This document shows, in pieces, positions 1 to 59,891 of a stretch of DNA of 59,891 nucleotides. The translations under genes were made by a program, and so were the position numbers. The stretch is taken from IMG/VR virus record IMGVR_UViG_3300025093_000023, positions 1 to 59,891 of that record. One strand, given 5' to 3'. The notes under the pieces are model-generated. The model did no database searches. It was not told where the DNA came from and saw nothing but the letters and a program-made list of their open reading frames with translations. This DNA is from a virus. Taxonomy: Duplodnaviria; Caudoviricetes. Numbering within the stretch: position 1 is the stretch's first letter; the number at the start of each line of letters is the position of its first letter.

Positions 1-375
1 TCACAACAAATTGGTTGTCTTAATCCAGGTCTTCAAGGAGATTCAGGATCTGCTGTATATGCAGAAATTAATGGAACTATAAAATTAATTGGATTACTTT
101 TTGCTGGTAACTGTACAGTTGCAGAAGCTTGCTGTGGTTTTGCAGGTCCACCAAATGGCTGTAGTTCAGTGTTTTTTGTTTGTAGAATAGATCACATTGC
201 TGATGAATTAGGAATCGAACATTGGAATCCTAATGTAGACCAATTAAGATTTGTAAATACTAACACAATGGAATACATAACAGAACCTGGAGGAAGTGAT
301 CAAAGAAATAAGTCCTGTAACGGTAAGACATACTGGCAAGCAGGATTAACTGATACATTAGATAACCCTTGTTAA
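1..375 (+). CDS. Trypsin-like (S1/PA clan) serine protease, C-terminal part (5'-truncated by the window)
   Basis: Frame +1 is open from base 1 and in frame with the listed 169..375 ORF. It reads ...GLQGDSGSAVYAEINGTIKLIGLLFAG..., i.e. the GDSGS nucleophile motif followed by the typical GLLFAG strand. Confidence 0.75.
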   Translation, partial: SQQIGCLNPGLQGDSGSAVYAEINGTIKLIGLLFAGNCTVAEACCGFAGPPNGCSSVFFVCRIDHIADELGIEHWNPNVDQLRFVNTNTMEYITEPGGSDQRNKSCNGKTYWQAGLTDTLDNPC

Positions 376-388
376 AATATAAAATACC

Positions 389-1483
389 ATGTCAAATAAT
401 TGCTCAAATTGCTACAACGGATGTACTGAGATTACCTCAGACAAATGCGTTAAATATACAGGGGTAGATGTCCCTGTTCTAGGAATAAAAAATGGAGACT
501 CTCTATCGTATGTAGAGCAGGCTCTAATAACTTTTTTAAGTTCAACACTTGATGGCACAGGAATATTTCCTATAGTTCCAGCAACTGATATATGCCCCTC
601 GCTTCAGAAAGAACTAGATTCATGTGACCCTCTTTCTTTAAATAACTACCTAACTAGTATTATTAAGTTTATATGTAGCTTAGAGGACCAGATAGGTGTA
701 GTTGAAGAACAGAACCGACCAGTCGAGTATGATGTTGAGTGTTTGAGTGTTTCTGATAATACAAGTACACAAGAGGTGCTGCAAGCTGTAGTAAATAAAG
801 TGTGTACTGTAGCCCAACAACTTACAGACTTCATAACATATGTAGATGCTACGTACGTAAAGATTTCAGAAATTAATACGTACATCGAAAACTACATTAA
901 CACAGATCCTACACAACAGTTGATAGCTAATAGAATGGTTCCATTCTCAATTGTTGCTGCTGCTGGTGGTTCTGCATTCTTATCTAACTTTGATGCTTCT
1001 GGAGCAGGTATTGGTAGTTGGGCAAACATATATCTATGTAATGGTAACAATGGTACTCCTGACTTAAGAGGTAGAGCACTTATTGGAGCCAACGATGGAT
1101 CAATGGGAGGTGGAGCACTTGACTCTGCTGTAGATCCTGCTGTATCAGGAAACCCAAGCTATGGATTAGGAAGTGTACATGGTAGTAATACTGTAGTGCT
1201 AACTACAGGACAGCTTCCTGCACACAGTCACACAATTAGTGATCCTGGTCACAAACATAATTTTCCAGCAAGAAATGGTACAGTGGTTGGTGATTATGTA
1301 CAAAATGCTGGTGGAGGTGCTCCTAATGATGATACATTACAAATTCAAAGCACTCCATCACCTAATGCTGAAACATCAGACATGTTAACAGGGATCACCG
1401 ACACTAACCTAACTGGTGGTGGACAGGGACACCAAAACTATCAACCTGGACGTGGAGTATATTATATAATTTACATACCTTAA
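389..1483 (+). CDS. Tail fibre / baseplate-type protein with C-terminal tail-collar domain
   Basis: C-terminal YLCNGNNGTPDLRGR...GSNTVVLTTGQLPAHSH...HQNYQP collar-type signature; Cys-rich N-terminus. Confidence 0.75.
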   Translation: MSNNCSNCYNGCTEITSDKCVKYTGVDVPVLGIKNGDSLSYVEQALITFLSSTLDGTGIFPIVPATDICPSLQKELDSCDPLSLNNYLTSIIKFICSLEDQIGVVEEQNRPVEYDVECLSVSDNTSTQEVLQAVVNKVCTVAQQLTDFITYVDATYVKISEINTYIENYINTDPTQQLIANRMVPFSIVAAAGGSAFLSNFDASGAGIGSWANIYLCNGNNGTPDLRGRALIGANDGSMGGGALDSAVDPAVSGNPSYGLGSVHGSNTVVLTTGQLPAHSHTISDPGHKHNFPARNGTVVGDYVQNAGGGAPNDDTLQIQSTPSPNAETSDMLTGITDTNLTGGGQGHQNYQPGRGVYYIIYIP

Positions 1484-1494
1484 AACAAAATAAA

Positions 1495-1827
1495 ATGGCA
1501 TACCTACCTGTAAACCCTTGCTGCACTGGTGTAGTTTTAAATACCACATGTGGATGTAATAGCACTTGCAATTGCAATTCTACTACAAACTCTTGTGGAA
1601 CTACTGGTGCACTTTCAAATACAATTGTGTATAATGGTCCTACACTTCCTGGTTCAGGGGTAGAGGCTTGTGATACACTTAACGTTGCATTATCAAAAAT
1701 AGATGAAGTTCTTGTTGAATTGAAAGCTCAAGTTGCACTAAACACTACTGCAATCTCTAACATAACAGAACAAATCAATAATATTAACGCACAGATAACA
1801 ACAATTAACAACAACTGTTGTCCATAA
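1495..1827 (+). CDS. Cys-rich small structural protein with C-terminal coiled coil
   Basis: 110-aa ORF. YNGPxL...DTL module shared with 389, 41989 and 42397; heptad I/N pattern at the C-terminus. Confidence 0.65.
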   Translation: MAYLPVNPCCTGVVLNTTCGCNSTCNCNSTTNSCGTTGALSNTIVYNGPTLPGSGVEACDTLNVALSKIDEVLVELKAQVALNTTAISNITEQINNINAQITTINNNCCP

Positions 1828-1829
1828 TT

Positions 1830-2078
1830 ATGACAGTATTATTAACACTAACTACAGCAGGAACTGATGCCACAGTGTTTGATTTATATTCAGACATTGA
1901 TGGCTTCACCACTGCTTTTGAAACAGGCGTAAGTAGAGCATCTTTAGTTGCTGGATACTCAAGCGTATTAGTTCCAGATTACACAACCACTGTAAGAATA
2001 CAAGCTACAGAGAAGTGTGTAAACTCTGTAGATATAGTGTTAGAAAACACAACAACAACCACCACCACAATACCTTAA
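1830..2078 (+). CDS. Small beta-rich protein (FDLYSD-domain paralogue) with poly-Thr tail
   Basis: ATG at 1830 is in frame with the listed ORF. Paralogous to 2082, 3180, 3407 and 13826; ends ENTTTTTTTIP. Confidence 0.7.
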   Translation: MTVLLTLTTAGTDATVFDLYSDIDGFTTAFETGVSRASLVAGYSSVLVPDYTTTVRIQATEKCVNSVDIVLENTTTTTTTIP

Positions 2079-2081
2079 GAT

Positions 2082-3164
2082 ATGTTGATACAGATAAATA
2101 TAACAATTCCCCCAAGTGGTTCTGCTGGACCATTTGATTTATATTCAGATGCAGATGGATATGTTTCTCCTTTTGAAACACAAGTTCCTGCTGCGAGTTT
2201 AACTGCTGGATATATTGTAGAACTACCTGTGGGAGCAACTATCATAAGAGTATGCTCTGTTGGTACATGTGAAAACTGTATTGATTTACCAACTAATTGT
2301 CCAACAACTACAACAACATCTACTAGTTCAACAACTACAACAACTAGTACTAGTAGTACAACCACTACTACAACCACTGCAGCTCCTCCATATAGATTTG
2401 ATTATGAGCTTATTACAGGAACTCCTACATTTATAGGAACTGTTAATCTTACAATAGAAGTTGATTCTGTTCAAGTGGTAAATCAAACAATAAGTGTTGG
2501 TAATACGTATCAAGCAGGATCATTAAACCTTACTGCTGGTCAAGTTGTAACAGCAACAATGACTAACGTTAAAACAGGTACATTTAACTTTGGTAATAAA
2601 ATAATACAAGATGGTGGATTATATCAACCACAAGACGATTGTATGCCTTGTGTAGATCAGTTAGTAACACCACTGTTCTCTCCATATACAATGGGAAGTG
2701 CTAACACTGCATTTGTATTCCAAGGAGACGTTAGTTCTCCTACAACAACTACCACTAGTACAAGCAGTACGACTACTACAACTAGTACAAGTAGCACAAC
2801 CACTACAACCACTACAGCAGCACCACTTGACTGTGCGTTGACTGGAGGAACTGCAGTGGTTAATACAACAACAACTACTACTACTAGTGCTACAAAATCA
2901 GCATTAATTTCAAACAGTTCTCACCCTAGTGATGCTTGTCCATATACACCATCAGTAACAGTATATGTTAGTAATCCAACAGGTTCTGGTGCTTCTCAAA
3001 CAGTAAGTACAAGTAGTGTAGTGTATACAGATGTTGCTGGAACTATACCATTCGTTGGTGATGGTAATTATTACAAAATAATTATGAGTGGTAGTTCACT
3101 ATTCACTAGTTCACCAGTAAATTCAAGTGGTCAAGTTAGTTCACCAATAGGAATTTGTCCGTAA
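2082..3164 (+). CDS. Putative virion surface protein: FDLYSD domain plus beta domains joined by mucin-like Thr/Ser linkers
   Basis: 360 aa; three long T/S runs separate globular segments. Confidence 0.7.
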   Translation: MLIQINITIPPSGSAGPFDLYSDADGYVSPFETQVPAASLTAGYIVELPVGATIIRVCSVGTCENCIDLPTNCPTTTTTSTSSTTTTTSTSSTTTTTTTAAPPYRFDYELITGTPTFIGTVNLTIEVDSVQVVNQTISVGNTYQAGSLNLTAGQVVTATMTNVKTGTFNFGNKIIQDGGLYQPQDDCMPCVDQLVTPLFSPYTMGSANTAFVFQGDVSSPTTTTTSTSSTTTTTSTSSTTTTTTTAAPLDCALTGGTAVVNTTTTTTTSATKSALISNSSHPSDACPYTPSVTVYVSNPTGSGASQTVSTSSVVYTDVAGTIPFVGDGNYYKIIMSGSSLFTSSPVNSSGQVSSPIGICP

Positions 3165-3179
3165 ATAAAATAAGAAACT

Positions 3180-3404
3180 ATGGCAGCAACAATGACAGTA
3201 AAATTAACCTCAGCAGGTGTTGATACAGACACTGTTGATTTATATACAGATGCAACTGGGTATACTACACCAATAGCTTCTACAACAACAGCTGTGCTCA
3301 CTAGTCCATTTGGATATACAGTGGGTGTGCCTTTTGGTGCAACTATTTGTCGAGTGCAAAATACAGGTGTATGTACTAACTATGTAGATATAACAATTAC
3401 CTAA
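3180..3404 (+). CDS. Small beta-rich protein (FDLYSD-domain paralogue)
   Basis: 74 aa; VKLTSAG...VDLYTD...VPFGATICRVQNTGVCTNYVDI aligns by eye with its neighbours. Confidence 0.7.
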   Translation: MAATMTVKLTSAGVDTDTVDLYTDATGYTTPIASTTTAVLTSPFGYTVGVPFGATICRVQNTGVCTNYVDITIT

Positions 3405-3406
3405 CT

Positions 3407-3622
3407 ATGACAGGAGCAGTACAAGTAAACAAGATAGGCACAGCCCTTCAAACATTCTATCTGTATTCAGATGTGAATGGATTTACAGCACCTTTTGAAT
3501 CAGGTGTAACAAGAGATGAGTTACTTCTAGGACACCCTACAGATAAGATACCTAACACAACAACAGTGATTAGAGTGATGTCAGTAGATGTTCCTGGCAA
3601 GTATTTAGATATTAATGTATAA
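3407..3622 (+). CDS. Small beta-rich protein (FDLYSD-domain paralogue)
   Basis: 71 aa; FYLYSDVNGFTAPFESGVTRDEL...IPNTTTVIRV. Confidence 0.7.
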   Translation: MTGAVQVNKIGTALQTFYLYSDVNGFTAPFESGVTRDELLLGHPTDKIPNTTTVIRVMSVDVPGKYLDINV

Positions 3623-3653
3623 AAAGTCTTGTTTTGTTGGTTTTGCAAGGCTT

Positions 3654-3690
3654 CTCCTAGGGTTATTAGTAGCCCTAGGAGTTTTTATTT
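3654..3690 (+). terminator. Intrinsic terminator
   Basis: Stem CTCCTAGGG (3654-3662) / CCCTAGGAG (3673-3681), followed by TTTTTATTT, directly after a gene cluster. Confidence 0.8.
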
Positions 3691-3767
3691 ATAACTAAAT
3701 TGATTATAAATAATAACCTTGTTTAGTAAATTTATTTGTTATATCCAAAATAAATTTTATATCTTTA
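3688..3767 (+). promoter_or_regulatory. Palindromic operator-like site (3688-3710) plus near-consensus Bacteroidota -7 box (TATCTTTA, 3760-3767)
   Basis: TTTATAACTAAATTGATTATAAA matches the site at 21781 in 21 of 23 positions, with the same 72-nt offset to the -7 box. Confidence 0.6.
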
Positions 3768-3795
3768 CAATATTTTTTAACCAAAGTACAATTAA

Positions 3796-5034
3796 ATGTC
3801 ATACAATGAGAAACTACTCAGACAGCTGGAGGGATTACTTGGCTGGAAAAAGAGTAAAAAGTTCTATGCTGAAAAGCTGAACATAACAGAAGATGAAGTA
3901 GATGAATTAATCAAAGAAATTAGAAGTAGAGAAAAAGATGAAGGAGAAGCATTCTTAAAAACATCAAACACATCTGAAACCTTCGAATCACTAAAGAAGG
4001 TGAACAATGAAAAGGGAACTATAGAGAGTACAATTACTCTTGATTATGAACCCAAAAACCACCTGGAGCTAGCAAAGCTTCACAAAATAGACCTAGACAA
4101 ATACATAATTACAAACTACTGGTCTAAAGTACTTCCAAGCGGAAAGTTTACTTCCTCAGTATTTTCAAAGAGGAAAACACCAAAAGATTACACAGCTGAA
4201 GATTTCAGCAAGTTCTTAGAGAACTATAAATCAAATTACATTCCAATCCCCTCACCACAGAAAAGTGGTAAAGATGTTGCAGATGTTGAGCTATCTCTAT
4301 CTGATTATCACTTAGCAAAGCGATATGTTGATGGAGACAATGATCCTGCTGTAAGAGCAAGAAGGTTCTTTGATGTGGCTCAAAATTTGATACAAAAAGT
4401 TAGATCTGTCTATGATATAAATAAGGTGGTATTTCCAATATCAAATGACTTTTTTCATACAGACAACTATCAAAATTCAACAACAAACGGTACTCCACAG
4501 GATATCATATTAGACTATGCTTCTGAATATGAGCTTGGTTTTGCAATTCTTGTAGATACAATAAAGATGTTGAAGGCTAATGCTAACCAAGTTGAGGTGA
4601 TCTTAGTACAAGGTAACCATGATAGAACTAAATCATTCTACCTAGCACATGCTCTAGATATATTCTTTACAGATGAAAATGCTGTATCTTTTACTAGAGA
4701 ACATAGTGTTGTAAAAGGAACAATGGTTGGTGAAACGTTTATTGGTTACCATCATGGGAACTGTAAGATAGATCAGTTACCATTACTGTTTGCTACACAT
4801 CCAAAATATTCACAAATGTTTGGAGGTGCTACATACAGAGAAGTTCACACAGGTGATAAGCATCACTACATGGCTAAGGAGATAAAAGGGGTAAGGATAC
4901 AACAAATGCCTAGCTTATCTGGTACAGATAGATGGCATAAGGATAATAATTTTGTACATAGCGTACGAGCTGCCCTAGCCTTAGTTTATGATTCTAAGTT
5001 TGGCAAGGTGGCTGAATTTGAAGAAAGAATATAA
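3796..5034 (+). CDS. Calcineurin-like metallophosphoesterase with N-terminal HTH-like extension
   Basis: Motifs SDYH, NDFFH, GNHD, HHG and GDKHH in the canonical order. Confidence 0.8.
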   Translation: MSYNEKLLRQLEGLLGWKKSKKFYAEKLNITEDEVDELIKEIRSREKDEGEAFLKTSNTSETFESLKKVNNEKGTIESTITLDYEPKNHLELAKLHKIDLDKYIITNYWSKVLPSGKFTSSVFSKRKTPKDYTAEDFSKFLENYKSNYIPIPSPQKSGKDVADVELSLSDYHLAKRYVDGDNDPAVRARRFFDVAQNLIQKVRSVYDINKVVFPISNDFFHTDNYQNSTTNGTPQDIILDYASEYELGFAILVDTIKMLKANANQVEVILVQGNHDRTKSFYLAHALDIFFTDENAVSFTREHSVVKGTMVGETFIGYHHGNCKIDQLPLLFATHPKYSQMFGGATYREVHTGDKHHYMAKEIKGVRIQQMPSLSGTDRWHKDNNFVHSVRAALALVYDSKFGKVAEFEERI

Positions 5035-5036
5035 TT

Positions 5037-5765
5037 ATGGCAACACTAAGAAAATTAGTTTCAGATGTTAGGTCAACGCACAAGATACTATCTACAGATG
5101 CATTGATTACAGACAGAGCAATTGCTTCTGAGCTGAGAACCAACGCACTAACGCTGATCAAAAGAGAAACTAATGTAAGAAAGTTATGGGCTAGTGACAC
5201 ACTGTTCACTACCATTCCTTGTTTGGAAATGGTAGAAGTGCCCATATCTGAATGTTGTGACTATGCTGATCCTTGCACTGTAGCAAGAACTAAATACAAG
5301 CTACCTAGAATGGCAGAAGGTAATTACCAGTATGTAATTCAAGGAGTGTATTCTATAAATGCTATGGGAGGTAAGGGTACCAAGCTAAAAGAAATAACAA
5401 TAAACAGGTACCTAAACATCTTAAAACTTCGTATAATTAAAAAAGAGAGCTACTTCTGGATATCCAACGGTTATCTATATGTAACTAACCCTTTACTAAA
5501 GGCACTAAGACTATCTGCATTATTTGAAGAAGATGTACCTAATGAGATAATGTATCCACAAGATTGCGACTGTGGTACAAGTTATTCTGTGGATGACTTA
5601 TGTAAGAACCCACTGGATAAAGAATTTGCTCTACCAGGATATCTAGAGCAACAAGTATTAGCGATGACTTCTACTAAGTTATTATCTACATACTTCCAAA
5701 TAAAAACAGATATGAGTAATGAAGGCATTGATGGACAAGCTCCTAATGCTCAACCTACAAACTAA
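5037..5765 (+). CDS. Conserved virion structural protein (putative ring/adaptor)
   Basis: 242 aa, positioned just before the IHF-like and tail tubular genes as in crAss-like phages; function inferred from synteny. Confidence 0.55.
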   Translation: MATLRKLVSDVRSTHKILSTDALITDRAIASELRTNALTLIKRETNVRKLWASDTLFTTIPCLEMVEVPISECCDYADPCTVARTKYKLPRMAEGNYQYVIQGVYSINAMGGKGTKLKEITINRYLNILKLRIIKKESYFWISNGYLYVTNPLLKALRLSALFEEDVPNEIMYPQDCDCGTSYSVDDLCKNPLDKEFALPGYLEQQVLAMTSTKLLSTYFQIKTDMSNEGIDGQAPNAQPTN

Positions 5766-5770
5766 ACTAA

Positions 5771-6250
5771 ATGGCTAGAGTCTCTGTTGATTGGAGAAGT
5801 GCAAGCAAAGAAAACTACAATGATTTCTGCAAGAAGCACCCACTGGTGAGCTTATCATTTGATGAGTGGAGAAATATATTGTATCAATTCAACGATGCAT
5901 TTAAACACTACATACTAGAGACAGGAGAAAAAGAAAAACTTCCTTGTGGCTTTGGAGAGTTCTCTATCAATAAAAAGAAGAGAAGAAAGATGAAGGGTAA
6001 GGATGGTAAAGAGTTTGTAAACCTACCTATCGATTGGCAAAAGACAAAAGAAAAAGGAAAGGTTATATACAACTTTAACTATCACACAGAAGGTTTTTTC
6101 TTTGGTTGGCTTTGGTTTAAAGAGAGTGCTAGATTCAGATATTCAGATTTATGGTACTTCAAGCCCTCTAGAGTTACATCAAGGTTATTATCACACTATA
6201 TAAAAACTGACAACAAATACCAACACACTTATCATGAATGGAAAAAATAA
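5771..6250 (+). CDS. IHF/HU-like DNA-binding protein
   Basis: Basic 159-aa protein with LETGEKEKLPCGFGEFSINKKKRR (HU/IHF GFGxF strand) and IDWQKTK; syntenic with crAss-like IHF genes. Confidence 0.65.
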   Translation: MARVSVDWRSASKENYNDFCKKHPLVSLSFDEWRNILYQFNDAFKHYILETGEKEKLPCGFGEFSINKKKRRKMKGKDGKEFVNLPIDWQKTKEKGKVIYNFNYHTEGFFFGWLWFKESARFRYSDLWYFKPSRVTSRLLSHYIKTDNKYQHTYHEWKK

Positions 6251-6253
6251 GTT

Positions 6254-7222
6254 ATGTCATACTATTATAAATACAATTTTGTTTCACCAGAACCTATCTA
6301 TGCAACTGTAAAAGAAGAGCTAAAAAGTTACTTTGACACAGGTGCTGTAGATGATTTACTGTTTCCTACTTACTTGGACAAGTGTCTAAGAAAGCTAGGT
6401 AGAACTACGTATAAAATTAGTGAGCAGGTATTACACGTTGAAGATTTTGAAGCAAGACTTCCAGACAACTTTCATGCTGTTAGAGAAGCTTGGATGTGTG
6501 CAGAAATCCCTGGTAACCCTTATCCAATAGCAAACTCTTTTTATTCACAAGCAGCTAATGCAACAACTATACAAATATCTCCATTAACTATAGGAGGAAC
6601 TCCTTGCAATAATCCTAGCTGTCAACATCCAAATTGTGATGGTACATGTATGCCTGAACTAGTTCAAGCTGTATATAAAACAAGCAACGAGATAGCTAGA
6701 TCTTACAGACACAGTTATCTATTAAGACCAGGAAATATATCTGCAAGACAGCAATGTGATGTAAGTTACAGAAGTGATTGGAATGAGTTTGCACCACCTG
6801 TAAGAGAGTTTACTCCTGGTTCAGCAAACTATGATTCATTTGACATCAGAGATAACAAGTTTGTAACTAACTTCAGAAATGCTGTAGTTCACTTGTTATT
6901 TTATGCTACTGAGTATGATAGTATAGGAAACCAGTTGGTTCCTGACAACTATCGTATAGCAGAGTATGTAGAAGCGTTTATCAAGTTTAAAGTGTTTGAG
7001 ATTCTAACTAACCAAACAAATGATGAAACATTCAATCAGCTTCAACAAAAGCTAGCCTACTACAAAGCAATGGCTGATGAGAAATATATCGAGGCTGAGA
7101 TTGAAATTAAAAAGCAAACACCTTGGGAGAAACAACGTAGAATAAAGAAAGATCTCAATAGGTTTAATATGTATGAGCTTCCAAATCGTACTAATAGATA
7201 CGGTAGAAGGCGTAACAATTAA
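6254..7222 (+). CDS. Putative tail tubular / ring protein
   Basis: 322 aa, located between the IHF-like gene and the large stabilisation gene; helical C-terminus. Confidence 0.6.
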   Translation: MSYYYKYNFVSPEPIYATVKEELKSYFDTGAVDDLLFPTYLDKCLRKLGRTTYKISEQVLHVEDFEARLPDNFHAVREAWMCAEIPGNPYPIANSFYSQAANATTIQISPLTIGGTPCNNPSCQHPNCDGTCMPELVQAVYKTSNEIARSYRHSYLLRPGNISARQQCDVSYRSDWNEFAPPVREFTPGSANYDSFDIRDNKFVTNFRNAVVHLLFYATEYDSIGNQLVPDNYRIAEYVEAFIKFKVFEILTNQTNDETFNQLQQKLAYYKAMADEKYIEAEIEIKKQTPWEKQRRIKKDLNRFNMYELPNRTNRYGRRRNN

Positions 7223-7227
7223 CACAT

Positions 7228-10200
7228 ATGGCTAAACAGCAATCAAATAAAGATTCTGATAAAAACAAAAAGCAGGGTAATATCAGACTAAATCCAGCTG
7301 CTGCTAGAGCAGGATTAAACCTAGACAGCTCTATCAACCAAGTTGGTCCTGGAAGACTTACCTATGCTTTAAATGCTGCTGTAGAAAACTTTGACTCTAG
7401 TTCTGTAAACTACCAGAATGAGCCAGGTAACGAGCTATGCTTGGATTTTCCTACAGGGTACAAACTTATTGGTTCTCATTTTATTCCTGAGAAGCGTAAG
7501 AATATATTCTTTTTAGCCAACCCAAACACAGGAGATAGTGAGATTGGATATATGGACAATAACGATTGTCAGTATCACACACTCATAAATGCTGCTTGCC
7601 TTAACTTTGATGTAAAGAATCCCATCCCTAAAGTTGTACACAGAATCACTAATTGTACAACAGAACTCTACTGGACAGATGGAGTTAATCCTAGAAGATA
7701 TTTAGACATAGAGAACATTCCGTATAAGCTTATAGCAGGTACACCAAGTTGTGATCCTGTATATAGTGATGAATTAGATTGTAACCAGCTTAAGTTACAA
7801 CCTGACTTCTCTATTCCTCAGTTAATGATTACTCAGATTAGAAATGTAGGTAATCTAACAGCAGGTACATATCAGTTTGCAGTGCAATATGCAGATGCTT
7901 CAGGTAATGAACTTACATCATACTACTCTGTAACTAACCCTGTTCCTATTGCTGATGAGTTTATTACATCAGTGAACTTTGATTATAATGTTGGAAAGTC
8001 TATTGCTGTAGGTGTTTTCAATCTTGACTTAACAGGACAATTTCAATACTTCAATCTAGCTGTAATAAAAACAATCAACAATGTTACATCTGTTGAGCTT
8101 GTAGGAACATATAATATTGAAGAAGCTACAAAAGAGATAGTTTACACAGGAGCTGATCAATCAGCAATACAGTTATCAATATCTGATATATTTGAGAAGT
8201 TTCCTTATTACGACATTGCACAAGATGTTACAGCTGTACAAGATGTTCTTGTGTGGGACAACCTTACATCTATTGATAGAATCAACTACCAGTCAATTGC
8301 AAATCAAATAACACTTGGTTGGGAAACACACAGGATACCAGCAAATGAAACGTATGCAGATGAGATAAATGCTGTAAACTTACGTGGGTACATGCGTGAT
8401 GAGGTGTATGCATTTGAAATTGTATTCTTACTAAAGAATGGTAAGCAAACAGATGGCTTTCATATTCCAGGAAGAGAGAAAGGTGCTAATGAAAGTTATC
8501 CAGATGTTCCTGACACAAACAATGATTTTATTGGAGAGCCTGATTACTACACTGGTGATACAGGTTATAAGTCTTGGTGGAAGGTATATAATACAGGATC
8601 TGTAACAGGAGCTTCTCCTGGTCAATCTAGTGACCCAAGCTATAAAGGACCATGGGAATATGGTGAGTTTGCATATTGGGAATCAACAGAAGAATACCCA
8701 TGTAACGATGATGTGTGGGGAGAGCTAGCTGGTCAACCTATTAGACACCACAAGTTTCCTGATCTATCTGTAACTCCTATAATGGAGAATGGTGAGATTG
8801 TTTATGACAACAATAAGATTGTTCCTGCAATGCAGGATAATGCCATCTTTCCTATTGGTGTTAGAGTGGATAACTCACAGATATATTCACTAATACAAAA
8901 CTCTGACTTAACACAAGATCAGAAAGATGATATTGTTGCCTACAAGATTGTAAGAGGTGACAGAGGAACAAACAAGTCTGTAATAGCAAAAGGTATACTT
9001 AGAAACGTAAACAAGTATACTAGAGATGAAGAAGACTATTACTACCCTAACTATCCATACAATGACCTGTCTTCAGATCCATATGTATTAGCAAACAATA
9101 ATGCATGGAGTGCTGACTCAGAGCCTTATCTAATACACTTACCATCTACACAAAATGATCCTTCTATTTTAGGAGTTATATTAGATCTTGAAATAACAGT
9201 AAATGAAGGAGAAGGTGTGTTTCAATACACAAGCGCATTGAATGGTAAGGTGACAGAAGCAACTATACAACTAGATGAAACAATTGAAATTTGTTCATTG
9301 ACAAGACCTGTCCCCTTGTTAGGTAAAATGACAATAGGTCCTGGTAACTATGATGTATACAAAGCGGATCATGGAGACACTTGGATTGATCTTCCTTTTG
9401 GTTATAGATTAAACTGGTATGATCCTTTTCAATATCCAGGAGAATTATTTACTGGAAGCACACAATTTAGACAAACATGGCTTAGTGATGATCCGTTTGG
9501 TTCTGATGGTAGAGGAACCGTTATTGTTGAGATGGATGCTCCAGCACCTTATGCAAGTGATTGTGTAGAGGCACCATGGCCTATTAATGAAGACTTATGT
9601 GTTCCTGAAATTAGACTAAAAGATCCAGCTGATGAAGACCCAGGAGAGGTTGCTAGTGTTTCAGGCATACCTGAAGCAGGTTATATATATGGAATTGGAA
9701 GTAGATTTAGTAGTAGAAGATCTACATTAGGTTGTAGTGATGAAAAACCTCAACCATCTATTGAGGAGCAAGAGGATACAGGATTAACATACAGGCAAGT
9801 ATTTAATTCACCAGAAACATCCTTTGGTCAACCATTCTTAGGAAGTGTATTAAAGCTGGAGAGTGTATTATTTGGGGCTGGTAAAGCACATTGGGTGCAA
9901 GTTAAAGACAATGCTAAATATAAGCTCCTATCTAAAGAAGCACAAACAGATGCATTAGATGCATCAAAAGCAGTTGCTACAGTGAATGGTGTTATCAATG
10001 CTGGTGTAATGTTTACTGTTTATCAGTCTTATCTAACAATTTATGTAAACGGTATTACAAGAAAGAACTATGCAATGTCTTTCAACTCTAGAGCTAACTA
10101 TGACTACTCTTATCCTGTAGACAATAATGTATCAGGAGGTATCAAGCAGAGAGATATTGATCTTACAAGATATTTGATTCCTGGAGTTCAGTCATTAGGT

Positions 10201-13200
10201 GGGGATGAGTTATCAATAAACAATTGGAACAGAGAAACTTCTGTATTTATAAGAACTGCAGGAAACAGAGAATATAATAATGAAGGAATTGATCCTCTAC
10301 CTTTTCCAAGTCAAACACCTAGTTTACTTAGTGGAGGAGATCCACTTATTGAAGATAAGTCTAGGTTTACAATAGGTAGTAAAGGAGCATGTGCAACACC
10401 TGAGAAAGAACAAGATGCTACAGTGGTGTCTTATTACGCATCTATGAAGAATATCATTCCTAATCAGTGGGGTCAGATATATTCATACCAAACAATTGAT
10501 ACAGGATATCAAGCTCTTATTAATACACCAGGAACCTCTACAGTATTTGGTGGAGATACATTTATTTCTAGATTTGCATTCAAAACAAAGCTTCCATACT
10601 TTATAGATAACAGAGTGGGTGCTCCAGATGATAGTGATATATTCTATGATGAACTTGGAAACATTGGTTACCCTAAATACTGGCACTCTTCTAGATCTAT
10701 TTTAGAAAATTATCAAATAGGTGGTACCCCTGCAACAAATCTCATTTCTTACAAGGCACACAACTTTGATTGTCCTAACGACCCTGCTTCTGTACCAAAA
10801 GATGGAGGAGCATACAGAACATTCTATGATGGATATATTTATTTATGGGCGTATGGTATTCCTAACTTCTATTGTGAAACTACATACAATACAGACTTAC
10901 GTCAAGCATTTAACAATAAAGAAGGAGACTTCTGGCCTCATGTAAGCTCTGGTATCCCTGATGATTGGTTACAAGAAATCAATGTACCCATTGCACAGGA
11001 TAACACATATTATTACAATGTAACATATTCTAAACAGAATAAAGAAAATGTATTCTCGCATCTTCCTCCTGATTGGGAAGAGGACTTGTGTTACACAGTG
11101 TTCCCATTTAGAGCTATTTATTCTGACGCAGCTACAGATAGTGCTGATGTTAGAGTTAATAACTGGTTGGTTTACAGAGCATTATCATTCCATGATTTCC
11201 CTCAGAATTATGGTGCACTTACGTCATTAGATGGTATTCAAAACAAAGCTATACTTGCACGATTTGAGAACAAGTCATTATTATATAACAACCTTCTTAC
11301 AATTGACACAAGTAATCCACAAGCTGCGTATATTGGTAATCCTAGACTATTTGATAGTTCTCCACCAATTGATTTTGCTGAAACAGATTTAGGATATGTA
11401 GGAAGTCAGAATAAGTTCTTACTAAAAATACCTCAAGGTCAAATCACTGTAGATGCTAAGAGAGGTCAAGTATTCTTAGTTTCAGGTGCTAAGGTACTGG
11501 ATATCACAGCATTTGGTTCTGGTGTAAATAGATTTATGTCAGATCACCTACCATTTGAGATATTACAATACTTTCCAAATGTACCTACAGACAACCACTT
11601 CAATGGTATAGGACTACATGGTGTCTATGATAGTAAGTTTGAGAGAGTGATTATCACTAAGTTGGATTATATTCCAATTGATGATAATGTACAATATGAT
11701 GAAGAAACAGGAGAGTTTTATGTGTTAAAAGGAGCAGGTGCAATTGTTCCACCATTAGAACCTGAAGTGCCTGTAGACTTACCAAGACCAATTCCACCAA
11801 CCCCTACAAATCTTTTTGATTGTAAGCAATATACAACTGTACCTTTTTCTCCAAGTTCTGAACAAGATAGTATCTCAATAACATACATTGACTGTAATGG
11901 AGATCAACAAACTTACTTTGAAATATGCACTGGAAAACGCTGTTCAGCTACAGTTTGTGCTATAGAGATAATAAGTTCAAACAGAGAAATAGAAACAACA
12001 GGTATTTGTGCAGATTTTTCTCCAACCACTACCACTACAACCACTGTGTCTAATGGACCAATAAGAGAAGTGGTGTACTTAAATGATAAGGAGTACTTCT
12101 GTAATAAGTCTTGGACTATGTCTTTTGACTTCAATACTAAGAGTTGGATATCATTCCATACATACATTCCAAACTTCTATATAGGAGAGAACAACTTCTT
12201 CTATTCAGGAATAAATGGATGTTGTACAAATGTTGGTGCACCTAACTTAGAGGTGGTTGCTGGACGATTATTACCAGTTAGTCCAATAACTACAACTACA
12301 ACCACTACACCATTAATTCCGACTACCACTACTACAAGCACTACGATAGATGATGTATTAAGTGATGGAATATTTATTCCTACAGATTGTGAACTTGCTG
12401 GAACAGGATTCATTACAGTTCCTCCAGCCACCACTACAACAACATGCTATGTTCCTTCAACTAATTTAAATTTTGTTACACTAGTAGAAGGATATCAAAT
12501 AATAGGAGATTCAGCAGTAACAACTACAGATTCTGAATATAGTTCTTGTAATGGTATAGCAGTTCTGAAAAATGGATATCTTGGAACTACTACACCTTCT
12601 GTACTTCCTATAAATATTAATCTATATTATGAAGGGCCAGATTTACAGCTCGGTACTAAGTTATATGTTTCTGGACAGAGTGGACCTTGTCCTATTGTTC
12701 CTGATGGTTGGTATGGTATATTAGATGACACTAATAACGTTTATAATATTTCAAACGGATTTATAGGAGAAATTAAAGATTGTGGTTTCTGTCTTACAAC
12801 TAGTACAACTACAACTCAAGTTCCTAGTGTTGAAGAGTGCTGTGGCATTATAGCACTAACAACAGATAATGTATACTCTGGATATATAGGTAATAACTCA
12901 AATCCTGAAAGTCAAACTTCTATACTTAATGTACCTGGATTTGTAGGATCTGCAACAGCAGGAGTTGCTTTCACATCAAATAAACTATGGGTAATTGATG
13001 GAGATATAAAAGAGTGGGATATTACACTTTCTCCATTTACAGCAACATTTAATAGAGATATTACTTTTGGAGAAATACAAGGTCCAGATGGTAATATTGC
13101 ACTAAGTGACACAGTATTATTATATGTAGATGCTGCTCAAACTCCACAAGAAATTGTAGAAGCAGATGTTACAACAAATACAGTTGTAAAAACTTCACAG

Positions 13201-13824
13201 TTTGCAATACAAGCAAATAGAACAGTTATAAGTAATTTATTATATACCACTACAAACAAATTACTTTTAGTTTCTCAAGACAGTGTTTCTTCCGATCACT
13301 ATGTTACACAATTTAATTACAGTAATGGATCTGTAGAACTAGACATAAATATTGGTACAGTTGATGCAAATATAATTACTGAATGTGAGTGTGGTATAAA
13401 ATTAACTAAAGTGGATGGTTCAGGTAATGTAGAGGTTTATATTGTATATCCAACTGGTATTAGTAAGATTATTGACTCTACTGTCATTCCTCCTAATGTA
13501 GGCCCACAGACCTTCCCACTATACACAACAGCAAGTCAATTATCATCTTATGTAAATTGTGCAATTGAAAATACCACAACAACAACAACTAGCTCATCAA
13601 CCACAACCACTACTACTACATTATCACCAACTTGTAATGAGTATGAAGTGAGTGGGCCAACAGCATTGTACTACACAGATTGCTTTGGACAACAACAAGT
13701 TCTAACTGTATCATCTGGACAGACAGAGAATGTATGTGCAAGTGTAGCAATACCTGGTGCAACATTAATAGGACCATGTCCATACTATACAACAACGACA
13801 ACAACAACATTACCTCCACCATAA
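7228..13824 (+). CDS. Tail stabilisation / muzzle-like protein with Thr-rich C-terminal passenger domains
   Basis: 2198 aa. Motifs GLNLD...YALNA, LYWTDGVNPRRYLD, GYMRDEVYAF, FGGDTFISRF and WISFHTYIP resemble crAss-like stabilisation proteins; synteny agrees. Confidence 0.7.
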   Translation: MAKQQSNKDSDKNKKQGNIRLNPAAARAGLNLDSSINQVGPGRLTYALNAAVENFDSSSVNYQNEPGNELCLDFPTGYKLIGSHFIPEKRKNIFFLANPNTGDSEIGYMDNNDCQYHTLINAACLNFDVKNPIPKVVHRITNCTTELYWTDGVNPRRYLDIENIPYKLIAGTPSCDPVYSDELDCNQLKLQPDFSIPQLMITQIRNVGNLTAGTYQFAVQYADASGNELTSYYSVTNPVPIADEFITSVNFDYNVGKSIAVGVFNLDLTGQFQYFNLAVIKTINNVTSVELVGTYNIEEATKEIVYTGADQSAIQLSISDIFEKFPYYDIAQDVTAVQDVLVWDNLTSIDRINYQSIANQITLGWETHRIPANETYADEINAVNLRGYMRDEVYAFEIVFLLKNGKQTDGFHIPGREKGANESYPDVPDTNNDFIGEPDYYTGDTGYKSWWKVYNTGSVTGASPGQSSDPSYKGPWEYGEFAYWESTEEYPCNDDVWGELAGQPIRHHKFPDLSVTPIMENGEIVYDNNKIVPAMQDNAIFPIGVRVDNSQIYSLIQNSDLTQDQKDDIVAYKIVRGDRGTNKSVIAKGILRNVNKYTRDEEDYYYPNYPYNDLSSDPYVLANNNAWSADSEPYLIHLPSTQNDPSILGVILDLEITVNEGEGVFQYTSALNGKVTEATIQLDETIEICSLTRPVPLLGKMTIGPGNYDVYKADHGDTWIDLPFGYRLNWYDPFQYPGELFTGSTQFRQTWLSDDPFGSDGRGTVIVEMDAPAPYASDCVEAPWPINEDLCVPEIRLKDPADEDPGEVASVSGIPEAGYIYGIGSRFSSRRSTLGCSDEKPQPSIEEQEDTGLTYRQVFNSPETSFGQPFLGSVLKLESVLFGAGKAHWVQVKDNAKYKLLSKEAQTDALDASKAVATVNGVINAGVMFTVYQSYLTIYVNGITRKNYAMSFNSRANYDYSYPVDNNVSGGIKQRDIDLTRYLIPGVQSLGGDELSINNWNRETSVFIRTAGNREYNNEGIDPLPFPSQTPSLLSGGDPLIEDKSRFTIGSKGACATPEKEQDATVVSYYASMKNIIPNQWGQIYSYQTIDTGYQALINTPGTSTVFGGDTFISRFAFKTKLPYFIDNRVGAPDDSDIFYDELGNIGYPKYWHSSRSILENYQIGGTPATNLISYKAHNFDCPNDPASVPKDGGAYRTFYDGYIYLWAYGIPNFYCETTYNTDLRQAFNNKEGDFWPHVSSGIPDDWLQEINVPIAQDNTYYYNVTYSKQNKENVFSHLPPDWEEDLCYTVFPFRAIYSDAATDSADVRVNNWLVYRALSFHDFPQNYGALTSLDGIQNKAILARFENKSLLYNNLLTIDTSNPQAAYIGNPRLFDSSPPIDFAETDLGYVGSQNKFLLKIPQGQITVDAKRGQVFLVSGAKVLDITAFGSGVNRFMSDHLPFEILQYFPNVPTDNHFNGIGLHGVYDSKFERVIITKLDYIPIDDNVQYDEETGEFYVLKGAGAIVPPLEPEVPVDLPRPIPPTPTNLFDCKQYTTVPFSPSSEQDSISITYIDCNGDQQTYFEICTGKRCSATVCAIEIISSNREIETTGICADFSPTTTTTTTVSNGPIREVVYLNDKEYFCNKSWTMSFDFNTKSWISFHTYIPNFYIGENNFFYSGINGCCTNVGAPNLEVVAGRLLPVSPITTTTTTTPLIPTTTTTSTTIDDVLSDGIFIPTDCELAGTGFITVPPATTTTTCYVPSTNLNFVTLVEGYQIIGDSAVTTTDSEYSSCNGIAVLKNGYLGTTTPSVLPININLYYEGPDLQLGTKLYVSGQSGPCPIVPDGWYGILDDTNNVYNISNGFIGEIKDCGFCLTTSTTTTQVPSVEECCGIIALTTDNVYSGYIGNNSNPESQTSILNVPGFVGSATAGVAFTSNKLWVIDGDIKEWDITLSPFTATFNRDITFGEIQGPDGNIALSDTVLLYVDAAQTPQEIVEADVTTNTVVKTSQFAIQANRTVISNLLYTTTNKLLLVSQDSVSSDHYVTQFNYSNGSVELDINIGTVDANIITECECGIKLTKVDGSGNVEVYIVYPTGISKIIDSTVIPPNVGPQTFPLYTTASQLSSYVNCAIENTTTTTTSSSTTTTTTTLSPTCNEYEVSGPTALYYTDCFGQQQVLTVSSGQTENVCASVAIPGATLIGPCPYYTTTTTTTLPPP

Positions 13825-13825
13825 T

Positions 13826-14698
13826 ATGATAATAGTAATAAAATTAACCTTTTCTGGACCAAACGCAGGACCGTTTGACATACTTACAACATCAAGACAG
13901 GTGTTGAGAGAAGGTGTGTCCAGACGAGAACTGATAGATGGAATTACTGTTAATCTTAAAGGTCAAGTGTCCAGTGATCAAACAGCTATTATAGTTAAGT
14001 CAAATGGAGAGTGTCAGTTTGAAAAAATTATACAACTTGAAGACATTCCTATGGATGAGTATCAGAAGCTTACATACTCTGAAGATACTACTGGCTGTCT
14101 GTGGACACATCTAAAGAATACACAGTTGTACAACTACTACTATGGAAACATAGAGCCTTACATCATTGAGTATCCATTTGCATACAAATATAATGATGAG
14201 ATACTTCAGAATGTAAAAGATTACAGTAAGGTGTATAGATATCTACCAGAAGTGGCAGGATCTTTTGATTCTAACAGAAAGGTGCAAGTAGATGATCGTT
14301 GGTTCAACAAAGCTGTATTATATAATGGGCAACAGTCTACAGGTATATTAGAGCTTGTACCTAAGCCTCAGAATAATATGGTAGCTTACTTACAGTATCC
14401 TATATTAAATACTGATAGTAAAACTATTACATACTCGAAGAGTGATAATTTCTACCAGTACAATACATTCTGGGCATTACAGGTAGATGATCAGAAACCA
14501 TTGTTTAACACATCTTGTGAGTCTCTTTCTATTGACAAAGAGGTGAATCAAGCTAACATGAACTATGGAAACATATCATTTAAGAAATCACCTCTTAGAG
14601 CTAAGAACTTAAAGGTGAGACATATTCTTGACAATTCATCAACAACACATATTGTTAGTCAGTTTATTGTAACACCATCACAAATATCATATAAGTAA
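13826..14698 (+). CDS. Probable C-terminal portion of the tail stabilisation protein, fused to an FDLYSD-like N-terminal domain
   Basis: N-terminal IKLTFSGPNAGPFDI...EGVSRRELIDG matches the small paralogues; the remainder reads LWTH...YYYG...PYIIEY...FNKAVLYNGQQSTG. Confidence 0.55.
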   Translation: MIIVIKLTFSGPNAGPFDILTTSRQVLREGVSRRELIDGITVNLKGQVSSDQTAIIVKSNGECQFEKIIQLEDIPMDEYQKLTYSEDTTGCLWTHLKNTQLYNYYYGNIEPYIIEYPFAYKYNDEILQNVKDYSKVYRYLPEVAGSFDSNRKVQVDDRWFNKAVLYNGQQSTGILELVPKPQNNMVAYLQYPILNTDSKTITYSKSDNFYQYNTFWALQVDDQKPLFNTSCESLSIDKEVNQANMNYGNISFKKSPLRAKNLKVRHILDNSSTTHIVSQFIVTPSQISYK

Positions 14699-17600
14699 TG
14701 GCAAAAGGTTTAACAGCATCTAAAGCAAAGAAGATACTCGAAGATGGAACAGTTCGAGGTAAAGCGCTTACAGAGAAACAAAAGAAGTTCTTTGGGGCTG
14801 TTGCTGGTGGTGCTACGCCTTTAAAAAAGCTTAATGGTGGTTGGTTAGACAAGTTTGATAATGGTGGCGTACAACCTAACTACAATGATAGTAATGTATC
14901 TCTTCCTCCTGGATTCAAAGGATATGGATATGATAAAGGTGGTAGAGCGTACAATGGTGCATGGGATGGTCCTGTAACAAGAATGGGTGGAACAATACCA
15001 GGAGCTACAGGAATGATGTATGCACGTACGTCTGGAACATCTCCTGAGGAACCAAAGAAAGCTCAGGATGGAACAGTAATGTGGGGCACACCTGAATATG
15101 AAGCTGCATATGAATATGGTACATTTGCTGATTTTACTAATCGATTAGGTGAAGTAGTTATTGTTAGTGGTGTAGACTATGAAAAATATCCTCTGTATGA
15201 TAAACTCTCTGCACAACAGAAAGAGTATTTTAATGATCCAGGACCAATTGGTAGAGGTGTAAGAAGAGCTGCTCAAACAGATAGAGGATTAGCTGAGGAT
15301 ACAAGAGATATGGTGACAGGTATGTTAGTGCAACAACCTTTAGCTGGATTACAAGCTCCTCAGTCACTCATGGTGGAAGGTATAGAAGCATTAAGAGGTA
15401 GAGATGCTAACTTCTTAAATGCACTTACATTTGATACACAGAGAACACCATCTCAAGCATTTAATGTAGAGAACCCATATGGAGCATTTGCTCTTGATGT
15501 AGTAGCAGATCCACTAAATGTTGTTGGTGTAGGGCTTGCAAAAAAATCAATTACAGCACCATTTACAAATGTATTAAAAGCAAACCCAGATATGTATTAC
15601 AGGGGTATTGGGCAAGCTGGATTAGACGATGCTTTACAAAGTGGTTTACTAAGAGCAAAACCTGCAGATCAAATTGCTCCATCAATGGTTGGTCCTTTTG
15701 ATCTAGCAAAGAGATTTAATAACTTATATGTAACACCTAGATTAGGTGTAGCTCAGAGTTATGGGAAAGGTGTTGTTGCTGAAGTTCCAAGAGATGTAGC
15801 AAGCTTTTCTCGAAGATATAAAGGAAGTGATTGGAGCATGGCTACTAATCAACAAATACCTATAGATCAAGTAAATTTATATAAGAAGAACTTCTTTGGA
15901 AACTACAGACCAGTAAATGTACCTTCTTCAACTTCCTCTAATTTAATTGAAGCTGCAGCAGACCCTGGAATTAGATCAAGCCTTATAAGATTTGGTCAGG
16001 ATGTAATGGATACTCCTTCAGCACAAATTAGAGCTAGTGAGAAGTTCAACAAAAATTGGTTTAACAATCCTGAGACTGTTAGAAGAGTAGAACAGATGAT
16101 AAATCAACCCACTTCTATAAGATCTAATATGAGTGAGGTTGAGCTTTTACAAGACATTAATCTTTATGAGACAATGCTTGATAAAAGTCCTAATCTAACT
16201 GCAGCTCAAAAAGCTGGCATAGAAAGACAAATGAAAGATTTATATGCTGGGTTGGCAAAAAAGAATCTTCAAACAGTTCAACAGAAAGGAAGATTTACAG
16301 AAGCGCTTGATCCAGATAATATAAGACATCAAGAAATGGATTTATATTATGATGAAAACCCTAAAACCATAGGAGTATATAAAGGTAGAACAAACCAAGG
16401 AACAGTTAATATACCACGTACAAAAGAATATAACAAAGATGTTGGTTCAGTTTTTACACATGAAGACTTACATGCAATTACAGCAGGAAGAAAAGGATAT
16501 ACAGATGAAGCCACACAGATATTAAATGATGCAGTGGGTAAAGATCAAGACTGGTGGCTTAATAAAATAAACACAGAAAAAGATCCAAAGGTAAGGGCAG
16601 AACTAATTGATAGATTAGAATACTTATCAAGACCTCAAGAGATACATGCTAGAGTGCATGAGCTCAGAAAAGCTTTTAATTTAAAACCTGGTCAAGAGGT
16701 TAGTGCTGCAAAGATTGACCAGATAATGATGAAAGGCTTAAAAGGAGAAACTCCTGTTAGCGAAGGTTTCTTTAGAATGCTGGGTGATAAGGAGAATTTT
16801 AGAAAGATATTCAATAAGCTTCCAGCATTTGTTCCTGCAGCTGTAGGGCTTGGTGCTGCAACACAAATGAAAGATGGTGGAAGATGCTGGCCAGGATATA
16901 AAACAGTTCCTGGTAAGACACCTTTTAGTAAGGGTAGCTGTCAGAAAGCTCAAGATGGTGGATGGCTAGATAAGTTTCAAGAAGGTGGTGTCATAGAAGA
17001 TGATAGAGGACAATGGGCTTATCCAGGAGAGATAACTAAAATCAATTCCAACAATATAACAATGAAGGGTGTTAACTACCCTGTACTTGGAATATCTGAC
17101 ACTGGTGACAAGAAGATGATGCAACCAGGAAAAGATTACAAGTTTAAAGGAAACAGCGTTACAGAGTTTCCTATGGCACAGAAAGGAATGAATGTAGAAG
17201 GTCAAAAGCAAAAGAAATGGTTTGACAGCTACATAAGATCTGACAAGTATTTAGAAAGACTTGGTAAAGAGTTTCCTGAGATGAATGCTGATGAGTTAGC
17301 AAATGAGAGATGGGCACGATTGATGAATGTGAGAAGTACACCTATTGGGTTCCTTCCTGAATCAAGTGACATATCTCCTACACCAGATTCTACACAAGGT
17401 GTATATGATGCTGATGAATATCCAGGTAAGATTATGCTAAGACCTGAATACTCAGAAGGTAGACAAGGACCTTGGTCATATAATACAATACCTCTACATG
17501 AGTTGGGACATGCTCTAGATGAGGGTGGTAAAAGAATACCACAAACTACATTAGATTTCTTAATGCCTAAGTTGAAACAAAATCCTTATGACATACCCAA

Positions 17601-17961
17601 AGAAACATTCTACTATACAGATCCTACGGAATACATTAACAGATTGCAACCGCTTAGGTACTTATTACAAGAAGAAGGTATATATGACGCTAAGAAGAAA
17701 GATTTTACAAAAGAAGACTTACAGAAGGCAAAAGAAAACACTAGAATAAAATACAATACACACTTCAAAGACTTGATGGAAAACACTGAGTCAGAAGAAG
17801 ACCTTATTGAAATAATGAATACCATTGCTGCTAGACCACAAATGCAGCAAAACACTATGGTTGCCAAAGATGGAAAATCTTTGGTAGAGTTAAACCAATT
17901 AACTAACTTTACGAACTATAACACCCCACAACCAGGCGGCTGGTTAGACAAATACCACTAA
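14698..17961 (+). CDS. Polyvalent virion cargo protein with two zincin-like HExxH domains and a possible ART-like domain
   Basis: HEDLH (16459) and HELGH (17497), each with a downstream Glu; three GGWLDK repeats. Confidence 0.6.
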   Translation: MAKGLTASKAKKILEDGTVRGKALTEKQKKFFGAVAGGATPLKKLNGGWLDKFDNGGVQPNYNDSNVSLPPGFKGYGYDKGGRAYNGAWDGPVTRMGGTIPGATGMMYARTSGTSPEEPKKAQDGTVMWGTPEYEAAYEYGTFADFTNRLGEVVIVSGVDYEKYPLYDKLSAQQKEYFNDPGPIGRGVRRAAQTDRGLAEDTRDMVTGMLVQQPLAGLQAPQSLMVEGIEALRGRDANFLNALTFDTQRTPSQAFNVENPYGAFALDVVADPLNVVGVGLAKKSITAPFTNVLKANPDMYYRGIGQAGLDDALQSGLLRAKPADQIAPSMVGPFDLAKRFNNLYVTPRLGVAQSYGKGVVAEVPRDVASFSRRYKGSDWSMATNQQIPIDQVNLYKKNFFGNYRPVNVPSSTSSNLIEAAADPGIRSSLIRFGQDVMDTPSAQIRASEKFNKNWFNNPETVRRVEQMINQPTSIRSNMSEVELLQDINLYETMLDKSPNLTAAQKAGIERQMKDLYAGLAKKNLQTVQQKGRFTEALDPDNIRHQEMDLYYDENPKTIGVYKGRTNQGTVNIPRTKEYNKDVGSVFTHEDLHAITAGRKGYTDEATQILNDAVGKDQDWWLNKINTEKDPKVRAELIDRLEYLSRPQEIHARVHELRKAFNLKPGQEVSAAKIDQIMMKGLKGETPVSEGFFRMLGDKENFRKIFNKLPAFVPAAVGLGAATQMKDGGRCWPGYKTVPGKTPFSKGSCQKAQDGGWLDKFQEGGVIEDDRGQWAYPGEITKINSNNITMKGVNYPVLGISDTGDKKMMQPGKDYKFKGNSVTEFPMAQKGMNVEGQKQKKWFDSYIRSDKYLERLGKEFPEMNADELANERWARLMNVRSTPIGFLPESSDISPTPDSTQGVYDADEYPGKIMLRPEYSEGRQGPWSYNTIPLHELGHALDEGGKRIPQTTLDFLMPKLKQNPYDIPKETFYYTDPTEYINRLQPLRYLLQEEGIYDAKKKDFTKEDLQKAKENTRIKYNTHFKDLMENTESEEDLIEIMNTIAARPQMQQNTMVAKDGKSLVELNQLTNFTNYNTPQPGGWLDKYH

Positions 17962-17962
17962 T

Positions 17963-20900
17963 ATGAAAGCTGAATTTTTAAAGATAGCAGGCGTTAAGTC
18001 TGAAGCAGAGTTTTACAAGAAGTTTCCCAATGAGGAAGCCTTTATGAAAAAGCACGGAAAAGCTGTAAAGAAACTTATGGCTAAGAAAGCCCAAATAGGT
18101 GCTACTATTCCAAACATAGAAACACCTAAAGGTAACCCTGTGCCTATTCAATTTACAGAAGAGAAACTAAAAGATGCTGCTGCAAAGTTAACTGGGTTCT
18201 CAGATACTGGTGCAGACACTCTTCAATATACTGGTGGTAAAAGTCAAGAAGAGCTTAGACAAGAAATGATGCAAATGCTTCAAATGCAAGCACTTCAACC
18301 TAAAGAAGAAAAGAAAGGTGGTTTGCTTTCACAACTTTCAGGACTACTAGGTGAAGGTGGTCTAGGTGATTTGATATCAGGTGGTGGTATCGGTGGTGGT
18401 CAAGGTGGTGGTACCGTAACTGATTTTGAAGTGGGACCATTAGAACAAATTGGTGCAGCAGAGTTTCAAAAAGGTGGTAAGGTTAGTAAAGATAAACTTA
18501 AAAAGATAGAAGGTGAATTACACAAAGCTTCTAAGATGCACAAGAGTCAGGCTAACAGAATTGGTAAGATGCTTCAAAAGGGTGGTAAGGTTGACAAGTT
18601 TGAACCTCACATGATGTATGATCCTAAAACTGGTAAGGGGTATAAAGCTAATAAGTTAGAGGATCATTTAAGAATGGAGAAACTAGGATACACACACGAA
18701 CCTCCAAAGGCTCAAGATGGTATAGGTGCTCCTCAGTTTGATTTTGATATAGGAGATTCTGGACCATCTAGAATGGGTAGATATAATGCTGACGGAAGTC
18801 CTGAATCATTCTTGCAAGGAGCTAATAGAATATATCAATCTGATGCTGTACAGAACTTTGCAATTCCTATTGTTAGTGATATCATGGCTTTTAGTGATCA
18901 AACAAAAGCTCAGAAACAAAACTTAGCTTTAGCTAAACAAGCTAGACAAGTTGCTGAGATAACACTACAAGCTGCTAAAACAGAACCAGAAAAAGTAGAA
19001 AGACAATATGTTCGTCCTGAAGATGTTGAAAACACAGGAGAAGAGTTCTTTCCTATCTACGGTGTAGGAACTAACATTCTTAGAAATGGTGGCATGTTTA
19101 GTGATCCTGGATATGTTCCATTACAAAATGTAAACCAAGTGAAGTCATTTGGTAAAGGTGGTGTGTTAGGAAGTAATTCTTATTTAGTACCTAAAGCACA
19201 AGGTGGATTTGATATGAGTAATATTTCTTATGGAGGAGGTCAAGCTGGTGGTATAGGTATGCAACTTGGAGACATGGCTGGATTTAATAATGATGCTGGA
19301 TCTAACCTTGGTGGTAAGATAGGTGGAACTATTGGTTCTTTATTTGGTCCTATCGGTAGTGCTGTAGGTGGTTTTCTTGGATCTGGTATTGGTGACTTAT
19401 TAGACAGAGATGATAGACGAACTAGAATAGAACAGGAAAGAGCTGAGAGAGCAACTAAAGAACTTGCTTATAGTACTATTGCACCACAGATACAAGCTGG
19501 ATATGCATCTCATATGAAACAAGGTGGTAAAATTTCAGCTAATCCAACACTATTAGATACAATGGCTATGGGTGGTGATGTTAAAACTACATGGGGTGGA
19601 AAGGTTGAAACAGTATCTTACAACCCATACGCAGGTGGTGAGAGTATTGAATTCAAAGGAAACTCACATGACTATGTAGATCCTAGAACAGGACAAACAG
19701 GTATTGGTGTTGCATATGGAAAACAATCTGTTGCTAACAATGAGGCTGTTGTAGAGGTGGAGAATGAACCAGCACAGCAATTAAGAGATGGTGGAGGCAC
19801 TGAGAACTTAGTTGTGTATGGTGATTTAAAAATACCAGAAGAGTATGTAGCAGAGATTGGTGATGATAGAGCTAAGGGTAAGAAGTTTAAAAACTATGTT
19901 AGCGATGTTCTAAACAAGGATGAAGCTAAGATTAATAAGAAGATGGAGAAAGCTGCTGATCTTGGACTAGAATCAGACAACACTGTATTTGGTCAACTAG
20001 AAAGAGCTACAGCTGATGCTATTATAAATGGTGGCGATATGAAACTAAAAAACATTGCTGAGAAGAAAAACATCTTAGCTGATTTACAAAGTGCCCTAAA
20101 TGATACTTTTGATGAGTATGGAATCAAGGGTAATGAATTTATTAATAAGAATAAGATTACCGAAGATCCAGAAAGAGTTATGAATAACATGGCTAAGTCT
20201 GGTATTGAAATCAATCCTGAGAACAAAGGTAAGTTTACAGCATGGGCTAAAGAACGTGGTATGTCTGTAGCTGAAGCTGCTAACAAGGTGATGGCTAATA
20301 CAGATGAGTATTCTCCAGGCGTTGTTAAGATGGCTAACTTTGCTAAGAACGCACGTAAGTTCAAGAAAGGTCAAGATGGTTTAACACTTAAACAACTTCC
20401 AGAAGAGTTTGAAACAGAAGCAGAAGCAATTGCTGCTGGATATAAAAAACAACCTGATGGAACATTTATTAAAGAAGAAGAGATACTAGGAGAAGAAACG
20501 ATTGATAGATCAGCTGAAGCTATGGAAAACATTCCTACTGGTCAATCAAGACAAGATTCTGGCTTCTATGGTAATGTATCACAATCAGACTTTGCTGAAT
20601 TACAAGCTGCTAACTCTTGGTATGACTGGGAAAACTTTGATCCGTCAGATGAAGCTAGTGTAAAAGATTATCAAAAAGCTTTTAATGAACGAGCTAAAGA
20701 AGCTGGATCAAAAGCAAGAATAAAAGTGGATGGTAAGTTTGGACAACAAACTGCTAGCGCTCGTTATGAAGAAAAGAAAGAGCAACCAAAAGAAACTGTA
20801 ACTAGAACAGCAAAAGTGAATGAAGTGACTACAGAAGAAACTACCACAGTTGCTCCACAGTCTATTCCTATGCTTCCAATGTTAGACTTTAGAAGAAGAC

Positions 20901-21787
20901 AACCATTTGAAGCGCTTGATCCAAACCAGTTACTTGGTGAACAATATGCAATGGCTACAAGTGGAGTGCAACCAGTTTTTGCCCAAGGTTATCAACCTAG
21001 TCTTAGAGTACCTTATGACATTTCACTACAGGCTGCAAAGAATGATGTGATTTCACAAAGTAGAACTCTTCAAAGAAATCCAGCATTACAAAATAATCCA
21101 GCTGCTCTAGCATTAGCACAAGCTCCTACATATGCTGCGCTCAACAAACTCAATGAAACTGAGTTTATTGCAAACCAGAGAATGAAGGATGCTGTATACT
21201 CTGCTAACATTGATGCACTCAATAAGGCAAAGCTTGTGAATATTGGAATCTTTGATCAACAACAAGATAGGCTAGCAGAAGCTACAGCTAAGACACGTAC
21301 ACAAAATATAGACATCTTGAATTCTATATCTGATAAGTATGCTCAGAGAAGACGTGAGGATAGACTAGAAAGAATATACTCCAACTTATATCCAACTTAT
21401 CAGTATGATGAAGATGGAAACATAAGAGTTGTTCGAGGAACTACATTCAACACAGGACAAGGTAACACAGGCATATCTCCATTTATAATAGGGGGAGGCA
21501 TAGGTGGTGGCCAAGGTTTGCAACAACTTCCAGGAGTGATAGGAGGAATACAATCTATTCTAGGAGCACAACAAGAGTTTAATCAACAGCGAGGTCCTCA
21601 AATAAAACGAGGTGCAATCAATAGAGCAATGCAAAATTTTGATCCTAATGACATATATGATTATGTAGATCCAAATCAGAATAATATGTATATGCCAATT
21701 AATGAAGGGGTTGCTAAAAAAGGTAAGACAGTGAAGAAAAAGAATTATAAGAACAGTAACATCCTAAAAGCACTAAGAGGTTTATAA
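17963..21787 (+). CDS. Virion cargo/ejection protein with Gly-rich membrane-like segment and putative peptidoglycan-binding motif
   Basis: 1274 aa; glycine-zipper GGKIGGTIGSLFGPIGSAVGGFLG; VKDYQKAFN...KVDGKFGQQT; repeated xQxGG linkers. Confidence 0.55.
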   Translation: MKAEFLKIAGVKSEAEFYKKFPNEEAFMKKHGKAVKKLMAKKAQIGATIPNIETPKGNPVPIQFTEEKLKDAAAKLTGFSDTGADTLQYTGGKSQEELRQEMMQMLQMQALQPKEEKKGGLLSQLSGLLGEGGLGDLISGGGIGGGQGGGTVTDFEVGPLEQIGAAEFQKGGKVSKDKLKKIEGELHKASKMHKSQANRIGKMLQKGGKVDKFEPHMMYDPKTGKGYKANKLEDHLRMEKLGYTHEPPKAQDGIGAPQFDFDIGDSGPSRMGRYNADGSPESFLQGANRIYQSDAVQNFAIPIVSDIMAFSDQTKAQKQNLALAKQARQVAEITLQAAKTEPEKVERQYVRPEDVENTGEEFFPIYGVGTNILRNGGMFSDPGYVPLQNVNQVKSFGKGGVLGSNSYLVPKAQGGFDMSNISYGGGQAGGIGMQLGDMAGFNNDAGSNLGGKIGGTIGSLFGPIGSAVGGFLGSGIGDLLDRDDRRTRIEQERAERATKELAYSTIAPQIQAGYASHMKQGGKISANPTLLDTMAMGGDVKTTWGGKVETVSYNPYAGGESIEFKGNSHDYVDPRTGQTGIGVAYGKQSVANNEAVVEVENEPAQQLRDGGGTENLVVYGDLKIPEEYVAEIGDDRAKGKKFKNYVSDVLNKDEAKINKKMEKAADLGLESDNTVFGQLERATADAIINGGDMKLKNIAEKKNILADLQSALNDTFDEYGIKGNEFINKNKITEDPERVMNNMAKSGIEINPENKGKFTAWAKERGMSVAEAANKVMANTDEYSPGVVKMANFAKNARKFKKGQDGLTLKQLPEEFETEAEAIAAGYKKQPDGTFIKEEEILGEETIDRSAEAMENIPTGQSRQDSGFYGNVSQSDFAELQAANSWYDWENFDPSDEASVKDYQKAFNERAKEAGSKARIKVDGKFGQQTASARYEEKKEQPKETVTRTAKVNEVTTEETTTVAPQSIPMLPMLDFRRRQPFEALDPNQLLGEQYAMATSGVQPVFAQGYQPSLRVPYDISLQAAKNDVISQSRTLQRNPALQNNPAALALAQAPTYAALNKLNETEFIANQRMKDAVYSANIDALNKAKLVNIGIFDQQQDRLAEATAKTRTQNIDILNSISDKYAQRRREDRLERIYSNLYPTYQYDEDGNIRVVRGTTFNTGQGNTGISPFIIGGGIGGGQGLQQLPGVIGGIQSILGAQQEFNQQRGPQIKRGAINRAMQNFDPNDIYDYVDPNQNNMYMPINEGVAKKGKTVKKKNYKNSNILKALRGL

Positions 21788-21860
21788 TCAAATTGATTAT
21801 AAAACATTACCAAAACCTGTTAGTGATTCTTGGATAATAAAATTAATCATATTACATTTG
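21781..21860 (+). promoter_or_regulatory. Perfect 23-bp palindrome (21781-21803) plus -7 box TACATTTG (21853-21860)
   Basis: TTTATAATCAA-A-TTGATTATAAA; TAnnTTTG consensus 7 nt before the ATG at 21868. Confidence 0.7.
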
Positions 21861-21867
21861 TTAAATT

Positions 21868-24552
21868 ATGGCAACATATAAAGACCCATATAATCTAACG
21901 TTCAAGCCTTATGTAGAGCAAAGACCTGTTGAAGCAATGAGACAGGTTGGTCTATATAAGCAGCAGCGCTATGACATGGGGGTACAGAAAATACAAGAAA
22001 GCATTGACAACATTGCTGGTCTTGACGTGGTTAGAGATGTGGACAGGAAGTATCTTCAGTCAAAACTTAACCAGCTAGGTAGTCAATTATCTTCAGTTGC
22101 TGGAGCTGATTTTTCTAATTTTCAGCTAGTCAATTCTGTAAATGGAATGACTAATCAAATAGTAAAAGATCCTAACGTAATAAACGCTGTTGGTTCTGCT
22201 GCTAGATATAGAAAAGCCCTAGAGGACAGACAAAAGATTGTACAGGATGGTAAAGGTTCTGCATCCAATGATTGGATGTTTGATAGTCAAGCTAATGAAT
22301 GGCTAAACAGTGATGATATCACTGCACAGTATAACGGTATGTATCGTCCATACAAAGACTATAATAAAGCTGCTCAAGCTATAGTGAAAGGGTTAGCTAA
22401 AGATAGTACAACTAATGATGTTGCTTTTCAATACGATGCTAATGGAAACATTGTTGGTATATTAGATGCTATTACAAGAACTAAGATAGAGGGAATCACA
22501 CCAGAAAAAATACAAACAGCATTGATGGCAGGGTTAACGCCTGATGATTTCCAACAAATGCAAGTGGATGGTAGATATAAATACTCTAATGTGTCTCCTT
22601 CTGCATTTGTAAATGATATAAATTCAAAGTATCAATCTACATTCAGTAGATATTCTCAAGAAAGAGATAGACTTGTTGCTCTTAAAAATGCTGCATCAAG
22701 TGCTACTGAACAACAAAACTTACAGTCTCAAATTGAAGCTATTGACAGAAGTATAGAAGGAGTTAAGTCTGAATACAATAGTATATCTGCAGGTTTTGAA
22801 AGTGGTGAAGTTGAATCTGCAAAAGCTCAACTATACACTACAGACTGGATGGATAACTTCTCAAACTCTTTTTCAAGCTCAAGTGTTTCTCAAACATATC
22901 AAACTAACCCATTTGCTCAAATGCAAATAAGAAGAGATCAGATGCGTCAGGATGCAGAGATTGCACAGGATAAACTAGAAGAAACTAAAAGGTATAATAA
23001 CGAAAGACTTAGAATAGAGGAAGAGAAATTAAAATTGGCAAAGGATCCTTATGGTCCAGTTCAATTACCTACAAATAAAGACGCTACTAATGTAGACGTT
23101 ATTGCTGCTATGGAAAGCAATCGAGATAAGACAAAGAACTCTGTAGATGCACTAAAAAATAATTATAAGAACAAATATAAAGATGAAAATGGTAATCCAC
23201 TATCTGATGAAGCTTTTCAACAAGAGCTCATTGCATATGCAACCAATCCAAACTCAGTGTCTTGGGATAGAAGAGAACAATTAGATCAATATGTTCGTCA
23301 ACAAAAGCAATTGGCTGTTGAGAATGACATTATAATGAGAGCTAATGCTGAAGCTGATCAACTATATCAAGATAAGTTCTTAGCACAAATTCCTGAACAA
23401 TATAGAGGAGATACAATAAATGGATTTAATTATGCTCAGGCAGCTGCATTGTTTGATAGATTTAATAAAGAATATTATACTCCTACTACATTTAGACAAG
23501 GAAAAGATGCTTTAGGATTTGCTGACCCTGTAGCAACTCGTGAATCCTTTAATGAGGATAGAGCAGAGCAAGATTATATGAATAATAGATTAAGTGATGA
23601 GGAATATGGATTGTACCAAATGTGGGCAGGAAATAAGGGCAGTAATCTTTATAGAGGAGATGTTAGTCCTAGTATGAAAGATGTAATTGATACAATAGAA
23701 GGCATATCTAATCAATCTATAAAACAAATTGAAGAAGATAGGCAAAAATATATTAGAGATTACTATCAGCAAAATTATGCAATTGGTCAAGAACAAGCAT
23801 ATAGAGTTCCTCTTGGGGATGCAAAACAAAAAGATGCATTTAGACCTGTTCTTAATTCTTTAGCTGAGGTAGCTGAGAGATCTGGTGGGTTACCAGGTTT
23901 TGAAGAAGATGCAGAAACTATTAGAACTATTGCTGCTGACTTGCAAGGTGCTATGGTGATTACAGATTCTCAAGGAAACTATAGAATCAATGCTACTAAC
24001 ACCAAAGGAACAAGCATTAGTATACCTATAAACCAAGAAATCTATGATAGTGTATTTCGAGGTAGGTTTGAACCTAGTCCTGCTGTATCAGCATTTAATC
24101 AAATGTACCTTCCAAAGATGTTATCTACACCATCTTCTTTGTTTGAAACAAAAGACAAACAAGGTAACACTATTTATGCAAAAACACCAACATCATACTA
24201 TTCAACATCTATAGATGGAGAATATAACACTACATTAAATAATGCATACTTAAGTGGACCCACTGACTTTCCAAATGTACAATACTATGGGGTGAGTGGT
24301 AATATTGTAAGTGATGCAAAGCCTACAGACTCTGATTCATTTAAGATTCAACTCAACGTATATGATCCAGTGAAGCAAAAAGTTGTATTAGAAAACTATT
24401 TACTTCCTGCTAGAATAGATAAAGCCTCTCTTGTACCAACATTACAACAATTAACAGATGAGGTGTTATGGCAGTTAATCAATAACACTGAAAAAGATAT
24501 GCCTACTTCTGAAATAATAAAGTTACAAGAAGCATCGCAAAAAATGCAATAA
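21868..24552 (+). CDS. Virion cargo/ejection protein (helical)
   Basis: 894 aa, coiled-coil rich, immediately upstream of the virion RNAP. Confidence 0.6.
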   Translation: MATYKDPYNLTFKPYVEQRPVEAMRQVGLYKQQRYDMGVQKIQESIDNIAGLDVVRDVDRKYLQSKLNQLGSQLSSVAGADFSNFQLVNSVNGMTNQIVKDPNVINAVGSAARYRKALEDRQKIVQDGKGSASNDWMFDSQANEWLNSDDITAQYNGMYRPYKDYNKAAQAIVKGLAKDSTTNDVAFQYDANGNIVGILDAITRTKIEGITPEKIQTALMAGLTPDDFQQMQVDGRYKYSNVSPSAFVNDINSKYQSTFSRYSQERDRLVALKNAASSATEQQNLQSQIEAIDRSIEGVKSEYNSISAGFESGEVESAKAQLYTTDWMDNFSNSFSSSSVSQTYQTNPFAQMQIRRDQMRQDAEIAQDKLEETKRYNNERLRIEEEKLKLAKDPYGPVQLPTNKDATNVDVIAAMESNRDKTKNSVDALKNNYKNKYKDENGNPLSDEAFQQELIAYATNPNSVSWDRREQLDQYVRQQKQLAVENDIIMRANAEADQLYQDKFLAQIPEQYRGDTINGFNYAQAAALFDRFNKEYYTPTTFRQGKDALGFADPVATRESFNEDRAEQDYMNNRLSDEEYGLYQMWAGNKGSNLYRGDVSPSMKDVIDTIEGISNQSIKQIEEDRQKYIRDYYQQNYAIGQEQAYRVPLGDAKQKDAFRPVLNSLAEVAERSGGLPGFEEDAETIRTIAADLQGAMVITDSQGNYRINATNTKGTSISIPINQEIYDSVFRGRFEPSPAVSAFNQMYLPKMLSTPSSLFETKDKQGNTIYAKTPTSYYSTSIDGEYNTTLNNAYLSGPTDFPNVQYYGVSGNIVSDAKPTDSDSFKIQLNVYDPVKQKVVLENYLLPARIDKASLVPTLQQLTDEVLWQLINNTEKDMPTSEIIKLQEASQKMQ

Positions 24553-24553
24553 T

Positions 24554-27500
24554 ATGGCAAAAGACAATTTACCAAAAGCACAACGTGGGAAAACGGTAAT
24601 ACCTCCTCCAACACAACTATCCACTCCTAATCCTTTGCTAAGCCAACAATTTATGCAACAAAGGTATGGTGGATTTAGTGGAGCACGTACTGTTTCTCCT
24701 CTTCCAAGTGTACCCTATGTAAGTCCATATGCAGGGGTACAACCTCCTGATGCTCAAAATACGTCTGCCCTTTCTAACTTTCTAAAGTTTGCAAACACCA
24801 AACGTGATGATAGTGGTGGTGGTAAAATGAGAACCCTTGACGAGTATGCTGGTAATGAGAAAGGTAGATATGATTACTTTATGCCAGGTGACTTTGATAA
24901 TGAAGATGCTGCTGCACAAGGTCAAAGTTTTGGTGCTAAAATGGTAAATGGTGTTAGTAAAGGACTTTTACTTACAGGTACAACTTTCTTACAGTCAACT
25001 GTAGGACTTGTTAATGGAACTTACCAAGCAATTGCAGATGGTAAGTTTTCTTCGTTTTATGATAACGAGTTTAACAGAGCATTAGATGAGATAAATAAGT
25101 ATGCAGAGGATGCACTACCAAACTATTACACTGCTGAAGAAAGAGATGCTAGTTGGTATTCTCCTAAGTATTGGGCTACAGGTAACTTCTTATGGGATGG
25201 TGTTGTAAAGAATTTAGGATTTGCTGCTGGTGCTGCTTTATCAGGAGGTGTATATACTAGCACACTAAAGTCTCTTCCATATGCCTCAAGATTATTTTCT
25301 GTTGGTAAAGGAGCAGAAACACTTGCTGCAACAGAGGCTGGTATTGCTTCAGGTGCAAGTAAAGTGGCTGAAACCTATGGTAAGATAAGAGGACTGTCTG
25401 ATAAGTTTCTATCTAATTACAATACATTAAACCCTGCAGGAAGAGCTGTTGTTGCAGGATTAGCAACTACTGGTGAAGCAGGTATAGAAGCCTTACATAG
25501 TAGCAATGAGTTTAGACAAAGACTCATTGATGAACATGTAGAGCAATATGGTGTACCACCAACAGGTGCTGCTCTTCAAGCTATTAATGATGCTGCAGAA
25601 GGATCAGGTAATGCTACATTCTTTGCTAATGTTGGAATACTAACAGCCACTAACTATATTCAGTTTCCAAAGATATTAGGAAGTACATATAGAGGAGAGA
25701 AAGGAATAGCTAACGGACTTGTTAGAGAGATAGATGATATTGTTTATGAGGGTGGTAAATATGTAAAACCAAAAACAAAATATCCATTCTTGTCTAGAAT
25801 AAATAAGATAAGACCATACACATTCTCTACATCAGAAGCTTTTGAAGAGGTGGCTCAGTATAGTGCTACAGTGGCTACACAAGACTATTATAACAAAGCA
25901 CGTAATGGTGAAGCTACTAGCTGGCTAAACTCTATTGGTGTTGGTATTACAAAAGGTGCATTTAGTGATGAGGGTGCTAAGAACGCTCTTATTGGTGGAT
26001 TGTCTGGAGCAATCATGTTAGGTAGAGGAAGATATAGAGGTGATAAAGCTAGAAGACAAAACACAGCTCAAGCACTCAAGGATCTTAATAATGCTAATCT
26101 ATCAGACTTTACAAAAGAAACTATCGATGCTGTAAATAGAGGAACTGTATTACAACAAGAAAGAGAAGCTGCTATTAAGAGTGGTGATATTCTAAACAGT
26201 AAAGACTTAGAGAAAGATTATATCATTAACTACCTTACACCTAGAATTAAGTATGGTAGATATGATTTAGTAAAATCTGATATTGCTGAGTATAGAAAGC
26301 TTGCTAGTACAGAAGAAGGCTTTGCACAATTGCAAGCTGAAGGTAAAGCTCTTGAATCAGATACAAGAGAAGCATACTTAGAAAGACTTGGTCGCTTTGA
26401 ACAAACAGCAGACAATGTAAAGTCTTTATACCAATCACTTAACTTACGTTACTCAGGACAAGTAGATGAGAATGGAAAACCCATTTATAGTAATGACGTA
26501 ATTAATAAGATGATATACGCTGCTACTAAGGTGGCAGACTATGACCAAAGAATAATGGACCTAATGGGTCCTCTTACAGCTGCAGGTGTTAACACTTCTG
26601 AAGTTATAGACCAACTTATTGCTGGTAACTCAGAGGCATTTAATGAAGCTATTGCATCTATTGAAGAGATGGATATTATTGAGGAAGAAAAAGAAACACT
26701 TGCTCAATCATTAGAAGATGCATCAGAGCTTGCACTAAGAAGACAATCTTTCCTACAGGCTTACCAAGATATTAAAGAAAACCCTAAGAAGTATTCAGAA
26801 GCTCCTATAGTAGAAGAAGATGTTCCTACTGGCCCTGTTGAAACTGTTACAGTTAAGACTAAGCAAGGAGATAAAGATATTGAGATAGGAACTCCATACT
26901 TTGTTGGTAAGGGTGTAGACTACTCTAAAGACCCTCTAGATGCTCCTGTACCAATTTCTGAGTTTGTTGTACAGAAGGTAAATGAAGATGGAACATTAGA
27001 AATAAAAACTCAGAACGGAGAGGTAAAGAATGTTTCTCCTGATGTTCTTGAAGACTTTAAGATTGGTAAGACTAGCACACTAAGAAGTAATAAGACAGCT
27101 AATTATTATTACAATCACAGAAACGAAATCTTTGAATTTAACTTTGGTAAAAACTTTGGTGGTAAACGAAGAGGTAGACTTGAATACCAAGATGATAAAC
27201 TTTACTTTGTATATCTAACTCCAAAAGGAAAGGTGGCAAGAAAAGAGCTTAACAACTCTTACTTTGTTACACAAGAAGGTTATTCACAACCTAGAATTAC
27301 TAAAGTGGGATCTGTAGAGAACCAACAGCAGAAAGACTCTAGAATAGGGTTTATGTCTCCATCAGAACTAAAGGCACAGAAAGCTACACTTGCTAAAAAC
27401 AGAGAGGCTAGACTTGAAGTGCTTACACAATTAGGTGAAGAGGCTAAAGAAAGTTTAGAAGAAACAAATAAGAAGCTTGCACAGCAAACTGAAAAGCTGG

Positions 27501-30500
27501 CTAAGATAGAAGAAGACTTAGCAAATATAGCTAAGATGAAAGAGGCTGGTCCAACTGGTCCTAAAATTAAGCTCAACTTTTCAAAGGCTACAAAAGTGTT
27601 TACAAAAGCACTTAACAATCTTACAGCTATGCAAGCTGATGTAGAAGCTGAGATTGATAGTCTTAATAGTCAGAAAGAAGAACTTGAACTTAACATATCT
27701 TACTTCCAAGACTTTGCTAATCAAATCACTGATGCTCCTGAAGACAGTGGAGAGTTTTTAAGAGAACTTAAAAGACAAGTGGCATTATTAGTTGATAATG
27801 GCAAAAACTTAAACAACGCTCTATCTGCAGCTAAGAAACTTTCAAAGAGTGCAGAGAAAGCTATTAAATCAGCAGCTAAGTTATTTAGAAAAACACTTAA
27901 GCAAACATATATAGTTGATCAAGATTACTCACAGTATCTAAGTGACCTATTAGATCAAGTGGTGTCTGGAGAAAACTTACAAGAAACATGGCCTCTTTTA
28001 AAACAAGAGATGGCCAACTTTGCTCTTACAGCTGATTTATCAAAAGATGCTACAGTAAATGAAGCAGACCTCTTAAACTCTATTAATGATGTAAAGCAAA
28101 TAGAGAAAGACTTAGCTGACCTACGATCTGAATATAAAGCTAGAAAGATTATTGTAGATAGATTTGATTCTATCATGAAGGAATATCTTGAACAGCAAAA
28201 GCAAGAGCAAGAAACAGCAGCTAAACTTAATCAAGTGATGGCTACTGCAGACAAGGGAACACCTACTAATTCTTTTGACACTAGATTTGAGCCTGTATCT
28301 AAAAAGTCCAACGAGATTATATACAGAGCTACAGTGGCTCCTGAAACAGGAAAAGATCATCAAACTAGAGCTAACCAGTTTGGAATAGACTTAAACTCAT
28401 TTGAAAACAGAGACAAGATACGTGCTTTGTTTGTGACATCTAAAACACAAGAACAACTTCTACCAGGTGTAGTTGAGTATATGTTAGAGGGAGATCCTGC
28501 ACTTATAGAACAGTTTAAAGACTCAATGATTATCATGGTGATGGTTAACGAGAATGGAGAACTAGTTGGTGTTGATGGACAACCTATACCTCAAGGGCAA
28601 CCTTTGTTAGAGAATGCTATTTACCAGGCAATGCCTGAAGCTGGTTTTAGAAATGGAGAGATGTTCAGAGAGGACACTCCTCAAGAGGTGAAGGACGCAA
28701 TCAATAAACAATACAAGGAGAGAAGAGATAATATACTAGAGCAAACAGCACTAGGTATACCACAAGAGATTGAAGCATCTTTTGGTATTCCTCAGATTGA
28801 TAAAGATGCTAGAACATCTGTACAAGATGCAGGACTAGTCGATGATGTAGATTTACAAGATGAACTAGTTTTATTTGTTCCAACAACTAATAAGAATGTT
28901 AGTAAGGGAACTGTCGCATATAATACACCACTTGGAGCTGTGTTCTTAGAAACGCCAAATGGATATGTAAAACTTAAAAACAGATTACACACAAAGAAAG
29001 AAGCTACAGCTATATTTGATTCTATTCTACAGCTAGCTAAGAATATGATTGATCCTGGACAAGGAATAACCAGTGATAGTTCTGTTCGTATTCTTGATTT
29101 CTTAAGAGGTGTAACCTATTGGGGTGTACCAACTGACCAACAAGGCAATAGAAAAGATGCTGGTAATAACAGTGTATTCTTCCAAAAAGATCCTCAGACA
29201 AATAGACTGATGTTAATCATTGGTAATCAAGGAGTTACATTTCAATTTACTCCTAGTCAACTAGAGGCAAATAAAGACCTAGTAATCTCTGCACTAGAAA
29301 ATATATATAATAATGTCACTGCTGCTAAAACAAAAGACATCAACAGATCTTTTGAGCAGATAACAGGTATTTCTCCAGAAGGAGGTATTGAGTCTGTTAC
29401 ATGGCCTAACTACCAAAGCTATCTTTTATCTAACAAGAATCCTGATGGATCTACAAGAGAAGACTTTGAGTTGCCTATCTATACAAACATGCAACCAAAA
29501 GAGGAAGGTAAGTTTAATAGAGTGGGTGTATACTTCTATGTAACAAATACAGCTGACGAGTTTGTAATACCAGAACCAAAAGCACAAGCTACTAATATTC
29601 CTATAAAGCAAAAGACATCATTTGTTTTAGATGGTAATACAACTAACACATACACTTCTCCAGAAGGTAAGAAGCTATTATTTAAAGCTTCTCCAAACGT
29701 AACAATAAACAACTACCAAGAAACAATTACAGTGCTACCAGGTGCTGACTTGGCTGAAGTGGCTGAATCAATAAATACTGCTGGAAAGGATTACAAACAA
29801 GTAATAAAGAAAACAGTATACAATGCTATTGCTCCACAGCTTACAAAAGAAAAAGCACAAGATGCTTTTGAAATGGAGTCAACTATTGGTGCACCTGCCA
29901 CTCCTGCACAACCAACACAACAAACTAGTGAGGTTGAAGTTGTAACTTACAAAGGCACTAAATATTCAGTTGATTTTAGTGTTGGTAGTGGAACAATAAC
30001 AAATTTAAAAACAGGAAAAGTTTTAGAGGGAGGAGTTACTTCTCCTGTAGGACAGGCTGTTGTAGATAAAGCAATAGCTCAACAAGACTCAGCAGAACAA
30101 ACAGAGATGGAAGTTACCATTGGTACACCTGAACAACAAGCTGAAGCTCAAGAGAAGATAGATAGCTTAGAAGATCAAATCAATAGCGCACTCTCTGATG
30201 CTAATTCAGAAGACTTACGTGTTAAGATAAATGAAGAGATTCAAATGTTTGAACCAGAGAACTGGACAGACGTAGAATCTTGGTTAAAACAAAACTTCCC
30301 TAACGTTCCTGTATTCAGAGTGAAGAATATTATTCAGGCTACTAATGGTAGACAAGCTTGGGGTATGTTTAAGGATGGTGCTATTTATGTATATGAGAAT
30401 GCAGAAACTGGTACAGCATACCATGAAGTGTTTGAAGCTGTATGGAAGATGTTTACAACCTCTGAAGAGCAGGCTAACATACTTAATGAGTTTAAAGCAC

Positions 30501-33500
30501 GTAAAGGAACATTTGTAGATAGACCTACAGGTGAGACAGTTAAGTTCTCTGAAGCTACACCAGCTCAAATCAAAGAACAACTAGCTGAAGAGTTTAGAGA
30601 CTTTGTACAAAAGAAACAAGGTGTTAAAGGACTTGGTGCTAGAATTGCTAAACTGTTTAGAGAGCTTAAAAAGTTTATTGAGAATGCTCTACTTGGTGAC
30701 AAAGCACAGAGCTTTACAGATGAGTTATTTAAACGTATAGGTAGTGGTTACTATAAGAAACGTATGCCATATGCTACACAGCTTTCTATGGCTCAGGAAG
30801 GTATTATAGATATAGAAGATGCGTTTGCTACATCAGACTCTGAGTTTAGAATCAAAACACTTAGTGATAGACAAACTTCAGATGCTGTTCAAGAGATGAC
30901 ATTCTTAATGTTGAATGATCTCATCAAGACAGATAAGAGTTTATTCACAATAGCAGATGATATCAATCAGAAAGACTTCTATGAGAAGCTTCTCCCTAGA
31001 GTGTTAGCAACTATCAGAAGTAAAGAAGTAGTTATCAACAATCTTATTAACAAAACAGAGAATCTTTCACAAGATCAGAAACAAAGACTCTTAGCTATAG
31101 TTGCACAGAATCGTCAACTAGAAAAAGATGTTGTTGTTGATTGGCCTAGACTTACAGAGAAACACAAAGAGTATATCAAGTCATACGGTATTCAGTTTGA
31201 TGAGAATGATGATTTACAGCTTAGTGATGAAGATAAAATCAAAGAGAGTAACAAGTTTGACGCTAGTAAGATAGATAGTTTTAGAAAAGCAAACACAGCT
31301 ATAAAATTATTGCTTGCTAGTAATCCTATTGTAGACAATAGTGGTAAGGCAGTTGTATCCAGCATCAATGGTAGATTGCTTAATCCAGTGAGTAAGATGT
31401 ACATCACACTGATGAACAAGCTACACACATCTACAAGTGTTGAAGATATGTTAGACAGATTAGGACAAATGTCTGTAGAGGATCCTACATATAGAACTCT
31501 ATATAAGCGTCTGACAAAACAAGACTACTCTGATGGAGCTGTTGATTTAAGTAATATAGAATCAACACATGCTCTTAATCTCATCTCAGGAATGTGGAAG
31601 ACATTTAAGAAACAATCTCCAGATGTAAAGAATGTATTTGTATTTGATAATGGAGAGATTGCTGTTGGTGATGCTGCTCTATCTAGCTCAGCTAACCAAC
31701 TTAGAAATGAGTACACAAGATCTATAGCTGTAAAGTCAAAAGCTGGTCAGGGATATTTTACATACAACGAACAGCAGAATGCATACTTTCCAAAGAAGAA
31801 AAAATTAAGAGATGTTAAGTTAGACACGCCTGCACGTATGATTAATTTCTTATCAACGTTAGGTGTACCATTTAGTACAACTGAATATAACAGACTAAGC
31901 TTTGCAAACAAGAAGCAATTCAAGGATGCTGTAAGTGGAATTAAAGAAAGTTTATTAAAGACAGATAAGGTGGTAACATTCTCTACTAAGTCTTTAGATA
32001 TAAACAAACGTCTTTTAGAACTTGGTATATTAAAAACAGCTGCTTCTAACCCAGAATTTAGTAGTACATATTTTAACTTACAAGGTGAGCGTGTACAAAC
32101 ATTCCTTGGACCTAACGCTGCTTCTGAGTTACATAATACACTTGTTAACATAGATAACCTAAATGAGTTAGCAGGTACACAATATGAATATCTTCTTAAA
32201 GATGTATTCACTCAGGGATCTAATCTTCTTGGTAGAATGTTTAATCTACAAACAGGTAAGAAAAGATCTGGTGCAAATGATTTATTTAAGGCTGGATATG
32301 TAGGAGGTATTATTGATGAACAAAAAGGTAGAAGCACACCTTCATCTAGGCTTACACAGAAACAAAGAATTGTACAAGAGCTCAATCTTAATATAGAGGG
32401 TAACTATTTAAATCTTGTACCAGGTGATGCAGGTATAGAGCACATGTTATACATGGGTAATCCAATAACTGCTAACGATCTTGCAAGAGGACTAGTAGAT
32501 GTAAATGAGATATTTAGAAAATACTTCCTATCAGAACTAGAACTATCTAGAGAAGATCGTCCAGTTGCTAAAGGTAGAGATAGTAAAGACTTACGTTTCT
32601 TTAAGGGTATTCTTGGTGATAAATTACATAATGATATAATCACCACAGAAGGTACACCAGAAGAAGTGTATACAATATATCAAGCTAAGATAAATCAAGC
32701 TATTCAGGATTACTTGAAAGCTGATATATCAAGAGTGTTGAGTTATTTAAATAGATTTGGAATAGTTAATGAAGAGGTTTCAGGTAGATATACATTAGAG
32801 AATGTTGACCTACCAATACAAATGACTCCTCAAGAGCTTAGTAGACAACTTACAGCAATGAGTGTTAATTACATGATTGCTAATATTGAGATGCATAAGC
32901 TTCTTTATTCAGATCCTTATCAATATAAAGATGAGTTGAAGCGTACTAAGAGTTTCCTATCTCCAAGACAGGCGCTTATTAATAACTCTCCTAAGATGAA
33001 CACTGCACTTAATAAAGTGTGGAACGAAGGTTTTGAGAAAGATGATATTGGATATACCAACTTCACACAGGATTATATGCGTACAGCATCTCACCAAGAT
33101 ATTGTAGGTGTTATAGATCTTCCAAACTATGAGAACTACGAAGAAACTGATGGTGGTGGTATTATATCTTTTAAAGCATATCGTAACTTTAGAATCAGAG
33201 CTGGTGAGTGGAATGAAAATGAAGAGAAGCAATACAGATATGATGTTGCTTATGAAAAGCGTGCTAAGGGACTAACATTGTCTACAGCTGAGGTGAATCT
33301 TCTTAAAGAACCAAACCCTGCAGTGCAGAGTGCATACACCTCTCTAAAACCTATTGTATCAGGAGCTAAGCTTGGATATACATATAACAATGTTGTACTT
33401 GACAAGTATGCATTGTATCCTTTATCTTACCGAGTGATGAATGAGATTAACTCTGAGTCAAATGGACTTAAGCTTTACAACAAGATGCAGGATGAGAACA

Positions 33501-36500
33501 TAGATTATATTGTGTTTGAGTCTGGTAGAAAGGTGGGAGCTGAATCATCACATGCTACATATAACGAAGATGGATCATTTAATGATGCAGAGTATGCAGC
33601 TGTAGTGGATGTACCGTTTGCTATAATGAGTTTACAAAGTGATGTACCTTCTAAGGAGAAAGCATTAGTAACACGAGGATCTCAAACAACTAAGCTCATC
33701 ACAATGGACTACATGGATAATGGAGTTCCATTTGATTACACAGGTGGGTTAGAGAAATGGATGAAACTGTCTCAGGAAGAAAAGATTGCTAGTTCTGAGA
33801 TATACAAAGAGATTGCTAACAACCAGCGTCTTCTTGAAGAGATGACTAACGAAGGATACCAAATGATGCTAAAGCGTTTAGGTATCACAGAGCAAGATGG
33901 TAACTTTATTGTTACAGACTTTACAGAAGCTACAGAAACACTTCGAGATGAGATATTTAAGAGAGAAACTAATGATAATATTAGTGATGCTCTTACAGCA
34001 TTCTTAGATGGTGGAGTTGCTCTTGAAGCCACTCCTGCATATCAACAAGTTAGAAACATTCTATATTCTATTGTAGACAAACAAATCGTTCGTCCTAAGA
34101 TAAGTGGTGGACAAAAGGTGCAAATACCTTCATCGCTGTTTGAATCTAATCGTATAGCTGAGACAGAGATTAATGGTAAGAAAGGATATACATCTGACAT
34201 ACTTAAGTTCTATGAGAACAAAGATGGTGAGCGAGTGATGGAGATTATGGTGGGTCGTTGGTTCCAAAGTGATATGTCTGATAAAGAACTTCTTGAGTAT
34301 TTAAATAATACAGAAGAGGGTCAGAAAATATTATCTGGACTAGCCTTCCGTATTCCTACACAGAAACAAAACTCTATTGATGCATTTAGAATAAAACAAT
34401 TCCTACCAAAAGAGTTTGGGGACAACGTGGTTGTGCCTGCTGCTATTGTAAAGAAGGTGGGGAGTGACTTTGATATTGATAAACTTTCAATCTACCTTAA
34501 GAACACATATAAAGAAAATGGTAAACTTAAACTTGTTCCTTTCTACGGATTTGGACAACAAGCTAAAGATAAGTTTGCTGCTATGTTTGATAGCGGTAAG
34601 CTATTTAATAAGGAGCAACGAAACCAACTAAAGGACTTACAAGAGTTGAAAGACTATGAGTTGTCTGGAATGCTTGATACAGCTGAAGGTGAAAGATTCA
34701 ATGCATTATTTGAAGCTCTTGGTGTAAGTCAAGATGAGGATGCTCTGTCTATATTAGTTGAAGAACTAAAGAAAGATGGTGTGAAAGATGCAGTGGTTAA
34801 CAGAATGTATAAGCAATCTCTAGAGAATGAGTTTATACAGTCTTCTGAAAACTTAGTAAGTCACCCAGCAAACTTTGAAAGACTCATCACACCTAACTCT
34901 GCTGAACAATTAAAGGGTATATCTAAAACTATTGTTGATAAGGTGATAGGTGAAGAGTTTGATTATACTGATGTGGACAATATGCTTGATAGAAGGTTTA
35001 TGTCTAGACTAAGACAAGCATTTGTATCAGGTAAACAAGCTATTGGTATTGCTGCTGTACAACAAACTAACCACTCACTCAACCAAAGATCTGCTATGTA
35101 TGTTGACAAGAACAGACTTGATAGAGTTGACTTTAGAGATGCAAAGTTCTTAGGTGATGCTGAGGTGAGATTTGAAAAATATAATAAGGTTACAATAGAT
35201 GGACAAGAATATCCATCACTATCTGGTGTAAACAATGCAGATGGTCAACTTATCTCTGATATACTTGGACAGTTTATTGATGGATATGTAGACATCTCTA
35301 AGGGTCCATGGATTATGGAAATGGGTGCTACACCAAACGTAGCATCAACATTCATGTTCCTTGTAAAGATAGGTGTACCAGTAGACACTGTAGCATACTT
35401 CATGAACCAACCAATCATTCGTGAATATCTACAGTCAGTTGAGAATGCAGGATACAAGTTCTTATTTATAGATGACTTTATAGATGCAACTATAGACAAC
35501 TATGGAGGGTTAACAGAAGCTCAAGAAAAGAATCTACCTAAGCAAATACCTAGCAAAGCTTCTCTACTTAACACATTAGGTAAAGAAGAATTCAATGCTA
35601 AGGAGAACTTAGAACAGATATTTATGTTAAAAGAATTCTTGAAGTATGCTAAGATGGCTAACCAATTGTACACAGTTACACAGGGAACCAACTGGGATAC
35701 ATCAACATTCAATGATCCATATCTTGTATTTAAGAAGAATGTTCAGTTCTTTAGATCACAAGGTACCATTATATCTGATTCAGCTAACTTATTAGATGAG
35801 TCTTTTATTGGTAATCAAGCTGATAGAATAAATGATTCTAGAAACGCTCTTGCAAACTTCCTTCTATCAGATAGAGGTAGTGTAAGAACTGTACTAGAAC
35901 AAGTGCTTAAGCCATATATTGAACTACCAAACAGAACGTTTATTAAGGTGGCTAGAAAAGCTGTAAACGATTTATTTGATTGGGCTGTACAAACTAATCA
36001 AGGACTTAACTTACAGATACAAGAAACACTTCTATCAGACAAGGGTGTAGCCTCTGAGGTGGTTGCATTTATTGATAAGATTAAAAAGAATCCAAAAGAT
36101 CCACTATTTAATAATCAGATAGTGAATCTTCTTGAGGTGAGACCATCTAGAAAAGGTGGAGAAACTACACCAAACAATGTATCTCTTAAGAATACAGATA
36201 ATAAAGTGTATGACCAAAACAATATCATATACTCATTCCGTGAGTTAAGAGAGGCGCTACAAGACAAAACAGACTTGTATGACAAACTAGTTACACTAGC
36301 TATTCTTCAGTCTGGACTTAACAACTCACCTATATCATTTACATCACTTATTCCTTACGAGGACTTTGCAAGAATATACAATAAAACCTTGCCCATCATA
36401 GAAAATTTACCTAACTTGAACGACTTCTATGAACTGGGTGTTTTCCAAAGAAATAACTGGAATGACAATGATGTAGTTGCATATAATCGACTGTTCTCTA

Positions 36501-37114
36501 TATTTAATCCAGTTTATGGTGTGCAGTATCCATCTGTTGATTTCTTACCACCTAATGTAAAGAAAGCTATAGCAGAGGGTGAGATACCACAAGTGATCAC
36601 TCAGAGAATAGGAAAAGTTGGTGGTGAGTACATTGTAGCAAGTTGGAACAAGAAACTATCAAGACAAGAGATAGCTAAAATGCGTAGAGCTGGAGACTAT
36701 TCTTACGTAAACAAAGGGTTGTTCAAGCAAGTGTTTGATGCTGATGGTAATCCATTATTCACTAGAGATAAAAAAGGTAATGCATACTTTGTATATAAAG
36801 CAATCAATGCTCTTGGTGATAGCTTCAGAGCTAACGAGTTTTATTCATCAGCTAAGGAGTCTATTATTGACAATGGTATGATGAAAGTGAATGAAGTGAT
36901 GGATGCTCAAGTTGTTGCAGCGTTTGAAGCAACAAAACCAAAACCTTCTACCAGTCCATCAAGTAATGTGTTGTTTACTAAAGAAGGCGGTAAATATAGA
37001 TTAGCAGATGGTAACCTATATGATGCAGATCAAATCAATTCAGAGATGTTATTAGCTATGGGGTATTCAGAACAAAGAGCTGGTCAAATAATTAATATAA
37101 AATGTAAAGGCTAA
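24554..37114 (+). CDS. Giant virion-packaged two-barrel RNA polymerase polyprotein
   Basis: 4186 aa. Catalytic FRIPTQ...VGSDFDIDKL (DxDxD at 34466-34480), upstream ETDGGG motif, degenerate zincin AYHEVFE; fits the crAss-like / phi14:2 gp66 type. Confidence 0.85.
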   Translation: MAKDNLPKAQRGKTVIPPPTQLSTPNPLLSQQFMQQRYGGFSGARTVSPLPSVPYVSPYAGVQPPDAQNTSALSNFLKFANTKRDDSGGGKMRTLDEYAGNEKGRYDYFMPGDFDNEDAAAQGQSFGAKMVNGVSKGLLLTGTTFLQSTVGLVNGTYQAIADGKFSSFYDNEFNRALDEINKYAEDALPNYYTAEERDASWYSPKYWATGNFLWDGVVKNLGFAAGAALSGGVYTSTLKSLPYASRLFSVGKGAETLAATEAGIASGASKVAETYGKIRGLSDKFLSNYNTLNPAGRAVVAGLATTGEAGIEALHSSNEFRQRLIDEHVEQYGVPPTGAALQAINDAAEGSGNATFFANVGILTATNYIQFPKILGSTYRGEKGIANGLVREIDDIVYEGGKYVKPKTKYPFLSRINKIRPYTFSTSEAFEEVAQYSATVATQDYYNKARNGEATSWLNSIGVGITKGAFSDEGAKNALIGGLSGAIMLGRGRYRGDKARRQNTAQALKDLNNANLSDFTKETIDAVNRGTVLQQEREAAIKSGDILNSKDLEKDYIINYLTPRIKYGRYDLVKSDIAEYRKLASTEEGFAQLQAEGKALESDTREAYLERLGRFEQTADNVKSLYQSLNLRYSGQVDENGKPIYSNDVINKMIYAATKVADYDQRIMDLMGPLTAAGVNTSEVIDQLIAGNSEAFNEAIASIEEMDIIEEEKETLAQSLEDASELALRRQSFLQAYQDIKENPKKYSEAPIVEEDVPTGPVETVTVKTKQGDKDIEIGTPYFVGKGVDYSKDPLDAPVPISEFVVQKVNEDGTLEIKTQNGEVKNVSPDVLEDFKIGKTSTLRSNKTANYYYNHRNEIFEFNFGKNFGGKRRGRLEYQDDKLYFVYLTPKGKVARKELNNSYFVTQEGYSQPRITKVGSVENQQQKDSRIGFMSPSELKAQKATLAKNREARLEVLTQLGEEAKESLEETNKKLAQQTEKLAKIEEDLANIAKMKEAGPTGPKIKLNFSKATKVFTKALNNLTAMQADVEAEIDSLNSQKEELELNISYFQDFANQITDAPEDSGEFLRELKRQVALLVDNGKNLNNALSAAKKLSKSAEKAIKSAAKLFRKTLKQTYIVDQDYSQYLSDLLDQVVSGENLQETWPLLKQEMANFALTADLSKDATVNEADLLNSINDVKQIEKDLADLRSEYKARKIIVDRFDSIMKEYLEQQKQEQETAAKLNQVMATADKGTPTNSFDTRFEPVSKKSNEIIYRATVAPETGKDHQTRANQFGIDLNSFENRDKIRALFVTSKTQEQLLPGVVEYMLEGDPALIEQFKDSMIIMVMVNENGELVGVDGQPIPQGQPLLENAIYQAMPEAGFRNGEMFREDTPQEVKDAINKQYKERRDNILEQTALGIPQEIEASFGIPQIDKDARTSVQDAGLVDDVDLQDELVLFVPTTNKNVSKGTVAYNTPLGAVFLETPNGYVKLKNRLHTKKEATAIFDSILQLAKNMIDPGQGITSDSSVRILDFLRGVTYWGVPTDQQGNRKDAGNNSVFFQKDPQTNRLMLIIGNQGVTFQFTPSQLEANKDLVISALENIYNNVTAAKTKDINRSFEQITGISPEGGIESVTWPNYQSYLLSNKNPDGSTREDFELPIYTNMQPKEEGKFNRVGVYFYVTNTADEFVIPEPKAQATNIPIKQKTSFVLDGNTTNTYTSPEGKKLLFKASPNVTINNYQETITVLPGADLAEVAESINTAGKDYKQVIKKTVYNAIAPQLTKEKAQDAFEMESTIGAPATPAQPTQQTSEVEVVTYKGTKYSVDFSVGSGTITNLKTGKVLEGGVTSPVGQAVVDKAIAQQDSAEQTEMEVTIGTPEQQAEAQEKIDSLEDQINSALSDANSEDLRVKINEEIQMFEPENWTDVESWLKQNFPNVPVFRVKNIIQATNGRQAWGMFKDGAIYVYENAETGTAYHEVFEAVWKMFTTSEEQANILNEFKARKGTFVDRPTGETVKFSEATPAQIKEQLAEEFRDFVQKKQGVKGLGARIAKLFRELKKFIENALLGDKAQSFTDELFKRIGSGYYKKRMPYATQLSMAQEGIIDIEDAFATSDSEFRIKTLSDRQTSDAVQEMTFLMLNDLIKTDKSLFTIADDINQKDFYEKLLPRVLATIRSKEVVINNLINKTENLSQDQKQRLLAIVAQNRQLEKDVVVDWPRLTEKHKEYIKSYGIQFDENDDLQLSDEDKIKESNKFDASKIDSFRKANTAIKLLLASNPIVDNSGKAVVSSINGRLLNPVSKMYITLMNKLHTSTSVEDMLDRLGQMSVEDPTYRTLYKRLTKQDYSDGAVDLSNIESTHALNLISGMWKTFKKQSPDVKNVFVFDNGEIAVGDAALSSSANQLRNEYTRSIAVKSKAGQGYFTYNEQQNAYFPKKKKLRDVKLDTPARMINFLSTLGVPFSTTEYNRLSFANKKQFKDAVSGIKESLLKTDKVVTFSTKSLDINKRLLELGILKTAASNPEFSSTYFNLQGERVQTFLGPNAASELHNTLVNIDNLNELAGTQYEYLLKDVFTQGSNLLGRMFNLQTGKKRSGANDLFKAGYVGGIIDEQKGRSTPSSRLTQKQRIVQELNLNIEGNYLNLVPGDAGIEHMLYMGNPITANDLARGLVDVNEIFRKYFLSELELSREDRPVAKGRDSKDLRFFKGILGDKLHNDIITTEGTPEEVYTIYQAKINQAIQDYLKADISRVLSYLNRFGIVNEEVSGRYTLENVDLPIQMTPQELSRQLTAMSVNYMIANIEMHKLLYSDPYQYKDELKRTKSFLSPRQALINNSPKMNTALNKVWNEGFEKDDIGYTNFTQDYMRTASHQDIVGVIDLPNYENYEETDGGGIISFKAYRNFRIRAGEWNENEEKQYRYDVAYEKRAKGLTLSTAEVNLLKEPNPAVQSAYTSLKPIVSGAKLGYTYNNVVLDKYALYPLSYRVMNEINSESNGLKLYNKMQDENIDYIVFESGRKVGAESSHATYNEDGSFNDAEYAAVVDVPFAIMSLQSDVPSKEKALVTRGSQTTKLITMDYMDNGVPFDYTGGLEKWMKLSQEEKIASSEIYKEIANNQRLLEEMTNEGYQMMLKRLGITEQDGNFIVTDFTEATETLRDEIFKRETNDNISDALTAFLDGGVALEATPAYQQVRNILYSIVDKQIVRPKISGGQKVQIPSSLFESNRIAETEINGKKGYTSDILKFYENKDGERVMEIMVGRWFQSDMSDKELLEYLNNTEEGQKILSGLAFRIPTQKQNSIDAFRIKQFLPKEFGDNVVVPAAIVKKVGSDFDIDKLSIYLKNTYKENGKLKLVPFYGFGQQAKDKFAAMFDSGKLFNKEQRNQLKDLQELKDYELSGMLDTAEGERFNALFEALGVSQDEDALSILVEELKKDGVKDAVVNRMYKQSLENEFIQSSENLVSHPANFERLITPNSAEQLKGISKTIVDKVIGEEFDYTDVDNMLDRRFMSRLRQAFVSGKQAIGIAAVQQTNHSLNQRSAMYVDKNRLDRVDFRDAKFLGDAEVRFEKYNKVTIDGQEYPSLSGVNNADGQLISDILGQFIDGYVDISKGPWIMEMGATPNVASTFMFLVKIGVPVDTVAYFMNQPIIREYLQSVENAGYKFLFIDDFIDATIDNYGGLTEAQEKNLPKQIPSKASLLNTLGKEEFNAKENLEQIFMLKEFLKYAKMANQLYTVTQGTNWDTSTFNDPYLVFKKNVQFFRSQGTIISDSANLLDESFIGNQADRINDSRNALANFLLSDRGSVRTVLEQVLKPYIELPNRTFIKVARKAVNDLFDWAVQTNQGLNLQIQETLLSDKGVASEVVAFIDKIKKNPKDPLFNNQIVNLLEVRPSRKGGETTPNNVSLKNTDNKVYDQNNIIYSFRELREALQDKTDLYDKLVTLAILQSGLNNSPISFTSLIPYEDFARIYNKTLPIIENLPNLNDFYELGVFQRNNWNDNDVVAYNRLFSIFNPVYGVQYPSVDFLPPNVKKAIAEGEIPQVITQRIGKVGGEYIVASWNKKLSRQEIAKMRRAGDYSYVNKGLFKQVFDADGNPLFTRDKKGNAYFVYKAINALGDSFRANEFYSSAKESIIDNGMMKVNEVMDAQVVAAFEATKPKPSTSPSSNVLFTKEGGKYRLADGNLYDADQINSEMLLAMGYSEQRAGQIINIKCKG

Positions 37115-40100
37115 TGGCAACATGTCCTAACATAAACTTACCACAGTGGAAATCATTAGTAGCTTCCAGAGGGGAAGATATGGCTTATTTCATATGGGAT
37201 AAGTATAGTGGTGAGGTTCCTTCAAATGAAATGCGTGACACATCTCCTGAGATTATTTCAAAGGTGAAACAGGTAATTGATAAGATGGGTGTTAATGTAA
37301 AAGACCTAACTGAATATGCAAAAGAAAATCCTACTATTGATGAGTCTTCTGTTAACGCTGTAGCTGATTTAGCTGCTGGTGTTATTGCTATTTCTGAAGC
37401 TAAGGCAGATGAGAGCACACTTACAGAAGAGATGGTGCACATTGCTACAGCTATTATTGAGCAACGTAACCCTGAGCTCGTTACAGAGATGATATCTAAG
37501 ATAGGTAGGTTTAAGATATATAAGGATACACTAGAAGCTTATAAAGATATTCCTGTATACCAACTAGAGAATGGTAAACCAGACATTCGTAAAATAAAGA
37601 AGGAAGCTGTAGATAAAATGATCACAGCTATTATTCTAGGTGATACAACTGTGTCACTAGAGGAAGCTGACCAGTCCATCTTTAGAAGAATGTGGGACAT
37701 GATAACTGACTGGTTTAGAGGACAATACAAGAGAGCAAACATTGATGTGTTTTCTACAACTGCTGAGACAGTAATAGGTGGTGAGTTTGAAGGAAGTATT
37801 GTTGACTTAGACAGTAAAGAAATATATTATCAACTTACAGATAAACAGAAAGAATTCCAAAGAAAGGTGGAAGACACAAGAGCTTCTTTGAGAAAAATAG
37901 AAACTAATGAAAAAGCAGATCCTCTATTACTAGATGAGGAGAAAGCTACAAGTTACTACGAACTTCTTGTTAATGGTAAGTATGTAAGAATTACCAAAAG
38001 GGTAACTGATCGAGTTAAGCGTTGGTACAGAGCACGCTTTGGTGATAAGAGATTTACTGCTCAGGAACAGAAAGATAATGAAGTGAAGCGTGTATTAGGT
38101 ACACAATACCATGGATATTTTGAAGAGGCACATGCTAGATTCTTTAATGAAGATGGCACTAGAAGAGAAACTCCAGGACCACGTCCTAACATACAAGGTT
38201 CTTTAAACAATCAGGTGTATGATAAGTTAGAGACTTACTACACTGATCTTATTGCATCGTTCTCAGAGAATGGTAAGAACCCATTAGTGTTTTCTGAACT
38301 ACAAGTGTATGATCCTAAAAACAAAGAGGCAGGTACAATTGACTTGTTGATTGTTGAAGAAGATGGTACAGCAAACATTTATGACTGGAAGTTTATGAGT
38401 GTTGCAAAAGGTGCTGAAGATGTTGCTTGGTATAAGCAAGGAGCATATGGTATACAGCTTGGTACGTACAAGAAGATATTACTTGACAACTATGGTGTAA
38501 AACAAGTTGGTAAGAACAGAGCTGTTCCAATCATCATGGATCTTAAGAGACAAAACTTTCAAGACCCAACTAGCAAGTTAGAGATAAAAGGTATAGAGAT
38601 TGGTTCTGTAGATCCAAATAAGATAGACAAGCTTACACTCACACCTGTATCAGAAGAATCAGAAACTACAGGCGTAGAAGTTCTTGATGATGTAATTAAA
38701 CAGTTGAATGCTGTACAAGCTCAATTATCAAAGAAACTTGTAAGTAGTGAGGAAGAAAGAATGTTTAAGGTGGAGCGACTAAACATCTTAAACAAAGCAA
38801 TACGATCTTTACGAGGTAACCAAAACATTGGACCACTGATTGATGCAATCTCTGTTATGGAACGAGAGGGGTCAAACATAATTGCAGAATATCAAAGTGC
38901 ATACGAAGGTAGACCAGCAGATGATAAAGACCTAACAGACGTACAATTATCTGATTTCTCAGCAAACATGAGAGAGTACATTGCTTCTTCTGCAGTGTTT
39001 GGTGAACTCACTGATAACATTGGTGATTTAATTTACACTAAAGAGATGGAGCAAGATGCTATCACAGAAGAAGATAAGCAGTCTTTAGCTCAAAGAAAAG
39101 AACTGCTTGACAAACTTAGAGATCAATCAGAATCTATTCGTAAGTCAAGAACAAAGATTGTGAAGATTGCTGGCGAGTTCTCTGATAAGTTTATAGGTGA
39201 GCGTAATCTTGTAACAGGACTTATGTCTCCAGAAAGAGTTGTGAAAGGACTACGATCACTCTTTAGAGGATTATCAGATATAGGACTAGCAGCTACAGAT
39301 CTTTTGTATAAGATGGCAAACCGTGCTATGGGTAAAGCTCAAGAAGAATCATTACGAGAGGTCAATGAGCTTATTGCAATACAGGAAAAGTTAAAAGCTA
39401 GAGGTGGTAACTTAAGAGACTTGGTATTAAAGGTGTATCAAAAAGATACTGAGGGTGGTATTGTAAACAAACTTATATATAAGTATCAGAAGGCATTCTA
39501 TGAGCAAGTAGATGCAAATGCTCAAGAGGGTGCAAGAAGTAAAAAGTGGCTAAAAGATAATGTTGATTTAAAAGCTTATGCTCAAGAAGCTAACAAGATA
39601 CTTAAGCAAAGACTTAGTCGTATAAACAAAACATATGAGGAAGGTGCTCTAAAAGAAAAACTTATACTAGAAGAGCAAAGAAAATGGGATGTAAATAGAC
39701 GTGACTTTAATGGTTGGAACAACTACGTAATAAAAAGACACCCACAAGAGAAGTGGCAGAGTAAAGAATACGTTGATCTTAAAAAAGATCCTGAGCTATT
39801 TGAGTTATATAACTGGATCTCTAAGATGAATGATAAAGCTACAGAGATTGGATATATAGACAATGCTGTACGCTCTACATTCCTACCGTTCGTTAGAAAG
39901 AGCATGGCAGAGAGTATTGCTTGGGATGGTTCTTTAGGATCTATCTCAAATACATTTGGTAATTTAAAAGCTAGAGCTGATGATGTAGGGTATGGATCTA
40001 TAAACGAACTTACAAATGAACTAGAAAACTCTATACCTAAATATTACACTAGTGACTTTAGTAAAACAAAAGAAGATGGTACTAATGACTACTCTGATGT

Positions 40101-41919
40101 TAGCTTAGATTTATTTAAGAATCTTATACTGTATACTAATCACATGAATAAGTATAAGTATCTAACTGAGGTAGAGGATCAACTTCTTCTTGCTAAAACT
40201 GTACAGCAGTTTAAGAAAAACATTAAGACAGGTAGATTTGGCAATGCTGTGATATCAGATGGTAGAGTGCAGCTTGAGGCAGGTAATACCCAAAATATAA
40301 AAATTATTGATGACTACTTTAACAATGTCTTATATGGAAAAAGATATGCTGCAGATGATACAGACATAGCACTAGGAAGAGGAATAAACAAAGTATTTGG
40401 TAGAGAAATTGTTAATGAAAAAGATACAGTTATCTCTCTACAAAAAACTATGGACTTCATGAATAGATATACTCAGATGAAGTCATTAGGTTTTGAATTT
40501 ATATCTGGTGCTGTAAACATCTTTGGTGGTAACATACAGGTATCTGCACAGGCAGGTAAGTATTTTAAAGCTAGAGAGGTGGCAAAGTATGAAGCTAAAT
40601 TAATTGGAAATAAGTTTAAGAATGATGATGAAAGAAAAATGTTCATTCAGCTTATTGATAAGTTCATGCCACTGAAAGATGACCCCACTTATGATAAGTT
40701 AGTAAAATCTGGTATGTCAACTCTTACAGACAAGAACTTTTCTGATTTATTATTTGTATTCTTTAGACAACCTGAACAACATCTAGAGAAGTCTATATTT
40801 ATGGCCCTATTAGACAATATGATGGTGCAGGATGGTAAACTTGTAAACATCAGAGACTTTGTAAAGAACAAATACAAAGCAAGATATAACAGCGCTGAAG
40901 AATATAGAACACTCAATCCTAAGATTAAGGAAGAGATTGCAGAGCTACAGAAAACAAGATCTATCAATGCTACAAAGAAACTAGAAGATGGCAAGCTTGT
41001 TGTACCAGGACTAGATCTAAACAATAGACAAGAACTACAACGTCTCACTAATATAGCTAGAACACTTGCTAGAACTGCTACTGGTGGTCAAACAGAATTT
41101 GACAACCTAAGAATAAACATGAATGTTTGGACTCGTTCTTTAATGGTATTTAAAGGATGGATTCCTAAACTTGTTGACACACGTTTTGGTGAGTTCAGAA
41201 AGGTAGCTGATGATTTTAATGTAGAGATAGGTGAAGATGGTATGACTACTGGAGAACGTTATGACGTAGGTAGAGTGAGACTATGGGGTGGACTTTTATT
41301 AGAAAGTATCAGAGATAAGACTTTGAATATAACAAATATTCTAAAAGGTAACGAACAAGGGTTGAAGAAACTTGATGAACTGTATGAAAAATACACAGAT
41401 CAGTACTTTCAAAAGAATGGTGTACAAGCAAATCTTACAAAAGAAGAGTTTGCTGACATGATACAAACTAACTTATATAACCAAATTAAGGAACTTCGTA
41501 TACTACTTATCATGCTCTCTATATCATTTATTGTTGGTGCTATTGCTCCAGATGATGATGATGACAAAGCTAGAAAAAACTTTCTTAGATTTAACCAAAG
41601 AGTTGTAGACAAGTTTATTAGTGAGCTTCTGTTCTTCTACAACCCATCAGAAATGGCAAACACACTTGATGCTGGTATGCCTCTTCTTGGACTGCTAAAA
41701 GATATAAGAAGATTTGCTGATCACACTGCTAAAGAGATTACAGGATTTGATACTAGTAATCCAGGTAAGACAGCTGATGAGGTTAGAAAGGATGCTCAGC
41801 CAACTAAAAACCTAATGAAGATGTTCCCACTTGCTAAATCATTTGTGAACTATCTTGCAATGTTTAATGAAGACTTTGCTAAGGAATTTGATGTAACAAT
41901 TCCAAAAAGGGTTAGGTAA
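37114..41919 (+). CDS. Giant virion cargo protein with PD-(D/E)xK nuclease domain
   Basis: 1601 aa; SELQVYD...AGTIDLLIVEEDGTANIYDWK...QLGTY; degenerate zincin-like EEMVH; hydrophobic helix near the C-terminus. Confidence 0.7.
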   Translation: MATCPNINLPQWKSLVASRGEDMAYFIWDKYSGEVPSNEMRDTSPEIISKVKQVIDKMGVNVKDLTEYAKENPTIDESSVNAVADLAAGVIAISEAKADESTLTEEMVHIATAIIEQRNPELVTEMISKIGRFKIYKDTLEAYKDIPVYQLENGKPDIRKIKKEAVDKMITAIILGDTTVSLEEADQSIFRRMWDMITDWFRGQYKRANIDVFSTTAETVIGGEFEGSIVDLDSKEIYYQLTDKQKEFQRKVEDTRASLRKIETNEKADPLLLDEEKATSYYELLVNGKYVRITKRVTDRVKRWYRARFGDKRFTAQEQKDNEVKRVLGTQYHGYFEEAHARFFNEDGTRRETPGPRPNIQGSLNNQVYDKLETYYTDLIASFSENGKNPLVFSELQVYDPKNKEAGTIDLLIVEEDGTANIYDWKFMSVAKGAEDVAWYKQGAYGIQLGTYKKILLDNYGVKQVGKNRAVPIIMDLKRQNFQDPTSKLEIKGIEIGSVDPNKIDKLTLTPVSEESETTGVEVLDDVIKQLNAVQAQLSKKLVSSEEERMFKVERLNILNKAIRSLRGNQNIGPLIDAISVMEREGSNIIAEYQSAYEGRPADDKDLTDVQLSDFSANMREYIASSAVFGELTDNIGDLIYTKEMEQDAITEEDKQSLAQRKELLDKLRDQSESIRKSRTKIVKIAGEFSDKFIGERNLVTGLMSPERVVKGLRSLFRGLSDIGLAATDLLYKMANRAMGKAQEESLREVNELIAIQEKLKARGGNLRDLVLKVYQKDTEGGIVNKLIYKYQKAFYEQVDANAQEGARSKKWLKDNVDLKAYAQEANKILKQRLSRINKTYEEGALKEKLILEEQRKWDVNRRDFNGWNNYVIKRHPQEKWQSKEYVDLKKDPELFELYNWISKMNDKATEIGYIDNAVRSTFLPFVRKSMAESIAWDGSLGSISNTFGNLKARADDVGYGSINELTNELENSIPKYYTSDFSKTKEDGTNDYSDVSLDLFKNLILYTNHMNKYKYLTEVEDQLLLAKTVQQFKKNIKTGRFGNAVISDGRVQLEAGNTQNIKIIDDYFNNVLYGKRYAADDTDIALGRGINKVFGREIVNEKDTVISLQKTMDFMNRYTQMKSLGFEFISGAVNIFGGNIQVSAQAGKYFKAREVAKYEAKLIGNKFKNDDERKMFIQLIDKFMPLKDDPTYDKLVKSGMSTLTDKNFSDLLFVFFRQPEQHLEKSIFMALLDNMMVQDGKLVNIRDFVKNKYKARYNSAEEYRTLNPKIKEEIAELQKTRSINATKKLEDGKLVVPGLDLNNRQELQRLTNIARTLARTATGGQTEFDNLRINMNVWTRSLMVFKGWIPKLVDTRFGEFRKVADDFNVEIGEDGMTTGERYDVGRVRLWGGLLLESIRDKTLNITNILKGNEQGLKKLDELYEKYTDQYFQKNGVQANLTKEEFADMIQTNLYNQIKELRILLIMLSISFIVGAIAPDDDDDKARKNFLRFNQRVVDKFISELLFFYNPSEMANTLDAGMPLLGLLKDIRRFADHTAKEITGFDTSNPGKTADEVRKDAQPTKNLMKMFPLAKSFVNYLAMFNEDFAKEFDVTIPKRVR

Positions 41920-41920
41920 C

Positions 41921-41983
41921 GCTATATTATAGCCCTATATTTTTATAACAATTTTTAAAACACATATATAAAACATATCTTTG
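41921..41983 (+). promoter_or_regulatory. GCTATATTAT motif plus -7 box TATCTTTG (41976-41983)
   Basis: Intergenic; the same motif pair recurs at 55271/55325. Confidence 0.6.
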
Positions 41984-41988
41984 TAATT

Positions 41989-42378
41989 ATGAGAACCGCT
42001 GAAATTTGCCCAACGTGCGCTGTATATCAAAATGCTGAATGCATTATATACAATGGCCCCTACCTTACAAATATTGTTGTGAATCCACTAGATGATTTAC
42101 AAACAATTCTAGGTAACATTAATAGCAATCTTGTACCTCTTACAGGAACAGGAGCTCCAACATCACCTGCAACATATGTAGGTCAATTGTATGTTGATAA
42201 TAACACAAGTGCAGTGTACTATGCATCTACTGCTGGTACATCTGATGATTTTGATCAGTTATTAACAGCACCAATTGCAGGAGTGCCTGAATATTCCAAT
42301 AATGCTGCAGCATTATTTGCTGGACTGGTTGCTGGACAACTATACAGAACAGGAGACATCCTTAAGATAGTACACTAA
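41989..42378 (+). CDS. Small structural / fibre-associated protein
   Basis: 129 aa; CIIYNGPYL...DDL module; GTGAPTSPATYVGQLYVD and AGLVAGQLYRTG motifs of fibre type. Confidence 0.65.
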   Translation: MRTAEICPTCAVYQNAECIIYNGPYLTNIVVNPLDDLQTILGNINSNLVPLTGTGAPTSPATYVGQLYVDNNTSAVYYASTAGTSDDFDQLLTAPIAGVPEYSNNAAALFAGLVAGQLYRTGDILKIVH

Positions 42379-42396
42379 GAATAAACCCCATTCCAG

Positions 42397-45300
42397 ATGA
42401 GTAAGTTAATTTGTGCAGCAGATCCCTGCAAGACAAGACTAAGTAGTGCATGTGTCTTCTATGAAGGCCCTAACTTAGTATGCGCTAAAGTCAATACCAA
42501 CCAAACCTTAGAAGAAGCATTACAAAATATTAATGATGCATTGTGTGCTGGTAAAGGAGTTGATGGTACTAGTGGGACCTCTGGCACTTCTGGGACATCT
42601 GGAACCACAGGTACGTCTGGTACCTCTGGGACATCTGGAACGAGTGGAACATCTGGTTCAAGTGGAACCTCTGGAACTAGCGGTACTTCAGGGACCACAG
42701 GAACATCTGGAACATCTGGAACAACAGGTACTTCAGGCTCTTCTGGTACTGCTGGTACGTCAGGAACAACAGGAACAAGTGGAACTACTGGTACCTCAGG
42801 GACTAGTGGTACTAGTGGAACTACAGGCACCTCTGGGACAAGCGGTACATCTGGAGATCAAGGGGATAAATATAAAACATGTATTACAAGTACATCATTC
42901 ACTTTAGGTAACACTACCAATACATGTTTATCTGTAGACACTGGACTTGCATACACTCCAGGTCAATCTATTGTTATTGCACATGATGTAGACAACTATC
43001 AAGAATCTGATGTTGTTTCTTACAATCCTGCCACAGGATCTTTATGCTTTACCCCACCTTCTAGAGTGGTGGGATCTGGTACATACACTTCATGGTGTAT
43101 AAACCTTGATGGAGCAACAGGTGGAGATGGGTCTAGTGGTACATCAGGTACATCAGCAACAGCTGGAACCTCAGGTACAACTGGAACGTCAGGAACATCT
43201 GGTACATCAGGCACCACTGGTACAAGTGGAACTACAGGTACAAGCGGTAGTAGTGGGACATCAGGAACCAGTGGTACAACAGGTACTAGTGGATCAAGTG
43301 GAAGTGCTGGTTCATCAGGTACATCTGGTACGAGTGCTACAAGTGGAACTTCTGGAACCACTGGAACATCTGGAAGTAGCGGTACTGCTGGAACAAGTGG
43401 TACTACTGGTACTTCAGGATCTGCAGGAACTAGTGGTATAGATGGATCATCTGGTGCATCTATAGCAAACTGGTATGCTAGTTTCTCTGATAATACAAAC
43501 CAAACTGTAAGTGCAGCAAGCACACCAACAGCTATTACATTCAACACTACAGAGCTAGCAAATGGTATTGTATTAGACTTTAGTCAACAGTTAAGACACC
43601 CACATGCTGGTATATATGAAATAGGATATTCTCTACAAGTTGAGAAAACATCAGGAACAGGAACATCTTCAGTGGACATTTGGTTACAGAAGAATGGAAC
43701 TGATATTGTACGTAAAGACAGAATTCTTGATGTTGATGTAAACACTGTAAAATATCTACCATACACATCCTTTATATTAGAGCTTGCTGCAAATGATTAT
43801 GTAGAGCTTTTCTTTGCATCAGCAAGTGCTAACATTCGAATCACTGCAACTTCAAGTGCAACATCACCATACACTAAACCTGCATCTCCATCTGTTGTAA
43901 TCAACTCAAAACAAGTTGGTATTGCTGTAGGATCTACAAGTGGAACATCAGGAACATCTGCCACTAGTGGAACTTCTGGTACATCAGCAACAAGTGGTAC
44001 GTCAGGTACAAGTGCAACATCTGGCACCAGTGGTACTACAGGAACTAGTGGTACTTCTGGAACCTCTGGCACAAGTGGAACAAACGGAACAGGAGGAACT
44101 TCTGGAACTAGTGGAACTAGTGGACAGTCTTGTCTTAGCTATAATGTAACTTGTCCTAGTGGTGGTGGAAACCCAAATTGCACTGTAACCTTTACAGATT
44201 GTGATTTACAAGCAGACTCCATCACATTCCCAAAAAACACTACTATAGATATATGTGCTATAGGTGGAAGTGTTTCTGTTGATAATGGAGGAAGCATAGG
44301 ACTTAATGGTGTATGTTCAGGAAGCTCTGGAACCTCAGGGACCTCAGGAACTTCTGGAAGTTCTGGTACGAGTGGGACTAATGGTACTGGTGGGACAAGT
44401 GGTACTTCTGGGACATCAGGCACATCTGGAACTAGTGGCACTTCTGGTAGCTCTGGATTAGATGGAACTGGTGGTTCTTCAGGTACAAGTGGGACATCTG
44501 CTACTAGTGGTACTAGCGGTACAACTGGTACTAGTGGTACTACAGGAACCAGTGGAACTAGTGGTAGTTCTGGCACTAGTGGCACCACAGGTACATCTGG
44601 TAGCTCAGGTACTTCTGCAATAGATGGTACTAGTGGAACCAGCGGTACGTCAGGTACAACAGGTACCTCAGGTACTAGTGGACTCTCAGGAGACTTCTAT
44701 GCAACCACATCAACAGACTCATTTACATTAGGTAATTCAGGTTGTCTAGATGTAGATACAGGACTAGCTTACTCAGTGGCTCAATCTATCATTATTGCTT
44801 ACGATGCTAGTAACTACCAAGAGTGTGAAGTTGTTTCTTATAACTCTGCCACTGGAGAACTTTGCTTTGGATCACCTACAAGAACTGTAGGAAGTGGAAC
44901 ATATTCAGCATGGGAAATTAATCTCGATGGTGCTACAGGTGGTGATGGATCTTCAGGAACATCAGGAACAAGCGGTACATCAGCTACGTCAGGTACTTCA
45001 GGAACTACTGGAACGTCAGGAACTACTGGAACCTCTGGTAGTAGTGGTACGACAGGTACATCTGGTACCAGTGGTACATCTGCTACATCAGGAACTAGTG
45101 GAATAGATGGTACGAGTGGTACTTCTGGTACAAGCGGAACTACAGGAACTAGTGGGTCAAGTGGCTCATCTGGATCTTCAGGTATAGATGGCACAAGTGG
45201 AACTAGTGGAACTAGTGCAACAAGTGGCACTTCAGGTACTTCTGGGACAACAGGAACTAGCGGTTCTAGTGGTATAGATGGTACATCAGGCACAAGTGGT

Positions 45301-48300
45301 AGCTCTGGGAGTAGTGGTGTAAATGGAACAAGTGGCACTAGTGGTACAAGTGGTACGTCTGGAATTGATGGAACTAGTGGTACTAGTGGCACAACAGGAA
45401 CATCTGGCTCTTCAGGAACTGCTGGTACATCTGGTACAAGTGGAACCACAGGGACAAGTGGTACTTCTGCAACCTCAGGTACTTCAGGTACTACAGGTAC
45501 AAGTGGTACTTCAGGTATTGATGGAACCTCTGGTATTGATGGTACTAGTGGTACATCAGGAACAAGTGGAGTGGATGGTACAAGTGGTACGAGTGGGACT
45601 AGTGGAACATCTGCTATAGATGGTACGTCTGGTACATCAGGAACGTCTGGTAGTAGTGGAACAAGTGCAATTGATGGCACCTCTGGTACTTCAGGTACAT
45701 CTGCTGTTGATGGTACGTCAGGAACTAGTGGTACAAGTGGTATCACTGTAGCTGGATCTAGTGGAACGTCTGGAACTTCAGCAACATCAGGTACTACTGG
45801 TACATCAGGTACTACAGGTACAAGTGGGACTAGCGGTACAAGTGCAACTTCTGGAACATCTGGAACCAGTGGAAGTACAGGTGATTTATATGCTACAACT
45901 TCTACAGACTCGTTCACATTAGGATCCTCAGGATGTATTGATGTAGATACAGGTTTAGCATATTCAACAGCTCAGTCTATTATAATAGCATATGACACTT
46001 CTAACTATCAGGAGTGTGAAGTGGTGTCATACAATTCTGGCACAGGTGAGCTATGTTTTGGAAGTCCAACAAGAACAGTTGGATCAGGAACATATACTTC
46101 ATGGGAAGTTAACTTAGATGGTGCTACTGGAGGAGATGGTAGTAGCGGTACCTCTGGTACAAGTGCTACTAGTGGATCTAGTGGTACGTCTGGTACAGCT
46201 GGTACAAGTGCCACTGATGGTACTTCTGGAACTAGTGGTACGTCAGCAACCTCTGGAACTACAGGTACTTCTGGTACGTCTGGTACCAGTGGTAATGATG
46301 GTCCTGCAGGTACAAGCGGTACAAGTGGTACATCTGGTATAAATGGAAATGATGGAAGTTCAGGAACATCTGGTACGAGTGGTACTACAGGTACATCTGG
46401 CACTAGTGGTGTAGATGGAAACGATGGTACCAGTGGTACTAGTGGCACCTCTGGAGTGAATGGTACATCAGGTACTAGTGGAACCTCAGGTGCTGATGGT
46501 GCAAATGGTACTAGCGGTACTAGTGGAACTAGTGGTTCATCTGGTAATGATGGAGCAGATGGAACCAGTGGTACTAGTGGGACTAGTGGATCAAGTGGTA
46601 CAAGTGGTACTAGCGGAACAACTGGAACTTCAGGTACATCAGGTGTGGATGGCACATCAGGTAATGATGGAACTTCTGGCACTAGTGGTAGTAGTGGTAC
46701 AAGTGCCACTTCAGGAACTAGTGGTACTACAGGTACTTCTGGTACAAGTGGAGCTGATGGAGCTGATGGAACAAGTGGAACTAGCGGTACAACAGGTACT
46801 AGTGGGTCTTCTGGTGTAAGTGGTTCATCTGGAACCAGTGGTACATCTGGAATCAACGGTAATGATGGTACAAGTGGTACGTCAGGTACTAGCGCTACCT
46901 CTGGAACAACAGGTACTAGTGGTACATCTGGTGATGATGGAACTAGTGGTACTTCAGGAACCAGTGGTATAGATGGTAACAATGGTACAAGCGGAACCTC
47001 TGGAACCAGTGGTAATAGTGGCTCTTCAGGTACTAGTGGTGATGATGGAACCAGTGGTACTACAGGTACATCTGGTACATCTGGGACTAGTGGAAGTAGT
47101 GGTAATAGTGGAAGTAGTGGTACATCTGGTACCTCTGGAAGTTCTGGTACAGCAGGAACATCTGGTGTTGATGGTAACTTTGGTGGTGCATGTTTTGACT
47201 ACACTTTCTCAACTAGCACATCTACTAATCCAGGAACAGGTTTAGTAAGACTAAATAACACAACACAGAATACAGCCACACTTTCTTATATTAATGAGAC
47301 AGACGATAACTCAAACTCTATTCAGTCTTTCTTACAGACAATAGATAGTGTAACTTCTGCAGTGAAAGGATTCATGAGAATATCTAATAAAACAGATGCT
47401 TCTCAGTTCCTCCTCTTTGCAATTAGTGATCTCACTGATAATGGAACTTGGTGGACATTAAATATAACCAACTCAGCATCTTCAGCAACATCACCATTTA
47501 GTAATAACGAAGATGTAATTGTATGTTTTGTAACTACAGGTGATAAGGGAGATCCAGGAACTCCTGGTACATCAGGAACTTCTGGTACTTCAGGTACCTC
47601 TGGAAGCTCAGGCAATAGTGGATCTAGTGGAACATCAGGTACTGCAGGAACAAGTGGTAGTAGTGGTGTAAATGGAACTTCTGGAACCTCAGGTACTAGT
47701 GGTAATTCAGGAAGTAGTGGAACTTCTGGAGATGATGGAACTAGTGGAACCTCTGGTACATCAGGTAATAATGGTGCCCCTGGTACTTCTGGTACAAGTG
47801 GAACAAGTGGTAGTAGTGGTACAACTGGTACTAGTGGAACGTCTGGTAACAATGGTGCTCCTGGTACAAGTGGGACCAGTGGTACATCTGGCTCTAGTGG
47901 TAACAGTGGATCTAGTGGTACATCTGGAACAAGTGGAACGTCTGGTGTAAATGGTGATGATGGAACGAGTGGAACTAGTGGAACCTCTGGAAACAGTGGT
48001 TCGTCTGGAACTAGTGGCACCTCTGGAAATAATGGTGCACCTGGAACATCTGGTACAAGCGGTACTAGTGGTAACAGTGGTAGCAGTGGAACTTCTGGCA
48101 CATCTGGTACAAGTGGAGTAAATGGTGGTAATGGTACAAGTGGAACATCTGGTACTTCTGGTAATAACGGTGCACCAGGAACAAGCGGTACTTCTGGAAC
48201 TTCAGGAACGTCTGGAGTGAATGGAGGTAATGGTACTAGTGGTACATCTGGTACAAGTGGTAATAATGGAGCACCTGGAACCTCAGGAACTAGTGGTACA

Positions 48301-49893
48301 TCAGGTGTTAACGGTGCTAATGGAAGCGGTGGAACTAGTGGGACTAGTGGAACTAGTGGTGTGAATGGAGCTAATGGTACCAGTGGGACCAGTGGTACTA
48401 GTGGTACATCAGTTGCTGTATCAGGAACTACAAACTATGTAACTAAGTTTACTAGTGCTACAACAATTGGTAACACAGCTGTTCCAATATTTGAGAGTGG
48501 TACAACAGTGGTTGTAGGTGGTACTAGTGCTGGTATAGCAAGTTCAAAACTTGATGTAGTTGGTAATATATACACTAGTACTGGTATATACATTGCTAAT
48601 GGTACCAATAACTATATTGGTGCATACTCTGGTAACATGCTTGTATATTCTCAAGCAGGTACAATAATTTATCTTGGTGGTGGTATAGGAAACAGACAAA
48701 ATGATGTTCAAGTTGGTAATGGATATCTAGCTGTAGATAATAATGGTGCTGCTAGTGCATTTGCTGTTAATCAACTTTTCCCTGTAACTAGTCACACTTA
48801 TGGACAACCTTCAGATGCTATTATTGAAGGATACAATGATAATAATGGTGGTGTACTTACATTATATAATGGTGACACAACTATATCAGCTGCTCAGAAA
48901 CTAGGTATATTACAATGGGTGGGTAAGGATGATGCAACTGGTGGGTATACAATGGCCCAAATAATGTGTTCAGCTCAAAATGCTCCTGGTTCAGGAAGTA
49001 ATGGTGGTGGTAATCTTGATTTTCTCACTGCTACTACAGGAATTGGAGCAGCTCCTTCAACAAAAATGAGAATTGACTACCTAGGTAATGTTGGTATTAA
49101 CAATACATCTCCTTCTGCTCGTCTTGATGTTGTTGGTGATGTAGAGATAGAAGGTAACATTGTAAATAGCAAGACTGGTATTGGTGTAAGTAACCTGTTT
49201 AGAACAGATATAAGTACACCTAAAATCATCATGGGTGATGAGAATGGATATTGGACTGGTTCTTCGATTGAGTATGATGTAGACAAAACTGAGATTACTT
49301 TTGGAAAAACAAGAGCTGGATGGGATGTTAATCCAACAGAACTCATACATATCAACAAAGGCAGTATGCGTTTTGAAAAGTCTGGTATTAAAGACAACGG
49401 TAATGACCCAGGTGCTCCAGGACAAGCTTTATATAGTAATGGTAATGACGCTGTTGAATGGAAATATGTTAGTTTCCCAATAGCTGCAAGTTTTTTGCAC
49501 AATATATCTTCATCAAATTCTACTATATACTGGTTACCTATTGGTTATGTTGTAGAGTCCACTACAATAAACTATTACAATTCAATGGTAGCTCCTTATA
49601 ATGGTAGAGTGAGAAAGGTTGTTATGAGATGGGTGAGTGGATCAACACCAACAGCAACTTCCGTTACATTTAGAACAAGTACAAATGGAACTACAAGTGG
49701 TACAACATATCCTGCCACTGTTACAGGTGGAGCTACTACTAGTATGGTGGTTACCAGAGACTTTGGTGTAAGTGGCTTCACATTTAATGAAGGTGATAGA
49801 TTTAGTTTAGGATTTACATCAGACGGAGGTACAAGACTATTACAAGGAATGGCTGTTACAATAATTGTACAATACACAGAAAACACTCCATAA
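42397..49893 (+). CDS. Long fibre protein with Gly-Thr-Ser triplet repeats and interspersed globular domains
   Basis: 2498 aa; hundreds of GTS/GTT/GSS triplets; C-terminal fibre motif [18 protein letters not shown]. Confidence 0.8.
42562..48410 (+). repeat. Degenerate 9-nt coding repeat (GGN ACN TCN/AGY) in several blocks
   Basis: Directly visible; synonymous positions vary from unit to unit. Confidence 0.9.
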
Positions 49894-49894
49894 T

Positions 49895-51466
49895 ATGGCA
49901 AACTTAAATTCAGCAATAAGATTAAAGAAACTCTATGAGCTTAAAGCTACACTTGAAAGAGCATCTAAAAATGCTTCTGGAATTGTGGAGCTGCCCACTT
50001 CTGATTATGATAAAGTGGAGGAGACAAATGATATTCTTGAATCAGTTATTGATCCTGCAAAGAAAGAATTCTTAGCTCCTATCATAAATATGATAGAGAC
50101 TCTTCGTAAAGATCTTGAAGATATACATGGTTATATAGATACAGCATTTGGATTAGATCCTACAAAAGCTTCTTCTCAAGGACCTCAAGGTGCCACTGGT
50201 CCACAAGGACCACAGGGTGTGCAAGGACCCACTGGTCCAACAGGTGCTACAGGTTCTCCTGGTTGGGGATTAACAATGAAAGGTTCTGTAAGCACATCAG
50301 GTAGTTTACCTAGTTCTGCTTCTGATGGAGATGCATACATTGTACAAAGTGATGACTCATTTTGGATTTATGCAGATGGTAGTTGGGTGAGTGGTGGATC
50401 TATACAAGGTCCTAAAGGGGATACAGGTAACACTGGAGCTCAAGGACCCACTGGTGCAACTGGAGCAACAGGCCCACAAGGACCAAAAGGTAACACAGGA
50501 GCAACTGGTGCTGCAGGAAGTAGTGGAACAAGTGGAACTTCTGGTGCTAAAGGAGCAACAGGAAATACAGGAGCCACAGGTGCTTCAGGTTCTAGTGGTA
50601 CGTCAGGTACCTCTGGAGCAAAAGGTAATACAGGAAGTACAGGTGCAACAGGTCCTCAAGGACCAAGTGGATCATCTGGAACCTCAGGTGTTAATGGAGC
50701 TGTAGGACCTAAAGGAAATACTGGTGCCACTGGAGCTAGTGGAAGTTCAGGTACTTCAGGAACGTCTGGAGCTAAGGGTAATACAGGTGCAACAGGACCA
50801 ACTGGTCCAAAAGGAGATACTGGTGCTACAGGAGCTAGTGGAACGAGTGGAACGAGTGGTGTAAATGGTGCCACTGGACCACAGGGTCCAAAGGGAAATA
50901 CAGGAAGTACTGGAGCAACTGGTGCATCTGGTAGTTCTGGTACTTCTGGAACTAGTGGTGCAAAAGGTGCCACAGGTGCTACTGGACCTAAAGGAAACAC
51001 AGGAAATACAGGCGCTACTGGTGCGTCTGGATCTAGTGGTACTAGTGGTACTTCTGGAGCTAAGGGAAATACTGGAGCCACTGGACCAAAAGGTGATACT
51101 GGTTCAACAGGTCCAGCTGGTGCAAATGGTACATCAGGTGTAAACGGAGCAACAGGACCTACTGGACCTCAAGGTCCTAAAGGTAATACTGGTGCTACTG
51201 GTGCTAGTGGTTCATCAGGAACTAGTGGTACGAGTGGTGCAAAAGGAGCTACTGGAGCTACAGGAGCAACTGGAGCTACTGGTCCACAAGGTCCAACTGG
51301 TCCACAGGGATCAACAGGTGCTACAGGAGCTTCTGGGACAAGTGGGACATCAGGTACAAGTTCTTCAGCAAGTGGAGTGACTCAGACAGTCACTGTTGTA
51401 GTTAATACAAAAGGAGCCACTGTAGACTTAATATTTAAAAATGGTCTATTAGACGCAGTAAAATAA
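49895..51466 (+). CDS. Collagen-like (Gly-X-Y) fibre protein
   Basis: ATG at 49895 follows the upstream stop. [12 protein letters not shown] repeats mixed with GSSGTSGTS blocks; small Trp-containing domain MKGSV...GDAYIV...[12 protein letters not shown]. Confidence 0.8.
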
Positions 51467-51472
51467 TAAATT

Positions 51473-51781
51473 ATGGCAATATCATATACATGGAACTGTT
51501 CAGAAGTAGAAGCTTATCCAGAATTGGATGGGCATAACAATGTTATACACACTGTATACTATATGATACGAGGTATGGAAGATGGTAAACATCATGAAAT
51601 ACTTGGACAAGTACAACTTGATACATCCTCCTTAGATAACTTTGTAGAAATAGAAGACTTAACAAGTAATGATCTAACAGATTTTGTTAGAGATGCACTT
51701 GGTCTTGATATGGTGGATAGTCTAGAAGCTGAGATAGCTAAAGAGTTACATAAAGAATCTAACTCATTTGTAATACCGTAG
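51473..51781 (+). CDS. Small acidic fibre-associated protein (possible assembly chaperone)
   Basis: 102 aa, directly after the fibre genes; function inferred from position. Confidence 0.55.
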   Translation: MAISYTWNCSEVEAYPELDGHNNVIHTVYYMIRGMEDGKHHEILGQVQLDTSSLDNFVEIEDLTSNDLTDFVRDALGLDMVDSLEAEIAKELHKESNSFVIP

Positions 51782-54700
51782 ATACTACATCAATCACTTT
51801 ACTAGCTGGTATACCTCTATGACATTCAAAATGTCTAGGGGTATTTTTATGTTCAGGACACCAGTCCCAATCTCCCCTATCAAACTTATGGTTTGGATTG
51901 TTCCAACATCCATGACATAAAGATGTATCTACAACTCTCAAGCAGCTAAACTCATGATCAGCTTCTGTGAAGTTGGATATCATTACAACAGGCACACCAA
52001 TAGCCCACGCTAACCAACTTAGTCCACTACTAAGCCCTATAAAGAAAGTGCTCTGTCTAATACAATCTATAGTGTATTCAATAGACGTATCTGATATCTT
52101 CTCACAATTGTCAAAAGGATTGTCTTCTATAGATGTATTAATCACTTTATATCCTTTATCATGTAAGAAGTTTATAACCTCTTGCCATCCTTCTCTAGTC
52201 CAGAACTTACAACCAGCTGTAGAGTTAGTAGCTATTGTAACGTACTCCTGACCTTCTATAACATTACCCCAATCTTTCTTTATTCTAGGAACAATTTCTT
52301 CATATGGTAGTCCTAGTATATTTGTAGCAGCTTTCTGTAGAGGAATTGTATTTGGTAAAACAGGTTCTTTGTTTTCATTGTAGAACCATCCTATTTTATA
52401 CATTGCATAGACATTCTCCACTTCTGTTCCAGGCTTTACAAACTCAAGCTCAGGATATACATCTTCAAACAAGAAGTTCTTAAACGTGCTTACAATCACT
52501 TTACATCCATGTTTCTTCTTGAATTCTAATACATAAGGTATCCAGGCTATTGTATCTCCTAATGATGAACTATCAAATGCTATATAGACACGTTTGTTAT
52601 ATAGATTGAGTGTTTCTTTATACACTTGCTCACCAGTACTAGCTTTTGTAATCAAAGTGGTCCACTCTGTATAATACTCTCTATTGAGCCTCACCCAGTT
52701 ATTAGTTCCTATGGTGCTATTATACACCAATTTTGCACCATCATACATATATACATTAAATCTGTCTTTAGACCTACCTGTAATTTCTAAATATGGTTGA
52801 CCTACAAAGTGTTGTATAATATTATAGTCTTTACTTGTTTCATTTTGTATAACATCCATATCTAACACTTTGTTATACAACTCTTTATGACGCTCACCAA
52901 ATACATCCATAGTGTTATTAGATGGTACATCATAAGCTGGTGCAGCTGTAAGAAGTTTATTCAGCTGATTTTTCATCTTCATAGGATGTAAATCTTCTAT
53001 GTATGCTGTAAACATATCTTTATACTGTGGAAGATTACGTGCTAGTATAGGTAGGCCATATGATATAGCCTCTCTCAATACTAGTGGGTTACACTCCCAG
53101 GTGGAGTTGAACATGAATACATCTGCAGCTAATAAGAACTTGTCTGTATCACTACGCTCACCCCATACAGTTACATTAGGTGGTAAGTCTTTCATCAATG
53201 GTTCCCAGTAGTCTTTAAAATTAACTGCTTGGTTACCTACAAAGTGAAACTCTACATTTGGAAACTTCTTAGCTAATGCTACACCTTCTCCCTGATTCTT
53301 ACCTTTAGTCCATAGTCCTATGTTTACAACATGTTTCTTGCTTGGGTCTAGTTCTAAATCATATTTAGCATTTAATTTGCTCTGCCAATCATGTACTACA
53401 GGCTCTATAGGAAACTCTAGAACTTCTCTGAGAGACGGCATGTTTTTAAATGTCTCTAAATGATAGGGTGTACAGAAAGCATATACATCTGGGTGATATC
53501 TCTTTTCTGCATCAGCATTAAATGATATGTTGTGACAGGTTTCAATGATCTTCCAAGATCTATCATTATTATATAATAGAGGTAGTACATCATCTGCACC
53601 ATCTCCTAAACACTCAGCCATCTCATCTATATGGACAATATCTATATTATTGTCTTTAATGATGTCTATGAGCTCTGTCTTATCTTCTCCTAGTGTATAG
53701 AAGTTGGATACAAGTTTCTTAATCTGATTCTTCTGAACAACATACTCATCACTATAGTTGGTCCATTCTACAACATAAATGTTAAACCCACTAAGTGCTT
53801 TGATTCTTTTGAGAAGGAACTCAGGCATACCACCTGTAGATAGATGAGGTGCTAGGAACAACACTCGTTTAGAAAGCTTACTGTTCATCTGTTTCATTAT
53901 ATTTATATCTTTTTCTCCGTGAAATGCCATGAGCTGTTCTTTCTTAGCTGGTACAGCCACCCATTCTGATTCATGACGCATCTCTCCTGTAAACTCTATA
54001 GCATCAATATCTATCTCTCCTTTGTAGTTCATATACATTATAGGAAGTCCTTCGTGTATATTATATTTCCACAGGAGTACATTAGCTAGTGTTTCTTCAT
54101 GATATGGTGCATATAGTTGTGGATTCTTTACAACAGCTGGATGAGAACACATCCACATCCATTCATCAATCCACTTTCTAGCATGTTGACCTGCAACAAA
54201 GTAACCAGTTTGTCTATACTTATCTCTTACATTCTGATCTACACCAAACAGTTCACACGCTGCATGTTCTAAACTTTTATACAGTTCATCTCTTGTCTCT
54301 ACACCACCACGTCCATTAATAAATAGATAGTCATATATACCTTTTGTAAAGTATGGATGTGTGCAATTTTCTGGATAGTAATTAAAAATCTCATCTATGT
54401 ACTTAGTTACAATAGTATCTGAGTCTATATATGCCACTGTCTTAGCATAATTATCAAGAGCATCAGCAATCACACGAGGTCTTTCTGCTAATAGCTTGAA
54501 CACCTTTGTATCATTTCTATCTATATATTTGTTCTTCTTAATGTATATACCATGTAAATCCCACTTGATTGTCTTGTATGCACCAGGAACTTTCCATTCA
54601 GAGTTAATCATGTATACAATAACAGGAACATCACTTGCGTTATTAATGCTTTTTACAGCCTCACATACAACATCATAATAAGATGTATTTGCATATAAAA

Positions 54701-55223
54701 CATAAGCTTTCTCCACTTTTCGTTTCATATACATATAGTATCCATAGTCTTTATTACCACACAATAACTCTAAACTAGGATAGCGCTCACTCATTATTTC
54801 AGGAGTTAAGTCGTCTTGTAAATGTGTTTCATGTGTATTTCCTTCCCACTCACCTTGCTCCATCTCATATGGAATAGATACAAGGCATTCTTTTCCTTGT
54901 TTTTTAATATTATCAATAAGAGAAATAGCATCTTCCTTGTTGAGGTGCTCTAGTACATCTCCTAGTATAATGAAATCATAGTCTGATATATCAAATTTTC
55001 TTATATCACCTATGTATACATTGTCATACTTATCTCTTAGATTGAACTTCTCAATGTATGGTGAAAATATCTCAACACCATCTATCTGATATCCATGTCC
55101 AGATAGTAAGTCTCCATAAATTCCTGCACCAGGACCTACATCAAGAATTCTTTTAGTAGTTGATACGTTATCGATTACCCATTTTTGGACTCTAGATTTG
55201 AATCCACTCCAGCTGTGCGGCAT
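51759..55223 (-). CDS. Four-domain enzyme: SAM methyltransferase + GT-A glycosyltransferase + GT-B (GT4-like) + TibC/AAH-like heptosyltransferase
   Basis: ILDVGPGAG/GDVLEH; YIDSD; LFLAPHLSTGGMP...ECNPLVLREA; SSSLGDTIAW...FIGLSSGLSWLAW...CHGCWN...WCPEH...FEC. Confidence 0.8.
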   Translation of the reverse strand: MPHSWSGFKSRVQKWVIDNVSTTKRILDVGPGAGIYGDLLSGHGYQIDGVEIFSPYIEKFNLRDKYDNVYIGDIRKFDISDYDFIILGDVLEHLNKEDAISLIDNIKKQGKECLVSIPYEMEQGEWEGNTHETHLQDDLTPEIMSERYPSLELLCGNKDYGYYMYMKRKVEKAYVLYANTSYYDVVCEAVKSINNASDVPVIVYMINSEWKVPGAYKTIKWDLHGIYIKKNKYIDRNDTKVFKLLAERPRVIADALDNYAKTVAYIDSDTIVTKYIDEIFNYYPENCTHPYFTKGIYDYLFINGRGGVETRDELYKSLEHAACELFGVDQNVRDKYRQTGYFVAGQHARKWIDEWMWMCSHPAVVKNPQLYAPYHEETLANVLLWKYNIHEGLPIMYMNYKGEIDIDAIEFTGEMRHESEWVAVPAKKEQLMAFHGEKDINIMKQMNSKLSKRVLFLAPHLSTGGMPEFLLKRIKALSGFNIYVVEWTNYSDEYVVQKNQIKKLVSNFYTLGEDKTELIDIIKDNNIDIVHIDEMAECLGDGADDVLPLLYNNDRSWKIIETCHNISFNADAEKRYHPDVYAFCTPYHLETFKNMPSLREVLEFPIEPVVHDWQSKLNAKYDLELDPSKKHVVNIGLWTKGKNQGEGVALAKKFPNVEFHFVGNQAVNFKDYWEPLMKDLPPNVTVWGERSDTDKFLLAADVFMFNSTWECNPLVLREAISYGLPILARNLPQYKDMFTAYIEDLHPMKMKNQLNKLLTAAPAYDVPSNNTMDVFGERHKELYNKVLDMDVIQNETSKDYNIIQHFVGQPYLEITGRSKDRFNVYMYDGAKLVYNSTIGTNNWVRLNREYYTEWTTLITKASTGEQVYKETLNLYNKRVYIAFDSSSLGDTIAWIPYVLEFKKKHGCKVIVSTFKNFLFEDVYPELEFVKPGTEVENVYAMYKIGWFYNENKEPVLPNTIPLQKAATNILGLPYEEIVPRIKKDWGNVIEGQEYVTIATNSTAGCKFWTREGWQEVINFLHDKGYKVINTSIEDNPFDNCEKISDTSIEYTIDCIRQSTFFIGLSSGLSWLAWAIGVPVVMISNFTEADHEFSCLRVVDTSLCHGCWNNPNHKFDRGDWDWCPEHKNTPRHFECHRGIPASKVIDVVSTVLQMS

Positions 55224-55241
55224 AGTATTTGATTTTACCTA

Positions 55242-55249
55242 CAAAGTTA
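55242..55249 (-). promoter_or_regulatory. -7 box (TAACTTTG) for the glycosyltransferase gene
   Basis: The reverse complement of CAAAGTTA matches TAnnTTTG, 18 nt upstream of the minus-strand ATG. Confidence 0.6.
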
Positions 55250-55270
55250 CAAAAATTGTGAAAACTTTAT

Positions 55271-55332
55271 GCTATATTATGCAAATTATTTGGTCAAGGT
55301 ATTTCTTTTTTTGTAAAGTTTAATTATATTTG
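55271..55332 (+). promoter_or_regulatory. GCTATATTAT motif plus -7 box TATATTTG (55325-55332) for the lysis cassette
   Basis: Same architecture as 41921-41983. Confidence 0.6.
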
Positions 55333-55433
55333 TATATTACAAAGTGCATCCCTGCACAGAACTACAACACACGCCTATATATCCCTCAAACAAGGCACGT
55401 AAACCAACGTGTGTTCTCATACCTATATATATC

Positions 55434-55763
55434 ATGGCCAATAACAATCTATCTGCTTTTCAGCAGCAAGTAAAACAAGAATTAAAAAACATGGATCAAC
55501 GTCTGTACGAGTTGGAGGAAAAAATGAACTCCATCGATACAAAATTAACACAAGTAGTTGATGCAATATTAGGAAACTCCCTGACAAAAACAGGAGGGTT
55601 TATTAATGATATTGACGAACTTAAGAAAAAAATAGAGGAGCTTGAAATACAGCTTCAAAAACAAGAAGAATTCAAAAAGAAGTTCTCTTGGACTATTGGC
55701 CTCATCACTGCTGGAGCATTAATTATCCAGTGGGTTACTAACATATACCCTAAAATTAAATAA
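55434..55763 (+). CDS. Coiled-coil protein with C-terminal transmembrane helix (lysis-associated)
   Basis: Likely ATG at 55434 (MANNNL); heptad repeats followed by WTIGLITAGALIIQWV. Confidence 0.65.
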   Translation: MANNNLSAFQQQVKQELKNMDQRLYELEEKMNSIDTKLTQVVDAILGNSLTKTGGFINDIDELKKKIEELEIQLQKQEEFKKKFSWTIGLITAGALIIQWVTNIYPKIK

Positions 55764-55764
55764 T

Positions 55765-55959
55765 ATGAATAAGATAAAGAACTTATACCATGTAGTAAAA
55801 TCATGGATTGTATCAAACGGAATTGAAGGAGCTTTAGGACTAGCACTTGGAATTATCTTGTGGATAGCAGGATATAAAATCTGGGCTGGTGTTTCTTTTG
55901 GTGTATTTGCTCACAAGAACTGGGACATTGTTAAAGCTTGGATAAACAAAAAAGGATGA
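55765..55959 (+). CDS. Small membrane protein (holin/antiholin-like)
   Basis: 64 aa with a hydrophobic core, upstream of the endolysin. Confidence 0.55.
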   Translation: MNKIKNLYHVVKSWIVSNGIEGALGLALGIILWIAGYKIWAGVSFGVFAHKNWDIVKAWINKKG

Positions 55960-56195
55960 GTAGAAAAGAGAAGATAGATTATTTTTTAAAGAAGTGGATC
56001 AGTAGAAAGCTCACTGTGTTTATAGTGGCTTGTTTTGGTCTGTTCTCTGATAATATAACATCTTCTGATTGGGTGATAATAGCCACTGTATACATATCTA
56101 TACAAGGTGTTTCAGACCTGGTAGAGAAACTATTCAAAGCAAAGAAATCAGATGGTCCAATATATAATCCATACTCTTCTGAAGAAGGTCTATGA
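55956..56195 (+). CDS. Putative holin
   Basis: ATGA overlaps with both neighbours; SRKL followed by two transmembrane segments. Confidence 0.65.
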   Translation: MSRKEKIDYFLKKWISRKLTVFIVACFGLFSDNITSSDWVIIATVYISIQGVSDLVEKLFKAKKSDGPIYNPYSSEEGL

Positions 56196-56641
56196 GAAGA
56201 ATAGATAAGATCATATTACATTGTAGTGCTACCCCTGAGGGTAAGCATTTTGATGTTGATGAGATTAGAAGATGGCATGTTGAAGGAAGAGGTTGGTCAG
56301 ATATTGGATACCATTACATAGTTTATTTAGATGGAAGTATACATAACGGAAGACCTGTTGAAATCCCAGGGGCTCACGTCAGAGGACATAATAAACACAG
56401 CATCGGTGTATGTTATGTTGGTGGACTTTCTGCAGTGAAAGATAAAAGAGGCAGATGGCCTGCTGAAGATACAAGAACTCCACAGCAAAAAGAAGCATTG
56501 TGGAGACTACTCATGGAACTTATGGCTGCATATGATGGTGCAACGCTACATGGTCACAATGAGTTTGCTAGAAAAGCATGTCCTAGCTTTTCAGTAGCTA
56601 AAGAATATAAGGACGTAATTGAATTTTATGCTGATAATTAA
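56192..56641 (+). CDS. Endolysin, N-acetylmuramoyl-L-alanine amidase (T7 lysozyme / Amidase_2 type)
   Basis: IILHCSAT, GWSDIGYH, GAHVRGHN, SIGVCYVGG, GHNE..KACP Zn-ligand motifs. Confidence 0.93.
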   Translation: MRRIDKIILHCSATPEGKHFDVDEIRRWHVEGRGWSDIGYHYIVYLDGSIHNGRPVEIPGAHVRGHNKHSIGVCYVGGLSAVKDKRGRWPAEDTRTPQQKEALWRLLMELMAAYDGATLHGHNEFARKACPSFSVAKEYKDVIEFYADN

Positions 56642-56969
56642 AAAGATTTGGGACTTTTTAAAAGATCAATGGTTTTCATTGGTCATTATTTTAGTACTTG
56701 TGTTTCTACAACTGCAGAGTGATGCTCAATTAGTTGTGTATGAAAACACACTGAAAGAACTACGTGAGGAAATAAAAACCTACAAGCAGTCTGATGAAAC
56801 ACTCAGACAACGTATAGACAGTTTGTCTTCTCTTGAGAAAGAAGTAATAAAGGAAATACAAACCATCAAAGAAACGGAGTATGTACAAATTAAAGTGGTT
56901 GATAGTATGCCTATTAGTGAGCTTCAGCAGTTTTTCACAGACAGATACCCCAGTAGTAATTCTAACTGA
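56628..56969 (+). CDS. Putative inner-membrane spanin (Rz-like)
   Basis: N-terminal transmembrane helix followed by a coiled coil; directly after the endolysin. Confidence 0.6.
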   Translation: MLIIKKIWDFLKDQWFSLVIILVLVFLQLQSDAQLVVYENTLKELREEIKTYKQSDETLRQRIDSLSSLEKEVIKEIQTIKETEYVQIKVVDSMPISELQQFFTDRYPSSNSN

Positions 56970-57345
56970 GGATCAAGCTAGAGAGGTTGCTAAAGATTTA
57001 GTAAGATATGATAACTTAAAGCTTGCATATGCACAGCTTGAGAAGAGAGTTTCACTACTTACAAAAAAAGAAGAGCTCTTTAAAAAGAGACTACTAGCTA
57101 AAGACTCTATTATAACTAAACAGGAAGAGTATATAAGTATACAAGATAAGATTATAAATGCAAAGAAACCGTTGAGGTTTAATGGTTTTGTAGGAGTACA
57201 AACTTTTCAAGCATCTTTAATAGATCCTTTATTATATGTTCAAACTGAGGTGGAATTGAAAAAACTAACACTAGGCGCTCGTGTATGGGTGCAACCAAAC
57301 AATCCTGGTGGCTATGGTTTTGTTGTTGAATATAAAATATTTTAA
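56881..57345 (+). CDS. Putative outer spanin-like secreted protein
   Basis: Overlaps the upstream gene. Signal peptide (SFSSFS/Q), coiled coil, C-terminal beta strands ending YKIF. Confidence 0.55.
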   Translation: MYKLKWLIVCLLVSFSSFSQTDTPVVILTEDQAREVAKDLVRYDNLKLAYAQLEKRVSLLTKKEELFKKRLLAKDSIITKQEEYISIQDKIINAKKPLRFNGFVGVQTFQASLIDPLLYVQTEVELKKLTLGARVWVQPNNPGGYGFVVEYKIF

Positions 57346-57347
57346 CT

Positions 57348-57509
57348 ATGCATGATTACGACATGGATGATTGGTCATTAGAGATAGGATTTCACTGGCC
57401 ACATCAAAGACTAGCACTAGGATGGGAGATAATGCCTCCTGCAGAACAATATAATTATACAACTATCAGGTTGTATCTTTTTGTAATAACACTAACATTA
57501 GACTTCTAA
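57348..57509 (+). CDS. Hypothetical 53-aa beta-rich protein (not in the ORF track)
   Basis: MHDYDMDDWSLEIGFHWPHQRLALGWEI...RLYLFVITLTLDF; starts 2 nt after the upstream stop. Confidence 0.55.
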   Translation: MHDYDMDDWSLEIGFHWPHQRLALGWEIMPPAEQYNYTTIRLYLFVITLTLDF

Positions 57510-57594
57510 TCAAATTAATTAGAAGCCATTAACATATCTAGTTATTTTAATTTTATAAAACATTAAAATAAGTCTAGGAATATTCATAACTTTG
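57503..57594 (+). promoter_or_regulatory. Third palindrome copy (57503-57525) plus -7 box TAACTTTG (57587-57594)
   Basis: CTTCTAATCAA-A-TTAATTAGAAG; the -7 box lies 4 nt before the ATG at 57599. Confidence 0.55.
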
Positions 57595-57598
57595 TAGT

Positions 57599-58231
57599 AT
57601 GGCAACTTTTATAAAAGCAGGCTTTTGGCAGAAACTGTGTGACCCTTGTGAGGGTTATAAACACTGGTTGAACCTAGATAAGTTTGTTGGTAACATTTTA
57701 AACACTACACCAAGAGGCTTGTATTCTCAAACAGCTGATGGTACAGAAATTGTAAATACTGATGTAGAGTCAGATTTAATTGGAACAGGTGTAGGTACTT
57801 TAAGTGTTCCTGCAAATACATTTAAGGTGGGAGATAGCTTTATTGCAAAGATGGGTGGTGTAATTTCTACAGCTGGAGGTGGTGAATTTATAAGAATAAG
57901 AGTGGAAGCACTTAACGATGTAACAATTACATTAGCAGACAGTGCACTTCAGAGTCTTCCAGTATTAAATAACGAATCCTTCACTCTTGAGCTTGATTTT
58001 ACAATCAGAAATATTGGAGCAGCAGGAACTGCAGAGATAGTAACTGTTGGGATTATGACATTTCAAAAGTCTTCTTCAGGAACTATGGAGGGATTTGAAT
58101 TTAGAACAGTTGAAAATACCAACTTTGACACAACCAAAGACTTAACATTAGACATCACTGCTACATGGGGCACAGCAAGTCCTTCAAACAGTATTCAAAG
58201 TCAATATTTTACATTATTTAAAACATATTAA
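57599..58231 (+). CDS. Beta-rich hypothetical (probable structural) protein
   Basis: 210 aa, Thr/Gly-rich beta pattern, N-terminal CxxC. Confidence 0.6.
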   Translation: MATFIKAGFWQKLCDPCEGYKHWLNLDKFVGNILNTTPRGLYSQTADGTEIVNTDVESDLIGTGVGTLSVPANTFKVGDSFIAKMGGVISTAGGGEFIRIRVEALNDVTITLADSALQSLPVLNNESFTLELDFTIRNIGAAGTAEIVTVGIMTFQKSSSGTMEGFEFRTVENTNFDTTKDLTLDITATWGTASPSNSIQSQYFTLFKTY

Positions 58232-58234
58232 AAC

Positions 58235-58369
58235 ATGGGAACACCAAGAAAACAAATAGGATGGAGCACAACAGATAACTTGTTGTGGCAAATTTCTAAG
58301 CAGTTAGACAGGTTGATCAAGGTGACTGGTTCACAGAACACTACCACTACCACTACGACAGCCCCTTAA
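58235..58369 (+). CDS. 44-aa peptide with poly-Thr tail (not in the ORF track)
   Basis: MGTPRKQIGWSTTDNLLWQISKQLDRLIKVTGSQNTTTTTTTAP; fills the intergenic gap. Confidence 0.65.
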   Translation: MGTPRKQIGWSTTDNLLWQISKQLDRLIKVTGSQNTTTTTTTAP

Positions 58370-58396
58370 TAACAATTTAAAAACCAACAACTACAT

Positions 58397-59416
58397 ATGA
58401 AAGATTTAAAATTTATCTGTGCTCAGCCAGATGATACTTACTACACATGGCAAGTACATCTTTGGCTGGAGAGCTTAAAAGAAATAGGTCAGATAGAGAA
58501 TGCAATTGTTCTTGTATTCACACCTGCTGTAAGAGCGTTCAACGATAAGTGGAAAAAGATACAAGATCTGTATCCTGAAGCTGAGTTCAACTTCTATAAA
58601 GATGAAGAGAATGATGTAAGTAAGCTGCTAGGTATATACATTCCTGTATTACGTCCGTGGTTACTTTGGAAATATTTCAAAGAGAATCCAGAAATGTCTA
58701 GCAAAGCTGTGTTCTATTGTGACTCAGACATATTGTTTACAGATAAGTTTGATGTAAGTAAGTTTATAGAAGATGATGTAAACTATCTATCAAACACTAA
58801 CAGCTACATAAATGCTAGCTACTTTGACAGCAAGGTGAATCAGGTGTTACCTGAGAAGCTTGAAGAATATAAGCATAGAGATGTCTTAGCAGAAATTGCA
58901 AGTGTCATAGGAATAACTAGAGAGATAGCTGAGGCTAACAATGAACACTCTGGCGGTGCACAATATTTGTTGAAGAATGTAGACTCTTCGTTCTGGAGCA
59001 AGGTGATGAATGATTGTATACTCATCAGAACATACCTGCAGACAATAAACAGAGAGTTCTTCAAAAGTGAGAACGATGGGTTTCAATCATGGTGTGCAGA
59101 CATGTGGGCTGTATTGTGGAACCTATGGCTTAGAGATCAAGAAACAAAGGTGATACCTGAACTTGATTTTGCATGGGGACCAGACCCTATATCTAAACTA
59201 GATAACTGCTCAATATACCACAACGCTGGTATTGTAGCAACAGAACAAGGAGGATATCCTTGCTTCTATAAAGGAAAATATCACTCTGGTGCAGATCCTA
59301 TGAAAGATCCTCACCTAGATGTTGTGTTAAACAACGAAGAGAGTAAAAAGCATTGCACATGGTATTACGCTAGTGCAGTAAATAACATAAAACAAAAGTA
59401 TAACCTAAACTATTAA
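58397..59416 (+). CDS. GT-A glycosyltransferase resembling peptide O-glycosyltransferases (HPAT/SGT1-like)
   Basis: YYTWQ near the N-terminus, RP, DSD (DxD) motif, GAQY, WCADMWA, IYH. Confidence 0.6.
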   Translation: MKDLKFICAQPDDTYYTWQVHLWLESLKEIGQIENAIVLVFTPAVRAFNDKWKKIQDLYPEAEFNFYKDEENDVSKLLGIYIPVLRPWLLWKYFKENPEMSSKAVFYCDSDILFTDKFDVSKFIEDDVNYLSNTNSYINASYFDSKVNQVLPEKLEEYKHRDVLAEIASVIGITREIAEANNEHSGGAQYLLKNVDSSFWSKVMNDCILIRTYLQTINREFFKSENDGFQSWCADMWAVLWNLWLRDQETKVIPELDFAWGPDPISKLDNCSIYHNAGIVATEQGGYPCFYKGKYHSGADPMKDPHLDVVLNNEESKKHCTWYYASAVNNIKQKYNLNY

Positions 59417-59434
59417 CATTTAAAATTATTTAAA

Positions 59435-59641
59435 ATGGGAAGCATTAAAAAACGTGATTTAAAGGCTTATGTAAGATTCGATGGATCTGGCAGAGTAGTT
59501 CCAGGTAGCTTAGTTCTTAGACGTAAAATGCCTAAGGTTGGTAATTGGCAAGAGATTGTTGGCTATGAGTGCTGCAATCCTACCACTACTACAACTACTA
59601 CAGCTGCACCAACCACAACCACTAGTACAACTACTGTATAA
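59435..59641 (+). CDS. Small basic protein with poly-Thr tail
   Basis: 68 aa; ends ECCNPTTTTTTTAAPTTTTSTTTV. Confidence 0.7.
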   Translation: MGSIKKRDLKAYVRFDGSGRVVPGSLVLRRKMPKVGNWQEIVGYECCNPTTTTTTTAAPTTTTSTTTV

Positions 59642-59647
59642 ACATAA

Positions 59648-59891
59648 ATGGAGATAAGAAGGAAATTCTTTCCTGAGGTAATGCTAGAGAATGAAAAAGC
59701 ATACTTCGCACATCTTGAAGGCGTGATAAGTTCTGTTGATGAATTCTCTAGCTTACAAATAACCAGGACAAACAATGCATATATATTTAGACTGGCACCT
59801 AGTATGCCTAGATATAATGATATGTTGTTAGAAGAAATTCTTAGACTCCATAACATGTTTAGAATAAAGTTGGACATATCAAAGAGCATAA
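59648..59891 (+). CDS. Hypothetical protein, 3'-truncated by the window
   Basis: ATG at 59648, open to the end of the window (MEIRRKFFPEVMLENEKAY...). Confidence 0.6.
   Translation, partial: MEIRRKFFPEVMLENEKAYFAHLEGVISSVDEFSSLQITRTNNAYIFRLAPSMPRYNDMLLEEILRLHNMFRIKLDISKSI

Follow-up and report, generated by a model that had tools for sequence, protein, structure and literature searches.

The 339-aa protein encoded near the end of a phage contig belongs to PHROG 4417, a family listed under 'unknown function', and on the present evidence we consider it likely that this enzyme O-glycosylates threonine tracts and thereby would provide particle-associated proteins with a mucin-like coat. The reading of the locus as an enzyme accompanied by poly-Thr substrates was well supported by genome comparison, and, since enzyme and tags are jointly present or jointly absent across unrelated phages, the phage itself probably furnishes the proteins of its particle with a sugar coat. 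For Thr-tag glycosylation by any member of the family, all the evidence is genomic and structural.

The window, that is, the whole stretch of DNA analysed herein, is an entire IMG/VR contig of 59,891 bp with an estimated completeness of 53% and a G+C content of 37.1%. At its 3' end, three ORFs coding for 44, 339, and 68 aa are arranged on one strand at positions 58235-59641, and their coordinates and translations bore out the layout described in the first-pass annotation, in which both neighbors of the enzyme carry Thr runs. The relevant features of the window are as follows.

1818..2078, + strand: 86-aa protein with the C-terminus N-T7-IP, a further tagged protein found by the Thr-run scan
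2082..3164, + strand: 360-aa protein, small domains joined by several Ser/Thr linker blocks, each ending in T7
7228..13824, + strand: 2198-aa structural protein whose C-terminal third contains about eight Thr blocks and whose C-terminus is Y-T7-LPPP
51759..55223, - strand: 1154-aa multidomain enzyme with methyltransferase, GT-A-like, GT1/GT4, and GT9-like domains (Pfam and hhalign)
56192-56641: amidase (PHROG 822) among the lysis genes upstream of the three-ORF locus
58235..58369, + strand: 44-aa micro-protein (family A) with the C-terminus NTTTTTTTAP; proposed acceptor
58397..59416, + strand: 339-aa protein of PHROG 4417, predicted soluble GT-A glycosyltransferase; proposed Thr-tag O-glycosyltransferase
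59435..59641, + strand: 68-aa micro-protein (family B) with the C-terminus NPTTTTTTTAAPTTTTSTTTV; proposed acceptor

Ten Thr runs of seven or more residues were found in the window, distributed over five genes, and every one of them was exactly seven long. The 2198-aa structural protein matched no family in the Pfam search. Very large structural proteins are encoded further upstream of the lysis genes. The 44-aa ORF lies in one frame with a 210-aa ORF, with TAA AAC between them; stop-codon read-through joining the two was rejected because the two genes are in different frames in the loci L006, L063, and L084.

PHROG 4417 was the sole named match of the 339-aa protein and covered its full length (E 1.8e-58), with residues 4-332 aligned to positions 1-292 of the 293-position profile, and a DNA-level search agreed. 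The profile searches against Pfam (E<=1) and NCBIfam returned no family, including, for Pfam, no membrane or DNA-binding family, and the PDB sequence searches with either the single sequence or the profile matched no chain. Clustered at 50% identity, the family yields 782 representatives, and 4091 when clustered at 90%. The 240 homologues listed were all named 'hypothetical protein' or 'prophage pi2 protein 34', and the longer members of the family were fusions with methyltransferase, GT2, GT6, or radical-SAM/SPASM domains.

Residue conservation was assessed in 56 relatives and in an alignment of 14 cross-phylum homologues (21-35% identity) from Chryseobacterium, Enterococcus, Lactobacillus, Lactococcus, Staphylococcus, and Clostridium phages, and D109 and D111 were invariant in both sets. 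The residues invariant among the 14 distant homologues include, besides these two, G187-A-Q189, Q230, W232, M236, H275, G278, F290, and K292, and the invariance of D109-x-D111, G187-A-Q189, H275, and K292 extends from Bacteroidota phages to Firmicutes phages. W18 was nearly invariant, while Q19 and D235 are mostly replaced by Glu in the homologues from Gram-positive phages. The YxxWQ, DxD, and WxxDMWA motifs that had been noticed by eye were located at Y15-x-x-W18-Q19, D109-S-D111, and W232-C-A-D235-M236-W237-A238, respectively. In GT8 enzymes, the metal is ligated by a C-terminal His that has a Lys close by (H-x-x-G...K), and the late H275-N-A-G278 together with the downstream K292 was invariant in the 14-homologue alignment. 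This invariant set appears to fit a metal-dependent GT-A active site.

An AlphaFold (AF2) model of the protein built from the 56 relatives (pLDDT 97.4) showed a compact single globular domain with a Rossmann-like alpha/beta/alpha nucleotide-sugar architecture, namely the GT-A fold, in which D109-S-D111 follows the strand 104-107. A Foldseek search retrieved 185 PDB chains at E<=0.001, and the top matches listed were GT-A transferases; they included WbbM, glycogenin, XXYLT1, alpha-1,3-galactosyltransferase, blood-group transferases, and UGGT, at E of about 1e-5 and a moderate TM of about 0.45. In the VIA exhaustive search, the Z scores were 14.7 for glycogenin, 13.9 for LgtC, 13.8 for the Skp1 alpha-galactosyltransferase (alpha-GalT), 13.0 for UGGT, 12.8 for WbbM, 12.1 for GlyE, and 11.1 for PBCV-1 A64R. 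Among the BFVD viral models, the protein's own relatives ranked first (TM 0.82 and 0.70), and giant-virus GT8 proteins came next. From the model, we are confident in assigning the 339-aa protein as a predicted GT-A glycosyltransferase whose nearest solved folds are of the GT8 type, and the glycosyltransferase call of the first-pass annotation was thus borne out by the GT-A fold and the invariant DxD.

The retaining GT8 enzymes glycogenin, LgtC, and GlyE were the best structural matches, aligned over 221-235 residues, and the phage enzyme shares with them the DxD behind the fourth strand and possibly the late His-x-x-Gly with its downstream Lys. It differs from GT8, however, in being only about 10-14% identical, in having about 80 extra residues in helical insertions, and in lacking a match to Pfam Glyco_transf_8 at E<=1, which places it outside GT8 by sequence profile. 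Judging from these GT8-like structural neighbors, we infer that the chemistry would be retaining (alpha). GlyE acts in the cytoplasm on the Ser-rich repeat protein of the pneumococcal serine-rich-repeat adhesin pathway. The chlorovirus enzyme PBCV-1 A64R (aligned over 190 residues) is also a virus-encoded cytoplasmic GT-A protein and glycosylates the major capsid protein, although it is a smaller enzyme of a eukaryotic virus and its glycans are N-linked and atypical. A complex prediction for the 339-aa enzyme with the 68-aa protein, both supplied as alignments and run without controls, scored 0.00 relative to a mark of 0.32 and lends weight neither to binding nor to its absence.

The neighborhood of the gene was surveyed in the clade of close relatives, for which the best 80 of 295 relatives in IMG/VR were used (68-93% identity, on contigs of at most about 117 kb). 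In these best 80 loci, the enzyme gene was intact throughout, and 69 of them had, within 300 nt of it, an ORF on the same strand containing five or more consecutive Thr, the other 11 being without an adjacent Thr-run ORF; by this survey, the layout of enzyme plus Thr-run ORF exceeds chance. Family B was present downstream within 700 nt in 61 of the 80 and anywhere in the locus in 73, often in tandem, and family A was directly upstream of the enzyme in at least 36, a lower bound obtained with a strict pattern. The differences at codon positions 1/2/3 amounted to 21876/13711/34727 and 46215/30068/90086 in the two micro-ORF families, and about half of the differing codons were synonymous in both. 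Since the variation falls mostly at third codon positions, families A and B are shown to be real coding genes.

Members of family A consist of a conserved N-terminal segment (..QIGW..NLLWQISKQL..) followed by T7-xAP, which is T7-AP in the 44-aa protein of the window, and L17, W18, I20, and Q23 were invariant in an alignment of 41 sequences. The 68-aa protein of family B has a small beta-rich head (LKAYVRFDGSGR..KPKVG.W.EI..ECC) followed by a P-T7-AAP-(S/T)8 tail; across the family, K10, R14, D16, G17, R20, and C46-C47 were invariant, and the tail pattern is P-T7-xAP-T7. In the predicted structure of family B, the head forms three short strands (pLDDT of about 88) and the tail is unstructured, and some members continue behind the common head as proteins of 125-252 residues. 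The length of the Ser/Thr blocks peaks sharply at seven, which accounts for 112 of the 163 family B blocks and for 41 of the 85 family A blocks; Pro is usual in front and xAP the commonest sequence behind. An origin of the Thr runs as DNA repeats was rejected, as their codons are mixed (ACA 741, ACT 703, ACC 377, and ACG 27), and this mixture therefore points to selection on the peptide.

To unrelated phages, the comparison was extended with 13 diverse enzyme-bearing GenBank phages, examined over 5-kb flanks, and five enzyme-free controls. Head, tail, or decoration proteins encoded nearby bore Thr-rich tails in all 13 and in none of the five controls. In 11 of the 13, runs of at least six Thr within 5 kb were located on proteins annotated as capsid, tail-tube, prohead protease, or small decoration protein, the tagged gene usually being immediately upstream of the enzyme, and in the remaining two the upstream gene contained TTV[KA]P repeats (SAC12B) or TTTETQTQTQ repeats (LP65). 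The controls, in whose whole records the PHROG 4417 gene is absent, possess tail-tube proteins that share 50-60% identity with that of Enterococcus phage phiFL1A, and these stop at the point where the Thr tail of phiFL1A starts. A single tail-tube family was then scored in 80 IMG/VR loci, with the following counts.

Enzyme present: poly-Thr tail in 30 loci, no tail in 0
Enzyme absent: poly-Thr tail in 1 locus, no tail in 49

The lone tail without an enzyme was found on a 5.5-kb contig that ends short of the site occupied by the enzyme in near-identical relatives. Fisher's test on these counts gave p of about 3e-21, a value that is inflated as it ignores relatedness. On a tree of 78 tail-tube cores, from which the trimming rule had dropped L150 and L152 (two loci lacking both enzyme and tail), each trait required six changes. 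The independent contrasts all pointed in the same direction, with three of three on well-supported branches and six on all branches, too small a number for the sign test to reach significance (p 0.25); the independent gain and loss events supporting the association are thus few. These comparisons show that the enzyme and the Thr tag are coupled in presence and absence, as read from the genomes, and a phage transferase is hence found in genetic coupling to putative acceptor tails on capsid and tail-tube subunits. The synteny survey proposed in the first-pass annotation, once run over the best 80 of 295 relatives, placed a Thr-run ORF beside the enzyme in 69, and together with the 13/13 versus 0/5 and the 30/49/1/0 counts it strongly backed the proposed layout of enzyme plus poly-Thr substrate.

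In the proposed mechanism, the 339-aa protein would be a soluble, cytoplasmic, metal-dependent GT-A glycosyltransferase that, late in infection, transfers a sugar from a nucleotide sugar to the hydroxyls of threonine tracts. The acceptor in this phage clade would be a nearly fixed cassette composed of Pro, seven Ser/Thr, and x-Ala-Pro, situated at the C-termini of both flanking micro-proteins and, in larger structural proteins, within linkers and tails. Particle-associated proteins would in this way acquire a mucin-like layer of sugars. We infer, rather than observe, Thr as the acceptor, the 339-aa enzyme as the priming transferase, the identity of the sugar, and the location of both micro-proteins in the virion. 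The 1154-aa enzyme, for which Pfam identified methyltransferase, GT1/GT4, and GT9-like domains, also contains a GT-A-like domain that weakly aligns to the profile of the enzyme family by hhalign (probability 69%, E 4.3e-5), the two DSD motifs falling on each other. It may therefore be regarded as a candidate partner that possibly extends and methylates the glycan.

A transferase of such composition 3 kb away, comprising a second GT-A-like domain in addition to GT4 and GT9 domains, might equally deliver the first sugar itself, or a host enzyme might do so, in which case the Thr tracts would still be glycosylated and the 339-aa enzyme would extend or branch the glycan, as do its structural neighbors GlyE and LgtC. 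We regard this division of labor as unlikely, since a homologue of the 1154-aa protein occurs within 10 kb of the enzyme in just 34 of the best 80 of 295 related loci, and since the annotated 5-kb flanks of small Firmicutes siphophages show no transferase other than the PHROG 4417 gene next to the tagged capsid or tail genes. The Thr tracts could also be plain flexible linkers, as Thr/Ser inter-domain linkers are common in polysaccharide-binding proteins according to the excerpted text of PMC6821194, with the enzyme directed instead to phage DNA or, for receptor masking or serotype conversion, to polymers of the host envelope, roles in which phage transferases are described as well known in the consulted part of PMC12619734. 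This reading, which we judge to be very improbable, is at odds with the joint gain and loss of enzyme and tag within one tail-tube family, with the position of the enzyme gene inside late structural modules between the tail-tube and chaperone genes, and with a model that is a compact single globular domain and a sequence that matches no membrane or DNA-binding family.

The first-pass annotation had likened the enzyme by eye to plant hydroxyproline O-arabinosyltransferase (HPAT, GT95) and peptidyl-serine galactosyltransferase (SGT1, GT96); as a true member of this lineage, it would transfer arabinose or galactose to hydroxyproline, or to serine, beside the prolines that flank the blocks. Such membership was not supported: the Pfam HPAT profile (PF23452; cut-off 23.9 bits) had no match at E<=1 in the 339-aa protein, in any of 14 phage records holding a homologue, or in any of 10 further, more distant relatives, and none of the 240 homologues listed bears a Pfam tag. 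The portrayal of the group as mainly eukaryotic likewise gave way, as the 782 (50%) and 4091 (90%) clusters come from phages and bacteria. The traces of such a kinship consist of one among the 56 close relatives that matched PF23452 at E 0.013, under the cut-off, of the assignment of PF23452 to 10-58% of the members in 22 of the 30 nearest named ESM-Atlas clusters, and of the prolines around the Thr blocks. Against these stand the absence of a prolyl hydroxylase among the window proteins scanned and the covariation with the enzyme, which is that of the Thr run and not of proline. The phage enzyme thus resembles plant HPAT and SGT1 in the proposed peptide-hydroxyl glycosylation of repetitive proline-flanked tracts and in faint profile and language-model links, whereas it has neither a Pfam match nor a membrane anchor and its proposed acceptor is Thr instead of Hyp/Ser. 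Because PF23452 found no match in the 339-aa protein, a remote relationship to HPAT counts as a faint lead, and true membership in the plant families is, in our estimation, a most improbable explanation.

Glycosylation of Thr tracts by the PHROG 4417 enzyme accordingly remains the reading that we prefer, and the bacterial members of the family offer a separate view of it. A scan of species-representative genomes yielded 15 loci with a homologue, all in Bacteroidota. Three of them (62-72% identity) were phage-like MAG contigs, one of which, 111,986 bp long, belonged to a Sediminibacterium bin; a Chryseobacterium phage is the best GenBank match of the 339-aa protein, and the two observations together therefore suggest a Bacteroidota host for the phage of the window. 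Ten of the 15 loci, those with distant homologues (27-36% identity), had no Thr tract within 5 kb, and the family is therefore not bound to poly-Thr everywhere.

In these ten distant loci, the enzyme domain constitutes the N-terminal part of 534-566-aa fusion proteins, and the neighbors include LanB dehydratase halves (one locus), LanC-like proteins (seven), C39-peptidase ABC exporters (seven), and thioredoxin-like proteins (five). Small ORFs with Gly-Gly leaders and Cys/Ser/Thr-rich cores were found in seven of the ten, and several precursor cores start with S-x-x-P-T-T right behind the Gly-Gly. Gly-Gly leaders and C39 exporters are described for Bacteroidetes class I lanthipeptide clusters in the excerpts of Walker et al. 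(2020, PMC7268733), and the distant homologues reside in clusters of this kind, comparable, as far as those excerpts go, to the lanthipeptide clusters as well as to glycocins. In contrast to these fusions without poly-Thr neighbors, the window enzyme is a stand-alone phage protein. The lanthipeptide-like setting of the distant bacterial homologues, which is new, hints at peptide modification by the enzyme family as an independent pointer.

A broader proposition, which we put forward as speculative and rather doubtful as a whole, is that Pro-(Thr)7-x-Ala-Pro would be a portable, genetically encoded tag for O-glycosylation, recognized in the bacterial cytoplasm by a single family of soluble enzymes. 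In two bacterial phyla, phages would employ it for mucin-like coats and for modular proteins of the type 'docking head - glycosylated stalk - tip', the constant seven residues would stem from a ruler within the enzyme's acceptor groove, and the same family would tailor Thr-bearing lanthipeptide-like peptides in Bacteroidota. If this were true, a minimal pair of tag and enzyme for the production of O-glycoproteins in bacteria would be at hand.

Virion glycosylation of the mycobacteriophages Che8, Rita, and others was reportedly described by Freeman et al. in Cell Host Microbe in 2023. According to passages in citing papers, phage-encoded transferases of these phages glycosylate the C-termini of capsid and tail-tube subunits and thereby create a glycan shield (PMC12619734, PMC11256854, PMC10877033), and within the literature reached, as excerpted in the same papers, mycobacteriophages were the only phages whose particles had been shown experimentally to be glycosylated. 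The present predicted system is similar to the one those passages depict in combining a transferase with proposed acceptor tails on capsid and tail-tube subunits, whereas it differs from their descriptions in its Bacteroidota and Firmicutes hosts, in the unannotated PHROG 4417 enzyme, and in a homopolymeric Thr tag of near-fixed length. A full-text search of openly accessible papers found nothing on the PHROG 4417 enzyme family or on poly-Thr tags of phages.

If the family acts as proposed, virion O-glycosylation would be widespread, considering its 782 clusters at 50% identity and its distribution among dairy, enterococcal, and staphylococcal phages as well as abundant environmental Bacteroidota phages. 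It would then have a bearing on phage stability, adsorption, and immune recognition in therapy, and also on how phages evade host sensors that detect capsid and tail proteins. A function would thereby be given to the unannotated PHROG 4417, and its members might furnish a simple enzyme-plus-tag pair for glycoengineering.

The 210-aa ORF (57599-58231, +) and the 44-aa ORF encoding the upstream micro-protein that ends in seven Thr residues (58235-58369, +) were found to share the same frame, with TAA AAC alone lying between them. Since the counterparts of these two ORFs are placed in differing frames in the related IMG/VR loci L006, L063, and L084, stop read-through joining the pair was judged unlikely as the rule.

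By eye, an N-terminal module (..FDLYSD.DG.. / ..GPFDIL..) appeared to be common to three ORFs of the window (1818-2078, 2082-3164, and 13826-14698, all +), two of which carry runs of seven Thr (Thr7 blocks) after the module, and the three may make up another family of the 'docking head plus tag' type, in addition to the first. In the Enterococcus phage vB_EfaS_140, an unannotated other frame located directly past the major capsid gene's stop codon (L087:4689-4830) encodes several Thr7-9 blocks, and this frame may represent either an extension of the capsid protein by frameshift or a small tagged gene.

Two other ORFs of the window encode proteins full of collagen triple-helix repeats, which are probably fibres:
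42397-49893, +, 2498-aa protein (Pfam Collagen, E 1e-151)
49865-51466, +, 533-aa protein (Pfam Collagen, E 6e-54)
The Pfam search at E<=0.001 assigned no family to the 4186-aa ORF (24554-37114, +), and the 1601-aa ORF next after it gave a weak match to PD-(D/E)XK nuclease.

As for the glycosyltransferase itself, the PHROG 4417 profile also gave putative hits in Methanocaldococcus jannaschii and Sulfolobus acidocaldarius, two of 14 control genomes. In ten Bacteroidota loci (L184-L189 and L191-L194), the enzyme-like domain forms the N-terminal part of 534-566-aa proteins, distant homologues situated in lanthipeptide-like clusters that between them contain genes for LanB, LanC-like, and thioredoxin-like proteins and for C39-ABC exporters. 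The precursors in these clusters possess a Gly-Gly leader and a core rich in Cys, Ser, and Thr, which in several of them starts with S-x-x-P-T-T.

Within one tail-tube family, the proteins of the enzyme-free loci L144, L150, L152, L167, and L172 bear a longer C-terminal extension, Ig-like in appearance by eye, at the site of their relatives' Thr tail. It seems that one attachment point on the tail-tube proteins serves different decorations.
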